In this document: positions 1 to 64,000 of the stretch, piece after piece | How the letters are laid out: every line of letters starts with the position of its first letter | Position numbering within the stretch: the first letter of the stretch is position 1 | Source of the DNA: an uncultured Chloroflexia bacterium | GTDB taxonomy: Bacteria > Chloroflexota > Limnocylindria > Limnocylindrales > CSP1-4 | Direction of reading: 5' to 3' | NCBI GenBank assembly: GCA_963749705.1 | Contig: CAVVNQ010000010.1 | Span: 64,001 to 128,000 of the forward strand | Length of the DNA: 64,000 nt | Made by a program: the position numbers and the translations under genes | The notes under the pieces: model-generated | What the model was told of the DNA's origin: nothing | Database searches by the model: none | Seen by the model: only the letters and a program-made list of their open reading frames with translations

Positions 1-1
1 G

Positions 2-814
2 GTGCTGGTCGACGCCCTCCACCACGCCCGGGAGCATCTGACCATCGAGCAGGCGCTCTACCTGCTCCACGTGCTGACCGCGGACTATGCCTCCGACGCG
101 ACCGTGCGCCGGCTCGTGGACACCCGCGAGATCTACATCATCTTCGCGGTCAATCCAGATGGCTGGGCCTACGACCTGCTCCCGACCGGCTACCGCGGCT
201 GGCGCAAGAACCGGCAGCCGACCCCCGGTTCGAGCGCGATCGGCACCGACATCAATCGCAACTACGACTACCGCTGGGCCTGCTGCGGGGGGTCATCCGG
301 CAGCCCGTCCGCGTGGAACTACCGGGGCCCGTCGGCATTCAGCACGCCGGAGGCCCGGGCGGTGCGGGACTTCGTGCTCAGCCGCGTGGTCGACGGCAAG
401 CAGCAGATCCGGACCCACGTGACGCTCCACACCAACGGCGAGCTGATCCTGTGGCCGTACGGGTACACGTACACCAACGTCCCGTCGGACATGACCGCGG
501 ACGACCACGCGACGTTCGTGGCGATGGGTCGCGCGATGGCACGGACGAACGGCTACACGGCCGAGCAGTCGAGCGACCTGTACCCGACCGACGGCGACGA
601 GATCGACTGGATGTACGGCCGCCAGCACATCTTCTCGTTCACGTTCGAGCTGTATCCCACCGAGCAGGTGAGCTCGCATGCGGACCACGAGCCCCCCGAC
701 GAGAAGATCGCCTCGCAGACGGCGCGCAACCGCGCGGCCCTTCTGTACCTGATCGACATGGCGGACTGCCCCTACCGGGCGATCGGCAAGCAGGCGCAGT
801 ACTGCTCGGGCTAG
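2..814 (+). CDS. M14 family zinc carboxypeptidase (5'-truncated by window edge)
   Basis: HHAREH (HxxE) zinc motif, GTDINRN, TLH and FTFE catalytic motifs. Confidence 0.85.
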
Positions 815-824
815 GCCGCGACGG

Positions 825-3182
825 TCAGCGGCGATCGGGGATGCCGACGTAGGCCGCGAGGTGCTCGCCGGTGAGCGTCGACCGGGCGGCGACGAGATCG
901 GCCGGGGTGCCCTCGAACACGATCCGGCCGCCATCGTGGCCGGCCCCGGGTCCGAGGTCGATGATCCAGTCGGCATGCGCCATCACCGCCTGGTGATGCG
1001 AGATGACGATGACGGACTTGCGGGCGTCGACCAGCCGATCGAGCAGGCCCAGCAGGTGGTCGATGTCGGCGAGGTGGAGCCCGCTCGTCGGCTCGTCGAG
1101 GACGTAGATGCCGCCTCTCTCGGCCATCCGGGTGGCCAGCTTGAGCCGTTGTCGCTCGCCGCCGGACAGGGTCGGCAGCTGCTGGCCGAGCTTGAGGTAG
1201 CCGAGCCCGACGTCCTCGAGGCGTGCCAGGATCGCCGCCGCCGCGGGTGTCCTCGCGGCGCCCTGGGCGAAGAACGGATGCGCCTCGGCGACCGGCAGGT
1301 CGAGCACCTCGGCGATGTTCAATCCACCCAGGCGGAGCTCCAGGACGGACGGCTGGAAGCGCTTGCCCCCGCAGTCCTCGCACGGCGTCGCCACGGTCTC
1401 CATGAAGCTGAGCTCGGTGTAGATCATGCCGTTGCCGTTGCAGGTCGGGCAGGCGCCCTCCGAGTTCGACGAGAACAGCGCCGGCTTGACGTCGTTGGCC
1501 TTGGCGAACGCGGTCCGGATCGGGTCGAGCAGGCCCGTGTACGTCGCGGGGCTGCTCCGGCGCGAGCCCTGGATCGGGCCCTGGTCGATCGACACCACGT
1601 TCGCCCCGGCCGGGATCGACCCGTGCACGAGCGAGGACTTGCCGGACCCGGCGACGCCGGTCACGACGCACAGCACCCCGAGCGGGACATCGACGTCGAC
1701 GTGCTGGAGGTTGTGCGTGTCGGCGCCGCGGATCTCGAGCCGCCCCGTCGGCGTCCGGACCGTGTCCTTGAGCATGGCCCGCTGGTCGAGGTGACGGCCG
1801 GTGAGGGTGGCGGAGGCCCTGAGCTCCTCGACGGTCCCCTCGAAGCAGACCGTGCCCCCGCCGGTGCCCGCACCGGGCCCGAGGTCGACCACGCGGTCGG
1901 CGATGGCGATCGTCTCCGGCTTGTGCTCGACCACGAGCACGGTGTTCCCCTTGTCGCGCAGCTCGAGGAGCAGGCTGTTCATCCGCTGGATGTCGTGCGG
2001 GTGCAGGCCGATGGTGGGCTCGTCGAACACATAGGTGACGTCGGTCAGCGCCGACCCCAGGTGGCGAACCATCTTCGTCCGCTGCGCCTCTCCTCCGGAC
2101 AGGGTGCCCGAGGGGCGGTCGAGCGAGAGATAGCCGAGGCCGATCTCGATGAACGAGTCGAACAGGTGGAGGAGGCCGGCGACCAGCGGCGCAACGCCCG
2201 AGTCGTCGACGGCGCGCAGCCACTCGGCCGCGTCCGTGATCTGCATGGCGCACACGTCGGCGATGCCGAGGCCGTTGATCTTCGACGAGCGCGCCGCCTC
2301 GTTGAGCCGGCTGCCGCCACAGGCCGGACAGGTCTTGAACACCGCGGCCCGCTCGACGAACGCCCGCTTGTGGGGCTGCAGGGCGTCGACGTCCTTGCTG
2401 AACATCGACTTGCGGAGCTTCGGGATCAGGCCGTCGTAGGAGACGTTGATGCCCTTGGCCTTGATCCTGACCGTCTGCTTGTAGAGGAGGTCGTGACGCT
2501 CCTTTGCGGAGTAGTCCTTGATCGGCTTGCTCGGGTCGAAGAAGCCGGACTCGATGAACGTCGCCACCATCCAGCCATCCGGGGTGTAGCCCGGCACCAG
2601 GATGGCGCCCTCGGCGAGCGACTTCGACTCGTCGAGGATCACGGACAGGTCGAGGTCGGAGACGGTGCCCCGTCCCTCGCACTCGGCGCACATCCCGCCG
2701 AGGTAGACGGCGTCCTGGATGATCTTCCGCTCGCCCTTGGGGCCGGTCATGACGCCGCTCGCCCGCGTGGTGGGGATGTTGAACGAGAAGGCGGTCGGCC
2801 CGCCGATGTACGGCTTGCCGAGACGGCTGAACAGGCTGCGCAGCATCGCGTTGGCATCGGTGACGGTGCCGAGCGTTGAGCGCGGGTTCGCGCCCAGCCG
2901 CTCCTGGTCGACGATGATCGCCGTCGTCAGCCCATCGAGGACGTCGACGTCGGGCCGTGCCAGCGTGGGCATGAACACCTGGACGAACGTCGAGTAGGTC
3001 TCGTCGATCAGCCGTCGTGACTCGGCGGCGATCGTGTCGAACACCAGCGAGCTCTTGCCCGAGCCGGAGACGCCGGTGAACACCGTCAGCCGGCGCTTCG
3101 GGATCTCGATGCTCACGTTCTTGAGGTTGTTCTCGCGCGCGCCGTGGACGCGGATCACGTCGTGGCTGTCGGCGACATCCAT
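825..3182 (-). CDS. uvrA: UvrA-like excinuclease ATPase (class II UvrA / DrrC-like)
   Basis: Start [22 protein letters not shown]; two Walker A motifs ([18 protein letters not shown]), two LSGGE signatures, CxxC zinc fingers; ~785 aa, shorter than canonical UvrA. Confidence 0.85.
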
Positions 3183-3229
3183 GCGATCACTCCAGCTGTG
3201 GTGGGCGTCAGCGGTGGCGGGTTTCAGGC

Positions 3230-4045
3230 TCAATCCCAGCGGAACTTGCGCGCGGCCAGCACCACCAGCAGCACGGCCCAGCCGGCGAGGATGACCAGCG
3301 GCTCGGTGGCGTCTCCGGCAACCGATCCCAGCCCGATGCCCAGGGTTCGCGTGAGCGCGGCCGCCGGCAGTACCTCGGACACCGAGGCCACCGCCCCGGG
3401 CAGCCGTTCGAGCGGGAGGACGATCCCGCCCAGGACGAGCGCGACCAGGAACAGGAGGTTGGCGAGCGCGAGGGTCGCCTCGGCGCGGAGCGTGCCGGCC
3501 ATCAGCAGCCCGAGGCCGGCGAACGCCATGGTCCCCAGCACGAGCGCCAGGAGCGTCAGCGGGACCGACGCCCCGGGCCCGGCGGTCCAGCCCAGCGTCG
3601 CGACCGCGATGCCGACCAGCAGGATCATCTGCACGACCTCGACCGCGATGACCGATGCCGTCTTGGCTGCGACGACGACCCCAGCCCCGGCGGGGCTGCC
3701 GCCCAGCCGCTTGATCACGCCGTACTGGCGCTCGAAGCCGGTCGAGATGGCGAGCGAGACCAGCGACGCGGCGATGACCGCGAGGGCGATCGAGCCCGGC
3801 AGCAGCCGGTCGACCGGCCGCCCGGCGTCGACCCCGCCGCTGGTGTCGAACGCGCTGAACACCAGCAGCACGCCGGCCGGGATGACGAACGTGATCAACA
3901 GTCCCTCGCCGCGGCGCAGCACGAGCCGGAGCTCGTAGGCCGCGAGGGCCGACGCCATCCGCAGCCACGACGCCGGACGCGCCGGCGTCCCGGCACCGAC
4001 GACCGACGGGGCGGGTGCCGGGCGGGTCCCGTGCAACCCGCTCAT
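3230..4045 (-). CDS. ABC-2 type transporter permease
   Basis: About 6 hydrophobic segments, FERQYGVIKRL motif, overlaps the ATPase gene. Confidence 0.85.
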   Translation of the reverse strand: MSGLHGTRPAPAPSVVGAGTPARPASWLRMASALAAYELRLVLRRGEGLLITFVIPAGVLLVFSAFDTSGGVDAGRPVDRLLPGSIALAVIAASLVSLAISTGFERQYGVIKRLGGSPAGAGVVVAAKTASVIAVEVVQMILLVGIAVATLGWTAGPGASVPLTLLALVLGTMAFAGLGLLMAGTLRAEATLALANLLFLVALVLGGIVLPLERLPGAVASVSEVLPAAALTRTLGIGLGSVAGDATEPLVILAGWAVLLVVLAARKFRWD

Positions 4046-5175
4046 TCGCCGTTCCCCTTCGCGCCGTCCCCGGTTGTGCCGCCTGCAGACGCGCCGTCCT
4101 CAGACGCGACGTCCGCGCCCACCAGCTCGAGATAGCGCTCCTCCAGGCTGGCGGCACCGACGCGGAGCTCGGTGATCAACAGCCCGCGCTCGGCACACCA
4201 TGCGGCGAGCGCGGCAACCAGCTCCGGGCGGGGCGGTCCGTCGAGGCCGGCCAGCTCGTATGCGCCACCTGGCCCGGCTGCCACGACCCGCGGCGCACCG
4301 CCATCGGGGCGGACCTCGCCCGCGGGGCCGCCGCCTGTCGCGCCACCGTGCGGCGCGGTCGCCGCGGCCAGGGCTGCCGCGGCCAGCGACGCCGCGTCGC
4401 CGTCGCGCAGCGCGGACGACAACCGGAACCTCACCCGCGGCGCGCCGGCGCCGGTGAGCTCGGCGGGCGTCCCGTAGGCGACCAGGCGCCCGCGATCCAG
4501 GACGGCCACGTGATCGGCGAGGCGTTCGACATCGCCCAGCTCGTGGGTCGTGAGCAGGATGGTCGTGCCGGCCTCACGCAGCGACGCGATCCGCTCGCGG
4601 GTCGCCTGCTTCGCGGCCGGATCCATCCCCGCGGTGGGCTCATCGAGGACGAGCAGCTCCGGGCGCCCGAGCAGCGCGAGGGCCAGGCCCAGCCGCTGCT
4701 TCTCGCCGCCGGACAGCCGGCGGTACCGGGTGGTCGCGACCTGCCCGAGGTCCACCAGCTCGAGCAGCCGGTCTGGGCTCTCGGGGTCCCGGTAGAACCG
4801 CGCGTACAGCCGGAGTGCCTCGCGCGGGGTGGTCCGAGGATCGATCCCGCCGTTCTGCAGCATCAGCCCGATCCGGGGCCGGAGCCGCGCGCCGTCACGG
4901 ACGGGATCCAGGCCCAGCACCTCGACCGAGCCGGTGTCGATCCGCCGGTACCCCTCGAGGATCTCGACCGTGGTCGTCTTGCCGGCCCCGTTGGGACCGA
5001 GCAGCGCAAACAGCTCGCCCCGGTGCACCTGGAACGAGACCCCGGTCAGCACGTCCCGGCGCCCGTACGCCTTGCCGACATCGACCGCGCGGACCGCGAC
5101 GTCGCGCGCGGCGGGCTCGCGCGCGACGGTGTCGCTGGTCGCTGGCGTCGCGCCTGCCCCGGGCACGGCGTTCAC
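4042..5175 (-). CDS. ABC transporter ATP-binding protein (DrrA-like)
   Basis: GPNGAGKTT, LSGGEKQR, LVLDEPT motifs. Confidence 0.9.
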   Translation of the reverse strand: MNAVPGAGATPATSDTVAREPAARDVAVRAVDVGKAYGRRDVLTGVSFQVHRGELFALLGPNGAGKTTTVEILEGYRRIDTGSVEVLGLDPVRDGARLRPRIGLMLQNGGIDPRTTPREALRLYARFYRDPESPDRLLELVDLGQVATTRYRRLSGGEKQRLGLALALLGRPELLVLDEPTAGMDPAAKQATRERIASLREAGTTILLTTHELGDVERLADHVAVLDRGRLVAYGTPAELTGAGAPRVRFRLSSALRDGDAASLAAAALAAATAPHGGATGGGPAGEVRPDGGAPRVVAAGPGGAYELAGLDGPPRPELVAALAAWCAERGLLITELRVGAASLEERYLELVGADVASEDGASAGGTTGDGAKGNGE

Positions 5176-5636
5176 GGCCGGATCTTCGCGTACTGGGTGT
5201 CGAAGTCCGACGCGAGGACCTGGCCGACCTGCAGGCCCCGCAGCACTCCCTCGGAATCGATGAAGTACGTCTGCGGCGGCGCCACCACGTGGTACTCGGC
5301 CGCGAGCTTGCCGTCCGGATCGGGGAGCGTCGGCCAGGTCGCGCCAAAGTCATCGAGGAACTGCTGCGCGAGGTCTGCCTGGTCCTTGTACATCACCCCG
5401 ATGATCGCCAGCCCGTCCGTCGGGCCGAGGGTGTCGAGGCGCTCCTTGAACAGCGGGAACTCCTCGCGGCAGGGGGTGCACCACGACGCCCAGAAGTTGA
5501 CGATCACCGGATGGCCCCGGTACGAGGCGAGGTCGACGTGCGTGCCGTCAAGCGCGGTGCCCGTCACCTGCGGGGCGGGGTCGCCCGTCGTCGCCCCGCG
5601 GGAGCCACCGCCGCACGCCGCGACCACGAGCAGCAT
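5172..5636 (-). CDS. TlpA/ResA-like thiol-disulfide oxidoreductase (lipoprotein)
   Basis: VNFWASWCTPCREE and PQTYFID motifs; N-terminal VAAC lipobox-like. Confidence 0.9.
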   Translation of the reverse strand: MLLVVAACGGGSRGATTGDPAPQVTGTALDGTHVDLASYRGHPVIVNFWASWCTPCREEFPLFKERLDTLGPTDGLAIIGVMYKDQADLAQQFLDDFGATWPTLPDPDGKLAAEYHVVAPPQTYFIDSEGVLRGLQVGQVLASDFDTQYAKIRP

Positions 5637-5691
5637 GACCGCGAGACCCGCGGTGAGGGTTCGTGTGGTGGTTGCCCGGGACGTGGTGGGC

Positions 5692-6804
5692 CTACTGGGC
5701 CGTGACGGTCCCGGTCATGTTCGGGTGCACCGAGCAGACGAACGTGTACGTGCCGGCCGGCAGGGCGGGAACCTGGTACACGATGACCTTGGGACCGGTG
5801 ATGATCTGGCCCTTGAACAGCTCTGCGCCCGAGCTGTCATGGATCGCGACGTTGTGCGGGATCCCCGCGTCGCGATTGTCGAAGGCGAGGGTGAATGGCT
5901 TGCCGGCCGGGACGGTCAGCGTGGTCGCGTCATAGGCGATGCCTTCTGCCCCGATGGACGCGTCGGCCGCGGGCAGGCTCGGGCCCGCGGGTGCGCCGGC
6001 CGACGCGCCCGCGCCGCCTCCGCCGCCGCCGGCCGCGGGCGCTCCGCTGGCGGTGGCGCCCTGGTTCGAGTTGGGGAGCACGCCGGAGCTGAGCAGCAGG
6101 CCGCCGGCGACGATCAGCGCGAGGGCGGAGAACGTCGCCTTGGGCCACGTGGGTGCCCCGCCCAGGTCGAGGTGCCCCGTCCGGTCGGCGGTCTCGACGG
6201 CGACGTACTCGCGGCGCGCGTCGCGCAGCCAGCCGAGCAGGGTCAGTGCCAGCGCGATGATCCCGGCCAGCAGCGCCCAGCCGCCGATCACCATCCCGCC
6301 GACCAGGATCGTCATCGAGATCGCGAGCAGCAGCGGCCGGAAGGACGGCGGTGGCATGTGGACCCCCGCGGGCGGCACGCCATCGGAAGGCGCCGGGAGG
6401 GCGCCGATCGCGGCGTGCGCGGTCGGCGCCGACGCGACATGGTCGTAGTCCCGGAGCGCCTCACGACCCCAGTAGAGGAGCGTGATCGCCAGGATCAGCA
6501 CGCCGACGGCGAGCCAGATCCCCCCGGCGAACAGCCCGAACATCAGCATGAACACGCCAAACGCCGCCAGCGGCGGTGCGAACGTCGGGCCCGGCATGTG
6601 AACGCCGTCGGGCGCGACCGGCGCCACGCGCCGGATCCCGCGCCGGGTCGGCGCCGCGGTCGCGAAGCGATACGCCGTCCAGCTCACGTACAGGCCGACG
6701 AACCCTGCGAGGAACACCGGCAGCAGCTGGATCAGCGATCCCCAGTCCGGGACCACGAACGGCTGCGTGAACTCGATCAGGCCGTTCCAGAGTTCCTCGA
6801 GCAT
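5692..6804 (-). CDS. Membrane protein with two cytochrome c oxidase subunit-4-like repeats fused to a C-terminal cupredoxin domain
   Basis: Repeated GVHMP(G/P)P(T/S)F..(TM)(TM) units; C-terminal PHNV...CSVHPNM type-1 copper ligand set. Confidence 0.7.
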   Translation of the reverse strand: MLEELWNGLIEFTQPFVVPDWGSLIQLLPVFLAGFVGLYVSWTAYRFATAAPTRRGIRRVAPVAPDGVHMPGPTFAPPLAAFGVFMLMFGLFAGGIWLAVGVLILAITLLYWGREALRDYDHVASAPTAHAAIGALPAPSDGVPPAGVHMPPPSFRPLLLAISMTILVGGMVIGGWALLAGIIALALTLLGWLRDARREYVAVETADRTGHLDLGGAPTWPKATFSALALIVAGGLLLSSGVLPNSNQGATASGAPAAGGGGGGAGASAGAPAGPSLPAADASIGAEGIAYDATTLTVPAGKPFTLAFDNRDAGIPHNVAIHDSSGAELFKGQIITGPKVIVYQVPALPAGTYTFVCSVHPNMTGTVTAQ

Positions 6805-6814
6805 CGGTTGTGCG

Positions 6815-7000
6815 TCAGCTCCGCTTCAACCCGGCGAACAGGACGTACGCCATGATCGACATCGCGGCGCCCAGGGCGATCAGCATCGTGAGCCCGGCGT
6901 AGTCGACACGATCCGGCTCGACGATCGTCGGGAACACCCAGTAGAAGGCGGCGATCACCAGGAACAGGATACCGACGGCGGCGGCGCGGCGGGGTTTCAT
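6815..7000 (-). CDS. Small 2-TM protein in the oxidase operon (resembles N-terminal part of subunit 4/CtaF)
   Basis: 61 aa, two hydrophobic helices, AGAAGG-type RBS upstream, lies between subunit III and the cupredoxin fusion. Confidence 0.6.
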   Translation of the reverse strand: MKPRRAAAVGILFLVIAAFYWVFPTIVEPDRVDYAGLTMLIALGAAMSIMAYVLFAGLKRS

Positions 7001-7020
7001 GGGTCCTTCTCCGTCGCGGG

Positions 7021-7686
7021 CTACAGCAGGTACAGGGTGGAGAACAGCAGGATCCAGACGACGTCCACGAAGTGCCAGTAGATCGACGTCGCCTCGACCA
7101 TGTCGTGGTGGCGGGCCGAGAACTGCCCGGCCATGCCCCGGTAGAGCACCACCGACAGCATCAGCACGCCGCCGAACACGTGCGCCCCGTGGAAGCCCGT
7201 GAGCGTGAAGTACGTGGTGCCGAACGTGCCCGAGCCCATCGTCATGCCCTCGTGGAACAGGACGCCGTAGTCGTACGCCTGCAGCAGCAGGAAGGTCGCG
7301 CCGAGGATCACGGTGGCGGCGAAGTTGCGAATGAAGCCCCGCCGGTCGTCACGCCCGATCGCCCACAGGCCCATCTGGCAGGTGAACGAGGAGGTGATCA
7401 GGATCAGGGTCGCCGGCAGGATCAGGTTGAGATCGCCGTGCTCGGTGGTCAGGCGGAACGGGTTGAGGATCCCGGCGAACTCGCTCGGCGGCCAGCGGTG
7501 GATCCCGTCGGTGTCGATGAAGCTCGCCCGGATGCTGAAGTAGGCGGCGAACAGCCCGGCGAAGAACATCACCTCGGAGGTGATGAACAGGAGCATCCCC
7601 AGGACCGGGATGCCGATCCCGCCGGACCCATGGGCGTCGGCCGGGGCGTGGTCCGCGGTGGTGATCACCTGCGCGTCTGCGGTCAT
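7021..7686 (-). CDS. ctaE: Cytochrome c oxidase subunit III
   Basis: LFITSEVMFFAGLF, TGFHGAHV, YWHFVDVVW motifs; RBS GAGGAG before MTADAQ. Confidence 0.93.
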   Translation of the reverse strand: MTADAQVITTADHAPADAHGSGGIGIPVLGMLLFITSEVMFFAGLFAAYFSIRASFIDTDGIHRWPPSEFAGILNPFRLTTEHGDLNLILPATLILITSSFTCQMGLWAIGRDDRRGFIRNFAATVILGATFLLLQAYDYGVLFHEGMTMGSGTFGTTYFTLTGFHGAHVFGGVLMLSVVLYRGMAGQFSARHHDMVEATSIYWHFVDVVWILLFSTLYLL

Positions 7687-7699
7687 CGTCTCGCCCTCC

Positions 7700-9322
7700 T
7701 CAGTGATCCGCGACCCGGCCGTGCCGGGCATCGAACACCGGGCGCTCCGAGCGGATCTCGGGCAGGTGGTCGAAGTTGTACGGGGGCGGCGGCGACGAGG
7801 TCGCCCATTCGAGCGTGTTCGCTCCCCACGGGTCGTCGCCGGCGATCTTGCCGCTGCGCAGCGAGACCAGCACGTTCCAGAAGAACGGCAGCATGCTGGT
7901 GGCGATGACGAACCCGCCGATGGTCGCCGCGAGGTTGAGCTCGCTCCAGCCCGCGTTGGCCGCGTAGTCGGCGATCCGCCGCGGCATCCCGGCCAGGCCC
8001 AGCTGGTGCATCGGGAAGAACGTCAGGTTGAAGCCCACGAACATGAGCACGAACTGGATCTTGCCCAGCGTCTCGTCGAGCATCCGGCCGGTCATCTTGG
8101 GGAACCAGTAGTAGATCCCGGCGAACACCCCGAACACGGAGCCGCCGAACAGCACGTAGTGCAGGTGCGCGACCACCCAGTAGGTGTCGTGGAGCGCAAA
8201 GTCCACCGGTACCGCCGCCGAGAACGCGCCGTTGAGGCCACCGATCAGGAACAGCGTCAGGAAGCCGATCGCGAACAGGAGCGGGGTCGCGAAGGTGAGC
8301 TTGCCCCGCCACAGGGTCGCGATCCAGTTGAACATCTTGACGCCCGTCGGGACGGCGATCAGGAACGTCATCAGGCTGAAGAACGGCAGGAACACCGAGC
8401 CCGTGGTGAACATGTGGTGGGCCCACACCGAGAAGCCGAGGGCGCCGATGCCGACCGTCGCGAACACGAACGCCTTGTAGCCGAACAGCGGCTTGCGCGA
8501 GAAGACGGGCAGCACCTCGGACACGATGCCCATCGCGGGCAGGATCATGATGTAGACCGCCGGGTGCGAGTAGAACCAGAACACGTTCTGGTACAGGACC
8601 GCCTGGCCGCCGTTCGCCGGATCGAAGAAGTTGCCGCCGTAGTTGCGGTCGATGAACAGCATGATCAGGGCGCTGGTGAGCACCGGCGTCGCCATCAGCA
8701 CGAGCACGCTCGTGACGAGCACCGTCCACACCAGGATCGGCATCCGGAACAGGGTCATGCCCGGCGCCCGCATCTTGAAGATCGTGACCAGGAAGTTGAC
8801 CGCGCCCAGGATGGAGCTGGTCCCGATCAGGGTGAGCCCCACGATCCACAGGTCCGTGCCCGCTCCGTTGAACTTCGCACCGGCCAGGGGCGGGTACTCC
8901 GTCCAGCCGGACGCCGCGGCGCCGCCCGAAGCGAGGAAGCCCGAGGCCATCAGGGCGCCACCCAGCGGCAGCAGCCAGAACGACAGCGCGTTGATCCGCG
9001 GGAACGCCATGTCCGGCGCCCCGATCTGGAGCGGGACGGCGTAGTTCCCGAACCCCGCCAGGATCGGGATGATGAACAGGAACAGCATGAACGAGGCGTG
9101 CATCGTGAACGCCTGGTTGTAGAACGACTCGCTCACGAGCTGCATCCCGGGCTGGGCGAGCTCGAGCCGGACGACCAGCGCGAGGATCCCTCCGGCCAGG
9201 AAGAACAGGATCGAGTTGACCAGGTACATGATCCCGATCTTCTTGTGATCGGTGGTCGTCAGCCATGCGTACAGGCCGCTTCGATAGGCTGGAGCGGCGG
9301 GGTTGAGGGTCGTCGTGGCCAT
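7700..9322 (-). CDS. ctaD: Cytochrome c oxidase subunit I (type A2)
   Basis: TDHKKIG, DMAFPRIN, WFYSHPAVY, VWAHH, HLHYV, GMPRR motifs. Confidence 0.97.
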   Translation of the reverse strand: MATTTLNPAAPAYRSGLYAWLTTTDHKKIGIMYLVNSILFFLAGGILALVVRLELAQPGMQLVSESFYNQAFTMHASFMLFLFIIPILAGFGNYAVPLQIGAPDMAFPRINALSFWLLPLGGALMASGFLASGGAAASGWTEYPPLAGAKFNGAGTDLWIVGLTLIGTSSILGAVNFLVTIFKMRAPGMTLFRMPILVWTVLVTSVLVLMATPVLTSALIMLFIDRNYGGNFFDPANGGQAVLYQNVFWFYSHPAVYIMILPAMGIVSEVLPVFSRKPLFGYKAFVFATVGIGALGFSVWAHHMFTTGSVFLPFFSLMTFLIAVPTGVKMFNWIATLWRGKLTFATPLLFAIGFLTLFLIGGLNGAFSAAVPVDFALHDTYWVVAHLHYVLFGGSVFGVFAGIYYWFPKMTGRMLDETLGKIQFVLMFVGFNLTFFPMHQLGLAGMPRRIADYAANAGWSELNLAATIGGFVIATSMLPFFWNVLVSLRSGKIAGDDPWGANTLEWATSSPPPPYNFDHLPEIRSERPVFDARHGRVADH

Positions 9323-9332
9323 CCCTGTTCCC

Positions 9333-10463
9333 TTACTGGACCGTGAGCGTGCCGGTCATGTTCGGATGAACGGTGCACTGGAAGGTGTAGGTGCCAGCCG
9401 TGAGGGCCGGGACGGAATAGTTGGTATCCGACGGGCCGGTGATGATGTCGCCCTTGAACGCGACCTTGCCGCTCCCGTCCTTGATCTCGACATCGTGCGG
9501 GACGCTGGCGTCGTCGTTCTTGAAATGGATCGTGAACGGCTGGCCGGCCGGCGCCTGGAGATCGCCCGTCGAGAACGCGATGTTCTGCGCGGCGAGCTCG
9601 ACCACGGGTCCCTCGGCGGCGCCCGACGCGGCCGGCGCCGGCGTCGCGCTCGCCGCCTCGATCTGCTGCTGGAGCCAGGTGTCGAAGTCCGCCTTCGGGA
9701 TCGCGTGGACGTCGAACACCATCGAGCCGTGGAACGGGCCGCACAGCTCCGCGCACTGACCTCGATACGTGCCGGCCTCATCCACGGTGAAGTCGAACGT
9801 GTTCGTCTTGCCCGGGATCACGTCCCGCTTGAACAGGAACTTGGGGACGTAGAACGCGTGGATCACGTCCAGGCTGCGGAGGCTCACCTGGACGGGCTCG
9901 CCCACGGGCAGGAACAGGCCGCCGGTGTCGCCCACCGGAAGCGCCTGCGAGAACAGCACCTTGGCATCGGGGCCATCGGGCCCGTCGAGGTAGTCGAACG
10001 ACCACTGGAACCGCGCGGCGACCGCGCGCACGTAGATGTCGCTGGGCGTCTTCGCATCGACCGTGTTGAGGGTCTGCCACGACATCACGAACAGGAACGC
10101 GACGATGACCGTCGGGATCGCGGTCCAGATGATCTCGACCAGGTTGTTGCCGTGGATCTGCGGCGGCAGCTCATCGTCGCCCGGCTTGCGTCGATAGCGG
10201 AAGACCGTGAACACGATCACGCCTTCGACCAGGATGAAGATCGCGGCCGCGATATAGAACACGATGTCGTACAGGGACTTGGTGCTGTGCGATCGATCGG
10301 TGACCCCGTCACCGCCGGCCACCGGGAAGAAGCTGTCCCAGACCCCGGACAGCGTCGCGCCCGACGCGTACAGGACGATCACGGCGACCGCGATGGCCAA
10401 CAGGATGAGCAGTCCGGCAACAAGGGCGCCGGACCCGGTCCTCGACCGGGGGGGCATCGACAT
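9333..10463 (-). CDS. ctaC: Cytochrome c oxidase subunit II with C-terminal cupredoxin domain
   Basis: DVIHAF and CAELCGPFHGSM CuA ligands; extra C-terminal PHDV...CTVHPNM domain. Confidence 0.93.
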   Translation of the reverse strand: MSMPPRSRTGSGALVAGLLILLAIAVAVIVLYASGATLSGVWDSFFPVAGGDGVTDRSHSTKSLYDIVFYIAAAIFILVEGVIVFTVFRYRRKPGDDELPPQIHGNNLVEIIWTAIPTVIVAFLFVMSWQTLNTVDAKTPSDIYVRAVAARFQWSFDYLDGPDGPDAKVLFSQALPVGDTGGLFLPVGEPVQVSLRSLDVIHAFYVPKFLFKRDVIPGKTNTFDFTVDEAGTYRGQCAELCGPFHGSMVFDVHAIPKADFDTWLQQQIEAASATPAPAASGAAEGPVVELAAQNIAFSTGDLQAPAGQPFTIHFKNDDASVPHDVEIKDGSGKVAFKGDIITGPSDTNYSVPALTAGTYTFQCTVHPNMTGTLTVQ

Positions 10464-10497
10464 CGGGTTCCTCGTATGTTCTTGCCGCGATCAACGT

Positions 10498-10511
10498 TTG
10501 ACCGCGGTCAA
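10498..10511. promoter_or_regulatory. Perfect palindrome TTGACCGCGGTCAA (FNR/CRP-family-like box) upstream of the oxidase operon
   Basis: 14-bp perfect palindrome TTGAC-N4-GTCAA about 35 nt before the ctaC start, in the ctaC/ctaG divergent gap. Confidence 0.45.
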
Positions 10512-10685
10512 GCAGCTGGAGGTCGCCGTCCGGGGACGCGCGCCGCCCGGAAAGGGGGCGCCGGACGCGCGCATCATACAAGAGGATCGCGGCGCGGGGG
10601 GTCCGGATGGACCATCCACCCCTGCCGAATGGCAGGTGGGGCGCCCGCGGCGGGGTCGTGTCGCGAATCGCGGGACAATACGGGC

Positions 10686-11797
10686 GTGATTCCTCATCTG
10701 CAGCGACCGCCCGATCGCCCCGCCCGCGCCCTCACGTCCGTCGCGCGACCGGCCCTGGTCGTCGTCCGGTCGGCCGGGTCGGTCGGCGCGCGCGTCATCG
10801 GCCTCCTGCTCGCGGTCGCGAGCGGCCTGCTGCTCGCCGTGCCCGTCGCGCTCGCCCACGGAGGCCGGCAGCTGGGCGAGCCGACGGCGCTCTCGTTCCT
10901 GCTCGACTGGTCGTTCGATCCCACCGTGTGGCTGCCGGCGCTGGCCGCCATCCTGCTGTGGCGGGCCGGCGTCAGCCGTGTCAACCGGGCGCATCCCGGA
11001 ACCCGGTGCCGCGCGCCCGCACCGTTGCCTGGCTCGCGGGGATCGGCACCATCCTCTTCGCGCTGGACTCGGGGGTCGGCCTGTACGACACGACGCTGTT
11101 CTCGGACCACATGGTCCAGCACCTGCTGCTGACGCTGATCGCCCCGCCGCTGCTCCTGTACGCGGGGCCGATCACGCTGATCCTGCGCGCGACCTCGGCC
11201 GAGACGCGGCATCGCTGGATCCTGCCGGTCCTGCACTCGCGCGTGCTGCGGGCACTGTCGTTCCCGGTCGTCGCCGCGGTCCTGTTCGCGGCGGTCATGT
11301 GGGGAACCCACTTCTCGCCGCTGTTCGACCTGTCGCTCGAGAACGTGCCGGTCCACATGCTGGAGCACGCCCTGTTCCTGGGTTCGGCGCTGCTGTTCTG
11401 GTGGCCGATCGTCGGCCCGGACCCGTCACCCTGGCGGATGAGCTCCGCGGTCCGGATCATGTACGCCGGCATCCAGATGCCACAGATGACGTTCCTCGCG
11501 GTCGCCGTCTACATGGCGTCCACCCCGCTCTACCACCACTACGCGACGATCGTGCGCGCGTGGGGCCCGACGCCGCTCGAGGACCAGCAGCTGGCGGGCG
11601 CCATCATGTGGCTGGGCGGCGACTTCGCGTTCCTCGCCACCGTGCTCCTGCTGGTCGCGGTCTGGATGCGTGACGAGGAGCGGCGGACGGTCGGCGAGGA
11701 GCGCCGCCTGGAGCCGCAGCGGGCCGCGATCCGGGAGCGCGAGATCGCGCTTGCGGCGCGTCGGGCCGCGGAAGCCGGGGAGCGGGGCGGTTCCTAG
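10686..11797 (+). pseudogene. ctaG: Cytochrome c oxidase assembly protein (caa3-type CtaG), apparently frameshifted near 10998-11001
   Basis: N-part (..AHGG..DWSFDPTVWL..NRAHP) in one frame; C-part (NPVP..HMVQHLLL..EDQQLAGAIMW) in another; one base missing at CCC GGA ACC. Confidence 0.75.
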
Positions 11798-12801
11798 GCG
11801 TTGCGCGGGATCGGCGCCTCGAGGTAGGCCCGGTACCGGTCGGGATCCACGTTGCCGCCGGACACGACGCCGACGATGGATCCATCGATCCCCGTCAGCC
11901 CGGCCTCCCGTGCATGGAACCGCATCGCGGCGATGGACAGGGCGCCGGACGGCTCGACCACGAGCCGGGCCTCCTCCGCGGCCAGCCGCACGGCGGCGGC
12001 AATCTCGTCCTCGCTGACCACCACGACCGCATCGAGCTGTGCGCGCAGGTGGGCGAAGTTGAGGCGGCCGATCGACTGCGTCCGGGTGCCGTCGGCGATC
12101 GTGCGGCTCACCTTCTCGGCCGGCCAGGCGACGATCCGGTCCTGCGCGAGCGAGTCCCGTGCGTCGGCGGCGAGCGCCGGCTCGACGCCGATCAACCGTG
12201 CAGCCGGGGCGAGCGCGGTGATCGCCGCGCACACGCCGGCGGCAAGGCCGCCGCCACCGATCGGCACCAGGACCGCCGCCACGTCGGGCATGTCCTCCGC
12301 GATCTCGAGGCCGACCGTGCCCTGGCCGGCCACGATGCGAGCATCGTCGTAGGGCGGGATGATCGCCAGGCCACGCGCCGCGGCAATCTCCTCCGCGATG
12401 CGCCGACGCTCCTCGCTCGCCGTACCGACGACGACGATCTCGGCGCCGTCCGCCTCGACCCTCGCTCGCTTGAGCGCGGGAGCGTCCGACGGCATCACGA
12501 TCACGGCCGGGACGCCGAACAGCCGCGCGGCGCGGGCGACGCCCTGGGCATGGTTGCCCGATGAGTAGGTGATCAGCCCGTTCGCCCGCTCCTCGGTCGA
12601 CAGGGCGGCCGCCGCCGCATAGGCCCCGCGCAGCTTGAACGCGCCGATCGGCTGGAGCGACTCGGCCTTGAGCCACTGGCGCAGCTCCGGGCGCCCGAAC
12701 GGCACCAGCGGCGTCCGGAGCGCGACGCCCCGCAGCGCCTCGGCGGCGGCGCGGATGGCGGGCAGCTCGACGAGGTCCGGCAGGGGACGCTCGTCGGTCA
12801 T
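11794..12801 (-). CDS. Threonine/serine dehydratase (PLP, fold type II)
   Basis: KAESLQPIGAFKLRGA, SSGNHAQ, PIGGGGL, VSGGN motifs. Confidence 0.9.
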   Translation of the reverse strand: MTDERPLPDLVELPAIRAAAEALRGVALRTPLVPFGRPELRQWLKAESLQPIGAFKLRGAYAAAAALSTEERANGLITYSSGNHAQGVARAARLFGVPAVIVMPSDAPALKRARVEADGAEIVVVGTASEERRRIAEEIAAARGLAIIPPYDDARIVAGQGTVGLEIAEDMPDVAAVLVPIGGGGLAAGVCAAITALAPAARLIGVEPALAADARDSLAQDRIVAWPAEKVSRTIADGTRTQSIGRLNFAHLRAQLDAVVVVSEDEIAAAVRLAAEEARLVVEPSGALSIAAMRFHAREAGLTGIDGSIVGVVSGGNVDPDRYRAYLEAPIPRNA

Positions 12802-13142
12802 CGACGTGGGACGGCGCGCTGGCACTCGATGCACAGGGCGGCCCAGGGCAGCGCGTCGAGCCGCTGTTCACCGACGGCCCGGTGGCACGAGGTGCAGCGT
12901 CCGAAGGTGCCGGCCTCGAGGCGCTCGAGGGCGGCCTCGACGGCCGCCAGGTGCTGCTCGTTGCGATCGCGCAGGGCGAGATCGCGCTGCTGGTCGACGA
13001 CGTGGCTGGCCGCCGCGGCCTGCGAGCCGTAGGTCATCGGGCCCGGCGCCTCGATCCGGAGCTCCCTGAGCTCGCCGACGACCCGGGCCCGCTCGGCCAG
13101 GAGCGCGGCGCGGCGGTCGGCGATGGTGGTCGGATCGTCCAT
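12798..13142 (-). CDS. TraR/DksA C4-type zinc finger protein
   Basis: ALERLEAGTFGRCTSC...RLDALPWAALCIECQ. Confidence 0.85.
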   Translation of the reverse strand: MDDPTTIADRRAALLAERARVVGELRELRIEAPGPMTYGSQAAAASHVVDQQRDLALRDRNEQHLAAVEAALERLEAGTFGRCTSCHRAVGEQRLDALPWAALCIECQRAVPRR

Positions 13143-13260
13143 GGTGGCCGATGCTACAACCCGGCCGTCCGCACGGTGGAGGGCCGTTCGGCCGATCCAT
13201 TCGGGCTGCGGTAGCCTCGATGCCAGCATCGACAACCGACTGAACCCACTGGAGATCGCG

Positions 13261-13434
13261 ATGGCCATCGTCAAGGACCCTGTATGCGGCATGGACGTCG
13301 ACACCGAGACGTCGCAGCTGTCGCTGGAGCACGACGGCAAGACCTACTGGTTCTGCGGCAAGGGCTGCCTGCTCGAGTTCAAGGACGATCCCGAGAAGTA
13401 CCTCGATCCGGCGTACGAACCCCAGGGCATGTGA
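13261..13434 (+). CDS. YHS domain protein
   Basis: KDPVCGM..TYWFCGKGC..F..DPEKY; RBS GGAG. Confidence 0.9.
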   Translation: MAIVKDPVCGMDVDTETSQLSLEHDGKTYWFCGKGCLLEFKDDPEKYLDPAYEPQGM

Positions 13435-13464
13435 CACCGGCATCGTAGGAGGACGACCCCTCGC

Positions 13465-15252
13465 ATGTGCGGTGTCTTTGGCTACGTCACGAACCGGGAC
13501 GTGGCTCTCGGGCCGATCCTGGTCGAGGCCGCCCAGCGGCTCACCTACCGCGGCTACGACTCGGTGGGAGCCGCCACCTTCCGCGACGGCGCGATCGACC
13601 TGCGCAAGGACGTCGGCAAGGTGGATGCGGTGGCCGAGCGCCACGGCCTGCGCGAGATGCGTGGCAGCCGCGGGATCACGCAGCTGCGCTGGGCCACCTT
13701 CGGCGAGCCGTCGCCGCGCAACGCCCAGCCGCACCTCGACTCGGACGGCGGGATGTGCGGCGCCCACAACGGCAACGTGGTCAACAACCTCGAGCTGATG
13801 GCCGAGTTCACGGCCGAGGGCATGACCGTCCGCTCCGAGAATGACGGCGAGACCTGCGTCCACGCGGTGGAGCGCTACCTCCGGCGCGGCGAGGCGCCCA
13901 TCGACGCGATCCGCCATGCCTACGACGACCTCGCGGGCGACTACGCCTTCGTCATCGGCCGGGCGCAGGACGATCGCCTGTACGCGTTCAAGAAGGGCTC
14001 GGGGATGGTCGTCGGCATCGGCGACGGCTTCACCTGCGTGTCGTCGGACCTGCCGTCGATCCTGCCCCTCACCCGGCGTGTCGTTCGTCCGCGCGACGGC
14101 GAGATCGTGACGCTGTGGGCGGACCGTGTCGAGGTCCGCTCGGTCGCGGACGGGGGCCTCGTCGACCGACCGGTCGAGCTCGTCACCGAGACCATGGAGG
14201 CGGCCCAGAAGGGTGGCTACCCACACTTCATGGCCAAGGAGATCCACGAGCAGCCGCAGGTCGCTCGCGAGCTGCTCCACCTGCTCGACGCGAGCGCCGA
14301 TGTCGCGCCGCTCGTGGAGCAGATGCGGAGCGCGCGCAATCTCTTCCTCGTCGCCTGTGGCACCAGCTACCACGCAGCGATGCTCGGCTCGGTATACCTC
14401 GCGCAGCTCGCCGGGCGCGTGGCGATCCCGGTCCTCGCGCCCCAGTTCATCGCCCAGTACGCCCCGGGGGTCGGGCCGGGCGACGTTGGCATCTTCGTGA
14501 GCCAATCGGGCGAGACCAAGGACGTGCTCAACGCGCTCGAGGCAGCGGAGCGCCGGGGGATGACCAGCTTCGGCCTGGCCAACGTCGTCGGCTCGGCGCT
14601 GACGCGCGAGACGCGCCTGTGCCTGCCGCTGGGCTGCGGCTTCGAGATCAGCGTGCCGGCCACCAAGACGTTCACCAACCAGGTGATCGCGTTCCTGTAC
14701 CTCGCCCATCGGCTGGCGGAGCGCGACCTGGCGCCGCTCGCGAGCGTTCCGGACCTGATCGAGGCGACGATCGCGTCAGTTGCGGCGCAGGTCGAGGCCC
14801 TCGCGGCCGAGCTGGCCGACCACGACGATCTCTACTGCCTCGGCTACGGAGCCACCTACCCCATCGCGCTCGAGGGCGCCCTCAAGCTCAAGGAGGTCAC
14901 CTACGCCCACTGCGAGGGGATGCTTTCGACCGAGTTCAAGCATGGACCCCTGTCTGCCGTGAGCGCGGGCTACCCGATCCTGTTCGCGGCCGGCCCCGAC
15001 GACGTCCAGCTCATCGTCAGCGGCATCAACGAGGTCAGGGTGCGCGGGGCGCGGACGATCACGATCGCCCAGGAGGATGCGCGCCTCCGTGCCAACGGCG
15101 ACGACCTGATCCCGCTCCCGGCCGCCGACCCCCAGGTGACCGCGCTGCTCGCCGTGCTGCCGCTCCAGCTGCTCGCGTACCACATGAGCGTGCTGCGCGG
15201 CTTCGACCCCGATTTCCCGCGCAACCTGTCCAAGACGCTGACCGTCGACTGA
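13465..15252 (+). CDS. glmS: Glutamine--fructose-6-phosphate aminotransferase (isomerizing)
   Basis: MCG N-terminus, RGYDS, RWAT, HNG, SQSGET, KHGP, PRNLSK C-terminus; RBS AGGAGG. Confidence 0.88.
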   Translation: MCGVFGYVTNRDVALGPILVEAAQRLTYRGYDSVGAATFRDGAIDLRKDVGKVDAVAERHGLREMRGSRGITQLRWATFGEPSPRNAQPHLDSDGGMCGAHNGNVVNNLELMAEFTAEGMTVRSENDGETCVHAVERYLRRGEAPIDAIRHAYDDLAGDYAFVIGRAQDDRLYAFKKGSGMVVGIGDGFTCVSSDLPSILPLTRRVVRPRDGEIVTLWADRVEVRSVADGGLVDRPVELVTETMEAAQKGGYPHFMAKEIHEQPQVARELLHLLDASADVAPLVEQMRSARNLFLVACGTSYHAAMLGSVYLAQLAGRVAIPVLAPQFIAQYAPGVGPGDVGIFVSQSGETKDVLNALEAAERRGMTSFGLANVVGSALTRETRLCLPLGCGFEISVPATKTFTNQVIAFLYLAHRLAERDLAPLASVPDLIEATIASVAAQVEALAAELADHDDLYCLGYGATYPIALEGALKLKEVTYAHCEGMLSTEFKHGPLSAVSAGYPILFAAGPDDVQLIVSGINEVRVRGARTITIAQEDARLRANGDDLIPLPAADPQVTALLAVLPLQLLAYHMSVLRGFDPDFPRNLSKTLTVD

Positions 15253-15433
15253 CGGCGGCGGCAGGCGGACCCGAGACCGGCGACCCTGGCACATTCGAGC
15301 AACGGTCCAGCACGCGTAAGTCGCAGATAAGCGGCGCGCGCGATGCTGCCAGCCCGCACCCATCGATCGGGCACTCCTCGGAGGGATCGGCGCGTGCGGT
15401 CGATGCCTGGCCCGCCGGGTGGAGGTTGTGCCC

Positions 15434-15532
15434 ATGGACGCCGTTGTGCGCCGTGTCCTCGCCGTCCGAATTGGTGCGCCGGCGCTCGCGCTCGCGCTGG
15501 CCGTCCTCATCGAGGGAGCCAAGCGATGGTGA
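15434..15532 (+). CDS. 32-aa peptide MDAVVRRVLAVRIGAPALALALAVLIEGAKRW (GAKRW family, copy 1)
   Basis: GGAGG at 15421-15425, 8 nt before ATG; fills an intergenic gap; same length and C-terminus as the peptide at 25518-25616. Confidence 0.7.
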   Translation: MDAVVRRVLAVRIGAPALALALAVLIEGAKRW

Positions 15533-15625
15533 CCGCCAGTCCTGACCTGGGTCGCTGCGAGCACGGCCGCCGCTGGTAGCCCGGCGCCATCGCTCGGGCT
15601 CGGGCCCGCCGCCGGTGTCCCCGGA

Positions 15626-16423
15626 TCAGCCGCGCCCGCCCGCGATCGCACCGCCGTCGGACGTGATCCGCGAGGCGAGGTAGACCGGGATCACGGACAG
15701 CAGGATCGCGACCATCCCGGCGACGTTCACCAGCGGAACCTGGTTGGCGAGCCGGAAGCTCTGGAAGATCCAGATCGGGAGCGTCCGGGTCCCGCCAGCG
15801 GTGAAGATCGTCACGATCACCTCGTCGAAGGAGAGGGCGAACGCCAGCAGGCCGCCGGCGATCAGCGCGCTGCGGATCGCGGGAAACGTGATCTTGCGGA
15901 AGGTCATGAACGTGTCCGCGCCCAGGTCCGCGGACGCCTCCTCGAACGAGCGCGAGACCCGCCGCAGTCGGGCGATCACGTTGTTGTAGACGAGCACGAT
16001 GCAGAACGTCCCGTGGCCGACCACGATCGCCGCCATGCCCAGCGGAAAGCCCACCGTCGCGAACGTCGTGCTGAGCGCCATCCCGGTCACGATCCCGGGC
16101 AGCGCGATCGGGAAGATGACGACGAACGAGATGGTCTCGCGACCGAAGAACCGATACCGGGCCACCGCGAGCGCCGCCAGCGTCCCCAGCACGAGCGCGA
16201 TCGCCGTGGCGCCCAGGGCGACGGTCACCGACGTCATGAACGCCTCGCGCAGGCCGGTGTTCGCCAGCGCATCGAGCAACCAGGTCGTCGTGAACCCGGA
16301 CGGCGGCCACGCGGACGTGCCGCTCGAGTTGAACGCATAGACGACGACCAGCAGCAGCGGCACGTAGATGAACGCGAGCACGAGGGCGGTGATCGAGCGG
16401 AGCAGGAACCTTGCCGCCATCAC
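15626..16423 (-). CDS. potC: Polyamine-type ABC transporter permease (PotC-like)
   Basis: EEASADLGA EAA motif, FALSFDE, TLP. Confidence 0.85.
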   Translation of the reverse strand: MMAARFLLRSITALVLAFIYVPLLLVVVYAFNSSGTSAWPPSGFTTTWLLDALANTGLREAFMTSVTVALGATAIALVLGTLAALAVARYRFFGRETISFVVIFPIALPGIVTGMALSTTFATVGFPLGMAAIVVGHGTFCIVLVYNNVIARLRRVSRSFEEASADLGADTFMTFRKITFPAIRSALIAGGLLAFALSFDEVIVTIFTAGGTRTLPIWIFQSFRLANQVPLVNVAGMVAILLSVIPVYLASRITSDGGAIAGGRG

Positions 16424-17328
16424 AGCGCCTCGAACGCGCCCAGCCGGCGGGCCACGACCAGGTACACGGTCATGATCAGCAGGGGCACCAGCGCGAATGC
16501 TGCGGCCAGGGGGAAGTTGCCCGCGCCGAAGTTCGCGTAGATCACGTTGCCGATGAACTGCGTCGTCGAGATCAGTCCCGGCACGATGTAGTCACCGAGC
16601 GTCAGGCTGAACGTGAAGATCGAGCCCGCGACGACGGCCGGCAGCGTCAGCGGCAGGATGACCCGGCGGAACGTCATCCAGGACCGGCCGCCGAGGTCGG
16701 CGGACGCTTCGAGCAGCGAGGTTGGGATCCGCTCGAGGCCGGCATACACCGGCAGGATCATGTACGGCAGCCACAGGTAGGTGAACACGAGCCACGGCCC
16801 GATCAGGTTGTCGCCCAGCCCCGGCCCGCTCAGCCCCAACGGCCGCAGCAGCCAGTTGAGGACGCCGTCGTTGGACAGGATCAGCCGCCATGTGTACGCC
16901 TTGACGAGGTAGCTCGCCCACAGCGGCATCAGGACCGCGACGACCAGCAGCCCGCGCGTCCGCGGCGATGCGATGCGGGCCATGTAGTAGGCGATGGGGA
17001 ACGCCAGCACGGCGCATGTCGCCGTGACCGCGGCGGCCATCCCGACCGTCCGCAGCGTGACCAGGCGGTAGGTGTCGCTGGTCAGCAGCTCGGTGAAGTT
17101 GTCGAGCGTGAACTCACGGATCACGAGGCTCGTGAACGGATCGCGACCCCAGAACGCGTTGAGGAACAGGATCAGCAGCGATCCCAGGTAGGCGATGCCC
17201 AGCCAGGCGAGGGGCGCAGAGAGCAGGCCGGCCAGGCGGGCGCCGGCGTGATGGTGCAGCCAGCCGGCCAGCCGGCGTCGCGGTCCGGTGGCCGGCGGGG
17301 CGGGCGCGGAAGCTTCCTGGTTGGTCAT
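16420..17328 (-). CDS. potB: Polyamine-type ABC transporter permease (PotB-like)
   Basis: LPYMILPVY, LEASADLGG EAA motif. Confidence 0.85.
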   Translation of the reverse strand: MTNQEASAPAPPATGPRRRLAGWLHHHAGARLAGLLSAPLAWLGIAYLGSLLILFLNAFWGRDPFTSLVIREFTLDNFTELLTSDTYRLVTLRTVGMAAAVTATCAVLAFPIAYYMARIASPRTRGLLVVAVLMPLWASYLVKAYTWRLILSNDGVLNWLLRPLGLSGPGLGDNLIGPWLVFTYLWLPYMILPVYAGLERIPTSLLEASADLGGRSWMTFRRVILPLTLPAVVAGSIFTFSLTLGDYIVPGLISTTQFIGNVIYANFGAGNFPLAAAFALVPLLIMTVYLVVARRLGAFEAL

Positions 17329-17348
17329 CAGCTGGTTCGCGGGGATCC

Positions 17349-17383
17349 GCGACCCGGGGACCTGCGAGGGGACCCCGGGTCGC
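17349..17383. other. Intra-operon stem-loop between substrate-binding and permease genes
   Basis: 11-bp stem GCGACCCGGGG / CCCCGGGTCGC. Confidence 0.5.
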
Positions 17384-17403
17384 TGGGGTTCATGACGAGG
17401 CTC

Positions 17404-18579
17404 TCAGCCCTTGATGTCCGTCCAGGCCTTCACCCAGTCGTCGAAGCCCTTGCACGTCACGTCGGTGCGTCCGTCGACGCAGGTGGTCTCGGGGGTCTGC
17501 CAGTACCACACGTCCTGCCAGAACGCGTCGTCGTTGGCGTGGTACGCGTCGCAGAAGCTCGGGTCGGACGTCTTGCCGCACGCCTTGCTGTTGGCCGGTG
17601 CCTCGCCGAACCATTCCGCGACCTGCGCGTTCACGTCCGGCGACACGATGTGGTCGAGGAACTTGTAGGCGCAGTTGATGTGCTTGGTCTTGCTGTTGAT
17701 CATCCACGTGTCGGACCACCCCGTCGCGCCCTCGACGGGCTTGACGATCTCGACCGGCACCGCGGGGTCCTCCGCCTTGAGCAGGTTGGTGATCACCTCC
17801 CAGGTGGTTCCCATGACCGCGTCGCCGTTGCGGAACGCGTCCATCTGCTTCGTGTAGTCGACCCAGTACTGGCCGATCAGCGGCTTCTGCTGCTTGAGCA
17901 GGTCGACCGCGGCGCCGAACTGCGTGTCGTCGAGCGCATACGGGTTCTTGATCCCCAGGTCGGGCTTGGTGGCCATCAGGACCACCGCAGCGTCGGCGAT
18001 GTAGATCGGCGCGTCGTAGACGGAGATCTTGCCCGCGTATGGCGAGCTCGGGTCGAACATCGCGGTCCACGAGCTGGGGGCCGACGTGACGACGTCGGTC
18101 CGCCACATCAGGAGGTTCGACCCGCGGCCGTGGGGGATGCCGTAGTGGACGCCGTCGACGGTGTTGTACGGCTTGTTCTTGAGGGCATCGAAGATGTCCG
18201 CGTAGCTGGGCACGAGGTCGACGTTGACCGGCTGCACGAAGCCCGCCCGGACGAGCCGCAGGCTCGCGTCACCGGACGCCGAGATCACGTCGTACTTGTC
18301 GGGGTTGGTCGAGAACAGCGTGTATGCCTCGTCCGACGTGCCGAACACCTGGATGTCGACCTTGCACCCGGTCGCCTGCTCGAACGGGGTCGTCCAGTCC
18401 ACGGTCGGGTCCGTGCCGCCGTTCTCCACGTAGCCGGGCCAGGCCAGGACGGACAGCGCGCCCTCGCCATCGCCCACCGATGTGGGCAGGCTGGGCGCCG
18501 GCGTGCCGCTCGATCCGCCGCACGCCCCGACGATCAGGGCGGCGACCGCCCCGAGGGCCAGGATCCTTCGCTTGGTCAT
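17404..18579 (-). CDS. potD: Polyamine-type ABC transporter substrate-binding lipoprotein (PotD/YdcS-like)
   Basis: Lipobox IVGAC, SASGDASLRL, EGATGWSDTW; RBS GAGGAGAGG. Confidence 0.8.
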   Translation of the reverse strand: MTKRRILALGAVAALIVGACGGSSGTPAPSLPTSVGDGEGALSVLAWPGYVENGGTDPTVDWTTPFEQATGCKVDIQVFGTSDEAYTLFSTNPDKYDVISASGDASLRLVRAGFVQPVNVDLVPSYADIFDALKNKPYNTVDGVHYGIPHGRGSNLLMWRTDVVTSAPSSWTAMFDPSSPYAGKISVYDAPIYIADAAVVLMATKPDLGIKNPYALDDTQFGAAVDLLKQQKPLIGQYWVDYTKQMDAFRNGDAVMGTTWEVITNLLKAEDPAVPVEIVKPVEGATGWSDTWMINSKTKHINCAYKFLDHIVSPDVNAQVAEWFGEAPANSKACGKTSDPSFCDAYHANDDAFWQDVWYWQTPETTCVDGRTDVTCKGFDDWVKAWTDIKG

Positions 18580-19673
18580 TCGGTCCTCTCCTCCTCCGCT
18601 GGCCGCCCATCCGCGATGGGCAGGCAATGGTCCCGCTTCCAGACCAGCGCGACCTCGCGTCCCTGGGCCGCCAGGGCCTCCATCGACGAGGTCGCGAGGT
18701 TCTGCTGGGTGACGACGAGCTCGGCGCCCTGGTCGAGCGCCACGATGTACCGCGTGTCCGACCCCACGTAGATCACGTCCCGGATCCGGCCCCGGGCCAC
18801 GATCTCGTCCGCGCCGGCTGCCTCCTCGGGGCCGGCGATGTGGATCTTCTCGGGCCGGACGGTGAACGTGCCCCGACGGCCCACGATCGCCTCGGCGGCG
18901 TCGCCGCGGAGCAGGTTGGACGTGCCGACGAACCCGGCGACGAAGCGCGTCGCGGGGCGCTCGTAGACGTCGGCCGGGGTCCCGACCTGCTCGATCCTGC
19001 CATTGCTGAACACCGCGATCCGGTCGCTCATGGTGAGCGCCTCTTCCTGGTCGTGGGTCACGTACACGAACGTGATCCCGACGTCCGACTGGATCCGGTG
19101 CAGCTCGAGCTGCATCTCCTCGCGCAGCTTGAGGTCGAGCGCCCCCAGCGGCTCGTCGAGCAGCAGCACCCGGGGCCGGTTGACGAGCGCTCGCGCGAGC
19201 GCCACCCGCTGGCGCTGACCGCCCGACAGCTGCCCCGGCTTTCGCCGGTCGTAGCCCTCGAGGCGGACCATGCCGAGCGCGTCCGCGACGCGTCGTTGGC
19301 GCTCGGGCTTGGGCACCTTGCGCACCAGGAGCCCGTAGGCAAGGTTGTCGGCGACCGACATGTGGGGGAACAGCGCGTAGTCCTGGAACACGGTGTTGAC
19401 GTCGCGCTCGAACGGCGCGAGGCGGGTGACGTCGCGGCCCTGGAGCAGGACGCGGCCGGCGGTCGGGACCTCGAAGCCCGCGATCATGCGCAGGGTCGTG
19501 GTCTTGCCGGAGCCGGATGGACCGAGCATCGAGAAGAACTCGCCGTCCGCGATCTCGAGGTCGATGCCGTTGACGGCCACGACGTCGCCGAACCGCTTCT
19601 CGACCCGCTCGAGCTGGACGGCCAGACCCGCATCGCCGTGCCGCGACCCGTCATCCCGCTCGGTCTGCGCCAT
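18576..19673 (-). CDS. potA: Polyamine-type ABC transporter ATP-binding protein (PotA-like)
   Basis: GPSGSGKTT, VFQDYALFPH, LSGGQRQR, LLLDEP, TOBE-like tail; start uncertain. Confidence 0.88.
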   Translation of the reverse strand: MAQTERDDGSRHGDAGLAVQLERVEKRFGDVVAVNGIDLEIADGEFFSMLGPSGSGKTTTLRMIAGFEVPTAGRVLLQGRDVTRLAPFERDVNTVFQDYALFPHMSVADNLAYGLLVRKVPKPERQRRVADALGMVRLEGYDRRKPGQLSGGQRQRVALARALVNRPRVLLLDEPLGALDLKLREEMQLELHRIQSDVGITFVYVTHDQEEALTMSDRIAVFSNGRIEQVGTPADVYERPATRFVAGFVGTSNLLRGDAAEAIVGRRGTFTVRPEKIHIAGPEEAAGADEIVARGRIRDVIYVGSDTRYIVALDQGAELVVTQQNLATSSMEALAAQGREVALVWKRDHCLPIADGRPAEEERTE

Positions 19674-19871
19674 GTCCGCTGGCTGCGTGGTCACGCTGGG
19701 TCCGGTCTCCTGGTCCGCCGCCGGGCGGAGCGGCGGGTTGTGACGGATGCGGTGCCGCTCGTGGACCCGGCCGCCGCTGGAGGTGGCGCGCACGCTACGG
19801 GCCCCCGCCTCGCAGTGTCAAGCGCAATCCCGCGGGGTGGGCATCGGCGCAACCTGACGCATCATGGCGCG

Positions 19872-20441
19872 ATGCGTTCGTCACCCGCCCGATTCCCGCT
19901 GCTGCTCCTGCTGGCCGTCGCGGCTGCGCTCGGAGCCTCGTCCTGCGACGCGGCAGCACCGCCCGGCACGCCGCCCATCACGCCCGGGACGAGCGCATCG
20001 CCGCGCGAGATCAACATCGTTGCCCACGACTACGCGTTCGTGCCGTCGGTGGTCGATCTCGTGCCCGGCGAGACCGTGCTGCTCCATGTCGTCAATGGCG
20101 GGCTGGAGACGCACGAGGCGATCATCGGGGATCTCGGCGAGCAGCTCGCCTGGGAGGCGGCGGAGGACGCCACCGCGGGCAGCCCGCCGGGCCCCACGCC
20201 ATTCGTCGCGGCGCCGCCGGGGTTCCGCGGGGTCCGCGTGGTGGTGGGCTCGGGCCAGCGGGTCGACGTGACCTGGACCGTCCCGGCCGACGCCGCCTCC
20301 ACGGCCGCCGGCTGGTTCGTCGGCTGCCACATCCCCGGCCACTGGCAGAAGGGGATGGTGGTCGCGGTCCGCTTCGTGGACGCTGCCGGTGTGCCGCTCG
20401 CGAGCCCGCCCGCGCTGCCCGTGCCCAGCCCGGGTGGCTGA
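19872..20441 (+). CDS. Exported cupredoxin-domain lipoprotein
   Basis: Signal peptide with ASSC, THEAIIG, GCHIPGHWQKGM type-1 Cu motif. Confidence 0.75.
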   Translation: MRSSPARFPLLLLLAVAAALGASSCDAAAPPGTPPITPGTSASPREINIVAHDYAFVPSVVDLVPGETVLLHVVNGGLETHEAIIGDLGEQLAWEAAEDATAGSPPGPTPFVAAPPGFRGVRVVVGSGQRVDVTWTVPADAASTAAGWFVGCHIPGHWQKGMVVAVRFVDAAGVPLASPPALPVPSPGG

Positions 20442-20613
20442 CGCCGGCCCGTTTCCGGCGACTCACTCCGACGGCGGGGCGACGTAGGGCGGCTGGCGGC
20501 CCTGCGCGCGCTCACGCGATGCCCGGTTCCGGCGTGCCGGTGTACCCTCTTGTGCGTTGCGCGGTCGCTCCCGCGCCTCGAGCCCTCGATCTTCTTCCAG
20601 GAGAGCTTCTGAC

Positions 20614-20901
<288 letters not shown>

Positions 20902-20986
20902 TCGTCCGCGGCACCCCCCTGGCCCGGAGCCCAGCCCCCACGGCGCACCCGGCAGCGGTTTCGTGGCGCGCCCGTAGACTGATCGC

Positions 20987-21914
20987 GTGCGAATCGTCTC
21001 CCTCCTGCCTTCGGCGACCGAGACCGTGTTTGCGCTCGGGCTCGGAGGCGAGCTCGTCGGCATCAGCCACGATTGTGACTACCCGCCGGCGGTGCGCGAT
21101 ATCCGCGTGGTCACGACGGCAGCCCGTGACCTGTCGGTCGCCTCGTCGCATGCGATCCACCGGCAGGTCGAGGGATCGGTCGCGGCCGGCGAGTCGCTCC
21201 ACGTGCTGGACGTGGCCGCCCTCGAGGAGCTCCGTCCGGACCTGATCCTGACCCAGGACCTGTGTCGCGTGTGTGCCGTCGGCTACCGCGAGGTCAGCGA
21301 GGTCGCGAGGCGGCTCGAGGGCGAGGTGAGCGTCGTGAGCCTGGAGCCCACGTCGATCGAAGGCATCCTCAACTCGATCCAGACGGTGGGCGCGATGACG
21401 GAGGCGGAGGACGAGGCCGTGGGCCTGGTCGAGGAGCTGCGCGAGCGCCTCCGGGCGGTCGAGGAGATCGTGGGCTCGCGGCGGCAGGGCGGCTTCGTCC
21501 CGCCTCGCGTCGTGGCCGTCGAATGGCTGGACCCGCCGTTCGCGGTCGGCCACTGGGTTCCCGAGCAGGTGCGGCGGGCCGGCGGCTGGGAGCTGCTGGG
21601 CCACGAGGGCGACCACTCGGTCAGAGACGAGCTGGGACGCCTTGCGCGAGGTCGACGCCGAGATCATCGTCCTCATGCCGTGCGGGTTCGACCTCGAGCG
21701 CACCGTCCGCGAGTGGGGCGAGCTGCCGCGCCCGGCCGGGTGGCACGACCTGCGCGCGGTGCAGGACGGGCGCGTCTATGCGGTGGATGGGTCGGCCTAC
21801 TTCTCGCGCCCGGGTCCCAGGGTCGTGGACGGGATCGAGGTCCTGGCGGAGGTGATCGACCCGCTCGCGTTCGACGGGATGGCGCCGCCCGACAGCTGGG
21901 CCAGGGTCGGCTGA
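20987..21914 (+). pseudogene. BtuF/cobalamin-binding-like substrate-binding protein, frameshifted near 21623
   Basis: MRIVSLLPSATE, SHDCDYP, TQDLCRVC, EWLDPPF..GHWVPE, then C-terminus (MPCGF, YFSRPGPRVVDGIE) in another frame; removing one A restores V-E-T-S-W-D-A-L-R-E. Confidence 0.75.
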
Positions 21915-21940
21915 GCCGGCGCCCGGCGTACTCTCCGGCC

Positions 21941-22843
21941 ATGCCCCACCGCACCCGGTTCGACTGCCTGTGGTGCGGTACGACCTGGTCGGTGCGCGGC
22001 GCCGACGATCTCGAGGGCTGGGCCCAGCTGTGCCCGGATTGCCTCGGCAAGGCCGGCACGAACACCTTCCTCCGTGGACGCCTCCGGACGGCGATCGAGC
22101 AGCGCGCGGCGGCCGGCGCCGCGGATCCCGCCGCAGCCCCCGCCGCGGCCTCTGCCGTTGCGCCCGCCGTGGCCCCCGCCGTGGCCCCGGTGCCGGCATC
22201 AACAGGGCCGCGCGCGCCGCACCGCGCGCTGCGCCCGCCGGCGATGGCCCTGCCCGACGACTGGTTCCTGCGGCGGGGCGAGTTCGAGCGGGGCGCGATC
22301 CACGATGCCGCCTGGAACGCGGAGCTCGACGTCGTCACCCGGTGGCTGGACGAGGCGCCCATCTCGGGGCAGATCGAGGAGCCGGCCGCCGGCGTCGGCT
22401 TCTTCTCGCCCCTCCTCGCCGGCAGGGGCGAGCTGCATGCCTCGGACGCCGACGGCGATGCCCTCGACCGCGCCCGCGAGCGGCTCGTCGCGCATCGCCT
22501 GCTTGCGCACCTCCATGTCGAGGATCCGTGGGCGCCCGCCGATGGCCATGCGGAAAGCACGGGCCCTGCGGATGCGGTCGTCGCCGCGTTCCTGCTGGGG
22601 CGCGTGCGGGGCGCCGGGCTCGATGCCGCGGTCCGGTCGCTGCGGTCCCGGCTGCGCCGCGGGGGGCGGCTGGCGGTCATCGACCTGCGACCGGATCCGG
22701 CTGCCGGCCTCCCCGCGGGTCTCGACTGGACCTGGCACGATCCGGCCGTGCTGGAGGCGGCCCTCGCACGGGCGGGGTTCGCGGGCATCGAGCTCACCAC
22801 GACCGGTCGGTTCTTCGTGCTCGTCCGCGCGGTCGCCGCCTGA
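21941..22843 (+). CDS. N-terminal CxxC..CxxC zinc ribbon fused to a degenerate class I SAM methyltransferase-like domain
   Basis: CLWC...CPDC; DDWFLRRG; EPAAGVGFFS motif-I-like; LRRGGRLAVID. Confidence 0.6.
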   Translation: MPHRTRFDCLWCGTTWSVRGADDLEGWAQLCPDCLGKAGTNTFLRGRLRTAIEQRAAAGAADPAAAPAAASAVAPAVAPAVAPVPASTGPRAPHRALRPPAMALPDDWFLRRGEFERGAIHDAAWNAELDVVTRWLDEAPISGQIEEPAAGVGFFSPLLAGRGELHASDADGDALDRARERLVAHRLLAHLHVEDPWAPADGHAESTGPADAVVAAFLLGRVRGAGLDAAVRSLRSRLRRGGRLAVIDLRPDPAAGLPAGLDWTWHDPAVLEAALARAGFAGIELTTTGRFFVLVRAVAA

Positions 22844-22875
22844 GCGGCGGGAGCCCGGTGCTATCCTCCGGCGCG

Positions 22876-23757
22876 ATGTCACCGCTCGCGAATCGGACGA
22901 TCGCCACGGTCGGCTCGGGCGTCATGGCCGAGGCGATGATCGTCGGGCTGCTCCGCGGCAAGCTGGTGACGCCGGACCAGGTGATCGCCAGCCACCCGCG
23001 CCCCGAGCGCCGGGACTCCCTGTCCGGCACGCACGGCATCCGGACCGTGGCCTCGAACGTCGAGGCGGTGTCCGGCGCGGACGTGGTCATCCTGGCGGTC
23101 AAGCCGCAGATGCTCGCCCGCGTGGGACGCGAGATCGGGCCGCACCTCAGGGCAGGCCAGCTGGTGCTGTCCGTGCTCGCGGGCCCGACCACCCGGGCGT
23201 TGACGGCGACGCTGGCCCACGACCAGGTCGTCCGGGCAATGCCCAACACGCCGGCCCGGATCGGCAACGGCATGACCGTGTGGTATGCGACCCCCGCCAC
23301 CACCGCCGACCAGCGGGCCCAGGCGGAGGCGTTGCTGGGTGCGCTCGGCGCCGAGCTCGAGGTCGACGACGAGCGCTGGGTCGCGATGGCGACCGCGGTC
23401 TCGGGCACCGGACCCGCGTACGTGTTCCTGGTCATGGAGGCGCTGATCGATGCGGCCGTCCACCTCGGCTTTCCGCGTCACATCGCCCACGACCTCGTGA
23501 TCGAGACGCTCGAGGGCAGCACCCGGTTCGCGAAGCAGTCCGGCGATCATCCCGCCGTGCTCCGCAACATGGTCACCTCGCCCGCCGGAACCAGTGCGGC
23601 GGCCATCCACGAGCTCGAGTCCGGCCGGTTGCGCACCGTCCTGAGCGAGGCGGTCTGGGCGGCCTACCGGCGCACGGTCGAGCTCGGGGACCAGATCGAG
23701 GCGCAGGTCGCGGAACCACCCTCGAAGCCCCGCGAACGGCGGTCCAAGGGCAGCTGA
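22876..23757 (+). CDS. proC: Pyrroline-5-carboxylate reductase
   Basis: GSGVMA, LAVKPQ, RAMPNTP, TAVSGTGPAY, VTSPAGTS. Confidence 0.93.
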   Translation: MSPLANRTIATVGSGVMAEAMIVGLLRGKLVTPDQVIASHPRPERRDSLSGTHGIRTVASNVEAVSGADVVILAVKPQMLARVGREIGPHLRAGQLVLSVLAGPTTRALTATLAHDQVVRAMPNTPARIGNGMTVWYATPATTADQRAQAEALLGALGAELEVDDERWVAMATAVSGTGPAYVFLVMEALIDAAVHLGFPRHIAHDLVIETLEGSTRFAKQSGDHPAVLRNMVTSPAGTSAAAIHELESGRLRTVLSEAVWAAYRRTVELGDQIEAQVAEPPSKPRERRSKGS

Positions 23758-23792
23758 CCTGGCGGCCGCCGGTGCGCGGCACGAGTCCCTCG

Positions 23793-24284
23793 CTACCCGG
23801 CCGGTGGCGTGCCGTCCGTCTTCGGGATCACGCTGATCGAGCCGTTCGTCTCGAGCACCGCGACCGCGGCCTCGTTGATCCGCAGCAGTCCGTGCTGGCG
23901 GAGGGCCGACAGCAGCTCCGCCTCGCTGATCGACTCCTCGCGCATCGCGCGGCGCAGGGCCACCCCGTCCCGGATCAGCAGCCGCGGCTCACCTTCCACG
24001 GTCCTTCGGAACCACGTCCAGCGATTGCGCAGCTCGCCCAGCCCACGGTCGATGACGACCAGGGTCGCCGCGGCCGTCAGGCCGCCGATGACCGTGACGT
24101 TGGAGCCGACCATCGCGTTCTGGACGCCGTTGGCGATGAGCAGCAGGAGCACGAAGTCGAGCAGCGACAGCTGGGCCACCTCGCGCTTGCCGGCGATGCG
24201 GAGCAGGACGACGATCGCCACGTAGACGATCGCGGACCGCGCCACCACGTCGAGGACGCCGGCGCCGAGGTCGGGGACCGTCAT
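23793..24284 (-). CDS. DUF421/YetF-like membrane protein
   Basis: RIAGKREVAQLS..D, EGEPRLLIRDG, VLETNGSISV. Confidence 0.85.
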   Translation of the reverse strand: MTVPDLGAGVLDVVARSAIVYVAIVVLLRIAGKREVAQLSLLDFVLLLLIANGVQNAMVGSNVTVIGGLTAAATLVVIDRGLGELRNRWTWFRRTVEGEPRLLIRDGVALRRAMREESISEAELLSALRQHGLLRINEAAVAVLETNGSISVIPKTDGTPPAG

Positions 24285-24389
24285 CGCGGGCAGGATCCAG
24301 AGGACCGCATGGCCCGGAATCTAGCGTCCATGCTCCCTTTCGGCGCGACGGCTCCGCGATATCCTCGCCCGGATGGACACCACCCGACA

Positions 24390-25361
24390 GTGAGCGACCT
24401 CGCCGAGCGCGCGATGCGCTCCACGCTCCTCAGCCTCTCCCACCGCCGGTCCCTCGGCCGGCTCGCGACCCGTATTCCGATCACCCGCCCGATGGTCCGC
24501 CGGTTCGTCGCCGGTGAGACCCTGGACGAGGTCCTGCCCGCGATCGAGCGCCTGCACGCGCAGGGGATGCGGACGACGGTCGATGTGCTCGGCGAATCCG
24601 TGACCCGCGAGGAGGACGCGCGCGCGGCCGCCGGTCGGTACCTGGACACGCTCGACGCGCTCGCGGCGCGCGGCCTCGACCGCAACGTGTCGCTCAAGCC
24701 CAGCCAGATGGGGCTCGCGCTCGACCCCGCCCTGGCCCGCGAGAACATCGGCGCCATCGTTGCCCGGGCGGTCGAGACCGGCGCATTCGTGCGGATCGAC
24801 ATGGAGGACCACACGACGACCGACGACACGCTCGCGCTGTGGCGAGATGTCCGGCCGGCGGACGCCGGCGGTGGCGGAGCGGCGTCGCCTGCCGACGTCG
24901 GGCTGGTGCTCCAGTCCGCCCTGCGCCGGACGGCCGACGACGTGGAGTCGGTGATCGCAGCCGGCGGCCGGGTGCGGCTGTGCAAGGGCGCGTACAAGGA
25001 GCCCGCCGGCGTCGCGTTCCAGGACAAGGCCGAGGTCGACGCCTCGTACGAGACGCTGATGCTCCGCCTCATGCGTGCCGGACGCTACCCGGCCATCGCC
25101 ACCCACGACGTGCGGCTGATCAAGCGGGCGATCGAGGTCGCGACGGCCGAGGGGATCGCGCGCGACGCATTCGAGTTCCAGATGCTGTACGGCGTGCGAC
25201 GCGACCTGCAGGAGCAGCTGGTTGCCGCCGGCTGGACGGTGCGGGTCTACGTGCCGTTCGGGGACAAGTGGTACCCGTATTTCATGCGTCGCCTGGCGGA
25301 GCGCCCGGCCAACGTGTCGTTCCTGATCCGGAACCTGTGGCGGGAGCGCGGCCGGGGCTGA
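24390..25361 (+). CDS. Monofunctional proline dehydrogenase
   Basis: RFVAGET, SLKPSQMG, RIDMED, RLCKGAY, ATHD, EFQMLYG, YVPFG..WYPYFMRRLAE. Confidence 0.93.
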   Translation: MSDLAERAMRSTLLSLSHRRSLGRLATRIPITRPMVRRFVAGETLDEVLPAIERLHAQGMRTTVDVLGESVTREEDARAAAGRYLDTLDALAARGLDRNVSLKPSQMGLALDPALARENIGAIVARAVETGAFVRIDMEDHTTTDDTLALWRDVRPADAGGGGAASPADVGLVLQSALRRTADDVESVIAAGGRVRLCKGAYKEPAGVAFQDKAEVDASYETLMLRLMRAGRYPAIATHDVRLIKRAIEVATAEGIARDAFEFQMLYGVRRDLQEQLVAAGWTVRVYVPFGDKWYPYFMRRLAERPANVSFLIRNLWRERGRG

Positions 25362-25465
25362 CCGAGCGCCGGCGCTGACCGACCGCCGGCGCGGCTGACC
25401 GATTGCGCCTCGGCCCGATCGAGCCGCAATCGACGACCGATCGAGCGCCGCCCCCGGGAATCCAA

Positions 25466-25493
25466 GAGCCGCCGGGTGGGCCCCCGGCGGCTC
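25466..25493 (-). terminator. Intrinsic terminator-like hairpin after the GAKRW peptide (possibly shared with the convergent PRODH gene)
   Basis: 11-bp perfect stem GAGCCGCCGGG / CCCGGCGGCTC, followed on the minus strand by TTGGATT. Confidence 0.6.
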
Positions 25494-25517
25494 AGGCCTC
25501 GGCGGTGAGGCGGATGG

Positions 25518-25616
25518 CTACCAGCGCTTGGCGCCGTTGATCACGAAGGCGAACGCGGCGAGGCTGCCGAGGAAGAGGGTGGCGCGGTGCGCGTACCACT
25601 TGAGCGTGGGCTTCAT
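25518..25616 (-). CDS. 32-aa peptide MKPTLKWYAHRATLFLGSLAAFAFVINGAKRW (GAKRW family, copy 2)
   Basis: AAGGA RBS 6 nt before ATG, GC3-rich codons, downstream hairpin, paralog at 15434-15532. Confidence 0.75.
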   Translation of the reverse strand: MKPTLKWYAHRATLFLGSLAAFAFVINGAKRW

Positions 25617-25811
25617 GATGTTTCCTTTTCCCATGAGTGCGAGGTGGGCCCCTCGCGAGGAGGGATCCGAACGTACGCGCTCCGCGGTACCAGGAGGAAT
25701 GACCCGTTGGTACTGGTACCCACTCGCCTTAAGGCGGAGTTGCGGCGCCGCACCACGTCCGGGCGGGCCGGCGGGGAACCGTGACGCTGCTCCAGGTGGA
25801 CCGATCGCGAC

Positions 25812-27200
25812 TCAGGTCGTCGCGTCCGCCCCGGGTGCGGCGGGGATGCGGAACCAGAATGTGCTGCCGGCGCCCACGACCGACGAGACGCCCATCGTCC
25901 CGCCGTGCGCCTCGACGATCTGCTTCGAGATCGGCAGGCCAAGCCCGGTGCCCTTCGGGCCGTCGGCAAGCGTGTCCGACGCCTGGCGGAACGGCTCGAA
26001 GATCCGCTCCTGGTCGGCCTCCGGGATCCCGCGACCCGAGTCCGCCACCTCGACCCGAACCTGGTCGCCATCGGGCGCCACCCGCACCCGGATCGTCCCG
26101 GCCGGCGTGAACTTGACCGCGTTGGATACCAGGTTGATGAGCACCTGGACCAGCCGGTCGCGGTCGCCCTCGATGGCCGGCAGGCCGTCCGCGACCACGA
26201 CCTCGGGCGTCAGCCCGCTCACCTCGAACAGCGAGGCCGTCGCCGCGAGCCCCTGGCGCACGACATCCTCCAGCTGGATCCGCGCCATGCGCCACTCGAG
26301 CCGCCCCGCCTCGATCTTGGCGAGGTCGAGCAGGTCGTTGATCAGCACCGTGAGCCGGTCGCCCTCGGCGGCGATGATCCCGAGGTTCTCGCGGACCTGC
26401 CGCAGCGCACGCTCGACCTTCGGCTCGCCCAACGGGACCACCGGAGCCACCACCTCCTCGAGGCGTCGCCGGCTCAGCTTCGCAAACCCGACGACGGACG
26501 TGAGCGGCGTCCGCAGCTCGTGCGAGATGTTGGCCAGGAACCGGCTCTTGGCATCGTTCGCCGACTCCGCCGCCGCACGCGCCTCCTGCGCCTCGGCCAT
26601 CGCCTCGACGAGGTTCCGGGTCCGCTCGGCCACGCGGTCCTCGAGGGCCCGGTTCTGCGCCTCGAGCTGCGCGTACAGTCGGGCGGACTCGATCGCGCCG
26701 GCGAACAGCGAGCCGACCGTGTACAGCAGCGGCCCGTCCGTCGGCTCGAGGGCCCGGCCCTCGCGGCGGTCGTCGACGAGCAGGACCCCCACGACCCGCC
26801 CCTGGGTGACCATCGGCGTGCCCATGAAGCCCGTCGCGCCGAGCACCGCCGCGAGCCGCCGGGTCGTATCGTCGACGTCGTGGTCCGCGTCGTGGAACCG
26901 CAGCGGACCGTCGGCTCGCGCCAGCCGGGCCAGCGCGGCGTCCTCGTCCCCGATGGCGACCCGCAGGTCCGCGACCAGCACCCCGACGCCCGGCGGCCCG
27001 CCCGCGACGCGGCAATCGCCGACGGTGCCGCCGGCCGGGTCCACCAGCGCCATCAGCCCGCGCGTGAAGCCGAGGCGCCCGACGATCTCGGCCAGCCCGC
27101 GATCGACGAGCGTCTCCAGGTCCAGCGTCGACCCGAGCGCGATCCCGATGGCATTGATCCCGGACAGCTCGGCGAGACGCCGGCGCAGGTCCTCCTGCAC
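25812..27200 (-). CDS. GAF-domain sensor histidine kinase (cytoplasmic)
   Basis: FLANISHELRTPL H-box, NLVSNAVKFT, DSGRGI, GTGLGL; start uncertain. Confidence 0.9.
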   Translation of the reverse strand: MQEDLRRRLAELSGINAIGIALGSTLDLETLVDRGLAEIVGRLGFTRGLMALVDPAGGTVGDCRVAGGPPGVGVLVADLRVAIGDEDAALARLARADGPLRFHDADHDVDDTTRRLAAVLGATGFMGTPMVTQGRVVGVLLVDDRREGRALEPTDGPLLYTVGSLFAGAIESARLYAQLEAQNRALEDRVAERTRNLVEAMAEAQEARAAAESANDAKSRFLANISHELRTPLTSVVGFAKLSRRRLEEVVAPVVPLGEPKVERALRQVRENLGIIAAEGDRLTVLINDLLDLAKIEAGRLEWRMARIQLEDVVRQGLAATASLFEVSGLTPEVVVADGLPAIEGDRDRLVQVLINLVSNAVKFTPAGTIRVRVAPDGDQVRVEVADSGRGIPEADQERIFEPFRQASDTLADGPKGTGLGLPISKQIVEAHGGTMGVSSVVGAGSTFWFRIPAAPGADATT

Positions 27201-27274
27201 CGGCAGGTCTGCCTCGCCGCCACCTGGCGCGCGGCGCCCGCGCGGGATCGGAGCCGACCGTTCGGCGCGGAAGC

Positions 27275-28060
27275 TCAGTGGTTGGCTCCGCGCGACGCTC
27301 CCGCGCCGGCCGCCAGCGCGCGGCCGATCGCCGGTCCGGCGAGCGCGGCGATGGCCGTCACCACCTTGAGGTCGGCGGCCCGGAACGCCGCGCCGGTCCC
27401 GGTCGCCCCGACGACCCCGATCGTCCGGTCGTCGGCGCGCAGCGCTGCCGCGACCACCGTGTGCGCCCGACGCTCGGCGTCGTTCGCCCGCGGATCCGAC
27501 GCGATGTCCTCGACCACCTCGGCGGTCCCCGTGGCGGCGACCGTGCCGACGATCCCATCGCCGAGCCGGCCGGCGAGGACGGGCCCGTCTCCCGCATCGA
27601 CGCCCTCCGGTGGCCGAAGCGCGCCGTCCGCACCGACCAGCAGCAGGAACCCCCGGGCGTCGCCGGGCAGCCGCGACAGCTCGGCGACGGCGGTGTCCAC
27701 GATCGGCTCGAGATCGGTGTGGCCGCCGATGATCGCCGCGAGGTCGTAGATCAGCGACAGCTCGCGGTACCGCTCCAGCGCCTCGGTCGCGAGCGCCCGC
27801 TTGTCACGCTCCCGCGCCGCCGCGTACGACAGCACGGCCGCGACGCCGCGGGCGGTGCGCCCGCCCTCGACCCAGCCCAGCGTCTCGCCGTCGACGGTCA
27901 CGGCGTGGCGCGCCTCGCCGGCGGCCGCGCCGGCACGTTCCAGGACCACCTCGCCGTCGGCGTCGAGGATGCGGACCCCGGCGTCCATGCCGGCCAGCAG
28001 CGCCGACACCATGGGCGCGACGTGTCGGTGCCGGACGATGAGGCGGCGCAGCTCGGTCAT
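27275..28060 (-). CDS. GAF domain-containing protein
   Basis: LERYRELSLIYDL coiled segment, GDGIVGTVA..DPR..F...DL GAF pattern; no output domain. Confidence 0.75.
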   Translation of the reverse strand: MTELRRLIVRHRHVAPMVSALLAGMDAGVRILDADGEVVLERAGAAAGEARHAVTVDGETLGWVEGGRTARGVAAVLSYAAARERDKRALATEALERYRELSLIYDLAAIIGGHTDLEPIVDTAVAELSRLPGDARGFLLLVGADGALRPPEGVDAGDGPVLAGRLGDGIVGTVAATGTAEVVEDIASDPRANDAERRAHTVVAAALRADDRTIGVVGATGTGAAFRAADLKVVTAIAALAGPAIGRALAAGAGASRGANH

Positions 28061-28437
28061 GCCTCGCCCAGGACCTCGCGTGCGATCGTCATCAGCTCAT
28101 CGGGGTCGAAGGGCTTGGTCAGGTAGCGGTTGGCACCCGCGGCGATGCCGGCCTCGCGATCGTCGGCCTGGCCCTTCGCCGTGAGCAGCACGATATGCGG
28201 GTCGTGCATGCCGAGGTCGCCGCGGACCGCGCGGCACACGTCGAGGCCGTTGCGGCGCGGCATCATCACGTCGAGGAACACGAGGTCGGGGCGCTGTGCC
28301 TCGATGACGGCGAGCGCCTCGTCGCCGTCGGCCGCCGTGTACAGGTCCACGCCGTCGTCCACCAGGTCCTCGAGCGCCTGTTCGATCAGCAGCCGGATGT
28401 GCTGCTCGTCGTCGACGATGAGGACGCTCCGGGACAT
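28057..28437 (-). CDS. Single-domain response regulator (receiver)
   Basis: VLIVDDE, FLDVMMP, LTAK, YLTKPF. Confidence 0.92.
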   Translation of the reverse strand: MSRSVLIVDDEQHIRLLIEQALEDLVDDGVDLYTAADGDEALAVIEAQRPDLVFLDVMMPRRNGLDVCRAVRGDLGMHDPHIVLLTAKGQADDREAGIAAGANRYLTKPFDPDELMTIAREVLGEA

Positions 28438-28527
28438 GGGCCCTCCGGGCTGTGGCTGGACCCCGTCACCTTGCCCGATGCGCAGACCCGGCGCAAGGCG
28501 GCGGCGCACGACGCGTATCCTGCCGGC

Positions 28528-29646
28528 GTGCCCGATGTCCGCTCGCCCAAGCCGATCCCGCTGCCCGCGCTCCCGCCGGGGCTCGACACGCCGGCCGTGG
28601 TGGTGTTCGTGGACCGGGTGCAGGCGAACATCGAGCGGCTCCAGGCGACGCTCGATGCCCGCGACGTTCGGCTGCGGCCGCACGCCAAGACCCACAAGAG
28701 CGTCCGCATCGCCCGGATGCAGCTCGAGGCCGGGGCCGCGGGGCTGACGGTCGGGACGCTGGGGGAGGCCGAGGTGTTCGCGCTGGCGGGTCTGCGGGAC
28801 CTGTTCATCGCCTACCCGGTCTGGGCCGACGGCCCCAAGGCGGCCCGGCTGCGGGCGCTCCACGACACGTCGGACGTGCGCGTCGGCGTCGATTCGGCGG
28901 CGGGCGCGGAGCGGCTCGCGGCAGCGGTCCGCGGATCCCGCCGCCGGCTGCGGGTCCTCGTCGAGCTCGACTCGGGTGGTCACCGGACGGGCGTCGCGAC
29001 CCCCGGCGACGCCGTCCAGGTCGCGATCGCCGCCAGCCGGGCGGGTCTCGATGTCGAGGGCGTGTTCACGCACGGCGGCCATGGCTACCGTCCCGGTGCC
29101 GCGGGCGCCGCCGCGCTCGACGAGTCGACCACGCTCGAGGCCGGGGCGCGAGCCCTGGAGGCCGCCGGGTTCGAGGTGCGGACGATCAGCGCCGGATCGA
29201 CCCCGACCCGGACGCTCGCGGCGCAGGGGCGGGTCAACGAGATACGCGCCGGAACCTACGTGCTCGGCGATCGCCAGCAGTGGGCCCTCGACGCGATCGA
29301 TGCCGACGGCATCGCGGCCGTGGTCGCGGCGACCGTCGTCTCGGCCGGGCGGGAGCGGCTCGTGGTCGACGCCGGGGCCAAGGCGCTGACCAAGGACCTG
29401 CCCTCGTTCGTCGAGGGCTACGGGCTCCTCGCCGGCTGGCCGGGTGCCGTGATCGAGCGCGTCAACGACTATCACGGCGTCGTATCCCTGCCGGCCACGA
29501 CCGCCGCTCCGGTGCCGGGCGATGTGATCGCGATCGTGCCGAACCACATCTGCCCCGTGATCGACCTCGTGGCGTCGTTCGTCGCGGTCCAGCCGGACGG
29601 GCGCGCGGAGCACTGGGCGGTCGACGCCCGGGGCCGCAACGGCTGA
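28528..29646 (+). CDS. D-TA/DSD1 family PLP enzyme (alanine racemase fold; D-threonine aldolase / D-serine dehydratase-like)
   Basis: LDTPA, RPHAKTHKS, RTG, GSTPT, EIRAGTY, PNHICP. Confidence 0.85.
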   Translation: MPDVRSPKPIPLPALPPGLDTPAVVVFVDRVQANIERLQATLDARDVRLRPHAKTHKSVRIARMQLEAGAAGLTVGTLGEAEVFALAGLRDLFIAYPVWADGPKAARLRALHDTSDVRVGVDSAAGAERLAAAVRGSRRRLRVLVELDSGGHRTGVATPGDAVQVAIAASRAGLDVEGVFTHGGHGYRPGAAGAAALDESTTLEAGARALEAAGFEVRTISAGSTPTRTLAAQGRVNEIRAGTYVLGDRQQWALDAIDADGIAAVVAATVVSAGRERLVVDAGAKALTKDLPSFVEGYGLLAGWPGAVIERVNDYHGVVSLPATTAAPVPGDVIAIVPNHICPVIDLVASFVAVQPDGRAEHWAVDARGRNG

Positions 29647-29671
29647 CCTGCGGTTGCGGCATCATCAGGCC

Positions 29672-30472
29672 ATGTCCGATCCGACCGGTCTCGAGCTCAT
29701 CCCGCCGCGCGCGGCGCTGCGCCATCGCGTGCTCGCCGGCGAGGCGACCATCGGCGTGTTCGCGTCGCTCGGGTCCGCGGTTGCCGCGGAGCTGCTGGGC
29801 CGCGGCGGGTTCGACTGGATCATCGTCGACCTCGAGCACGGCATGGGGTCGGAGGCGGAGCTCCATGGGCAGCTGCTCGCCATCCAGGCAACGCCGACCG
29901 CCGCCCTGGTGCGCGTCGCCTCGGCCGAGCGGCTGCGGGTCGGCCGGGCGCTGGACCTCGGGGCCGACGGCCTGATGATCCCGCGACTGGAGCGCGTGGC
30001 CGATGTGGCCGAGACCGTCGGCTGGATGCGCTATCCGCCCGACGGCATCCGCGGCGTCGCACCGGCCACCCGCGGAGCCGGCTACAGCCAGCGACCCCAC
30101 CCGACGCTGAGCGAGGTCAACGACCAGGTGCTCGGGGTGTTCCAGGTCGAGTCGATGGTTGCGGTCGAGGCGGCGGGCGAGCTCGCGTCGATCGAGGGGG
30201 TTGACGTGCTGTTCGTGGGCCCGGCGGACCTGTCGCACTCGATGGGGATCCCGGGCGAGATCGACGATCCGGCGTTCGTGGCCGCGCTCGACCGTGTCGT
30301 GGCCGCCTGCCGGATGCACGGCAAGTCGGCGGGGATCCTGCTGCGCGACCCGGCCGCCGTCCCGGCGGCGTTCGCCCAGGGGTTCACGTTCCTGGGCGTC
30401 GCATCGGACTCGGGGATGCTCATCTCCGGCGTCCGGGCCGCGGCCGCCGAATCGCGCGCCGCGCTCGGCTGA
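29672..30472 (+). CDS. HpcH/HpaI aldolase family protein
   Basis: FDWIIVDLEHG, LDLGADG, YPPDGIRG, LFVGPADLS. Confidence 0.9.
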   Translation: MSDPTGLELIPPRAALRHRVLAGEATIGVFASLGSAVAAELLGRGGFDWIIVDLEHGMGSEAELHGQLLAIQATPTAALVRVASAERLRVGRALDLGADGLMIPRLERVADVAETVGWMRYPPDGIRGVAPATRGAGYSQRPHPTLSEVNDQVLGVFQVESMVAVEAAGELASIEGVDVLFVGPADLSHSMGIPGEIDDPAFVAALDRVVAACRMHGKSAGILLRDPAAVPAAFAQGFTFLGVASDSGMLISGVRAAAAESRAALG

Positions 30473-30486
30473 GCCCGGGGCGCCCG

Positions 30487-31479
30487 CTACTCCTCGGACA
30501 GCCGCACGATCGGCTGCGGCAGCGGCGGGCGGCGGTCGCGCCCGGCCGTGCTGCCGCTGGCGTGCGTCTGGGACAGGATCACGCCGGCCAGGATCAGCGC
30601 ACCGCCGACCAGCTGCACCGGCTCCAGGCGCTCGCTGTACAGGACGGCCGCGGCCGCGATCGTCCACAACGGCTCGACCGTGGACACCAGGCTTGCCTGG
30701 GCGGCGCCAAGTCGCTGCGCGCCGGCGTAGAACGCCTGGACCGGCACGAACCCGGCGATCACGGCGACCGCGATGATCCCCGGCCAGGCGTCGCCGGGGA
30801 TCGCGGCCGGCAGCACCGGATGCCCGATCGAGAGCGTGACCACCCAGTACACGGTCGCGGTGGACGTCAGCATCACGGCCCCGATCGCCGAGGCGGCCGC
30901 TCCGTCGTCCGCCTGCCTGCCGACGCGATCCCGGCGCTCGCCCGAGAGGCGGGCGGCGAGGATGATCCAGACCGCGTAGATCAAGGGCGAGACCACGATC
31001 TCGATCAAGCCGTCGGCCGGCGGCATCGTGCCGCTGTCGATGCCGCCCACCGCGAGCAGGACGCCCAGGACCGCGATGCCCAGCGCCGCCCATGCGCGCC
31101 GCCCCTCGAGGCGCCGGCCCAGCCGCAGCGCGAGCACCGCGACGACCGGCGGGTAGAGGTAGACGATCAGGGCTGACAGCCCGAGCGGCACGGTCTGGAT
31201 CCCGGCGTAGTACGTCGCCGTGTTGCCCACGTACAGCACGCCCAACGCCATCGTCGCGAGGATCGTCCGGCGCGGCAGCCGGGCAAGCGCGCGGCGGGCG
31301 GCCGGCCGCGCCAGGAGCACGACCCACGCGAGGCCGCCGGCGATCGCGAACCGCCACGCCATCAGGGTCAGCCAGTCGACTCCGCTGGCATACACGGGCT
31401 TTGCGAACAGGCCGCCCGAGCCGAACGCGATGGCGCTGACGACGACCAGCATGATGCCGGTGAGGCGGGTTCGGTCCAC
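30487..31479 (-). CDS. EamA/DMT family transporter
   Basis: About 10 TM helices, YLYPP and STVEPL motifs. Confidence 0.85.
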   Translation of the reverse strand: MDRTRLTGIMLVVVSAIAFGSGGLFAKPVYASGVDWLTLMAWRFAIAGGLAWVVLLARPAARRALARLPRRTILATMALGVLYVGNTATYYAGIQTVPLGLSALIVYLYPPVVAVLALRLGRRLEGRRAWAALGIAVLGVLLAVGGIDSGTMPPADGLIEIVVSPLIYAVWIILAARLSGERRDRVGRQADDGAAASAIGAVMLTSTATVYWVVTLSIGHPVLPAAIPGDAWPGIIAVAVIAGFVPVQAFYAGAQRLGAAQASLVSTVEPLWTIAAAAVLYSERLEPVQLVGGALILAGVILSQTHASGSTAGRDRRPPLPQPIVRLSEE

Positions 31480-31573
31480 GCGCCGAGGGTACCCAAGCGG
31501 AGACCCCGGTGCCGCCCGTCGCGGGCGCCGACCGCGGCCGCGAGGTATCGGCACTCCGCGTACACTGGGGACC

Positions 31574-32086
31574 GTGGCTGAGCTGATCAAGCGCGCCGGA
31601 CTGGCGCGTGTTCCCGCCCTCGCGGCAGAGCCGCTCATGGTCGTCGGACGCCGGGAGCCCGTGACCGTCGGGCCCGGCACGACGCTGGCCGTCTGCCTGC
31701 TCGCGATCCAGCGCACCGGCACCGGAGACTCCGTGTTCATCACGGATGCGGACGGTCGCCTGGTCGGCGTCCTGACGGAGCGCGATGTGTTCGGGCGCCT
31801 GGTCGGCCCCGATGTCGCGGCCGGCGTCGACGTCGATGCGCCGGTCGAGGACTACATGACCACGAACCCGCATACGCTCCACGTCGATGGCACGGTTCGC
31901 GACGCGCTGGTGCTGATGCAGCAGGGCCGCTATCGGAACGTCCCGGTCGTGGACGACGACGGGAAGCTCACCGGGGTCGTGCGCCAGATCGACATCCTCA
32001 AGTACCTGGCCGAGTCGTTCCCCGAGGAGATGCTCAACCTGCCGCCGCGGCCGCACCAGCAGATCGAACAGGCCGAGGGCGGATGA
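31574..32086 (+). CDS. CBS domain protein
   Basis: LVGVLTERD, VEDYMT, NVPVVDDDGKLTGVV; overlaps the korA start (ATGA). Confidence 0.85.
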   Translation: MAELIKRAGLARVPALAAEPLMVVGRREPVTVGPGTTLAVCLLAIQRTGTGDSVFITDADGRLVGVLTERDVFGRLVGPDVAAGVDVDAPVEDYMTTNPHTLHVDGTVRDALVLMQQGRYRNVPVVDDDGKLTGVVRQIDILKYLAESFPEEMLNLPPRPHQQIEQAEGG

Positions 32087-33954
32087 CGACACCGGCACAA
32101 CCGATCGAGCACGACGTCCAGGAGCTCGACCGGGTCACCATCCGATTCGCCGGCGACTCCGGCGACGGGATGCAGCTCACCGGGACCCAGTTCACCAGGA
32201 CGGCCGCGGTGTTCGGCAACGACATCAGCACGTTCCCGGACTACCCCGCCGAGATCCGTGCGCCCGCGGGCTCGCTGCCCGGCGTGTCGGGGTTCCAGAT
32301 CAGCTTCTCGGCATCGGACATCCACACCCCGGGTGATGCGCCCGACGTCCTGGTCGCGATGAACCCGGCCGCGCTCAAGACGAACATCGGCGACCTGCCG
32401 GCGGGCGGTGCGCTGATCGTCAACCGCGACGCCTTCACGGCCCACAACCTGAGCAAGGCCGCGTACGCCGAGAACCCGCTCACCGACGGCTCGCTCAAGC
32501 AGTACACGCTGTTCGAGGTGCCGATCAGCACCCTCAACGCGCTGGCGCTCGACGGGCTCGAGATGTCGAGCAAGCAGGTCGACCTGACCAAGAACTTCTT
32601 CGCGCTGGGACTGATGTTCTGGCTGTACGAGCGGAGCATGGATCCCACGCTCCGCTGGATCGAGGAGAAGTTCGGCGCCCGCCCGGTCATCGCCGAGGCG
32701 AACCGCAGGGCACTCAAGGCCGGCTACGCCTACGGCGAGACGACCGAGATGTTCCACACGACGTACCGGGTGCCGAAGGCAAAGCTTCCCCCCGGCACGT
32801 ACCGCAACATCACCGGCAACGAGGCGACGGCGCTCGGCTTCCTGGCGGCGGCCCAGACCGCGAAGCGCCCGCTGTTCTACGGCTCGTACCCGATCACGCC
32901 GGCGTCGGACATCCTCCACCAGCTCTCGGGCTACAAGGCGTTCGGGGTCAAGACGTTCCAGGCCGAGGACGAGATCGCCGCCATGGGCGCGACGATCGGC
33001 GCGGCGTACGGCGGGGCGCTGGCACTGACCGGCACATCCGGGCCCGGCCTCGCGCTCAAGACCGAGGCCATGGGCCTGGCCGTGATGACCGAGCTGCCGA
33101 TGGTCATCGTCAACGTCCAGCGCGCGGGACCGTCGACCGGCCTGCCGACCAAGGTCGAGCAGGCGGACCTGATGCAGGTCATGTTCGGACGCAACGGCGA
33201 GTCGCCGATGCCGATCGTGGCGCCCGCCACCCCGGGTGAATGCTTCTCGATGGCGATCGAGGCATCGCGCCTGGCGCTCAAGTACATGACGCCGGTCGCG
33301 TATCTCTCGGACGCATCGGTCGCCAACGGGGCGGAGCCGTGGCGGATCCCGTCCCTGGCCGACCTGCCGGACATCTCGGTCGCCAACGCCGTCCGCGGCG
33401 AGGGGACGTTCCTGCCGTATTCCCGGGATCCCGAGACCCTCGCCCGGCCGTGGGCCGTGCCCGGCACCGCAGGGCTCGAGCACAGGATCGGCGGGCTCGA
33501 GAAGGCGGACGGCCTGGGCAACGTGTCCTACGACCCGGACAACCACCACCGGATGTCGCTGCTGCGGGCCGAGAAGGTGGCCCGGATCGCCGGCGACATC
33601 CCGCCGCTCGACGTGTTCGGACCCGACCACGGCGACCTGCTGATCATCGGCTGGGGCTCGACCTACGGAGCGCTCCGGAGCGCCGCCGAGCGGCTCCAGG
33701 CGGGCGGGCGCTCGGTGGCCCACGCCCACCTGCGGTACCTCAACCCGTTCCCCGCCAACACCGGCGACGTGCTGCGCGGCTACCGGCGCGTGCTGGTGCC
33801 CGAGATCAACCTCGGCCAGCTGTGGTTCCTGCTGCGCGGCCGGTACCTGGTCGACGCCATCAGCTACGGCAGGGTTCGCGGCAAGCCGTTCCGGATCCAG
33901 GAGATCGTGGACGAGGCGCAGCGCGTGCTCGACGAGGGGGAGGCTGCCCGATGA
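32083..33954 (+). CDS. korA: 2-oxoacid:acceptor (ferredoxin) oxidoreductase alpha subunit
   Basis: RFAGDSGDGMQLTG, YPITPASD, QAEDEIAA, TSGPG, QRAGPSTGLPTK. Confidence 0.93.
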   Translation: MTTPAQPIEHDVQELDRVTIRFAGDSGDGMQLTGTQFTRTAAVFGNDISTFPDYPAEIRAPAGSLPGVSGFQISFSASDIHTPGDAPDVLVAMNPAALKTNIGDLPAGGALIVNRDAFTAHNLSKAAYAENPLTDGSLKQYTLFEVPISTLNALALDGLEMSSKQVDLTKNFFALGLMFWLYERSMDPTLRWIEEKFGARPVIAEANRRALKAGYAYGETTEMFHTTYRVPKAKLPPGTYRNITGNEATALGFLAAAQTAKRPLFYGSYPITPASDILHQLSGYKAFGVKTFQAEDEIAAMGATIGAAYGGALALTGTSGPGLALKTEAMGLAVMTELPMVIVNVQRAGPSTGLPTKVEQADLMQVMFGRNGESPMPIVAPATPGECFSMAIEASRLALKYMTPVAYLSDASVANGAEPWRIPSLADLPDISVANAVRGEGTFLPYSRDPETLARPWAVPGTAGLEHRIGGLEKADGLGNVSYDPDNHHRMSLLRAEKVARIAGDIPPLDVFGPDHGDLLIIGWGSTYGALRSAAERLQAGGRSVAHAHLRYLNPFPANTGDVLRGYRRVLVPEINLGQLWFLLRGRYLVDAISYGRVRGKPFRIQEIVDEAQRVLDEGEAAR

Positions 33955-35012
33955 CCGACAAGGCGACCGGCCACTCCGCGATCCCCGGCCTGCTCGACAC
34001 GCAGCCGGTGCAGCTGACGCGGAAGGACTTCGTGTCCGACCAGGAGGTCCGCTGGTGCCCGGGCTGCGGGGACTACTCGATCCTCGCCCAGACGCAGAAG
34101 GTCATGCCGGACTTCGGCGTGCCGCGCGAGAACATCGTGTTCATCTCCGGCATCGGCTGCTCGGGCCGGCTGCCCTACTACATGAACACGTTCGGGTTCC
34201 ATTCGATCCACGGGCGCGCCGCCACGCTCGCGACCGGGCTGCGGATCGTGCGGCCGGACCTCATGGTCTGGGTGATCACCGGTGACGGCGACGCGCTGTC
34301 GATCGGCGGCAACCACTTCCTGCATTCGATGCGCCGCAACGTCGACTTCACGATGGTCATGCACAACAACCGGATCTACGGCCTGACCAAGGGCCAGACG
34401 TCGCCCACGTCGGAGTTCGGCAAGCGCACCAAGTCCACGCCGCTGGGCTCGATCGACCGCCCGATCATGCCGCTCACGATCGCGCTGGCCGCCGAGGCCA
34501 CGTTCGTGGCGCGCACCGTGGACAACCACACCGAGCACCTTCAGCACACGCTCGAGGGCGCCGGCCGCCACCGCGGCGCGTCGTTCGTCGAGGTGCTCCA
34601 GAACTGCAACATCTTCAACGACGGCGCGTGGCGCGAGTTCACCGACCGCGAGGTGCGCGACGATCGGATGCTCGTGCTGGAGCACGGCAAGCCCCTGATC
34701 TTCGGCAAGGACCGCGACAAGGGGATCCGGCTCAACGGCCTGCATCCCGAGGTGGTCACCATCGGGGAGGACGGTGTCACCGAGGACGACCTCGTCGTCC
34801 ACGACGCGCACGCCGAGGATCCCTATCTCGCGCTCATCCTGTCGCGGATGTTCTGGCCGGAGTTCCCCGTCCCGGTCGGCGTGCTCCGCGACGTCGATCG
34901 ACCCATCCTCTCGGACCTGCTCGAGGCACAGATGCAAAAGGCCATCGAGAAGTCCGGCGAGGGAGACCTCGAACAGGTCCTGCTGGCCGGCGAGACCTGG
35001 ACCGTGGAGTAG
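33951..35012 (+). CDS. korB: 2-oxoacid:ferredoxin oxidoreductase beta subunit
   Basis: RWCPGCGD, SGIGCS, GDGD...NNRIYGLTKGQ TPP motif. Confidence 0.93.
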   Translation: MTDKATGHSAIPGLLDTQPVQLTRKDFVSDQEVRWCPGCGDYSILAQTQKVMPDFGVPRENIVFISGIGCSGRLPYYMNTFGFHSIHGRAATLATGLRIVRPDLMVWVITGDGDALSIGGNHFLHSMRRNVDFTMVMHNNRIYGLTKGQTSPTSEFGKRTKSTPLGSIDRPIMPLTIALAAEATFVARTVDNHTEHLQHTLEGAGRHRGASFVEVLQNCNIFNDGAWREFTDREVRDDRMLVLEHGKPLIFGKDRDKGIRLNGLHPEVVTIGEDGVTEDDLVVHDAHAEDPYLALILSRMFWPEFPVPVGVLRDVDRPILSDLLEAQMQKAIEKSGEGDLEQVLLAGETWTVE

Positions 35013-35016
35013 CCAG

Positions 35017-35517
35017 ATGCTCTGCCCCGTCTGCCGACACGACAACTTCGAGGGCGAGGCCCTGTGCGCGAACTGTGGCGCCGACCTCGCCAGCAGCGAC
35101 ATTCGGCCGCCCCTGGCCGAGGATGACGGCAACGTCCTGAGCGAGCGCGTCGACGCCCTCCCGATCGAGCACCCGCAGATCGTCGAGCCGAGCTTCCCGG
35201 TGGCCGACGCCATCCGCGCGATGCACGGGTCGGACTCGGACTGCCTGCTCGTGTGCGAGGACGGTCGCCTGATCGGCATCTTCACCGACCGGGATGCCTC
35301 GGTGAAGGCGGTCGACAAGCGGCTCGGCCTGTTCAAGGTGCGGGACTTCATGACCGCCGATCCCGTCGTGCTGCGGCACGAGGACACGGTCGCGGTCGCG
35401 ATCAACAAGATGGCCGTCGGCGGCTTCCGACACCTGCCCATCGTCGAGGGCGACCGCCCCACCGGCGTCCTGACCGCGGCCGACGTGTTCCGCCACATCG
35501 TCTCGCTCCTGGGGTGA
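35017..35517 (+). CDS. Zinc-ribbon + CBS domain protein
   Basis: CPVC..CANCG then LIGIFTDRD, FRHLPIV. Confidence 0.85.
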   Translation: MLCPVCRHDNFEGEALCANCGADLASSDIRPPLAEDDGNVLSERVDALPIEHPQIVEPSFPVADAIRAMHGSDSDCLLVCEDGRLIGIFTDRDASVKAVDKRLGLFKVRDFMTADPVVLRHEDTVAVAINKMAVGGFRHLPIVEGDRPTGVLTAADVFRHIVSLLG

Positions 35518-35909
35518 GCGGCGCCGCCGGTGACCGGCGGCCGCGGATCGCGGTCGTCGCGGACGACCTGATCTGGTCGACCCGGCTGGCGGACGGCCTG
35601 CGCCGCGCGGGTGCCGATCCCGTGGCCGTTCGATCGACCGACGCGGTCATCACGGGCATGTCCGATGCCGACGGCGTGATCGTCGATACGTCCGCACGCG
35701 CCTACGATCCGCTCGAGGTGCTGCGCGCCGCGGCGACGGGCGGCGTGCCCGCGATCGCCCTGGCGCCGCACGAAGACGCCGAGCTCCGGCGCGCGGCCAT
35801 CGCCGCCGGCGCGTCGCGCGTGCACCCCTACCGGGCGCTGTTCGAGCGCGGCGATCGGGTGCTGGCGGCGTGGCTGGCGAGCCTGACACCCGAGGACCCA
35901 CGAGCATGA
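35514..35909 (+). CDS. Degenerate receiver-like (CheY-fold) protein
   Basis: VVADDL, VIVD, AIAAGA pattern without the conserved Lys; overlaps both neighbours by 4 nt. Confidence 0.6.
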   Translation: MSGAAGDRRPRIAVVADDLIWSTRLADGLRRAGADPVAVRSTDAVITGMSDADGVIVDTSARAYDPLEVLRAAATGGVPAIALAPHEDAELRRAAIAAGASRVHPYRALFERGDRVLAAWLASLTPEDPRA

Positions 35910-37081
35910 GCATTCGCGACGGGATCCCCGCCGCGCGCTACGCCGAACGCCTCGCGGGCGCCCGCCGGGCCGCCGCGGTCGCCGGCCTCGACGGCCTCCT
36001 GGTCGGTGTCGGGGCCGACCTGCGCTACCTGACGGGCTACGACGCGATGGCGCTCGAGCGGCTGACCCTGCTCGTCCTGCCGACCTCCGACGAGGCGCCG
36101 GCGACCCTGATCGCCCCTCGTCTCGAGGCGACGCCGGCGCGGACCTGCCCCGCGACGGTCGGCGGCGCGGTGGTCGTCGTGACCTGGGAGGAGACCGAGG
36201 ATCCGCTGGACCTGGTCGCGGCACGCCTGGCCGAGGCGTGCCGGGTCGATCCGGCCGGCGTGCATGCCGTCGCGGTGTCGGACGGGCTGCGTGCGGCGTT
36301 CGTGCTCGGTCTCCAGCGCGTCCTTCCCGGGGCAGCGTTCTCGCTGGCCTCGGCGGTGCTCGCGGGGCTCCGGATGCGCAAGGACGCCGACGAGATCGAG
36401 CTCCTCCGGCGCGCGGCCCAGGCGGCCGATCGCGTGGTTGCGGCGATCGCGGCCGGGCGCCTCGTGGGGCGGACCGAGGCCGACGTCGCGCGCGAGGTCC
36501 GGGAGCGGCTCGTCGCCGAGGGGCACGACGGGGCCGAGTTCTGGATCGTGGCTTCGGGCCCTAACAGCGCGTCTCCGCACCACGATCCGGGCGACCGGGT
36601 GATCTCCCCGGGCGACCCGATCGTGCTCGACATCGGCGGCACCGTCGCCGGCTACGGCAGCGACATCACGCGCACGCTGTGGGTCACCGGCGGCGACGCC
36701 GGGTCGGGTCCCGACGAGCCGTTCCGGCACCTGTACGAGGTGCTCCGCTCGGCTCAGGCAGCGGCAACCGCGGCGGTCCGCCCGGGTGTGGCGGCCGAGC
36801 GGATCGACGCCGTCGCCCGCGGGATCATCACGGACGCCGGCTACGGCCCGAGCTTCTTCCACCGGACCGGGCACGGGATCGGGCTCGAGGGCCACGAGGA
36901 GCCGTACATCGTCGAGGGCAGCGCCCATGCGCTGGAGCCCGGGATGGCATTCTCGGTGGAGCCCGGGATCTACCTCGAGGGACGGTACGGAGCGCGGATC
37001 GAGGACATCGTCGTGTGCGGGGACACGGGACCGCTCGTGCTCAACGAGGCACCCCGCGGCCTCCTCGTCGTCGACGGCTGA
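35906..37081 (+). CDS. Xaa-Pro aminopeptidase (M24B family)
   Basis: LRYLTG, SPHH, DIGG..GYGSDITRT, HRTGHGIG, EPGIY, RIED. Confidence 0.92.
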   Translation: MSIRDGIPAARYAERLAGARRAAAVAGLDGLLVGVGADLRYLTGYDAMALERLTLLVLPTSDEAPATLIAPRLEATPARTCPATVGGAVVVVTWEETEDPLDLVAARLAEACRVDPAGVHAVAVSDGLRAAFVLGLQRVLPGAAFSLASAVLAGLRMRKDADEIELLRRAAQAADRVVAAIAAGRLVGRTEADVAREVRERLVAEGHDGAEFWIVASGPNSASPHHDPGDRVISPGDPIVLDIGGTVAGYGSDITRTLWVTGGDAGSGPDEPFRHLYEVLRSAQAAATAAVRPGVAAERIDAVARGIITDAGYGPSFFHRTGHGIGLEGHEEPYIVEGSAHALEPGMAFSVEPGIYLEGRYGARIEDIVVCGDTGPLVLNEAPRGLLVVDG

Positions 37082-37224
37082 CGCGCACGCCGGTCGTCCG
37101 GCCACCGGCGCATCGGGCCATGGCGCGGTATCATCCCTCGAACGGTCGCCACCTCGACCGGACGTCAGAGCCCAGCCATGTCGATCCTTCCCGCGCGGAC
37201 CCTCCGTCCGCGTGATCCGCACCA

Positions 37225-37845
37225 ATGAGCCGCCGCGCGCGGCACGGTCGATCCCCGCATGCGCACGGGTCGCCCAGGTCCGCCAGGCCCGCGAGCGCCA
37301 CGCCGGACCGCCCGTTCGCGGCCACCACGGAGCCGCTCTCCCCGGCGGATCCTGCGGCATCGCTGATCCCGGAGCCCCAGCCGTTCGAGCTGCATCCGCC
37401 CGAGGTCATCACCGGGTCCGCGATCGCGCATGACCGCCCGGCGGCGGTTGCCGATGCGCGGGAGCGGGGGCACCTCCGCGCCGAACCGGCCGCAGGCCCC
37501 GCGTCATCCGATCGTGCCGGTCGGGACGAGGCGCCGGGGATGCCGGCCGCCGCGCCCGATGCCCGCCCGACCTGCACCGTCGCCCAGCTGCGCCGGTTCA
37601 TCAAGAGCCGGACCTGGGTGCCGATGCACGAGCTGCGTCGCAGGTTCGGGATCAATGGTGTCGAGGACGACGTCACGCCGATCCGCGTGGGCGGCGAGCG
37701 CCTGTACATCGGCCTCCCGTCGCCCGAGGGCCGGCTGATGGCCGAGCTGCTCTCCGGCGGCGACGTCGGGTACGAGCTGTCGCTGGACCCGTGCACGCCG
37801 ATCGTCGTGGGCGTCTACCCGATGCGGCCCGTCCCCCGCTCCTAG
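37225..37845 (+). CDS. Hypothetical protein (low-complexity N-terminus, globular C-terminus)
   Basis: GC3-biased codons in the C-terminal ~90 aa (CTVAQLRRFIKSR..VGVYPMRP); start uncertain. Confidence 0.6.
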   Translation: MSRRARHGRSPHAHGSPRSARPASATPDRPFAATTEPLSPADPAASLIPEPQPFELHPPEVITGSAIAHDRPAAVADARERGHLRAEPAAGPASSDRAGRDEAPGMPAAAPDARPTCTVAQLRRFIKSRTWVPMHELRRRFGINGVEDDVTPIRVGGERLYIGLPSPEGRLMAELLSGGDVGYELSLDPCTPIVVGVYPMRPVPRS

Positions 37846-37871
37846 GCTGGCGCCGGCCCGCCCTCGGCGGC

Positions 37872-39692
37872 TCAGCTCTCCGAGTACGCCTTGGGCAGTG
37901 ACTCGACCGTCGGCACCTTCGTCCGCAGGTCGCGCAGGGCGGCCTGGTCCATCGACGCGAGGCGCGGCAGGTCGGGCTGGTTCGTGCGCAGCAGCCGCTC
38001 GGTCAGCGTGGACAGCAGCAGCTTGTTCACCTCGGGCACGTCCATGACGCCGCGGAGGGCGTCGGCGGGGACCTCCATGAGCGTGCTCGGCCGTGAGGCC
38101 ACCACGTCCGCCGTCCGCGCGCTGCCGGTGAGCGCCGCGATCTCGCCGAAGAAGTCGCCCGCGCCCATCGTCGACAGCCCGCGATAGCCACCCTCGGCAT
38201 CGGGGACGCCGGCGGCGGCCTCGCCCTTGAGGATGAAGTACGCGGCGTTGGCCTGCTCGCCGTGCATGACGAGCCGGGCGCCTTCGGGGACCTCGCGAAC
38301 CACCGCATCCTTGATGAACGCCGCCCGCTGCGAGGCGTTCAACAGGCTGAACGTGGCCAGCCGGCCGACCAGGCGGTCGAAGTCGGCGAGCGTCGCCGGT
38401 CGCACGACGACGTCACCCGTCACCCGCGCCGCGCGCAGCGCCGACAGCCCGCGACGCCACTCGGCAGCCGGCCGTCCGACGCCCGGGGCGACGAGTGACG
38501 CGATGCCCACCGCGAGGGTCACCAGCGCGACGAAGCCAAGGAGCAGGCGCACGTCGAGCACGTCGGCCAGCCCGGCGCATGCCATCCCGGCCAGGAAGAT
38601 CACGTCGCGCATGACGAACAGGCCGGAGAACACGCGGCCCCGCATCTCGCGCGGCGTGTTGCGCTGGAGCAGCGTCTGGCGGGCAACGGACGTCGGTGAG
38701 TTGAAGAACCCGCTGATCATCGCGAACGCGATCGCGACCCCGATCACCGGCGAGGCGGCATAGAGCAGGCTGGCGATGCCCATGCCCGCCGATCCGACGA
38801 ACACCCACAGCCCGGTCTGGAGGCGGGCGCTGTAGCGGGCCATGAACAGGCTGCCCAGCACGAAGCCAACCGAGGTCAGGCCCTCCTGGATCCCGTACTC
38901 GAACTCGGTCGCGTGGAGCTCCCGGATGGCCATCGGCAGCAACAGGACGTTCCACAGCCCGAACACGAAGAAGATCGGCGCCCCGAGCAGGAACAGCGAG
39001 CGCAGCATGGGCGTGCGCGCAATGGTCATGATCCCGGACCTGAGGTTGGTGATCACCACGCCGACCGAGGTCTCCTCCTCGACCTCGATCCTCGATCGGA
39101 CGCGGAGCAGCCAGATGCAGCCGGCCGAGAACAGGAACGTGAGGGCGTCGATCCAGAATGCCCAGTAGATGCTGAACGCCGACGCCAGCAGACCCGCACC
39201 CGCGAACCCGATCGCGGTCGAGCCGAACGAGGCGATCGAGAGGTAGGCGTTGGCCGCGGCCAGCTCCTCGTCGCTCGCGATCTCGGGGATGATGCTCTCG
39301 TAGGCGGGGTCGAAGAACTGCTTGACGCCCGCGTTGACCAGGAGCGCGACGAACAGCAGCGAGACGTCGAGCCCGATCAGGAACGGGATCGAGGCGACGA
39401 TCACCGCCTGTCCGAGGTTGCTTGCGAGCATGATCGAGCGCCGGTCGAAGCGATCCACGAACACGCCGGCGACGAGGCCCACGATCAGGCTGGGCACGGC
39501 CGTGACCATCAGCGTGACGCCGACCAGGAAGGCGGAGCCGGTCCTGTCGTAGACGTAGATCGCGGCGGCAAGGTCGGTCAGCGACGAGCCGGCCGTGGAG
39601 ACGAGCTGCGCGAGCCACATCAGCCGGAAATCGCGCTTCCTGAACACCGCGGTCGGGGAGATCGGCTGGGTGGCCGGCGTGGCCTCGCTCAT
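37872..39692 (-). CDS. MFS transporter fused to a C-terminal cyclic nucleotide-binding domain
   Basis: GVFVDRFDRR MFS motif A, about 12 TM; GDFFGEIAAL..RTADV cNMP signature. Confidence 0.88.
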   Translation of the reverse strand: MSEATPATQPISPTAVFRKRDFRLMWLAQLVSTAGSSLTDLAAAIYVYDRTGSAFLVGVTLMVTAVPSLIVGLVAGVFVDRFDRRSIMLASNLGQAVIVASIPFLIGLDVSLLFVALLVNAGVKQFFDPAYESIIPEIASDEELAAANAYLSIASFGSTAIGFAGAGLLASAFSIYWAFWIDALTFLFSAGCIWLLRVRSRIEVEEETSVGVVITNLRSGIMTIARTPMLRSLFLLGAPIFFVFGLWNVLLLPMAIRELHATEFEYGIQEGLTSVGFVLGSLFMARYSARLQTGLWVFVGSAGMGIASLLYAASPVIGVAIAFAMISGFFNSPTSVARQTLLQRNTPREMRGRVFSGLFVMRDVIFLAGMACAGLADVLDVRLLLGFVALVTLAVGIASLVAPGVGRPAAEWRRGLSALRAARVTGDVVVRPATLADFDRLVGRLATFSLLNASQRAAFIKDAVVREVPEGARLVMHGEQANAAYFILKGEAAAGVPDAEGGYRGLSTMGAGDFFGEIAALTGSARTADVVASRPSTLMEVPADALRGVMDVPEVNKLLLSTLTERLLRTNQPDLPRLASMDQAALRDLRTKVPTVESLPKAYSES

Positions 39693-39827
39693 GACCTGTC
39701 CCCGCACGGATGCCCGGTCGTGTGCCGCATTCTCGGTCGTCCCTCTGGCCAGTGCGCCTCTCTCTGCGGCAACGGGTGACGGAGCCGGGGCGCCTGGGCT
39801 GGCGGAGAGTGTACGGTCCGCGGCCCC

Positions 39828-40421
39828 TCAGCGCTGGAGGTTCACGCCCTCGAGCGCCAGCAGCTCGCGCTTGAGCGCGAGCGCCGCCTCCACGCCACCC
39901 CAGGTCGCCGCGCCGTAGCCCCCGAGCGTGCCGTCGCCGGCGATCACGCGATGGCAGGGGATCAGCAGCCCGACCGGGTTGCGGCCAACGGCGCCCCCGA
40001 CAGCCCGTGCGGCGCCACGGCGGCCGATCCGGCGGGCCACCTCGCCGTAGCTTGCGACCTGGCCGCGCGGAATGGCTCGGACGGCCCCCAGCACGAGCCG
40101 GTCCCAATCGGAGCGGTCCGAGATGTCGATGGCCACGGCGTCCAGCGGGACCGGCTCGCCGGCCATCGCGCGACCGATCAGGTCGATCGCCGTCTCGAGA
40201 TGGGTCCTGGCCGTGCCCGCGGGCGGCGCGGCAAGCGGCTCCGCCAGGCGCAGCCGCCGCCGCTCGAGACCTGCCTCGAACTCGCCGCCGCTCGACAGCA
40301 TCGCCACGGCGACCACGCCCCGGGGGCCGGCGGCGATCCGGACCGGGCCCCACGGTCCGTCGATCACGGCGGTCGCCAGCCCGGCGTCCTCCGGCGGTCG
40401 CTGGCGATCGCGTGGCGTCAT
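39828..40421 (-). CDS. ogt: Methylated-DNA--protein-cysteine methyltransferase
   Basis: IPRGQVASYG, AARAVG, IPCHRV active site. Confidence 0.92.
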   Translation of the reverse strand: MTPRDRQRPPEDAGLATAVIDGPWGPVRIAAGPRGVVAVAMLSSGGEFEAGLERRRLRLAEPLAAPPAGTARTHLETAIDLIGRAMAGEPVPLDAVAIDISDRSDWDRLVLGAVRAIPRGQVASYGEVARRIGRRGAARAVGGAVGRNPVGLLIPCHRVIAGDGTLGGYGAATWGGVEAALALKRELLALEGVNLQR

Positions 40422-40431
40422 CCGGAAATGG

Positions 40432-40460
40432 TTGCACGTGCTGGCTGGATGGGGCACACT
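40432..40460 (+). promoter_or_regulatory. Putative sigma70-type promoter of the lysine operon leader
   Basis: TTGCAC (40432-37) - 17 nt - CACACT (40455-60), 9 nt before the leader ATG. Confidence 0.5.
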
Positions 40461-40469
40461 GCGCCGGCA

Positions 40470-40550
40470 ATGTTGCGCATCACCGTCAGCTTCGACGCCA
40501 AGAAGAAGCTCTGGCGGCCCCGCCGGAAGGCTCGGGCCCTGGGGCTCTGA
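40470..40550 (+). CDS. Putative Lys-rich leader peptide MLRITVSFDAKKKLWRPRRKARALGL
   Basis: AAG AAG AAG at 40500-40508 plus a fourth AAG, directly upstream of dapB. Confidence 0.6.
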   Translation: MLRITVSFDAKKKLWRPRRKARALGL

Positions 40551-40570
40551 CGGCGCGCGAGCGACGATCA

Positions 40571-40640
40571 TCGGGGCCTCCGGGACCGGAGGCGCCGAGG
40601 GGCCGTGACACCGCGATGGTGCCGCGGCCTTTGTGATTCT
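40571..40640 (+). terminator. Attenuator-like tandem hairpins; the second is followed by a U-rich tract
   Basis: Hairpin 40571-40598 (TCGG.GCCTCCG/CGGAGGC.CCGA) and hairpin 40601-40629 (GGCCGTGACACC/GGTGCCGCGGCC) + TTTGTGATTCT. Confidence 0.55.
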
Positions 40641-40684
40641 CGGACCTCCGGAACCCGCGCCCAAACGCGGAAGGACGTTCGAGC

Positions 40685-41431
40685 ATGCAGCTCCTCATCT
40701 TCGGCCCTGGCCGGCTGGGCGGCGCGATCGCCGGCGCGGCCACGGCCGCCGGCTGGCCGGCGCCGATCATGGTCGGCAGGTCCGGCGCCGGCCGTCTCGA
40801 GCGGCTGCCATCGGCCGATGTCGCGATCGATGCCTCCGACGGGTCGGCCGTCGCCGGCAACGTCGCCCGGGCGCTGGCGGCCGGGCACCGCTCGTTCGTG
40901 CTGGCAGCGACCGGCTGGAACGCCGATATCCCGACGGTGCGCTCGCTGCTGCTGGCAGATGGCGCCCGGGCGGTCGTCGCCCCGAACCTGTCGCTCGGCG
41001 CGGCGCTGTTCCTGCGCCTCGTCGAGGTCGCGGCCGGCTGGTATGCGTCGGCCGGGACGTTCGAGCCATCGATCGTGGAGTGGCATCGTCGGGGCAAGGC
41101 GGACCGGCCGTCCGGGACGGCGAGGGCGCTGGCCCGCCGGATCTCGGCCGCCGATCCGCGCTGGTCGATCGAGCCCGATGGCGATCACCGGCCACTCGAG
41201 GTCGTGGGGATCCGCGCGGGCGCGGCGCCCGGGACGCACCTCGTGACGTTCGATGGACCGGGCGAGGTCGTCGAGCTGCGCCTCGCGGCCCGCGACCGGT
41301 CCGCATACGCGGACGGCGCGCTCGAAGCCGCCCGCTGGCTCGTCCGCGAATCGCGGGAGCCCGGCCTTCACTCGTTCGACGACGTCGTCGATGACCTGCT
41401 CGCGGCGGCTCCCGCCGCCGTCCACGCCTGA
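40685..41431 (+). CDS. dapB: 4-hydroxy-tetrahydrodipicolinate reductase
   Basis: GPGRLG, ATGW, PNLSLG, EWHRRGKADRPSGTA, RSAYADGA. Confidence 0.85.
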   Translation: MQLLIFGPGRLGGAIAGAATAAGWPAPIMVGRSGAGRLERLPSADVAIDASDGSAVAGNVARALAAGHRSFVLAATGWNADIPTVRSLLLADGARAVVAPNLSLGAALFLRLVEVAAGWYASAGTFEPSIVEWHRRGKADRPSGTARALARRISAADPRWSIEPDGDHRPLEVVGIRAGAAPGTHLVTFDGPGEVVELRLAARDRSAYADGALEAARWLVRESREPGLHSFDDVVDDLLAAAPAAVHA

Positions 41432-41455
41432 CAGCCGACCCGAAGGAGAACCGCC

Positions 41456-42469
41456 ATGACCCGCACGACCCGACCCACCGCCCTTGCCTCGACCCACGTC
41501 CAGCCCCGCCTTCGCGGCGCGTTCACCGCGCTCGTCACGCCATACACCGCCGACGGCCGAGTCGACGAGGCTGCCTATCGCCGGCTCGTCGCATGGCAGG
41601 CCATGGCGGGCATCGACGGCCTCGTCCCGGTCGGCACGACCGGCGAGGCGCCCACGCTGTCCGCCGGCGAGCGGGAGCGCCTGATCGAGATCGCGATCAC
41701 CACGATCGCCGAACGGTCGACGCGCCGGGTCCCCGTGATCGCCGGCACCGGCACCAACGACACCCGCGCGACCATCGAGGCCACCCGCCGCGCGGCCGCC
41801 CTCGGCGCCGACGCCGCGCTGATCGTCACCCCGTACTACAACCGGCCGGACCAGCGGATGCTCGACGCCCACTTCCGCGCGGTCGCCGACGAGGGCGGGC
41901 TGCCGATCGTCGTCTACAACGTGCCGTCGAGGACGGGCTCGAACGTCACCGCCGACACGTTCCTGCGGCTCGCCGAGCACCCGCGCGTGATCGCGGTCAA
42001 GGAGGCGAGCGGCAACATCGAACAGATCGCGGTCATCTGCCGCGACCGGCCCCGGGACGTCGCCGTCCTCGCCGGCGACGACGCCGCCATGCTGGCGGTG
42101 CTGGCGATGGGCGGCGACGGCGTGGTGTCCGTGGCGAGCAACGAGATCCCGGGCGACGTGGCCGCCCTCGTCCGGTCCGCGCTCGAGGGCGACTGGGCCG
42201 GGGCGCGCGCGATCCACGACCGCTGGCTGCCGTTGTTCCGGGCCAACTTCCAGGGCGCGCCCAACCCGGTTCCCGCAAAGGCCGCGATGGTCGCGATGGG
42301 GCTGCTCGAGCGCGACGACCTGCGGGCACCCCTGCTCCCGCTCGACGACGGGCCGCGCGAGCGCCTGGTCGCGCTGCTCCGATCGCTGGGGCTCGTGGAC
42401 GGCGGTGGGCGCCAGCCGGTCGCCCGCTCGGTGGGGCGGACCACCGCCGATACGGCGGCCGTCGCGTGA
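41456..42469 (+). CDS. dapA: 4-hydroxy-tetrahydrodipicolinate synthase
   Basis: GTTGE, VTPYYNRP, YNVPSRTG, AVKEASG, NPVPAK; RBS AAGGAG. Confidence 0.93.
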   Translation: MTRTTRPTALASTHVQPRLRGAFTALVTPYTADGRVDEAAYRRLVAWQAMAGIDGLVPVGTTGEAPTLSAGERERLIEIAITTIAERSTRRVPVIAGTGTNDTRATIEATRRAAALGADAALIVTPYYNRPDQRMLDAHFRAVADEGGLPIVVYNVPSRTGSNVTADTFLRLAEHPRVIAVKEASGNIEQIAVICRDRPRDVAVLAGDDAAMLAVLAMGGDGVVSVASNEIPGDVAALVRSALEGDWAGARAIHDRWLPLFRANFQGAPNPVPAKAAMVAMGLLERDDLRAPLLPLDDGPRERLVALLRSLGLVDGGGRQPVARSVGRTTADTAAVA

Positions 42470-43290
42470 CCGCGCCGTCCGTTCGCGCGGAGACCCGGTC
42501 CTCGATCCTCGACGACCTCGATGCCGGGCATCGCCGCGCCGCCGTGCCGGACTCGTCGGCACCCGGCGGCTGGCGCACCGATCCCGAGGTCAAGGCCGCG
42601 ATCCTCACCTGCTTCCGCGACCGGCGCACGGTCACCTCGACCGCGGGTGGGGGCCTTGCCTTCCGTGATCGGGTGGGGCTCCCGTCCAAGCCGCTCATCG
42701 ATGGTCCGCTCGCGACGGCGGCGCTCGATGCGGGCCGGCCGTGGCGCATCGTGCCCGGCGGGACCAGCATCCGTGCGGGCGTCCACCTTGGGCCGGGCGT
42801 CGTGGTGATGCCGCCATCGTTCATCAACATCGGGGCCTGGATCGGGGAGGACACCATGGTCGACTCCCACGTGCTCGTCGGCTCGTGCGCCCAGGTCGGC
42901 GCCCGGGTCCACCTCGCCGCCGGCGTGTCGATCGGGGGCGTGCTCGAGCCGCCCGGGGCCCGTCCCGTGATCGTCGAGGACGATGCCTTCGTCGGTGCGG
43001 GCTGCCGGCTCCTCGACGGGGTCCTGGTCGGGCATGGCGCGGTCATCGGGGCGGGAGTCGTGCTGACCGGGACCAGCCGCGTCTACGACCTCGTTCGGGA
43101 GCGCGTGCTGACCGGCACACCCGAAGCCCCGCTGGCCATCCCGCCGGGCGCGGTGGTCGTGCCCGGGTCCCGGCGGGTCGACGGCCCGTTTGCGGGCGAG
43201 CACGGGCTGTCCATCTCGGTCGCGCTGCTGGTCAAGGACCGCGACCCGGGTACCGATGCACGGGTCGCGCTCGAGGACGTGCTCCGGTGA
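42466..43290 (+). CDS. dapD: Tetrahydrodipicolinate N-succinyltransferase
   Basis: RIVPGG, PSFINIGA, VGSCAQVG, GGVLEP hexapeptide repeats. Confidence 0.9.
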   Translation: MTAPSVRAETRSSILDDLDAGHRRAAVPDSSAPGGWRTDPEVKAAILTCFRDRRTVTSTAGGGLAFRDRVGLPSKPLIDGPLATAALDAGRPWRIVPGGTSIRAGVHLGPGVVVMPPSFINIGAWIGEDTMVDSHVLVGSCAQVGARVHLAAGVSIGGVLEPPGARPVIVEDDAFVGAGCRLLDGVLVGHGAVIGAGVVLTGTSRVYDLVRERVLTGTPEAPLAIPPGAVVVPGSRRVDGPFAGEHGLSISVALLVKDRDPGTDARVALEDVLR

Positions 43291-44729
43291 GTGCCGTCCG
43301 CCAGCCCGGGCCGGCGCCCGCCCGGAACGCTGCGCCCGTCCCGCGTCGCGGCCGGCCGCCCGCGCGCAACGAGATCCTGCGCGGCGGCCGGTTGGGCGGC
43401 CAGGATCCGGCGGCGCTCGCGGACCGGTACGGGACGCCGCTGTACGTCTATGACCTCGACGTCGTCGCACGCCAGGTGTCGGCCCTTCGATCCGTGCTGC
43501 CGGCATCGTTCGACCTCGCCTACGCGGTCAAGGCCAACCCGAACCTTTCGGTCATGCGCCACCTGGCCGGGCTGGGGCTGGGCGCCGACGTCGCGTCGGG
43601 TGGCGAGCTGGGGCATGCGCTTCGGGCGGGGTTTGTCGCGGACCGGATCGTGTTCACAGGACCGGGCAAGCGCGACGAGGAGCTGGCAGCAGCGGTCGAC
43701 GTCGGGGTTCGTGCCGTGACCGTCGAATCGCCCGGCGAGCTGCGCCGACTGGCCCGGATCGCCGAGGGGCTCGGCCGTCGCCAGCCGATCCTGCTCCGCG
43801 CCGCCGCCACGGCGTCAGCCCCGCTCGAGCGCGTGCGCCTCGTCGGCGACGACGGCGCGGGCAAGTTCGGGATGGACCTTGTGGACGTCCGGGCGAGCGC
43901 CGCGGAGGCGATCGGGTCGTCGTGGCTCGATGTGCTCGGGCTTCACGTGTTCGGCGCCTCGAACGTGCTCGACGGCGGAGCGGTCGCCAGCCATGTCGAG
44001 GCAACGGTGCGCGCCGCCCGCGAGCTGTCGGTGGCGACCGGGTTCCGTCTCCGGCTCGTCGATGCGGGCGGCGGGCTCGGCGTTCCGTACGAGCCCCACG
44101 AGGCCGGGCTCGACCTGGCTGCCGTCGGGTCTCGCCTGGCGGCGCTCGAGGCGAGCATGCTCAGGGACGATGTCACGAGGGAGGCCCGCGTCCTGCTCGA
44201 GCCGGGCCGGTACCTGGTGGCGCCCGCCGGCGCCTACGTGGCCAGGGTCGTCGACCGCAAGATGGTCGGCGGTCACCACGTGGTCATCGTCGACGGCGGG
44301 ATCCACCATGTCCTGCGCCCGGTGCTGGTGGGCCAGGAGCATCGCGTCCGCGTCCTCTCGGGCGGTGCGACGACCACGGCCGCCCCGACCGTCATGGCCT
44401 CGACGGCCTCGGCCGCGGCCGGCCAGCGCCTTCCGGTCACGATCGCGGGGCCGCTGTGCTCGGGTCTCGACGTGCTCGCACAGGATGCGCTGTTGCCGCT
44501 GCCCGATCCCGGCGACCTGGTCGCGGTGCTCGACGTCGGGGCGTACGGGGCCACGGAGTCGATGCCGTTCTTCCTGTCGCACCCGCTCCCACCCGAGATC
44601 GCGCTGCGGGGCGGCGCCGCCTGGATCGCGCGACCGCGGATCGAGCCCGAGACGTGGCTCGCGTGGCAGGGCGACGAACCCGCCGACGCTGATCGGGCCG
44701 CCGTCGGCCGCGACACCCGCCGACGCTGA
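43287..44729 (+). CDS. lysA: Diaminopimelate decarboxylase-family PLP enzyme
   Basis: GTPLYVYD, YAVKAN, DAGGGLG, LEPGRY, GPLC, GAYG, FLSHP; last gene of the dap operon. Confidence 0.75.
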   Translation: MSAVRQPGPAPARNAAPVPRRGRPPARNEILRGGRLGGQDPAALADRYGTPLYVYDLDVVARQVSALRSVLPASFDLAYAVKANPNLSVMRHLAGLGLGADVASGGELGHALRAGFVADRIVFTGPGKRDEELAAAVDVGVRAVTVESPGELRRLARIAEGLGRRQPILLRAAATASAPLERVRLVGDDGAGKFGMDLVDVRASAAEAIGSSWLDVLGLHVFGASNVLDGGAVASHVEATVRAARELSVATGFRLRLVDAGGGLGVPYEPHEAGLDLAAVGSRLAALEASMLRDDVTREARVLLEPGRYLVAPAGAYVARVVDRKMVGGHHVVIVDGGIHHVLRPVLVGQEHRVRVLSGGATTTAAPTVMASTASAAAGQRLPVTIAGPLCSGLDVLAQDALLPLPDPGDLVAVLDVGAYGATESMPFFLSHPLPPEIALRGGAAWIARPRIEPETWLAWQGDEPADADRAAVGRDTRRR

Positions 44730-44759
44730 TCGGGCCGCCGTCGGCCGCGACACCCGCCG
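44678..44759 (+). repeat. 37-bp exact tandem duplication spanning the lysA-like stop codon
   Basis: CGCCGACGCTGATCGGGCCGCCGTCGGCCGCGACACC at 44681 and 44718. Confidence 0.9.
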
Positions 44760-44809
44760 GGCCGCCGGCGGGCGCTGACCCGGACGACCGGGAGGGGCAC
44801 AATCAACCC

Positions 44810-45748
44810 ATGCGGCGCCCCTATGTCATGCGACTCCGACGGCCGACGTTCCGTGGCCATCGGACCCCGGTCGCCACCGCCGGGCAGAGCGTCCGCCGGC
44901 TGATGCTGCTCGGCCTCGGCTCCACCCTGATCGGCGCGGTGGTCTGGGTCGGGACCACCCAGACCTTCACGGGTCAGCGGCTCGCGGACCTTGTCCTGTA
45001 CGGACGGTTCGCCGCAGACCCGGCCGTCACGGGCGCGGCGACCGAAACGCTGGCCGCCGTCGACCTCGCCTTCGTCGCCACCGCCGCGCTCGGGCTGCTG
45101 ACGCTGGCCCTCGCACGCGGCGGGGTCGGGCTTGCCATCGCGATGCTCGCGGTCCTGGGCGGATCCAACCTGACCGCGCAGCTGCTCAAGGACGTCCTCG
45201 AGCGGCCCGACCTGATCGGGACGGCGAGCTACGCGTACGGGAACAGCTTCCCGAGCGGCACGGTGACCCTCGCGGCGTCGCTCGGGTTCGCCACGATCCT
45301 GGTCGCACCCCGCCGGCTGCGGGTCCTCGTCTCCATCGGCGCCACCCTGCTCAGCGCCGCGGTCGGGTTGAGCACGATCACGACCGGCTGGCACCGCCTG
45401 GCCGACGTGGTGGGAGGCCTGCTGATCTCGCTCGCGTGGGCCGGTGTGGTCACCGCGGTCCTCGTCCGTGCCCAGGGCTGGATGCCGCGGCGCTCGTGGG
45501 GCAGCGGGTTCGGCGGCGGGGCGACGACGGTCGCCGGCATCCTCGGCTTCATCGCGGTCGTCGCCGGCGCCGCGGGGCTGGGCATCGCCCTGGTCGACCC
45601 GGCGCCGCTGGGCGACCTGATCCGTGACCGTGCGACGACACCGGAGTCGTACATCGGGGCGCTGGCCATCGCCGCGGGGGCGGCGGTCATCACGTCGGCG
45701 AGCTACGTCTGGGCAATGCGCGGGATCGCGCTGGAAGCGCCCCGATGA
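44810..45748 (+). CDS. Phosphatase PAP2 family membrane protein
   Basis: LKDVLERP, SFPSG(T), GWHRLADV motifs. Confidence 0.8.
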   Translation: MRRPYVMRLRRPTFRGHRTPVATAGQSVRRLMLLGLGSTLIGAVVWVGTTQTFTGQRLADLVLYGRFAADPAVTGAATETLAAVDLAFVATAALGLLTLALARGGVGLAIAMLAVLGGSNLTAQLLKDVLERPDLIGTASYAYGNSFPSGTVTLAASLGFATILVAPRRLRVLVSIGATLLSAAVGLSTITTGWHRLADVVGGLLISLAWAGVVTAVLVRAQGWMPRRSWGSGFGGGATTVAGILGFIAVVAGAAGLGIALVDPAPLGDLIRDRATTPESYIGALAIAAGAAVITSASYVWAMRGIALEAPR

Positions 45749-45908
45749 CCCCGGCCGCGGACGCCCCCGACCCGGTTCGCGGGGATGCCCGCTGACGCTG
45801 CGAGCATTGCGCAGTCGCGTGCCGGCGGACCGTTCTGACCCCGTCAGGTCCATTCGGCCGGCCACGACGGGCCGAACGGGCCGGCCCGGGGGAAGCAGCC
45901 CCTGCGAT

Positions 45909-45925
45909 ATACTCCCCCTGAGTAT
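45909..45925. promoter_or_regulatory. CsoR/RicR-type operator candidate
   Basis: ATACTC-CCCCT-GAGTAT inverted repeat overlapping a TATACT -10, immediately before copA. Confidence 0.6.
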
Positions 45926-45928
45926 CAG

Positions 45929-48655
45929 ATGAGCACGAACACCGCGTCCCTCCCCACTGCGCCCCAGCCGATCGAGATCGTCCTCCCGATCGAGGGCATG
46001 ACCTGCGCGTCATGCGTCAACCGGATCGAGCGGTTCCTCAACAAGACCCCCGGCGTCGAGCAGGCCGCGGTCAACCTCGCCACCGAGCGAGCGTCCGTGT
46101 TCGTGGACCCGGCGCTCGTCGGGCGCGACGAGCTGGTCCGGGCGGTCGAAGCAGCCGGCTACGAGGTCAAGGCCGAGCCGTCCGCGGACGTGGGGGCCAT
46201 GGCCACCTCGCTCGAGGCGGAGGTCAGCGCCGACGATCTCGAGCGCGAGCATGCGCAGCGCCAGACGCTGTTCCAGGCGCTGGTCGCCATCGCGTCCGCT
46301 GTCGTGATCATGGTCCTGATGTTCGCCCCCCAGACGCTGGTGGCGATGGAGGACCTCAACAAGCTGATCCTGTGGCCGGCGACGTTCATCCAGTTCTGGG
46401 CCGGTGGCCGGTTCTACCGGGCCGCCTGGCGGGCCGCACGACACGGCGGCGCGACGATGGACACGCTGGTGGCCGTCGGCACCTCGGCCGCCTGGGGGTA
46501 CTCCGTGTTCGTCACGATGTGGCCCGGGATCATCCACCAGGCTGGGCTGCGCGCCGAGTCCTACTTCGACAGCGCCACGATCATCATCGGCCTGATCCTG
46601 CTCGGCAGGTGGCTCGAGCAACGTGCCAAGGGCCGTACGACCGGCGCCATCCGGCGGCTGGTCGGGCTCCAGGCAACGACCGCGCGCCGGCTGCGAAACG
46701 GCGTGGAGGAGGACGTCGACCTCGCGGTGGTCGTCCCGGGCGACCTGCTGCGGGTGCGCCCGGGCGACAAGGTGCCGGTGGACGGGGTCGTCGTCGAAGG
46801 CACGTCACCGGTCGACGAATCGATGCTCACCGGGGAGCCGCTCCCGAGGACGAAGGCGACCGGCGACGAGGTCATCGGTGCCACCCTCAACACGACCGGC
46901 TCGTTCGTCATGCGCGCCACGCGCGTCGGCCGCGACACCGCGCTCGCCCGGATCGTGGAGCTCGTCCAGCGAGCCCAGGGATCGAAGGCGCCGATCCAGC
47001 GGCTTGCCGACCGGATCAGCGAGGTGTTCGTGCCCGCGGTGATCGTCGTTGCCGCGCTCACGTTCGTGCTGTGGTTCGTGCTGGGTCCCGAGCCGCGGCT
47101 GACGCTCTCGCTCACCGCGTTCATCGGCGTCGTCGTCATCGCGTGCCCGTGCGCCATGGGCCTCGCGACCCCGACCGCGATCATGGTCGGCACCGGCAAG
47201 GGCGCCGAGGCCGGGATCCTCGTCCGCGGCGGCGAGGCGCTCGAGATCGCCGGGCGGATCGACACCGTGGTGATGGACAAGACCGGCACGTTGACGCTGG
47301 GACGCCCGGCGGTGTCGTCGGTCATCCACGTGCCGCACCCGGCGACCGGGTCGGGGCTCACGCCGGACCGGGTGCTGGACCTCGCGGGCTCGCTCGAGAC
47401 GGGCAGCGAGCACCCGCTGGGCGAGGCGATCGTGCGCAGGGCGCGCGAGACCGAGCTCGGCTTCCACAAGGTCGAGGGGTTCGAGGCGGTCGTCGGACGC
47501 GGCGTCCGCGGAACCGTCGACGGGTCCGCGGTGATCGTCGGCAGCCGGCGGCTGATGGCGGAGGCGGGCATCGACATTTCGGCGCTGCGCGCACCCGCGG
47601 AGGCGGCCGCCGCCGAGGGTGGCACGGTCGTATACGTCGGGATCGACGGCACGGCGGCCGCGCTGATCGCCGTCTCGGACCCGGTCAAGCCCGAGTCGGC
47701 TGCGGCCGTCCACGACCTCCGTGAGGCCGGCATCGACGTATGGCTGCTGACCGGTGACGCGAGGGTCACGGCCGAGGCCGTCGCACGCCGGGTCGGGATC
47801 GCGCCGGACCACGTGATCGCCGAGGTGCTTCCCGAGGACAAGGACGCGACGATCGGGCGCCTCCAGGCCGACGGGCACCGGGTGGCCATGGTCGGTGATG
47901 GCATCAACGATGCGCCGGCGCTCGCCCGGGCCGATCTCGGCGTCGCGATCGGCACCGGTGCCGACGTTGCGATCGAGGCATCGGATGTCACGCTCGTGGG
48001 CGGGGACCCGCGCCTGGTGGCATCGGCCATCGCGCTGTCGCGAGCCAGCGTTCGGGTGATCCGGCAGAACCTGTTCTGGGCGTTCGCCTACAACGTCGTG
48101 CTGATCCCGATCGCGATGGGCGCCCTGTACCCGGCATTCGGCATCGCGCTCAACCCGGCGATGGCCGCCGGCGCCATGGCCCTGTCATCGGTCAGCGTGG
48201 TGACCAACTCGCTCCGGCTGCGGGGGATCGACGTCCGGCCCGGGCACGTGGCCCAGCTGCGGCGCGGTCCGCTCGGGCTTGCGCGGGATGCCGTGTTCCT
48301 GGGTGGCGTCGCCGTGCTCGGGCTGGGCCTCGCCGGCGGGGTGCTGGCGGCCGACCGCGCGATCGATGCCGGCCTGCCGCACGTGGACGTCACCGCGCGC
48401 GACATGCGCTTCGTGCCCGCCGACCTGCACGTCACGGCGGGCGAGTGGGTGGTCCTCGAGTTCACGAACCGGGACACGGTCGTCCACGACTGGATGATCG
48501 AGGGGGTCGCGAACCTCGACGTCCCGGCGCGCCCCGGCCAGACGTCCCACCTCCGGTTCATGCTCGATACGCCCGGGACCTATCGGGTCATGTGCTCGAT
48601 CCCCGGCCACGCCGCGGCGGGCATGGTCGGCACCCTGACCGTCGTCCCGGGTTGA
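45929..48655 (+). CDS. copA: Cu(+)-translocating P1B-type ATPase with C-terminal cupredoxin domain
   Basis: GMTCASC, TGE, CPC, DKTGT, HP, GDGIND, YN, MALSS; tail VHDW...[11 protein letters not shown]. Confidence 0.93.
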
Positions 48656-48681
48656 CGGCGCCCAGCCGGTAGACTCCGGCG

Positions 48682-49215
48682 GTGACCGATTCCCCGCTCG
48701 ACCCCGGCTCGCCGGGGCCCGCCACGCGCATCCGCATCGACGTCCAGCCGGATCCTCGCGACCTGCCCGGCGACTTTCCCCACCGAATGGTCATCGACAC
48801 CCGGTTCGGCGACACGGATGCGATGGGCCACGTGAACAACGCCCGGTTCCTGACCTACTGCGAATCCGCCCGGATCGCGTACTGGGAATCGGCGACGGGC
48901 GAGCCCGTCGGCCTGCCCACGCACGGGGCCGAGGAGTCGCTGATCCTGGCCGACATCCACGTCGCGTTCCGGACGCCGGCCTTCTTCGGCGAGACGCTGA
49001 CCGTCGAGACGCGGGTGGGGACCGTCGGGCGCTCGTCGTTCTCGCTGGAGCACCGGATCACCGCGGGCTCGTCCGCGCGCGGCCCGGCGCGCCTGGTCGC
49101 CACGGCCGAGGCGGTTCAGGTGCTGTACGACTACGCCACCGCCCGCCCACGCGCCGTCCCCGAGGCGACGATCGCGAAGCTCGAGGGGTACGAGGGGCGC
49201 TCGCTGCGCAGCTGA
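48682..49215 (+). CDS. Acyl-CoA thioesterase (4HBT/YbgC family)
   Basis: DTDAMGHVNNA..E.AR. Confidence 0.88.
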   Translation: MTDSPLDPGSPGPATRIRIDVQPDPRDLPGDFPHRMVIDTRFGDTDAMGHVNNARFLTYCESARIAYWESATGEPVGLPTHGAEESLILADIHVAFRTPAFFGETLTVETRVGTVGRSSFSLEHRITAGSSARGPARLVATAEAVQVLYDYATARPRAVPEATIAKLEGYEGRSLRS

Positions 49216-49246
49216 CCGGCCCCGGGCACGACGGATCCGGGCCGGG

Positions 49247-50512
49247 TCAGACCTCGAACCGGCGGAAGATCGCGACCGCGTTCTGGCCGCCGAAGCCGAA
49301 CCCGTTGACGGCGACCGTGTCCACCTTCGCCTTGCGCGCCACGAGCGGCACGTAGTCGAGGTCGCACGCCGGGTCCGGCGTGTGGAGGTTGGCGGTGGGC
49401 GAGATGACGCCGTCGCGGATCCCGCCCAGCGCGGCGAGGGCCGAGGCGATCCCGGCGGCGCCCACGAGATGACCGATCATCGACTTGGGGGAGCTGATCG
49501 CGCGCGTCGCCGCCGCCGACCCGTACGCCGCCTTGATCGCCGTCGTCTCGGTCGAGTCGTTGAGCGATGTGGACGTCCCGTGCGCCACGATCCAGTCGAT
49601 CTCGTCGGGCGCGACGCCCGCGTTGCGCAGCGCGTTGGTCATCGCGCGCGCCTGTCCGCGACCGGACGGGTCGGGCGCCGAGATATGGAACGCATCCGCG
49701 GTCAACGCTCCGCCGATGACCTCGGCAATCGGGGTGGCGCCGCGGTTGAGCGCGTGCTCGGCGGATTCGATGACCACGACGCCGGCGCCCTCGCCCAGCA
49801 CGAACCCGTCGCGGGTGAGGTCGAACGGGCGCGATGCGGTCTCGGGCGAGTCGTTGCGCTTCGAGAGCGCGGTCATGTTCGACAGGGCGGCCACGCCCAT
49901 GGGCACGATGGGTGCCTCCGACCCACCCGCCAGGACGACGTCGCACTCGCCGGTCTGGATGAGCCGCAGCGCGTCGTTGAACGCGATGACAGATGTGGCG
50001 CAGGCGGCCACCTGGGTCATCACCGGGCCGGTCAGGTGGTACTCCATCGACAGCATGCAGCCGGCCATCGAGCCCGACAGCGCCGGAACGGCGAACGCGG
50101 ACACGAACCGGGGCCCCTTGGTGTCGTGGACGTGGGTGCCCTCGATGATCGCCTCGATGCCGCCGCCGCCGGTGTTCACGACGACCCCCACACGGTCGCG
50201 CTGCTCGGGCGTCATCGCCGCGAAGTCGATCCCGCTGTCGACGACCGCCTGCTTGCCGGCACCCATGGCGAGGTGGATGAAGCGGCTCATCCGGCGCGCC
50301 ATCTTGGGCTCCATCACCGAGGCGGGGTCGAAGTCGAGCACCTCGGCCGCGATGCGCACCTCGAACTCGCTGGCGTCGAACGAGCGGATGAGCCGGGTGC
50401 CCGTCACCGCGTTCTGGAGGTTCGACCAGTAGGTCTCGAAGTCGTTGCCGATGGGCATGACCGCTCCGAGACCCGTGACGACGGCTCGGCGCGCGAGGTC
50501 AGGGGAGGGCAC
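49247..50512 (-). CDS. fabF: Beta-ketoacyl-ACP synthase II (copy 2)
   Basis: VAACAT, HGTST, KSMIGH, NGFGFGGQN. Confidence 0.9.
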   Translation of the reverse strand: MPSPDLARRAVVTGLGAVMPIGNDFETYWSNLQNAVTGTRLIRSFDASEFEVRIAAEVLDFDPASVMEPKMARRMSRFIHLAMGAGKQAVVDSGIDFAAMTPEQRDRVGVVVNTGGGGIEAIIEGTHVHDTKGPRFVSAFAVPALSGSMAGCMLSMEYHLTGPVMTQVAACATSVIAFNDALRLIQTGECDVVLAGGSEAPIVPMGVAALSNMTALSKRNDSPETASRPFDLTRDGFVLGEGAGVVVIESAEHALNRGATPIAEVIGGALTADAFHISAPDPSGRGQARAMTNALRNAGVAPDEIDWIVAHGTSTSLNDSTETTAIKAAYGSAAATRAISSPKSMIGHLVGAAGIASALAALGGIRDGVISPTANLHTPDPACDLDYVPLVARKAKVDTVAVNGFGFGGQNAVAIFRRFEV

Positions 50513-50578
50513 GGCGCACCTTTCTGGAGACGAGGGCGACGCTGGGGTTGCGTCGCCCGGATTGTAGCGGGGCGAGGG

Positions 50579-51853
50579 TCAGCGTCCGTCCCAGCGCTTG
50601 AAGATGATCGCGCCATTGTGGCCGCCGAGCCCGATGTTGTTCGACAGCGCGTACCGGATCGGCATCGGGGTGGCCTCGGTCGTGACCCACAGGTCCGCCT
50701 CGGGATCGAACTCGCGGTAGTTGATCGTGGGCGGCGCGAGCTGCTCGGCAACGGTCATCACCGTGGCGAACGCCTCGAACGCGCCGGCGGCACCCATCAT
50801 GTGGCCGGTCATCGACTTGGTCCCGGTCACCGCCAGCGAGTGCCGGTCGCGGGCCGAGCGATCGCCGAACACGGTCCAGATCGCCTCAGCCTCGCGCTTG
50901 TCGCCGACCGGGGTCGAGGTGCCGTGCGGGTTGATGACGTCGACCTCGTCGGCTGGCACGCCACGGCGTTCCAGCGCGACCTTCATCGCGCGCGCCGAGC
51001 CGGTGCCCCGATCGATCGGCTGGATCATGTCCCAGCCGTCCGCGGCCGACCCGTAGCCCACGACCTCCGCGTAGATCCGGGCGCCACGAGCCGTCGCGTA
51101 CTCGAGATCCTCGAGGATCAGCGCGCCCGCACCCTCGCCGAGCACGAACCCGTCGCGCGACCGGTCGAACGGGCGGCTGACGTCGGTCAGCGGCTCGCCC
51201 GGGCGCGGCGAGCCCAGGCCGCGCATGTTGCCGAACCCGGCGTGGGCGACCTCGAGCAGCGGCATCTCGGTCGAGCCGGCGATCACGGTGTGGACGTCAC
51301 CGCGGCGGATCGTCTCGGCCGCCTCCCCGACGCAGTTGGTGCCGGTGGAGCAGGCGGTCACGATGCAGATGTTGTGGCCGATGGCGCCGGTCTCGATCGC
51401 GATCATCCCGGAGGTCGAGTCGACCAGGCCGTTGGCGATGAAGGTGGGCGCGACCCGGTCCGGGCCGCGCTCGGCCAGGATCCGCCAGTTGTCGATCATC
51501 AGGTTCTGGCCGCCGGCTCCGGAGCCGAACACGACCCCGATGTCCTCGCGGTTGGCGTCGGTGATCTCGAGGCCCGCGTCGGCGATCGCCTGCTTGGCGG
51601 CGCTCACGCCGAACCACATCGAGGACTCGCTGCGGCGGACGGCCTTGGGCTCCATCCAGTCGCCGGGGTTGAAGCCCGTGACCTCGCCGCCCCAGCGATG
51701 GGCATACGGCGTGAGGTCGAACTTGGTGATCTCGCCCAGGCCCGAGACGCCATTGACGAGGTTGGACCAGGCAGTGTTCTTGTCATTGCCCACGGGGCTG
51801 ACGACGCCGAGGCCGGTCACGACGACGCGGCGGGTGAAATCGGGTTGGCGCAC
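50579..51853 (-). CDS. fabF: Beta-ketoacyl-ACP synthase II (copy 1)
   Basis: VTACSTG, HGTST, KSMTGH, NNIGLGGHN. Confidence 0.9.
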   Translation of the reverse strand: MRQPDFTRRVVVTGLGVVSPVGNDKNTAWSNLVNGVSGLGEITKFDLTPYAHRWGGEVTGFNPGDWMEPKAVRRSESSMWFGVSAAKQAIADAGLEITDANREDIGVVFGSGAGGQNLMIDNWRILAERGPDRVAPTFIANGLVDSTSGMIAIETGAIGHNICIVTACSTGTNCVGEAAETIRRGDVHTVIAGSTEMPLLEVAHAGFGNMRGLGSPRPGEPLTDVSRPFDRSRDGFVLGEGAGALILEDLEYATARGARIYAEVVGYGSAADGWDMIQPIDRGTGSARAMKVALERRGVPADEVDVINPHGTSTPVGDKREAEAIWTVFGDRSARDRHSLAVTGTKSMTGHMMGAAGAFEAFATVMTVAEQLAPPTINYREFDPEADLWVTTEATPMPIRYALSNNIGLGGHNGAIIFKRWDGR

Positions 51854-51886
51854 GGGTTCCTCTCGGTTGGTTCGGTGGGACCGCCG

Positions 51887-52879
51887 TCAGGCGGTCGGCT
51901 CGGTGGCGGCGTCCATCTCCGCCGTGTCGGCGAAGGGGATCGTCAGCCGGTCGGCGGACGCCGGGTCGTCGAGGGCGATGACCTCGGCGTCGACGGCGAT
52001 CCGCTTGATGAGGCCGGTGAGGACGCGCCCGGGCCCGATCTCGATGTAGGTCCTGATCCCGTGCGCCTGCATCGCCTCGACGGCGCCGACCCAGTCGACG
52101 CCGGTGGTGAGGTGGTCGACGAGCTCGGCGCGACAGGCGTCGGCGGTCGTGATCAGGTGCGCATCGGCGTTCGCGACCAGCGGCGGCTCCGGGTCGCGGA
52201 AGGTGATCCCGGCAAGCACGCCGCGCATGGCATCGGCGGCCTGCGCCATCAGGGGTGAGTGCGCGGCGACCGAGACCGGAAGCTCCAGCGCGCGGCGCGC
52301 GCCGAGCGCCTTCGCGATCGCCAGCGACGCCTCCACCGCCGGCCGCTCCCCGGACACGACGACCTGGCCCGGCGAGTTCCGGTTCGCAACGCCGAACACG
52401 CCGTGCGCCGACGCCTGCGCGACGAGCTCGGGCAGGCGGGCGTCGTCGAGGCCGATGATCGCGGCCATCCGCCCCTCGCGTCCGGCGCCCGATGCCTGCA
52501 TCTGGCGCCCGCGCTCCCGGACCAGCCGAACGGCATCGGCGAGATCCAGGGCACCGGCCGCGACCAGCGCCGAGTACTGGCCCATCGAGTGGCCGGCTGC
52601 GAAGGCGGGGGCCGGGGCGTCGATCTCGAGCTCCGCCCAGCGCGCACGGACGGCGGCCAGGTAGGCGATCGATGCCGCGAGCAGGGCGGGCTGGGCGTTC
52701 TCGGTCCGGTTCAGGACGTCCTCGGGCCCGTCCCACGCGAGCCGGCTGATCGGCTCGCCGAGCGCCGCATCGGCGGCCTGGAACACGGCAGCGGCCGCGG
52801 GCGAGGTTTCGGCGAGGGCACGGCCCATCCCGACGACCTGGCTGCCCTGGCCGGGAAAGACGTAGGCAATCTGGCTCAT
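51887..52879 (-). CDS. fabD: Malonyl-CoA:ACP transacylase
   Basis: FPGQGSQ, GHSMG, RGRQMQ, AHS, EIGPG. Confidence 0.93.
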   Translation of the reverse strand: MSQIAYVFPGQGSQVVGMGRALAETSPAAAAVFQAADAALGEPISRLAWDGPEDVLNRTENAQPALLAASIAYLAAVRARWAELEIDAPAPAFAAGHSMGQYSALVAAGALDLADAVRLVRERGRQMQASGAGREGRMAAIIGLDDARLPELVAQASAHGVFGVANRNSPGQVVVSGERPAVEASLAIAKALGARRALELPVSVAAHSPLMAQAADAMRGVLAGITFRDPEPPLVANADAHLITTADACRAELVDHLTTGVDWVGAVEAMQAHGIRTYIEIGPGRVLTGLIKRIAVDAEVIALDDPASADRLTIPFADTAEMDAATEPTA

Positions 52880-52981
52880 CGGATCAGAGCGTACGCCGGG
52901 TCCGTGGCAATTCGTCGCAAGTCCATGCACGCTTGCAGGATTCTCGGGCCGAACGTACGCTCAGGCGGTGAGATTCAGGTC

Positions 52982-53638
52982 GTGAGCGAGCCATCGGACA
53001 AGCCAGCCCCGCCGATCCGCGCTCGCCGGTACCGCGTTCGCTCGAGCGATCCCGCCGCCGGACCGGAGCTGCCCGAGGCGCTCCTCCGGTCACGCCGGCG
53101 CGGAGCCCCCGGCCGGGTCATCGCGCGCGTGTTCGAGGCAGACCTTTCGGCGCCAGTCGTCGCGGCGGGCATGCGGATCCAGAACGTCCGCCAGATCTCC
53201 GAGCGGGTGGCCATGGGCCGGGCGTTGTGGCGCGAGCTCGTCGTCGGGTTCGCCTACCAGCTGGGCGAGCTCAACCTCGGGTTCACGCAGCTGGCGGCGC
53301 TGTACGTGCTGGCCGAGGGCGCCACGACCACGGTCGCCGATCTCGCTGAAGCGATCGGGCGGTCGCCGTCGGCGACCTCGCGGCTGGTCGACGGGCTGGT
53401 CAAGCGGCGTCTCGTGGAGCGCCGTCGCGAGGAGGATGACGCTCGACTCCGTTCGGTGTGGCTCACGCCGCGCGGCCAGGCGGTCCTGCGGATGGTCGAC
53501 CGGGCCCGCGCGGAGCAGTTCCTGTCGGCCGTTCGCCCGATGCCACGCAGCGAGCGCGCGCTGGTGGCCATGGGCGTCGCCGCGCTGGCGACGCATGCGA
53601 TCTCGCGCCGCGGGCGCCTGGTCCGCGGCGGCGGCTGA
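52982..53638 (+). CDS. MarR family transcriptional regulator
   Basis: LAEAIGRSPSATSRLVDGLVKRRLVER..DAR..LTPRG; start uncertain. Confidence 0.85.
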   Translation: MSEPSDKPAPPIRARRYRVRSSDPAAGPELPEALLRSRRRGAPGRVIARVFEADLSAPVVAAGMRIQNVRQISERVAMGRALWRELVVGFAYQLGELNLGFTQLAALYVLAEGATTTVADLAEAIGRSPSATSRLVDGLVKRRLVERRREEDDARLRSVWLTPRGQAVLRMVDRARAEQFLSAVRPMPRSERALVAMGVAALATHAISRRGRLVRGGG

Positions 53639-53721
53639 CGCCGCGCCGCGCCGCGCGTCAGGACGGCGGCGAACCCTCGACGGATTGACACGGCCCGCGG
53701 CTCGCGCGCACGCTCGGGAGC

Positions 53722-54312
53722 ATGAGCACCCGACGCGTGTCCTGGCGCCGCTCGGACGAGATCCGGGCGGACGAGCATTGCACGATCACGTTCCGGAACG
53801 AAGGGCTGTCCCTCGTCGGCACGGTGATGGGCGCGGATCGCGGTGTCCCGATCCGGATCGAGTACCGGGTCCTCGTCGGCGCCACCGGGGAAACCACGGC
53901 CGTCCATGTCCGCGATCTGCGTGGGTTTGCCCAGCGGACGCTCACGCTGGACCGGGATGCGAAGGGCAACTGGTCCGTCAACGGCGCGCCCGCCCGCGCG
54001 CTCAGGGGCTGCATCGATGTCGACCTGGGCTGCAGCCCGTCGACCAACACGCTGCCCATCCGACGGCTGCGCCTCGGCGTCGGACGGTCGAAGACGATCC
54101 AGGCAGCGTGGGTCCGCTTTCCCGAGCTGTCAGTGGAGAAGGCCGCCCAGACCTACTCCCGATTGGACGAGCTCACGTATCGATATGCGAGCGGCACGTT
54201 CGAGGCGGAGCTGATCGTCGACGATGACGGCGTGGTGGCGCGGTACGCGGAATGGGAACGCACGGGCGTGGCCTCGGGACCGGACGACACCGCGCCCCTC
54301 GACACCCGGTAG
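53722..54312 (+). CDS. Putative glycolipid-binding domain protein
   Basis: GCIDVDLGCSPSTNTLPIRRL, QTY, VDDDG.V..Y pattern. Confidence 0.75.
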   Translation: MSTRRVSWRRSDEIRADEHCTITFRNEGLSLVGTVMGADRGVPIRIEYRVLVGATGETTAVHVRDLRGFAQRTLTLDRDAKGNWSVNGAPARALRGCIDVDLGCSPSTNTLPIRRLRLGVGRSKTIQAAWVRFPELSVEKAAQTYSRLDELTYRYASGTFEAELIVDDDGVVARYAEWERTGVASGPDDTAPLDTR

Positions 54313-54387
54313 CGGCGACCGGCGGGCGAGGACGACCCGCACCGCGCCGTTCGCGGTGGCGGCACCGAGCGACCGAACCCTGTGCAT

Positions 54388-54478
54388 CGACCGGTCCGAC
54401 GCGACCGGCCCGACACGACCGGCTCGACCACGACCGGCCCGACACGACCGGCTCGACCACGACCGGCCCGACGCGACC
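54388..54478 (+). repeat. Tandem 14/15-bp repeats (CGACCGGYYCGAC-N1-2), 6 copies
   Basis: Units start at 54388, 54402, 54416, 54431, 54445, 54460; no unique spacers. Confidence 0.85.
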
Positions 54479-54552
54479 ACGCCCGCAAGTTGCTCCTCCG
54501 TGGACAATGGGGCACCGAACCAGGGCACCACACCCTGTCCGAGGAGACACTG

Positions 54553-54756
54553 ATGGAACAGCAGCACATGCTCGAGGCGGACCTGAAGCTTCAGCACCGC
54601 CACGCCGACGGCACCTGGTCCGAGCTGGTCGAGGACCACGAGCACCCGAATCCCGCCGACCGCGACGAGGAGCGGAGCTGGGCGAAGCACCGAATCTTCC
54701 GTTGCAGATCGTGCCCGGAGAGCATCACCGTCCTCCCCGGCGACAACCGAACCTGA
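54553..54756 (+). CDS. Small hypothetical His/Cys-rich protein (67 aa)
   Basis: RBS GAGGAG; HRH..HEH..CRSC; GC3 bias. Confidence 0.7.
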   Translation: MEQQHMLEADLKLQHRHADGTWSELVEDHEHPNPADRDEERSWAKHRIFRCRSCPESITVLPGDNRT

Positions 54757-54766
54757 GCGCGCTCGG

Positions 54767-56188
54767 TCACCCGCAGAACGTCGCGACCACGTCGTAGAGC
54801 ACGGGCAGGCCCCAGCGGAGCGCGTCCAGGCCGACGCGTTCGTCGACGCCGTGGAACCGCTCGAGGAACCGCTCCTCGGGGTCGAGGCGCAGCGGTGAGA
54901 ACCCGTAGGCCGGCACACCGAGCCGGACCAGGTGCTTGGCATCGGTGGCGAACGGGGCAAGGGCGGGAACCGGGATCCCGTCGGGGTCGTGCGCCCGGAT
55001 CGTGGCGGCGAGCAGGTCGTACAGCTCGCCGTCTGCCCGCGCCTCGACGGGGACGGCGCCGATCGTGTGCTCGACGCTGCAATACGGGGCAAGGTCGCCG
55101 AGTCGCGCCACGACCTCCTCGCGCACATCGCCCTCGGTGGTGCCGGGCAGCGTCCGGCAGTCGATCTCGATGGTCGCCTCGCCGGGGATCACGTTGTACT
55201 TGATCCCGCTGTGGATCACGTCGGGGCTGATCGTGTCCCGAAGCAGCGCGCGCAGGGCTCGCGCGTACATCGGGTCGCACAGCGTACGCAGCGCGGCGTC
55301 GCTCCGGCGCGGATCGTCACCGCCGATCGCTGCGGCCAGCTGTGCCTCGGACGGCGGCAGCGCGGCGGCGACCTCGGCGAGCAGGCGGCGGACCGCGTCC
55401 GTGACGCGCGGCTCGCCGGGTCGCGCGAGCCGGGTCACCACCTCGGCCGCCATCACCGCGGCGTTGTCCTCGCGTGGCATGGAGCCGTGGCCCCAGGTGC
55501 CGCGGACCGTGATCCGGTAGACCTCGAAGCCCTTCTCGGCGACCTGGATCGGGTAGAAGCGACGCCCCGCCACCTCCGCCGAAACCCCGCCGGCCTCGTT
55601 GAGGGCAGCGACCGCGCGCAATGTCTCGGGGCGGTTGTCCACGAGCCAGCCCGCGCCCTGGTGACCGCCGGCCTCCTCGTCCGGGGTGCACGCGAACAGG
55701 ACGTCGCGCCGCAGCCCGGGGATGGGATCGGTCGCCGGGTCGAGGCCCGCGTCCGTGGCGCGTCGTGCGAGCAGCGTCAGCACGCCGACCTCGAGCGCGA
55801 CCATCGACTTCATGTCCACCGCGCCCCGACCCCACAGGTAGCCGTCCGCGATGTCCGCATCGAACGGGGCATGGGTCCAGCCTTCGGGATTTGCCGGGAC
55901 GACGTCGAGGTGCGACAGCAGGAGCAGCGGCTCGCCGCCCGTGCCATCGCCGCGGAGCCTCGCGACGACGATGCCCCGGCCAGGGAACGGCTCGATGATC
56001 TCCGTGGCGATGCCCGCGCGCCCCAGCTCGTCCGCGATGCGCCGGGCGGCATCGAGCTCGGGGCCGGGCGGGTCGGGCGGGTTGATCGACGGGATCCGGA
56101 TCAGGTCCCGGAGGAAGGCGACCAGGTCGGCGTACGCCGCCGACCATCCGGCCTCACCCACGGCAACCGACGGCAGGGCCGGGGTCAC
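54767..56188 (-). CDS. M20/M25/M40 family metallo-hydrolase (ArgE/DapE-like)
   Basis: SHLDVV, GRGAVDMK, DEE, NE.GG, FHGVDER. Confidence 0.9.
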   Translation of the reverse strand: MTPALPSVAVGEAGWSAAYADLVAFLRDLIRIPSINPPDPPGPELDAARRIADELGRAGIATEIIEPFPGRGIVVARLRGDGTGGEPLLLLSHLDVVPANPEGWTHAPFDADIADGYLWGRGAVDMKSMVALEVGVLTLLARRATDAGLDPATDPIPGLRRDVLFACTPDEEAGGHQGAGWLVDNRPETLRAVAALNEAGGVSAEVAGRRFYPIQVAEKGFEVYRITVRGTWGHGSMPREDNAAVMAAEVVTRLARPGEPRVTDAVRRLLAEVAAALPPSEAQLAAAIGGDDPRRSDAALRTLCDPMYARALRALLRDTISPDVIHSGIKYNVIPGEATIEIDCRTLPGTTEGDVREEVVARLGDLAPYCSVEHTIGAVPVEARADGELYDLLAATIRAHDPDGIPVPALAPFATDAKHLVRLGVPAYGFSPLRLDPEERFLERFHGVDERVGLDALRWGLPVLYDVVATFCG

Positions 56189-56191
56189 CGG

Positions 56192-56458
56192 TCAGTACAC
56201 CGGCACGCCGACCAGGGCGCCGGCGATCCCGAGCACGAACCCGAGCGCGACGATGCCCAGCGCCATCGCCACCAGGATCCGCAGGTAGCGGCGCTCCCGC
56301 TGCAGCGTCTCGCCGATCTCCGGGTCCGTCCCGCCGGCGATGTAGGGCTGCTGGAGGCCACGCTTGCGGGCGTGGACGTTGCGTTCCGCGTCGTACTGGA
56401 CCGGGTCCGGTGGCAGCGGGGTCTGCGGCGCGGGGTCGTGATGAGCGGTGTCGGTCAC
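56192..56458 (-). CDS. Small hypothetical membrane protein
   Basis: PYIAGG..ERRY then one TM helix; -10-like CATGAT 6 nt before GTG. Confidence 0.6.
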   Translation of the reverse strand: MTDTAHHDPAPQTPLPPDPVQYDAERNVHARKRGLQQPYIAGGTDPEIGETLQRERRYLRILVAMALGIVALGFVLGIAGALVGVPVY

Positions 56459-56480
56459 GGGACCATCATGCCGTTCGGGC

Positions 56481-57479
56481 TCATCGGCTGTCGAACAGCG
56501 CCTGCAGCTCGTCCGGATCTCGCGTCGAGGCCATCCCCAGGCGCAGCAGGATCCGCGCCTTCCAGGGCTGGAGGTCGTCGGCCGCCAGCCAGCCGCGCGC
56601 GACGAGGGCGGGCACCCGTGGCACGCGACCGCTGCCCACGCGCGACGCCTGGCACACGGTGACGCCCCGGCCGGCCGCCCGCTCGAGCGCCTCGACCTCG
56701 CCCGGGGTCGGCGCGCCTGCACCGGTTCCGGAGCTCACGATCCCCTGCGCACCGGCCGCGACGGCCGCATCGACCAGCGCGCCGTCCGCGCCCTGGTAGG
56801 TGACGACGATGTCCACCCGCGGCAGCGAGCGCAGGTCGGTCGTGGCGAACCTGTCGTGGAGCGCGCTACCGCGTCCCGGCCGGTGGGCGAGCACCACCCG
56901 GCCGTCGCTGTCGGTCCAGCCGAGCGGGCCGGCCGCGCCGTCGCTGAACGCATTGGTCCGCAGCGTGTTCGACTTGGTGACGTCACGCGCGCCGTGGATC
57001 GTGTCGTCCAGCACCACGAGCGCCCCCAGACCGCGGGCCTCGGCCGACGCAGCGACGCGGACGGCATTGAGCAGGTTGAGCTGGCCGTCACCGGACATCG
57101 CGGAAGCGGGTCGCATGGCGCCCGTGACCACGATCGGTGCCTCGCCCGCGACCGTGAGGTGGAGGAGCCACGCGGTCTCCTCGAGCGTGTTCGTGCCGTG
57201 CGTGATCACGATCCCGTCCGCCTCGCCACGGTCGAGGATGCCGGTCACCAGCTCATGGAGGTCGGCAAGGTCGTCGTCCGTGATCGCGTGCGCGCGAACA
57301 CGCCGGAACTGGACCTCGGCCACCGTGGCGATCGACGCGAGCTCCGGGACGCCGGTGACGAGCGCGCCGGGCTCGAGGCGGCGACCCGTCTCGAGGTAGG
57401 CGGCCAGGTCGAGGCGATCGGTGCCCAGCGAGTCGATGGTGCCCCCGGTGGTGATGACGGCGACGCGGGGCAGGGTCAT
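56481..57479 (-). CDS. ansA: L-asparaginase
   Basis: ITTGGTI, THGTNTLEETA, TGAMRP..DG..NL, KARILL. Confidence 0.88.
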   Translation of the reverse strand: MTLPRVAVITTGGTIDSLGTDRLDLAAYLETGRRLEPGALVTGVPELASIATVAEVQFRRVRAHAITDDDLADLHELVTGILDRGEADGIVITHGTNTLEETAWLLHLTVAGEAPIVVTGAMRPASAMSGDGQLNLLNAVRVAASAEARGLGALVVLDDTIHGARDVTKSNTLRTNAFSDGAAGPLGWTDSDGRVVLAHRPGRGSALHDRFATTDLRSLPRVDIVVTYQGADGALVDAAVAAGAQGIVSSGTGAGAPTPGEVEALERAAGRGVTVCQASRVGSGRVPRVPALVARGWLAADDLQPWKARILLRLGMASTRDPDELQALFDSR

Positions 57480-58504
57480 GGCGCCCCCACCGGAGCGCCC
57501 TCGGGACGCGGCGCGCGCGCCTCCCAGTGCGGCGCCGCGGCCGGGGGCGTGTACGCCGCGACGCGCGAGATCAGGCGCCGCACCCGCAGCCCCTCCAGCG
57601 GTCCGAGCACGTACAGGGGCATCCGCTTCAGCCACACCTCGCTGCCCAGGCTGGCGGCATCGGCGCCCGCCCAGAAGTACTCGCGGCAGTCATCGAAGTC
57701 GCGGATCCCGCCGTTGGCGATGATCGGCAGCCGGATCCCGGCGTCGCGCAGCTCGGCGACCACCCGCAGCCCGATCGGCTTGATCGCCCGCCCGCTGACC
57801 GCCCCGAAGCGGTTCTTGAGCCACGGCTCGCCCGTGTCGGGATCGAGCCGCAGGCCCTTGACGGTGTTGATCGCCGTGATCCCGGCGCACCCGGACTGCT
57901 CGGCCAGCCGCGCCTGCCACAGGTAGTCCTCGTCGGGCGAGACCTTGAGGATCACCGGATGGCGGCTCCTGGGCACGGCGCGGTTGAGGCTCTCCTCGAG
58001 GATCTCGCCGAACGGGAAGTTGACGTTATGACACGAGGCGTTGAGCTCGACGGCAGCGATCTCGCCCGGCTTCACCCGCTCGTTGACGGTCTCGATCAGC
58101 TGCTCGATCTCGTCCGCGCTGAAGCCGCCCACGCTGATGATCCGGTTGAGGCCGGCGGTTCGCTCGAAGTACTCGTCGAAGTAGCGCTCGATCCCGATGT
58201 TCGACCAGCCGAATGCGTTGAGCCAGCCGGCGTCGACCCTGCGCAGCGCCCGTCCGTAGAGGCGGAGCATCTCCGGGGCCTCGGTCAGCCCCCAGTCCTC
58301 GCGCAAGGTGAAATGGCCTTCGCGCGGCCCCAGCGTCATCGTGCGCGTGGTCACCGCGCCGAACCGCTCCAGTGGAACCCACTGCGCGATCGGGGACAGG
58401 CCGTACAGGATCAGCCTGCGCCTGGACGCCCCATAGCCGAGCAGGCTGGCCGACGTGACGAGGCGGTTGCGGAGCCGGATCCCGTTGAGGTCGATGGAGG
58501 TCAC
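57476..58504 (-). CDS. Dihydroorotate dehydrogenase-like flavoprotein (class 1, divergent)
   Basis: LNAFGWSN, ELNASCHN, KVSP, INT, SGRAIKP, IANGGI. Confidence 0.7.
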   Translation of the reverse strand: MTSIDLNGIRLRNRLVTSASLLGYGASRRRLILYGLSPIAQWVPLERFGAVTTRTMTLGPREGHFTLREDWGLTEAPEMLRLYGRALRRVDAGWLNAFGWSNIGIERYFDEYFERTAGLNRIISVGGFSADEIEQLIETVNERVKPGEIAAVELNASCHNVNFPFGEILEESLNRAVPRSRHPVILKVSPDEDYLWQARLAEQSGCAGITAINTVKGLRLDPDTGEPWLKNRFGAVSGRAIKPIGLRVVAELRDAGIRLPIIANGGIRDFDDCREYFWAGADAASLGSEVWLKRMPLYVLGPLEGLRVRRLISRVAAYTPPAAAPHWEARAPRPEGAPVGAP

Positions 58505-58570
58505 GGGGGAAGTATGCCGGGCTCCGGAGCCACGCGAACCTTCGCGCCAGGCGGGTGCGTCCGCGGTCGC

Positions 58571-58684
58571 TCAGCCGCTCTCAGCCCAGCCCCTCGAACA
58601 TCGCGCGCAACGTTGCGACCTCGCGCTTGTACCGCAGCCCACGCCGCGTCGGCGATCGTCCCAGTCGTCGGGCCACGTCCTCAT
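58571..58684 (-). pseudogene. Possible N-terminal remnant of a HIT-family-like gene
   Basis: ATG overlaps the GNAT stop (ATGA); MRTWPDDWDDRRRGVGC then degenerates; family call is from memory of such N-termini. Confidence 0.3.
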
Positions 58685-59655
58685 GCCGTCGATCCTCCGC
58701 GGCTTGTGGGCTGGAGCGGCGCCAGGGGCCCCCGCATCACGAGCAGGTCCGGCATGGGGCGATAGCCGAGACGCGCGTTCACCGCGCGCATCGGGGCATT
58801 CGATTCGTCGTTGCCGGTCTCGAGGGTGTCCACGCCGTGGGCGATCGCCCAGGCGATCGTGGCGCGCTTGAGGGCCGTGGCGATCCCGCGGCCGCGCCAT
58901 GCGGGCCGGACCGCCGTCATGTCGTGCCAGGCGAGCGTCGAGGAGCCGGGCGCCAACCGGAGCGACGCCCATCCGACGACCTCGCCTGAGGCGGCGTCGA
59001 GCGCGATCGCGAACGCGTCGCGGGGGATGCTGTCGCGTCGAACGTCGCGGGCGAGGAACTCCTCCAGGGTGCCGCTGGTGAACGGCTCGTCGGCGGATGG
59101 GACGTCCGGGTAGGCCTCGACGGCGACGGTGTGCAGCGCGGGCTCCAGCTCCGGGTGCTCGGCGAGCGACGTGATCTCGATCCCGACCGGCGGATCGAGG
59201 GCCGGCGGAACCATCCCCCGCAGGTCGAGGTTCACCATCTTGTTGCGTTCGGTGATCTCGAAGCCGCGGTGCTTGAGGAACGCCACCCCCTCGTCCTGTG
59301 CCTCGGACAGGCTCGTCTCGAAGCCCGTCTTGCCCGCCTCGCGCGCGACCAGCGACGCGGCCACCCACAGCGCCGTCCCGATGCCTCGGCGGCGGGCGGC
59401 CGGCAGGACGCCGAGCGTGAGCCAGAACAGCTCGAACGTGGCCTCGTACATGTAGATCCGGCCGACCGAGCCGGCACCCGCCGGCGTGCCCTCGAGCGAG
59501 GCGAGGAAGCGGACGCCGCCCGGATACGTGTCGTATTCCCACCGAAGCTCGTCGACCGAGGTCGGATCCTCGGGCGTGACCGCGTTGACGATGTCGACGA
59601 ACGAACGCAGGGACGCGTCGTCGTGGGCGCCCACGGTCCGGAGCTCGATGGTCAT
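58681..59655 (-). CDS. Tandem GNAT N-acetyltransferase
   Basis: VLPAARRRGIG and VRPAWRGRGIA acetyl-CoA motifs; N.PMRAVN.RLGY. Confidence 0.88.
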   Translation of the reverse strand: MTIELRTVGAHDDASLRSFVDIVNAVTPEDPTSVDELRWEYDTYPGGVRFLASLEGTPAGAGSVGRIYMYEATFELFWLTLGVLPAARRRGIGTALWVAASLVAREAGKTGFETSLSEAQDEGVAFLKHRGFEITERNKMVNLDLRGMVPPALDPPVGIEITSLAEHPELEPALHTVAVEAYPDVPSADEPFTSGTLEEFLARDVRRDSIPRDAFAIALDAASGEVVGWASLRLAPGSSTLAWHDMTAVRPAWRGRGIATALKRATIAWAIAHGVDTLETGNDESNAPMRAVNARLGYRPMPDLLVMRGPLAPLQPTSRGGSTA

Positions 59656-60575
59656 CCGCGGCGAGCCAGCGGCGACGACTCGGCCAACGGTTCCGCGACC
59701 TCTCGCGCGACCGCTCGCAGGCCGTCGGGCGCGACAGCCGCCGGAACGCCGAGGATCACGTGGTTGGCGCCGGCGCGGACGAACGCGCGCGAGGTGTCGA
59801 GCGCCGCGCGACGGGATGCAGCGGTCGATCCGCACGAAAGCTGGGCCGCGAACGTGAACGCATCGGGGTCCCGGCCCGCCGCCTCCAGCGCCCGCCGGAT
59901 CTCGTCGCGCTTCGTTGCGAAGTAGTCGACGTCTCCCGGTCGATTGCCGGGCATCGGCCAGCCCTCCGCGTAGCGAGCGGTGAGCGCGATCCCGCGTCGC
60001 TTCTGACCACCCAGCCAGATCGGGGGGCCGCCGGGGCGGATCGGGCCCGGCTCGTTGGTGGCGTTGCTGAGCGGGTGGAAGGGGTCGTCGAGGCTGACGC
60101 CCGGCGGCGTCCGCGCCTCGTCCGAGAACAGCGCGGTCAGCACCCGGAGCGAGCTTTCGTACCGGTCGAACCGCTCGGGCAATGGCGGCAGCGGGATCCC
60201 GAACGCGTCGTGCTCGCCCTCGTGCCAGCCGGCTCCCAGGCCGAGGATGAACCGCCCGCCAGTCACGTTGTCGAGCACCGTCGCCGACTTGGCCAGCACG
60301 GCGGGGTGCCGGAAGGTGTTGGACAGGACCACGATACCCACCCACTTGCCGGGCACCCGGTGTGCCAGCGCAGCGGCCATGGTCAGCGACTCGAAGGCGG
60401 GTCCGTTGCGTTCGCGGCTGGCGTCCGAGAGGTGGTCGCTCATCCAGCCGGCCGAGAACACGGGCAGCTCGCCGGCAAGCGCCCAGGTCGCGTCGATCCT
60501 CGACCAGTCGAGCCCGGTCAATTCGGTGGCCGATACGCGGAAGCCGACGGGGCCCGGACGGGAGGCGGGGGTCAT
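59652..60575 (-). CDS. LLM class flavin-dependent oxidoreductase
   Basis: [37 protein letters not shown]. Confidence 0.9.
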
Positions 60576-62332
60576 CGCGCCTCGGGGCCCGCGGTTCTCG
60601 AGGCCAGCGTCCGGCGCAGCTGCGCGCCGCTGGTGATCGCGCCCTCCGACGCCGACGAGACGAGCGCCGCGTACTTGGCCATCGCGCCGGTCGTGTAGCG
60701 CGGCGCGGGCGGCGTCCAGCGCGCTCGGCGAGCGGCCAGCTCGGCCTCGGAAACCTCGAGGTTCAGCTGCTTCGCGTCGACGTCGACGACGATGGTGTCG
60801 CCCTCCTCGACCAACGCGATCGGGCCGCCGACCGCCGCCTCGGGCGCGACATGCCCGAGCATCAGCCCGTGCGTGCCGCCGGAGAACCGGCCGTCGGTGA
60901 GCAGCGCGACGCTCTCGCCAAGGCCCTCACCAACCAGCGCTCCGGTCACGCTCAGCATCTCCTGCATGCCCGGGCCGCCGACAGGTCCCTCGTAGCGGAT
61001 CACGACCACGTCGCCCTCGTGGATCCGCCGCTCGCGCACTGCGGCGAAGCACTCGGTCTCCGAGTCGAACACGCGCGCGGGACCCTTGTGGTAGCGGCGC
61101 TCGTGGCCGGCGAGCTTCACGATCGACCCCTCGGGCGCCAGGCTGCCCTTCAGGATCGCGTGCCCGCCGGTCTCCTTGATCGGCGTCTCGATCGGGTGGA
61201 CGACCTGCTGGCCCGGCGTCTCGACGGCGTCGGCGGCGATCTTCGCGATCGTCCGCCCGTCGACCGTCTTCTCGTCGCCGTGGAGCAGGTCGCGCTTGAG
61301 CAGCTCGCGCATGACCAGGGCGACCCCGCCGGCCTCGTACATGTCGGCCGCCGCGTAGCGGCCGCCCGGCCGCATGTCCGCGATCAACGGCGTCCGATCG
61401 GCCACCTCCGAAAAGTCGTCGAGGGTCAGCGCGATCCCGAAGTCGGCCGCGATCGCCGGCAGGTGGAGCGCCGCGTTGGTGCTGCCACCGGTAGCCGATA
61501 CCGACGCGATCGCGTTCTCGAGCGCGTTGCGGGTGACGATGTGCGACGGCCGGATGTCGTGGTGGACCAGCGTCATCACCAGCTCGCCCACGCGTCTGGC
61601 GGCCTCCTCCTTGGTCGGGTGCTCGGCCGGGATGCCGTTGAGCCCGGCGGGCGACAGCCCCAGGAACTCCATGACCGTCGACATCGTGTTGGCTGTGAAC
61701 TGCCCGCCGCAGGCGCCCGCGCCCGGGCATGCCCCGTTCTCCGCCTCGTACAGCTCGTCGAGCGTGATCTTGCCCGCCCGGTAGGCGCCGATCGCCTCGA
61801 ACACGGTGACCACGTCCGCCGGCCTGCCCTTGTAGGTGCCGGGCATGATCGTGCCGTTGTAGAGGACGAGGCCCGGGATGTCGAGGCGACCGAGCGCCAT
61901 CGCCCCGGCCGGGATCGTCTTGTCGCAGCCGACCAGGCACACCAGGCCGTCGAACAGGTGGCCGCGCGCGACCAGCTCGATCGAATCCGCGATCACCTCG
62001 CGGCTGATGAGCGATGCCTTCATGCCCTCGGTGCCCATGGACACGCCGTCGCTGACCGAGATCGTGTTGAACTCCATGGGCGTGCCGCCGGCGGCCCGGA
62101 TCCCCGCCTTCACGAACTCGGCCAGCCGGCGCTGGTTGAGGTTGCAGGGCATCGTCTCGATCCAGGTCGTGGCGACGCCGATGATCGGCTGGGCCAGGTC
62201 ATCGTCGGTGAACCCGACCGCCTTGAGCATGGCGCGGGCCGCGGCCCGGTCCGGGCCGTCGGTCAGGGCGTGGCTGTGGCGCTTGCCGGGGTCGGTCGGG
62301 CGGCCGTAGGGGATCGGTCGGTCGGCGGTCAT
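60572..62332 (-). CDS. ilvD: Dihydroxy-acid dehydratase
   Basis: [40 protein letters not shown]. Confidence 0.95.
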
Positions 62333-62416
62333 CGGGTCCTCGCGGGTGCATCGGCGTGCATCGGGGTGCCGGTCGTACACGCAAGTATGGCGCCGAGACC
62401 GGCCACGCTGTCGCCG

Positions 62417-62523
62417 CAGTCCCGCGCCGGCCGACAGTCCCGCGCCGGCCGACAGTCCCGCGCCGGCCGACAGTCCCGCGCCGGCCGACAGTCCCGCGCC
62501 GGCCGACAGTCCCGCGCCGGCCG
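62417..62523 (+). repeat. 18-bp tandem repeat CAGTCCCGCGCCGGCCGA x6 (last copy 17/18)
   Basis: Units start at 62417, 62435, 62453, 62471, 62489, 62507; intergenic between marP and ilvD. Confidence 0.92.
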
Positions 62524-62530
62524 GCGGCGC

Positions 62531-63706
62531 TCAGCGGATGCAGTCGCCGACGCTGACCTCGCTGGTCCGGCTCAACGCGGGCGCGATCCGCACGGCGACA
62601 CTGGTCGCCGTCAGCGCATACCCGACCTGCGAATCGGTGCGCGACTCGGCGAACACGATCCCGCCGATCGTCCCGTCCTCGAGGATGAACGGCCCGCCCG
62701 AGTCGCCCGGCTCGACGCCCGCGCGGAGCTCCAGGATGTCGCGGGTGATCCGACCGCGCCCGTAGATGTCGCGTCCGGTGGCGGAATAGTCGCCCGCCAC
62801 CGCGGCAGGCAGCATCACCAGCGGCCCACCGCCCGCGTAGCCCAGGGCAGCGCCGACGCGCCCCCGGTTCGGATCCACGTTGGCGAACCGCAGCGCGGCG
62901 CCGTCGAGATGGGCGACGTGGAGGACCGCGATGTCGAAGTCGGGATCGAACATGACGGGCGTGGCATCGACGACGGTCGACCCGATCTTCGCCCGGATCG
63001 TCGTTGCGCCCGCCACGACGTGAGCGTTGGTGACCAGGTAGCCGGGGGCGATGATCGCGCCGGTGCCGGTGATCAGCGACGAGCACGCGCGGCTCGAGAT
63101 CATGGCCGTGCTGCGCGCGGCGGCACCGGCGATCGCGGCGGTCTGGGCGTCGGTGGGAACCGCGACCGGGGACTGCGGGATCGGCTCCAGCCCGACGAAC
63201 ACGTCCGGCAATCCCGAGGTGTCGAGGGCGGCGGCGATCTCGCCCACGACCTCGGTCGCCGGTGGCAGGAACCCGTCGAGCGTCCGGACCGCGACCGAGT
63301 TCGATGCCACGCGGCCCAGGGTCGGGATCGGGCCCGCCGCGAGCAGGCCGCCGGCAAGCCAGATGATCAGCAGCGCCTGGGCGGCCCCGATGACGCCGCC
63401 GATCGCACGTTCCATGGTCGAGATCACGCCGCGTCCGAGCCGCGCGACGGCGGAATGGCCCACCGCCGATCCGACGCCCTCGCCGATGGCGACGGCGCCG
63501 ATGATCACGCCCAGGACGACCAGCGCCCGGGGGATGGGCTCGAGGGTGTGCGTTACGTCGACCAGCCACGGCGCTGCCGCGAGGGCCACGAGCAGCCCGG
63601 CGAGCGCGCCGCAGATGCCGCCAAGCTGGGGCAGCGCGCCGCTGCTGAAGCCGGCAATGATGGCGAACACGATCAGGATCAGCGCGGCCACGTCGAGCAG
63701 GTTCAC
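62531..63706 (-). CDS. MarP family serine protease (CvpA-like TM domain + trypsin-like domain)
   Basis: TNAHVV, DIAVL, GDSGGP triad; 4 N-terminal TM helices. Confidence 0.9.
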   Translation of the reverse strand: MNLLDVAALILIVFAIIAGFSSGALPQLGGICGALAGLLVALAAAPWLVDVTHTLEPIPRALVVLGVIIGAVAIGEGVGSAVGHSAVARLGRGVISTMERAIGGVIGAAQALLIIWLAGGLLAAGPIPTLGRVASNSVAVRTLDGFLPPATEVVGEIAAALDTSGLPDVFVGLEPIPQSPVAVPTDAQTAAIAGAAARSTAMISSRACSSLITGTGAIIAPGYLVTNAHVVAGATTIRAKIGSTVVDATPVMFDPDFDIAVLHVAHLDGAALRFANVDPNRGRVGAALGYAGGGPLVMLPAAVAGDYSATGRDIYGRGRITRDILELRAGVEPGDSGGPFILEDGTIGGIVFAESRTDSQVGYALTATSVAVRIAPALSRTSEVSVGDCIR

Positions 63707-63751
63707 GCGTTGAGTATCGACGAGGTTCGCGGCACGCGTATCGCTGGGCGA

Positions 63752-64000
63752 TCAGCCGCCGACGACCACCTCGATCGGCGCGGCGTCGCCGGAGGCGCGC
63801 ACGGTGTACGTACCGGGGTCGAGGGGACCAAGCGAGACCAGCGTCGCCTTGTACACCGCGATGTCGATGCACGCCACGTCGCGGGCGGCGCTGCCCTCGC
63901 GCACCGTGAGCGTGAACGTCGTCCCGTCGCGCGCGACATCGACCGTGGACAGGACGCTGCACGGCGCGACGCCGCTCCACCATGAGAGCCGGACCGTGAC
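63752..64000 (-). CDS. Hypothetical exported protein, C-terminal part (truncated by window edge)
   Basis: Open frame VTVRLSWWSGVAPCSVL..ACIDIAVYKAT..GG* with GC3 bias. Confidence 0.6.
   Translation of the reverse strand, partial: VTVRLSWWSGVAPCSVLSTVDVARDGTTFTLTVREGSAARDVACIDIAVYKATLVSLGPLDPGTYTVRASGDAAPIEVVVGG

Follow-up and report, generated by a model that had tools for sequence, protein, structure and literature searches.

Two small open reading frames (ORFs) of an uncultured member of the Limnocylindria, each encoding 32 amino acids and ending in GAKRW, are, to judge from comparative sequence analysis, real genes; they are conserved and represent a family of one-helix mini-proteins not described before, with a range that so far takes in only the Limnocylindria, a group of soil Chloroflexota. 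The two genes, copy 1 (type B) and copy 2 (type A), lie on opposite strands of the window, by which we mean the whole stretch of 64,000 nucleotides that was analysed, and a further gene of 17 codons, ORF2, overlaps the end of copy 1 (Table 1). A preliminary description of this DNA had reported both peptides. For copy 1, which it placed at 15421-15532 behind a GGAGG ribosome-binding site, the ORF and the site stand and the start does not, 15421 being part of the Shine-Dalgarno (SD) sequence and the ATG lying at 15434; the second peptide, given as 25518-25616 with the ending INGAKRW, is present, on the minus strand.

Table 1. Positions of the small genes, their flanking elements and the YHS-domain gene in the window
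Feature	Position	Strand	Sequence	Remarks
YHS-domain gene (metal-binding type)	13123-13434	+		Pfam YHS, 3.2e-17; family-wide conserved upstream neighbour of type B
Copy 1 upstream block (candidate promoter/operator)	15317-15347	+	TAAGTCGCAG-ATAAGCGGC, then GATGCT	Direct repeat, period about 11 nt; from flank alignment
Copy 1 leader element	15364-15389	+	CGATCGGGCACTCCTCGGAGGGATCG	Inverted repeat between upstream block and SD; in most of 14 aligned type-B loci
Copy 1 SD	15421-15425	+	GGAGG	8 nt 5' of ATG
Copy 1 ORF (type B), 32 aa	15434-15532	+	MDAVVRRVLAVRIGAPALALALAVLIEGAKRW	ATG 15434, stop TGA 15530-15532; tail IEGAKRW
ORF2 SD-like site	15512-15518	+	GAGGGAG	In Glu27-Gly28 codons of copy 1; 7 nt 5' of ORF2 ATG
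ORF2, 17 aa	15526-15579	+	MVTASPDLGRCEHGRRW	Tail HGRRW; 7-nt overlap with copy 1 (ATGGTGA)
Copy 2 3' hairpin	25460-25493	-	GAGCCGCCGGG/CCCGGCGGCTC, then TTGGATT	Terminator-like
Copy 2 ORF (type A), 32 aa	25616-25518	-	MKPTLKWYAHRATLFLGSLAAFAFVINGAKRW	ATG 25616, stop TAG 25520-25518; tail INGAKRW
Copy 2 SD-like site	25622-25627	-	AAGGAA	5 nt 5' of ATG
TAnnnT-type hexamer (possible -10 element)	25670-25675	-	TACGTT	22-23 nt 3' of box; spacing fixed in alignments
Copy 2 upstream box (candidate operator or promoter element)	25699-25721	-	GGGTACCAGTACC-N4-GGGTCAT	About 85-105 nt 5' of ATG; 31 sequences, several genera

Genomic setting of the two genes

Copy 1 lies in the gap to which it had been assigned, with a SIS and glutamine-amidotransferase (glmS-like) gene ending at 15252 on one side and, on the other, a convergent ABC permease gene (BPD_transp_1, potC-like) ending at 15626. 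An intact ORF of 31-35 amino acids with the copy 1 tail was present in all 20 genus loci examined, and each of the type-B loci listed carries a GGAGG-like site 6-10 nt 5' of the chosen start. The upstream block and the leader element of Table 1 emerged from a flank alignment of 15 loci, comprising 14 of type B and one of type A (L049). In this genome, glmS sits between the YHS gene and copy 1. Across the type-B loci of the genus, YHS is found upstream in 10 of 16 and is missing in 6 of 16, one of the 17 regions (L098) having been left out of the count as it holds no GAKRW ORF by pattern; in other genera, the type B ORF follows YHS in 13 of 28 loci.

Copy 2 is flanked by a gene for a cytoplasmic GAF-histidine kinase and by a convergent proline dehydrogenase (ProDH) gene. 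Pfam assigns to this kinase the domains GAF, HisKA and HATPase only, with no membrane or external domain, and a kinase is present at 14 and absent at 9 of the 23 type-A loci. An AAGGA/GGAA-type site precedes the start in all type-A loci listed. All 23 loci keep the 3' hairpin unchanged or almost so; in L081 and L083, bases that pair have changed in step (G>A/C>T). The segment that includes the hairpin (25455-25517) folds at -37.8 kcal/mol (z = -4.4). Scans for sigma-70 and terminator consensus sequences round both genes returned no site; the terminator scan misses the hairpin because its T-run criterion is unmet.

In the upstream box of copy 2, which contains the palindrome GGTAC-N2-GTACC, the GTAC and single G, A and T positions are invariant across genera. 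The motif G[GA]G[CT]CAT-N21-24-TAnnnT occurs at 6 sites genome-wide against roughly 20 expected by a rough estimate, and thus gives no regulon signal. A conserved structured leader or riboswitch upstream of type A was considered and dropped, because RNAalifold found no consensus structure (0 pairs) in 31 type-A upstream regions from several genera; Rfam at gathering score gave no match anywhere in the window. Local hairpins are visible by eye in the genus alignment of the type A leader. Two further candidates were rejected. An ORF on the antisense strand over the box (MTRWYWYP...) shows non-conservative changes (W/R/Q), the rare codons TTA, AGG and AGT and a GC3 of about 67%, the genes here having about 93%. 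LexA/SOS control of type A was also set aside; the box in the genome's own lexA promoter is a different one, GAAC-N4-GTTC, between TTGACA and TATGAT.

Evidence for coding and for a wider family

In the six-frame translation of the whole genome (3,595,848 bases), GAKRW occurs twice, as the tails of copies 1 and 2, and only 0.03 such tails are expected by chance among 75,286 tails, as calculated from position-wise residue frequencies. For type A, dN/dS is 0.42 in frame versus 1.10 and 2.35 out of frame, and third codon positions are the most variable (23 type-A loci minus L072, which has the tail RWF). The type B core is nearly neutral, with 0.79 in frame versus 0.92 and 1.16 out of frame. Every chosen start is preceded by an SD, also in the other genera (where L128, in which no start codon was found, was left out), and the tail is written with varying codons, namely CGC, CGA, CGT, CGG or AGG for Arg and GGC, GGA, GGG or GGT for Gly. 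Taken together, these features suggest that both ORFs are translated in vivo. Of 19 sequencing runs, only one contained at least half of the sequence words. RNA is represented by a single run, X8, with 3 short contigs, one of which (110 nt, 4 differences) covers 25468-25577 and provides only a weak hint, with strand and ends undefined.

The earlier idea of a dispersed family is well founded, as further copies occur in relatives at fixed synteny and are conserved at the protein level. Type A is present in 23 of 24 genus genomes, the syntenic positions of both copies are fixed, and small ORFs with a GAKRW tail were found in 30 of the 40 loci retrieved. A profile built from the genus alone matched 4 of 234 genomes of other genera (E 0.0045-0.008), in each case inside open frames of 278-436 amino acids, and none is credible. 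This apparent restriction to the genus is an artefact, because the tail diverges: synteny-anchored searches in other genera of the family recovered ORFs ending in (L/V)EAG(K/R)RW; of 26 loci there, 13 have a type A ORF converging on ProDH. All 54 sequences compared have Arg31 and Trp32, and 0-3 variable residues may follow the Trp. In a sample of the phylum, matches were confined to this family (8 of 23 genomes) and a sister family (2 of 16), with none among 361 genomes of 80 other families.

Among 1.84 billion proteins, 105 representatives matched at E <= 1e-3, nearly all of them 30-36 amino acids long or consisting of a unit of that length with an N-terminal extension; public metagenomes thus hold at least 105 clusters of the family at 50% identity. 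Genomes carry two to four paralogues, some in tandem, with units 8 nt apart or overlapping at L166, L167 and L171, and one 70-residue representative (P0023) joins two units in a single chain. The present assembly, which is 88% complete, yielded type A, type B and ORF2 only, the other two scan matches being the C-termini of proteins of 289 and 378 amino acids. Within the genus, type A proteins share 59-81% identity; ProDH shows 71-97% and the kinase about 54-94%. Conservation of type A extends beyond the tail: 26 sequences from several genera all have L16, R31 and W32, and at least 90% conservation is seen at K6, R11 and A20. Type B proteins share 22-41% identity; their last 5-6 residues are conserved and the remainder drifts.

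The view that no described family bears this motif is upheld by the searches. NCBIfam and Pfam returned no family at E <= 10 for either peptide or for a 37-residue form extended to a GTG, PADLOC and PHROGs no match at E <= 1, and a PDB profile search a lone match at chance level (E = 0.44). The atlas returned 'hypothetical protein' clusters only (0.84-0.89). Literature searches with GAKRW led only to unrelated texts on designed antimicrobial peptides, and those with EAGKRW, EAGRRW, GAKRW and HGRRW only to unrelated papers; none was found that pairs 'YHS domain' with 'small membrane protein', or that deals with DUF5317, a neighbour discussed below.

An overlapping gene of 17 codons

ORF2 begins within the Arg31-Trp32 codons of copy 1 (cgATGg), 4 nt 5' of the copy 1 stop. 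It was found in 18 of 20 genus loci, where the overlap is kept and the start is ATG, GTG or TTG. Its tail follows the pattern G-x-C-x-H-(G/A)-R-R-W, with Arg encoded variously by CGC, CGT, CGG or AGG, and over its last 10 codons dN/dS is 0.40 in frame versus 2.02 and 1.17 out of frame. Beyond its 3' end lies either the convergent permease gene (47 nt off in this window) or a gap of about 0.8-1.1 kb. The product is a soluble-type peptide with Cys-x-His and no export signal.

This arrangement changes how the synonymous codons of the two tails should be read. The codons had been quoted correctly, as GGA GCC AAG CGA TGG TGA and GGC GCC AAG CGC TGG TAG, and had been taken as a sign of selection on the protein. 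Selection for coding is indeed evident from dN/dS, but the codons of copy 1 stem from the overlapping gene: GGA and CGA are largely dictated by ORF2, because GGA forms part of its SD-like GAGGGAG and CGA supplies the A of its start codon. Arg31 is CGA in 17 of 20 copy-1-type genes of the genus versus CGC in 23 of 23 copy-2-type genes, and for Gly28, 13 of 20 type B genes use GGA, as opposed to 3 of 23 type A genes. From the overlap, we infer that ORF2 is translationally coupled to copy 1; if so, both peptides are probably made together and act together.

Predicted architecture and a possible role at the membrane

Family members are 29-43 residues long (median 32, 54 sequences), with an uncharged core of 15 residues in the median (range 11-24) and a Kyte-Doolittle hydropathy of 2.3. 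The N-terminal flank is more positive than the C-terminal flank in 48 of the 54, equal in 6 and never less so. AlphaFold2 gave a single helix over residues 3-30 (26 sequences, pLDDT 88), and the proteins have the size of small accessory membrane proteins, being shorter than about 50 residues with one predicted transmembrane helix. The models and the charge distribution are consistent with membrane insertion in an N-in/C-out orientation. As read from the type A alignment, L16, A20, position 27 and R31 share one face of the helix at i, i+4 spacing; type B has no conserved packing face and keeps composition and tail alone. All type A and many type B members have small residues at -3/-1, roughly 9 residues short of the C-terminus, exceptions within type B being L027, L028, L029 and L031. 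Complex prediction for type A with type B, at 0.04 against a mark of 0.32 and without controls, speaks neither for nor against pairing, and a model of P0023 computed without an alignment, one helix of 67 residues with no hairpin, is uninformative for helix-helix packing.

The neighbours identified comprise glmS, the ABC permease, YHS, a DksA/TraR zinc finger, ProDH, DUF421, a GAF protein, the GAF-histidine kinase, an alanine-racemase-like protein, EAL, HD-GYP and DUF5317; no cognate receptor gene of the RNPP/Rgg type is among them. In other genera, DUF5317 stands directly upstream in 11 of 13 peptide loci, the type-A-like gene following about 200-260 nt past it on the same strand, and EAL or HD-GYP lies ahead of DUF5317 in several. 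Three DUF5317-ProDH loci are without the peptide, and no small ORF lies behind the DUF5317/HD-GYP pair on another contig of this genome (C5).

The reading that we favour, at somewhat less than an even chance, is that the proteins serve a membrane complex as accessory subunits, each a single helix oriented N-in/C-out. The preliminary description had named single-pass membrane regulators as one option, and of those raised it is this one that agrees best with the data. In each protein, the basic N-flank would be cytoplasmic and be followed by the uncharged core, about 15 residues long, in which small residues abound; the helix would continue past the acidic residue and Gly/Ala, so as to place the invariant Arg-Trp, at or near the C-terminus, at the predicted outer membrane interface. 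The helix could then pack on the membrane-spanning helices of a paralogue or of some larger membrane protein, and the (D/E)-(G/A)-(G/A)-(K/R)-R-W end would serve as a clamp at the interface, or as a site of recognition, by which the partner is stabilised or tuned, a mechanism modelled on the bacterial and eukaryotic mini-proteins KdpF, AcrZ, MgtS and sarcolipin. The candidate context of the copy-2 lineage would be a membrane protein of the DUF5317 type together with an enzyme of the EAL or HD-GYP type, and that of the copy-1 lineage the YHS-domain metal-binding protein. Several points speak against the accessory-subunit reading: neither gene stands in an operon with a membrane protein in this genome, the neighbours vary between loci (kinase, YHS, DUF5317), the uncharged core would be short for crossing a bilayer, and the type B core is near-neutral. 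In addition, were the tail outside and ORF2 in the cytoplasm, no single reader could meet both of their RRW ends.

A bolder proposal, which we regard as improbable, holds that the shared (G/A)(K/R)RW end is a recognition tag for one common partner. The membrane mini-proteins (types A, B and C) and the coupled soluble ORF2 would then form a new peptide-based regulatory module in Limnocylindria, wired to c-di-GMP turnover through EAL/HD-GYP with DUF5317 and to the YHS metal-binding protein. These data would fit as well if the tails were released as lineage-specific extracellular signals.

Alternative explanations

That the ORFs are chance frames within conserved non-coding RNA or DNA elements is close to refuted. 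Such an origin would suit flanks that are strongly conserved at the DNA level too, as well as the type A string GCC AAG CGC TGG, which is almost invariant with its third positions included. It is countered by in-frame dN/dS values well below the off-frame ones for type A and ORF2, by a tail maintained via different Arg and Gly codons, by a length, start codon and SD kept at every locus even in genera where the DNA no longer aligns, and by the chance expectation for GAKRW tails given above. Translation itself might instead be what matters, if (K/R)RW-stop slowed termination and so controlled initiation of the coupled ORF2 or the fate of the mRNA. The ending (K/R)-R-W-stop is common to type A, type B and ORF2, initiation of ORF2 overlaps termination of copy 1, and the leaders are long and conserved. 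We nevertheless consider such regulatory mini-ORFs highly improbable here: there is no same-strand target downstream, type A running into its hairpin and the convergent ProDH gene and ORF2 into the convergent permease gene or a gap; residues past the Trp are tolerated; the hydrophobic helix and the length are kept, which a pure stalling signal would not need; and RNAalifold found no consensus structure in the type A leader.

The first option of the preliminary description was a pheromone-type precursor releasing (E/N)GAKRW, and this was not borne out, given that no receptor, exporter, importer or peptidase gene is among the conserved neighbours, that type A is conserved beyond the tail and that the model is one continuous helix. 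In general form, the idea is that the N-region and hydrophobic stretch serve as an export and processing signal, and that a protease, either signal peptidase or a site-2 protease such as the one that releases streptococcal SHP peptides, frees the last 8-10 residues, ...(D/E)GAKRW, which then diffuse as a signal. The basic N flank, hydrophobic stretch and predicted external C-terminus would suit this, as would the conserved end and drifting remainder of type B, which resemble a mature peptide and its leader, the small residues at -3/-1, and the frequency with which the GAF-kinase, EAL and HD-GYP adjoin. We judge it unlikely all the same. The conserved neighbours include no peptide-sensing receptor or oligopeptide importer, Pfam finds neither a membrane nor an external domain in the adjoining kinase, and type A fixes specific positions in the supposed leader. 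The putative cleavage site falls inside the predicted continuous hydrophobic helix, without a polar c-region, and lacks its small residues in four type B members; variable residues may follow the Trp, and ORF2 has the same tail without any export signal. Quite unlikely, too, are membrane-perturbing peptides, whether RNA-restrained in the manner of type I toxins or akin to leaderless bacteriocins. The peptides are small, cationic and hydrophobic with a Trp, and their genes stand alone, with a conserved upstream region of 190-260 nt, a strong 3' hairpin and several, partly tandem paralogues per genome. Their synteny among housekeeping genes is fixed across the bacterial family and their evolutionary rate is about that of their neighbours, and they are therefore unlike a patchy, mobile element; moreover, the upstream palindrome differs from the LexA box of this organism, no conserved immunity or ABC-exporter gene lies nearby, and PADLOC gave no match.

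Implications and comparison with known systems

Gene callers consistently overlook small membrane proteins, and the present family, with its at least 105 metagenome clusters, is yet unnamed and without a Pfam entry. The Limnocylindria are a widespread, uncultured soil lineage, and the family offers a clean case within it, having an RW end, fixed positions, tandem and two-unit forms and a hidden gene of 17 codons. Should DUF5317 with EAL/HD-GYP, or the YHS protein, prove to be the partner, this would provide a first functional handle on DUF5317, and one more case in which a mini-protein controls membrane or second-messenger machinery. There is also a lesson for annotation, in that odd synonymous codons, here GGA and CGA against a genomic G+C of 71%, can point to the embedded SD and start of another gene.

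KdpF, AcrZ, MgtS/MgtR, CydX and sarcolipin/phospholamban are non-enzymatic proteins of about 30-50 residues with one transmembrane helix, and pack on a larger transporter or oxidase. The family resembles the KdpF/AcrZ/MgtS group in size and in its single predicted helix, and in sarcolipin, of 31 amino acids, a short conserved C-terminal tail on the luminal side is likewise important for function. The family differs from these proteins in showing no sequence similarity to them (no Pfam or NCBIfam match), in its paralogues, which number two to four per genome and are partly in tandem, and in an invariant Arg-Trp end that recurs on a coupled soluble mini-ORF. The genes for KdpF and CydX share an operon with that of their partner, and AcrZ and MgtS are not encoded with theirs; the family genes of this window stand alone, with their own leader and hairpin, and in other genera the type-A-like gene follows DUF5317 on the same strand.

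The SHP, Phr, PapR and AimP precursors of Firmicutes and their phages carry their active part in the C-terminal 5-9 residues, are encoded next to a cytoplasmic receptor of the Rgg/RNPP type and need an oligopeptide importer. Our peptides are likewise short and hydrophobic with a basic N-end, and type B keeps the C-terminal motif only. They differ in having no receptor or importer neighbours, in the conserved 'leader' positions of type A and in phylum. Type I toxins such as TisB, Ibs, Ldr and Fst are hydrophobic peptides of about 20-50 residues with a charged end, long structured leaders and several copies per genome, and the family similarly combines small hydrophobic peptides with a charged end, long leaders and multiple copies. 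Unlike the SOS-induced toxins of the TisB/DinQ kind, it has no LexA box, its synteny is fixed family-wide and it is conserved about as well as neighbouring housekeeping genes. Finally, stop/start overlaps of the form ATGA or ATGnTGA, with the SD in the upstream gene, are usual for subunits made in equimolar amounts. Copy 1 and ORF2 overlap in the same way, in ATGGTGA and with the SD inside copy 1; unlike the usual coupled pairs, both products are mini-proteins, of 32 and 17 amino acids, and both end in (K/R)RW.

Two mini-protein genes of one family

The two 32-codon reading frames listed below are, with high confidence, real genes and members of one family. Across all six translated frames of the genome (3.6 Mb, 22 contigs, 71.5% G+C), GAKRW occurs just twice, each time as the tail of one of these proteins, against 0.03 such tails expected among 75,286, which exceeds chance. 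Scanning the genome for G-x-[KR]-[KR]-W-stop returned 12 tails, and the ten others are Arg-rich off-frame products. Copy 1 (type B) is flanked by a SIS/amidotransferase (glmS-like) gene and a convergent ABC permease gene, the location first described for it, and copy 2 (type A) by a convergent proline dehydrogenase (ProDH) gene and, upstream on the same strand after a 195-nt gap, a GAF-HisKA-HATPase kinase gene.

Coordinates of the mini-protein genes and of larger proteins with a similar end (window positions; G000, this genome; C, contig)
Feature	Position	Strand	Encoded sequence
Copy 1 (type B)	ATG 15434 to TGA 15532	+	MDAVVRRVLAVRIGAPALALALAVLIEGAKRW
SD site GGAGG of copy 1	15421-15425	+	
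ORF2	15526-15579	+	MVTASPDLGRCEHGRRW
Copy 2 (type A)	ATG 25616 to TAG 25518	-	MKPTLKWYAHRATLFLGSLAAFAFVINGAKRW
Larger FRW(D/E)-ended protein	about 3230 (G000:C10:67230)	-	
Second larger FRW(D/E)-ended protein	G000:C15:119322		

A dispersed family had been proposed, and further copies do exist in relatives: six-frame searches found type A in 23 of 24 same-genus genomes and type B in 16 of 24 (E <= 1). GAKRW-tailed small ORFs, of these two types, were present in 30 of the 40 loci fetched, and in several relatives' genomes the types lie 6-10 kb apart, as in the window. In a 28-sequence alignment M1, G28, A29, K30, R31 and W32 are invariant, while type B shares 22-41% identity with type A; a GGAGG- or AAGGA-type site precedes each ORF start by 5-10 nt. 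The pattern [FI][VI][IV][DNG]GAKRW, scanned across 185,579 species with a single genome apiece, matched 251 stretches. The 23 that were confirmed all come from MAGs whose titles read Chloroflexi, Chloroflexia or Candidatus Limnocylindrales, so that the organism belongs with the uncultured Limnocylindrales-type Chloroflexota and is no actinobacterium.

Among 22 distinct type A genes, pS was 0.375 and pN 0.191, third codon positions were the most variable, and dN/dS was 0.42 in frame versus 1.10 and 2.35 off frame. The last 24 codons of type B gave 0.79 in frame versus 0.92 and 1.16 off frame; the hydrophobic part of type B is under almost free drift, with the tail alone fixed.

An overlapping 17-residue reading frame

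Alignment of the type-B flanks revealed a conserved block right behind the stop codon, in which lies ORF2, whose frame is also the end of a 78-aa ORF. Its ATG comes from cgATGg inside the Arg31-Trp32 codons of copy 1, the overlap being ATGGTGA, and an SD-like GAGGGAG 7 nt upstream is formed by the Glu27-Gly28 codons. ORF2 is found in 18/20 type-B loci of the genus, its start kept as ATG, GTG or TTG and its tail as G-x-C-x-H-(G/A)-R-R-W, with Arg encoded by CGC, CGT, CGG or AGG; its last 10 codons have a dN/dS of 0.40 in frame versus 2.02 and 1.17 off frame. In other genera, just 2/12 type-B loci (L110 and L127) showed such an overlapping ORF ending in RRW; a third case, L107, belongs to this genus and is not counted there.

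The embedded start and SD account for the unusual synonymous codons of copy 1: Arg31 is CGA in 17/20 type B genes versus CGC in 23/23 of type A, and Gly28 is GGA in 13/20 versus 3/23. The initial argument, that synonymous differences between the two tails reflect selection on the protein, therefore holds in part. Tails are indeed written with different codons in different genes, so selection operates at the protein level, but the codons of copy 1 itself are explained by the ORF2 overlap.

Range beyond the genus

A profile of genus sequences gave no credible match in other genera, whose tails are different. What it missed was recovered by two anchored searches, one from the YHS-domain gene ahead of type B and one from the C-terminus of ProDH. 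Small hydrophobic ORFs followed YHS in 13/28 other-genus loci, with tails including EAGKRW(L/C/S), EAGRRWV, EAGQRWGH and EPLGKRWMA, and a convergent type-A-like ORF (such as MTTLKLQTFRVLLALTTLASAALVLEAGKRWF in L151) accompanied ProDH in 13/26, both counts being lower bounds since variants can escape the filters on tail and hydrophobicity. Across the resulting 54 aligned sequences, R31 and W32 are the sole invariant positions. Against a 400-genome sample of the phylum, the 54-sequence profile found matches in the window's family (8/23) and one same-class sister family (2/16) and none in 361 genomes of 80 other families, a result that at this sensitivity does not prove absence; the small-genome sister family f2, one of these, had 0/4. 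Among 1.84 billion representative proteins there were 105 matches (E <= 1e-3), nearly all of 30-36 aa or with the unit behind a spurious N-terminal extension.

Gene neighbourhoods

With genes that vary among genomes in square brackets, the genus order is PLP-dependent enzyme (-), DksA/TraR zinc-finger protein (-), [YHS (+)], [insertions such as glmS], type B and ORF2 (+), [potABCD-like operon (-)], ferredoxin (+), ..., proC, [DUF421], [ProDH (+)], type A (-), [GAF-kinase and GAF protein (-)] and alanine-racemase-like (+). The kinase is present at 14/23 type-A loci and missing at 9/23, ProDH adjoins type A at 15/23, and YHS stands ahead of type B at 10/16; given this variability, neither type is bound to one neighbour. 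The GAF protein and GAF-histidine kinase, where they stand between type A and the alanine-racemase-like gene, show presence/absence polymorphism as a pair (present 14/23, absent 9/23; L066-L088, around 1500-3830). In this genome the glmS-like gene (13465-15252, +) separates YHS from type B; since the two are 130-330 nt apart in most relatives, it looks like a local insertion or rearrangement.

In 11/13 other-genus loci, a DUF5317 membrane-protein gene precedes the type-A-like gene in the same orientation, and a third unit, type C (e.g. VKANLARF...GAGMRW), comes after EAL-DUF5317 or HD-GYP-DUF5317. In L166 (1400-1600), L167 and L171, loci from other genera and a sister family, a type C unit forms a tandem with a type-A-like one, the two either overlapping or separated by 8 nt, and the 70-aa protein-cluster representative P0023 carries two RW-tailed units in a single chain, which together suggests that paralogues work together. 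Three DUF5317-ProDH loci had no peptide. EAL (or HD-GYP) followed by DUF5317 is a conserved pair, with a mini-ORF about 250 nt downstream (L174:2-1286, L175:1846-3079, L171:1878-3091); the literature searched has no paper on DUF5317.

A cytochrome c oxidase cluster (5172-10463, -) lies 5 kb upstream of copy 1; its ORF at 9333-10463 contains COX2_TM, COX2 and an extra C-terminal cupredoxin/plastocyanin-like domain, and is followed on the same strand by ORFs of 540, 236 and 61 aa, the Pfam check having covered the COX2 ORF only. The ORF at 19947-20438 (+) has good coding statistics and no Pfam match, and ends in ...GCHIPGHWQKGM, with the Cys-His-Met spacing that type-1 copper sites typically show; with the YHS gene and the oxidase, it gives a region rich in putative copper proteins. 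No Pfam match at E <= 0.001 was obtained for three ORFs (20891-21703, -; 21642-21911, +; 21676-22800, -) that lie between the ferredoxin gene and proC and have a gene-like codon-position G+C.

Flanking non-coding elements

A hairpin whose 11-bp stem is G+C-rich lies about 25 nt past the stop of type A. It is kept in 23/23 loci, two of which show paired changes; the 63 nt including it (25455-25517) fold at -37.8 kcal/mol (z = -4.4). TTGGATT follows directly, and a terminator consensus scan did not call the hairpin. Upstream, the box GGGTACCAGTACC-N4-GGGTCAT is kept across genera, all of 31 sequences sharing its GTAC, G, A and T, with a TAnnnT hexamer 22-23 nt beyond it and no consensus RNA fold in the region; it is a candidate promoter or operator. 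A LexA box was ruled out, as the box differs from that of the lexA promoter of this organism. The lexA promoter (L177; G000:C5, upstream of 28163, -) is a textbook TTGACA-N17-TATGAT with GAAC-N4-GTTC in the spacer, and this lineage therefore has sigma-70 promoters of the canonical kind and an SOS box of Gram-positive type. The genome search for the type A box also met extended palindromes of GGTAC/GTACC half-sites (TGTACCAnnTGGTACATGTACCAnnTGGTACA-like) outside the window (G000:C3:89325 and G000:C9:22082), which are probably operators of some regulator. Type B is preceded by a conserved block comprising a TAAG-N6-ATAAG direct repeat, GATGCT and an inverted repeat. In X8, a sediment metatranscriptome available as contigs only, a 110-nt contig spans 25468-25577 with 4 differences, which hints weakly at transcription of the type A gene in a close relative, with DNA carry-over as a possible alternative.

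Predicted features and possible function

The mini-proteins have 29-43 aa (median 32) and an uncharged core (median 15 residues, hydropathy 2.3). By the positive-inside rule the more positive flank is cytoplasmic; net positive charge is higher on the N flank than on the C flank in 48/54 sequences, the same on both in 6/54 and lower in 0/54, and an N-in/C-out orientation is therefore predicted. AlphaFold2 models 26 type A sequences as a single helix over residues 3-30 (mean pLDDT 88). Every type A sequence has L16, and conservation reaches at least 90% at K6, R11 and A20; L16, A20, position 27 (D/E/N) and R31 would share one helical face. Two larger proteins (289- and 378-aa open frames) end in a hydrophobic helix and then ...(K/F)FRW(D/E), so a basic-Trp end after the last helix is not unique to the mini-proteins.

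The preliminary description had offered pheromone precursors or single-pass membrane regulators. We tentatively favour accessory or regulatory single-helix membrane subunits, a reading somewhat short of an even chance, which would act through helix packing, with the (D/E)(G/A)(G/A)(K/R)RW end as an interfacial recognition element and type B produced together with ORF2. Exported signal peptides, for which the helix would be a means of export and the tail the product, seem unlikely, and membrane-perturbing toxins or bacteriocins slightly more so. Regulation at the level of translation is improbable, and that the frames are non-genes, in the face of in-frame constraint on type A, is the least credible of all. 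The leftover probability belongs to mechanisms we have not thought of.

Curated families, solved structures and the literature searched gave no description of the RW-tail motif, in line with the initial statement, which knew of no described family with it. Novelty appears to lie in an RW end that never varies, in a set of paralogues that keep to fixed loci, in the tandem forms with the single two-unit form, and in the coupled mini-ORF sharing the RW-tailed end. Small membrane proteins as a kind are known, and the systems for comparison are KdpF, AcrZ, MgtS, sarcolipin, SHP/Phr and TisB.

Follow-up and report, generated by a model that had tools for sequence, protein, structure and literature searches.

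In the enterobacterial attenuators (trp, his, leu, thr, pheA and ilv), the position at which the ribosome stops selects between a terminator and an antiterminator. The element described here lies upstream of lysine genes and is built along similar lines: it has a short ORF in which codons for the end product are clustered, a predicted intrinsic terminator and, also as a prediction, an antiterminator that excludes it. It differs from the enterobacterial systems in that the amino acid is lysine, the ORF is apparently leaderless, only two codons, at positions −12 and −6, are conserved and the hosts belong to a lineage of the Chloroflexota. It has neither a sequence nor an Rfam relationship to them.

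Lysine genes may likewise carry in their 5′ leaders the lysine riboswitch (L-box, RF00168) or the T-box (RF00230), RNAs that frequently work through a terminator. Unlike in these RNAs, sensing at the present locus would be accomplished by codons in a predicted translated frame. In Thermus thermophilus, Tsubouchi and colleagues reportedly described in 2005 attenuation at the lysine (alpha-aminoadipate) cluster by a short leader peptide in which Lys codons stand in tandem. That leader, too, would combine tandem Lys codons with attenuation of lysine biosynthesis genes, but these are aminoadipate rather than diaminopimelate genes in another phylum, and we liken the two by description and not by sequence. 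The first-pass annotation had considered a lysine leader-peptide attenuator to be undescribed. Our literature searches indeed returned no description of one, but with regard to the Thermus leader the statement is probably too strong.

Leaderless uORFs are known from mycobacteria, where polycysteine uORFs have been reported (bioRxiv 10.1101/834739, available text). According to the accessible part of another report, the cysteine uORFs act by translation attenuation, and in the branched-chain amino acid uORF attenuator of Mtb ilvB1 a ribosome footprint of ~26 nt is modelled to choose between antiterminator and terminator (PMC13236596). As far as these texts go, the mycobacterial attenuators and the present element share a uORF at or near the 5′ end with codons for the regulated amino acid, and a choice based on the footprint, as in the ilvB1 model, is modelled here as well (PMC13236596). 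They differ in the amino acids and the phylum, and the cysteine uORFs are translational, whereas the Lys element has a terminator. The nearest published item was a suggested sORF with Thr and Lys codons before an aspartate dehydrogenase gene in Sinorhizobium (PMC10117765, available text), and a survey of Actinobacteria from 2005 reports having detected no RNA structure ahead of lysine or methionine operons (PMC1262725). A literature search found nothing in print on attenuation in this class of Chloroflexota. The proposed mechanism is a textbook one, while the element is without an Rfam match and is new for diaminopimelate genes and for Chloroflexota.

We interpret the element as a ribosome-mediated leader-peptide transcription attenuator that is predicted to sense charged Lys-tRNA and to control dapB-dapA-dapD-lysA, with a probability of roughly 0.85. 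A Lys-tRNA-sensing attenuator was already the proposal of the first-pass annotation, and it is supported by the conservation of the Lys codons, the covariation of the hairpins, a negative Rfam search and a conserved antiterminator helix. Most likely, the leader lets these uncultured soil bacteria express their lysine genes only under lysine shortage. Lysine, through its diaminopimelate-pathway genes, would then join the amino acids under leader-peptide attenuation, and the classical device would extend to an uncultured class of Chloroflexota. The element would also define an RNA family outside Rfam that can be used for annotating these genomes.

The lysine operon and its leader ORF

The window (the whole stretch of 64,000 nt that was analysed) has a G+C content of 72%, and its codon-position G+C was plotted alongside. 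This plot and family searches placed the leader element in a 263-nt gap between an ogt-like gene (39828–40421, minus strand), which is divergent from the lysine operon, and dapB (4-hydroxy-tetrahydrodipicolinate reductase; 40685–41431), the first gene of the operon. All four genes of the operon are on the plus strand, as are the leader features described below. The dapB product matched Pfam DapB_C (5.7e-25) and scored 91.3 bits against NCBIfam dapB, which is under the curated cut-off of 122; its ATG at 40685 is preceded by GGAAGGA (40670–40676). The second gene, dapA (41456–42469), was assigned by Pfam DHDPS (1.9e-84) and NCBIfam dapA (303 bits, cut-off 206). It is followed by a dapD-like tetrahydrodipicolinate N-succinyltransferase gene (42466–43290; NCBIfam NF008808, 245 bits, cut-off 204), the frame of which is backed by the GC3 plot, and by a lysA-like diaminopimelate decarboxylase gene (43287–44729; Pfam Orn_Arg_deC_N) with an inferred start codon. 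The product of the latter scored 268.7 bits against NCBIfam lysA, under the cut-off of 297.9.

A promoter-like sequence, TTGCAC-N17-CACACT, had been noticed earlier and is indeed present at 40432–40460. Its −35-like box (TTGCAC, 40432–40437) contains a TTGCA that is invariant in 17 same-genus loci, and its −10-like box (CACACT, 40455–40460), separated by a 17-nt spacer, ends 9 nt before the ATG of the uORF. In 62/68 loci, a motif of the form TTGnnn-N16–19-nAnnnT ends 6–10 nt upstream of the uORF start. Given this spacing, the ATG would coincide with the expected start of transcription or lie only a few bases from it, which leaves no room for a Shine–Dalgarno sequence; no Shine–Dalgarno-like sequence is present at 40461–40469. 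The arrangement implies a predicted transcript with a 5′ leader of roughly 0–3 nt before the ATG. The layout is that of a leaderless message, and the ORF thus appears to be leaderless.

The leader ORF itself comprises 26 codons plus TGA (40470–40550, ATG at 40470, TGA at 40548–40550) and encodes MLRITVSFDAKKKLWRPRRKARALGL. This confirms the near-leaderless 26-codon ORF with AAG-AAG-AAG of the first-pass annotation, its ATG being 9 nt past the −10 box. It occupies the 3′ end of an open frame of 199 codons (39951–40550). At 72% G+C the openness of a frame is uninformative, and the evidence therefore rests on comparison with relatives. The ATG was invariant in 17/17 same-genus loci, and both promoter boxes were retained along with it in these 17 loci. 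From the ATG to the Lys run, the sequence varied among them, and its length (30, 33 or 36 nt) changed only in steps of 3 nt. When the frame was set by the conserved UGG CGG CCC and the 63 nt upstream were inspected, an in-frame ATG was present in 61/62 loci, compared with 11 and 7 loci for the other two frames. Two further loci had GTG at the aligned start position. In a wider scan, 116 of the 118 analysable loci started with ATG. The position of the stop codon shifted in the alignment of 68 leaders (+27, +30, +36 or +45). The in-frame ATG, the 3-nt length steps and the placement of the promoter fit translation of the leader ORF.

The putative regulatory codons are AAG AAG AAG at 40500–40508, the first and third of which are the conserved ones. 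Counted in nt before the GCGGCCC strand, Lys was encoded at −12 in 65/68 leaders, at −9 in 35/68 and at −6 in 67/68, while the middle codon was free and took eight meanings (K, S, Q, R, A, P, E or T). AAG was used 166 times in this three-codon window and AAA once. An alignment upstream of dapB, which the first-pass annotation had suggested as a check, bore out the conservation of the Lys run: at least two Lys codons were present within the three-codon window in 67/68 aligned leaders, and in the wider scan 118/118 analysable loci kept at least two. The sole exception among the 68 carries an insertion, yet reads K-S-K. Leaders without Lys at the first register read RKK or MKK (one each, n=68) and, in the wider scan, AKK (three), SKK (two) or RKK (one, n=118).

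Lys accounts for 1.55% of the codons of the genome (AAG 7131 plus AAA 99 of 465,343), and KKK is found five times among these 465,343 codons; the Lys run is thus far from a chance feature. Codons for the operon's own end product are clustered in the leader ORF of dapB-dapA-dapD-lysA. A fourth AAG (40527–40529) had also been noted. It sits in the loop of hairpin P1 (see below), is replaced by GAG in most other genera and does not belong to the regulatory codons, and we rejected a wider role for it because the codon is not conserved. The in-frame ATG, the placement of the promoter and the codon-by-codon conservation of the Lys region, with its two registers, together suggest that the ORF is read.

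Homologues of DapB were present in 20/24 sampled same-genus genomes, and 17/17 full loci carried the leader. From the Lys codons to a CCUCC box downstream of the terminator, mean column identity within the genus was 89%, compared with 67–81% identity among the DapB proteins. The leader is conserved beyond the needs of simple hairpins, and it may have an extra binding partner.

For genome searches we used R1, a covariance model of the leader core. R1 gave one strong match in the window's own genome and matched 65/108 sampled genomes of the family, while 20/27 genera sampled in the order were positive. There was no match in 42 genomes of a sister family with genomes of roughly 1 Mb, and in a different order of the same class R1 matched 3/50 genomes from one family, all three with dapB downstream. 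R1 found no match in 43/108 family genomes. Five of these were checked, of which four were without a dapB match to our query and one had a weak match; where the element is missing, this dapB may simply be missing too. By BLASTP, a dapB homologue was downstream in 59/70 loci. The 11 others comprised five leaders of a Met type, the window's own locus and five loci missed by the ORF picker. In the wider scan, dapB was found in 97/107 loci with enough flank, nine had a partial best alignment and one had none. A pattern scan with one genome per prokaryote species gave at least 119 matching stretches; among the 80 matches listed, 76 bore labels of the Chloroflexota lineage, many of them Candidatus Limnocylindria or Limnocylindrales, and four bore other labels.

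RNA structure of the leader

The leader of 231 nt folds at z=−3.88 compared with shuffled sequences. Hairpin P1 (40507–40524 with 40529–40546) is closed by a GGAA loop (40525–40528), and its outer stem overlaps the last Lys codons. It is followed by a small hairpin with a GCGA loop, P2 (40551–40566), which is conserved only within the genus, and by P3 (40572–40582 with 40587–40597), the arms of which pair with the 3′ half of P1 in an alternative fold. Folding and a consensus scan identified an intrinsic-terminator-like hairpin (40598–40612 with 40618–40632) with the U-rich tail UUUGUGAUUCU, which extends to 40640. The consensus scan gave this one site, with 0.1 expected from shuffles. A predicted terminator, consisting of a G+C-rich hairpin and a U-rich tail, thus separates the leader ORF from the first structural gene. 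Hairpins at 40571–40598 and, with a U-rich tail, at 40601–40629 had been annotated before; both are present, but their limits shifted to those given here for P3 and the terminator when the leader was refolded. Beyond the terminator lies a CCUCCGG box (40645–40651) that is complementary to the 3′ arm of P3 (40586–40592). CCUCC is also present 3′ of the terminator in many genera, and the box is possibly an anti-Shine–Dalgarno sequence.

Covariation of the hairpins had been proposed as a second check, and in the alignment of 68 leaders they covary. P1 (helices 3 and 4) was paired in 90% and 99% of cases, respectively, with compensatory changes such as GCC/GGC to GUC/GAC. P3 (helix 7) was 90.5% paired, with 7/10 pairs changed on both sides, and the terminator hairpin (helix 8) was 97.3% paired, with 9/11 pairs changed on both sides. 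For the terminator-state fold as a whole, 93.2% of cells were paired and 34/46 pairs were changed on both sides, figures that are flattered, as are those for the single helices, by the fitting of the alignment to this very structure. None of 500 shuffles reached this support, and controls in which the structure was slid along the alignment were at most 52.8% paired.

Like a riboswitch or a T-box, a structured RNA of this kind could directly bind lysine, a pathway intermediate, a tRNA or a protein, and the ORF would then be incidental. The very high nucleotide conservation, which extends past the stop codon, the two GNRA-type loops and a folding energy so far below that of shuffled sequences are what such an RNA would display. 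However, an Rfam cmscan of positions 39500–41500 (both strands, up to E=10) returned three chance-level matches to unrelated families only, and neither the lysine riboswitch nor the T-box was among them; the first-pass annotation had suggested such a scan as a check. Moreover, conservation in the Lys region follows codons and leaves the middle codon free, and the ATG keeps to the frame and coincides with the predicted start of transcription. A lysine-binding pocket would also be unexpected in the Met-codon scaffold before methionine genes that is described below. We consider direct binding quite improbable.

The residues that follow the Lys codons (WRPCREARALGL) look conserved across genera, as would be expected if a peptide of the form ..KxK[LR]WRP.. 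stalled the ribosome from within the exit tunnel, with a metabolite, and not a lack of Lys-tRNA, as the possible trigger. There is precedent for such an arrest in that basic +X+ motifs favour stalling in other contexts (PMC12583479, accessible part). RNA pairing, however, explains this conservation: the compensatory pair changes in P1 alter the encoded residues (C/A to Y/V or S/T), and GCGGCCC is retained even where R, G, E, L, M, T, A or P stands in place of W. In addition, the C-terminal end of the peptide varies in length, and a swap of K-x-K for M-x-M tracks the pathway of the downstream gene. An arrest peptide therefore appears very unlikely. Because compensatory pairs change residues, Trp is replaced with GCGGCCC kept and the stop codon is mobile, we take the selection downstream of the Lys codons to act on the RNA and not on the peptide.

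The predicted antiterminator and the position of the ribosome

The strand GCGGCCCC (40514–40521) can pair either inside P1 or with the 5′ arm of the terminator (40599–40606). Two alternative pairings proposed earlier (40515–40521 with 40599–40605 and 40586–40592 with 40645–40651) were both recovered by a repeat finder, and the first of them corresponds to the conserved antiterminator helix of our folding model. A complement of 7–8 bp to the terminator 5′ arm is conserved across the leaders, and this key helix is almost invariant. Two lineages alone have changed both of its sides, to GCGGUCC/GGACCGC (L104) and GCGACCC/GGGUCGC (L087), and in both the helix is kept.

As a measure of the switch we used the free-energy cost of freeing the terminator 5′ arm in transcripts truncated before its 3′ arm, assuming that the edge of the ribosome lies 13 nt past the A-site codon. 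The assumed edge resembles the occlusion of ~26 nt given for the Mtb ilvB1 attenuator in the accessible text (PMC13236596). The probability of upstream pairing of the terminator 5′ arm, which we tried as a measure, discriminated poorly (0.67, 0.75, 0.50 and 0.46) and was replaced by the energy cost. Over 66 loci, the freeing cost was 12.75 kcal/mol when the first Lys codon occupied the A site, 6.9 kcal/mol with no ribosome, 5.7 kcal/mol at the last Lys codon and 5.3 kcal/mol at the stop codon, where a waiting ribosome leaves GCGGCCC exposed behind it, a point that the energy model ignores. The cost at the first Lys codon exceeded that at the stop codon in 66/66 loci and that without a ribosome in 65/66. 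When the 5′ boundary was scanned, a sharp peak of 11.5–13.7 kcal/mol was obtained over six positions, which fits the first Lys codon in the A site. At the peak boundary, 63/67 minimum-energy folds were one long hairpin in which GCGGCCC is paired to the terminator arm and the remainder of P1 pairs with P3.

In this alternative fold, 91.2% of cells were paired, compared with 31–55% when it was slid, both counted on the same sequences from which the fold was derived. Its covariation was weak: eight pairs were changed on both sides, a value that 25/500 shuffles reached.

The start of the transcript, the reading of the ORF by ribosomes, the termination step and the lysine response are inferred, and the attenuator would accordingly work as follows. 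Transcription would start at or within ~3 nt of the AUG at 40470, and the 26-codon ORF would be translated as a leaderless message. With lysine plentiful, the ribosome would run to the UGA at 40548; with the ribosome at this position, the nascent RNA would adopt P1, P3 and the terminator (40598–40632 plus U tail), and transcription would stop before dapB. With Lys-tRNA scarce, the ribosome would halt when the first AAG (40500) reaches its A site, covering the outer stem of P1 and leaving GCGGCCCC free. One long hairpin would result, in which this strand pairs with the 5′ arm of the terminator and P3 pairs with what remains of P1. The terminator would thereby be blocked and the polymerase would read into the operon.

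Equilibrium folding of the full-length leader with successive 5′ masking showed no switch: the terminator formed in every state. We therefore rejected a thermodynamic switch in the full-length RNA, in which the terminator is stable in all 5′ truncations. Since the terminator wins at equilibrium whatever is masked, the switch would have to be kinetic and to take place during RNA synthesis. The ribosome-dependent switch is a well-fitting model and not a demonstration.

A terminator that is predicted at equilibrium in every masking state would also be found if the locus held an unregulated small leaderless ORF with a leaky terminator or stabilizing hairpins, giving constant low expression of the operon or insulating it from the divergent ogt promoter. 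Such an arrangement would leave unexplained why Lys codons occur at fixed registers, why the complementarity of 40514–40521 to the terminator arm is conserved and why a matching Met version is found before metY. Of the explanations that we weighed, we regard this as the least probable.

Methionine leaders on the same scaffold

The five weakest R1 matches were second copies of the leader before other genes. Leaders of the type ..NMCMRRR.. or ..PMCMRRR.. precede metY (O-acetylhomoserine sulfhydrylase), and ..RMAMPEAP.. and ..VMVMPWAP.. leaders precede a thrC-like gene of the threonine-synthase family. In some actinomycetes, thrC-like enzymes serve homocysteine synthesis. A Met-codon version on the same scaffold had not been foreseen in the first-pass annotation.

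The motif ATG TGT ATG CGN NGG CGG C was found in 77/401 sampled genomes of the family (one of the 77 flagged as unpublished) and in 19/49 genera, while a reversed control pattern gave one match. In 29 of the 30 Met-motif loci examined, metY was downstream. The metY leaders read ..SW.MCMRWRPRR.EDG. and are followed by a terminator; their Met codons are placed like the Lys codons, at −12 and −6 upstream of an identical GGCGGCCC. An Rfam scan of three metY leaders returned no known family.

Of the 30 Met loci, 22 could be analysed with the energy model, since one held Ns and seven were without a terminator call by the finder. The energy peak coincided with the first Met codon in 22/22 of these loci. 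The freeing cost was 12.06 kcal/mol when the A site held the first Met codon, 5.9 kcal/mol with no ribosome, 6.19 kcal/mol at the third codon and 4.45 kcal/mol at the stop codon.

The conserved codons thus change with the downstream genes: AAG-NNN-AAG before the lysine operon, ATG-TGT-ATG before metY and ATG-GCG-ATG or ATG-GTG-ATG before the thrC-like gene, all 12 and 6 nt before GCGGCCC. A ligand-binding RNA is not expected to change its codons with the downstream pathway, whereas such a change would be expected with a codon-reading ribosome. Each of the three alternatives to the Lys-tRNA-sensing attenuator fails because it is contradicted by the codon periodicity, the placement of the start codon or the Lys/Met swap.

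We lean towards the view that a single attenuator scaffold was adapted to different amino acids through the exchange of two codons at a fixed register, so that the homologous leaders form a modular family. If this is true, the scaffold would include a methionine-sensing leader-peptide attenuator. We know of no such attenuator, and our literature search returned none either. Together, the Lys/Met pair and the register of two codons would amount to a natural experiment showing how a few point mutations can change the specificity of an attenuator, and they may also lend themselves to the compact design of synthetic sensors for amino acids.

The window's own genome has a Met leader on another contig. 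A genome scan for the combination of uORF, terminator and gene recovered exactly the Lys and Met leaders. As a separate observation, the same scan also found a uORF encoding MSAFYRFICPA, followed by a terminator, before a DAHP synthase gene.

Met-codon leaders ahead of metY

A leader built on the same scaffold as the lysine-type leader, with Met codons as its two putative regulatory codons, was found outside the window on another contig of the same genome (C6:170206-170292, continuing to ~170400; loci L239 and L031). Its uORF, MSHTTVSWSMCMRGRPRRAEDGRRAIPR, is followed by a terminator and then by a metY-like gene. The Met-leader motif was detected in 77 of the 401 family genomes, one of the 77 being flagged as unpublished, and metY lay downstream in 29 of the 30 loci examined.

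The metY-like gene on C6 (~170400-171750; L031 and L239) was split over two frames, with a 143-codon start piece preceding a 413-codon piece; the break reflects a frameshift or, alternatively, a mistake in the assembly. In the Met-type loci L225-L254, a conserved stretch of the form ..CUCCG..ACGACGGGUAGCCGCCGA.. was located ~20-40 nt past the Met-leader terminator, ahead of metY; an Rfam scan of three metY leaders returned no match for it.

The dapB leader and its surroundings

Directly past the terminator of the dapB leader lies a CCUCCGG box (40645-40651), which is complementary to the 3' arm of hairpin P3 (40586-92). The minimum-energy fold joins the box, through its UCC, to GGA in the Shine-Dalgarno region of dapB (40670-40676). 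This predicted pairing may provide a second, translational layer of control.

In the leaders of one genus (L080-L095), several TGCATA/TATGCA-like copies occurred 20-90 nt 5' of the leader promoter and also overlapped it; these repeats resemble an operator for a DNA-binding regulator. In locus L073 of genome G150, a one-base deletion in GCGGCCC shifted the leader frame and extended the ORF to 54 codons; this leader is either a decayed copy or the product of a sequencing error.

The window also carries, on the reverse strand (37872-39707), a 611-residue protein in which an MFS transporter (residues ~27-405) is fused to a C-terminal cyclic-nucleotide-binding/CRP-like region (~461-588).

Leaders ahead of other amino acid genes

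Met-codon leaders, each with a terminator, were also seen a few kb from the dapB leaders of two relatives (..RMAMPEAP.. at L098 in G141 and ..TVMVMPWAP.. at L101 in G162). The gene behind both belongs to the threonine-synthase family and has a Cys-rich N-terminal extension; by analogy, we presume that it may encode a methionine-pathway enzyme.

On contig C8 of the window's own genome, the uORF MSAFYRFICPA, which contains Phe-Tyr-Arg-Phe (C8:47026-47061; L224:327-362), and a strong terminator (C8:~47108-47135) lie in front of a gene for DAHP synthase (465 bits against NCBIfam NF006421). Together, the uORF and terminator constitute a candidate aromatic-amino-acid leader.
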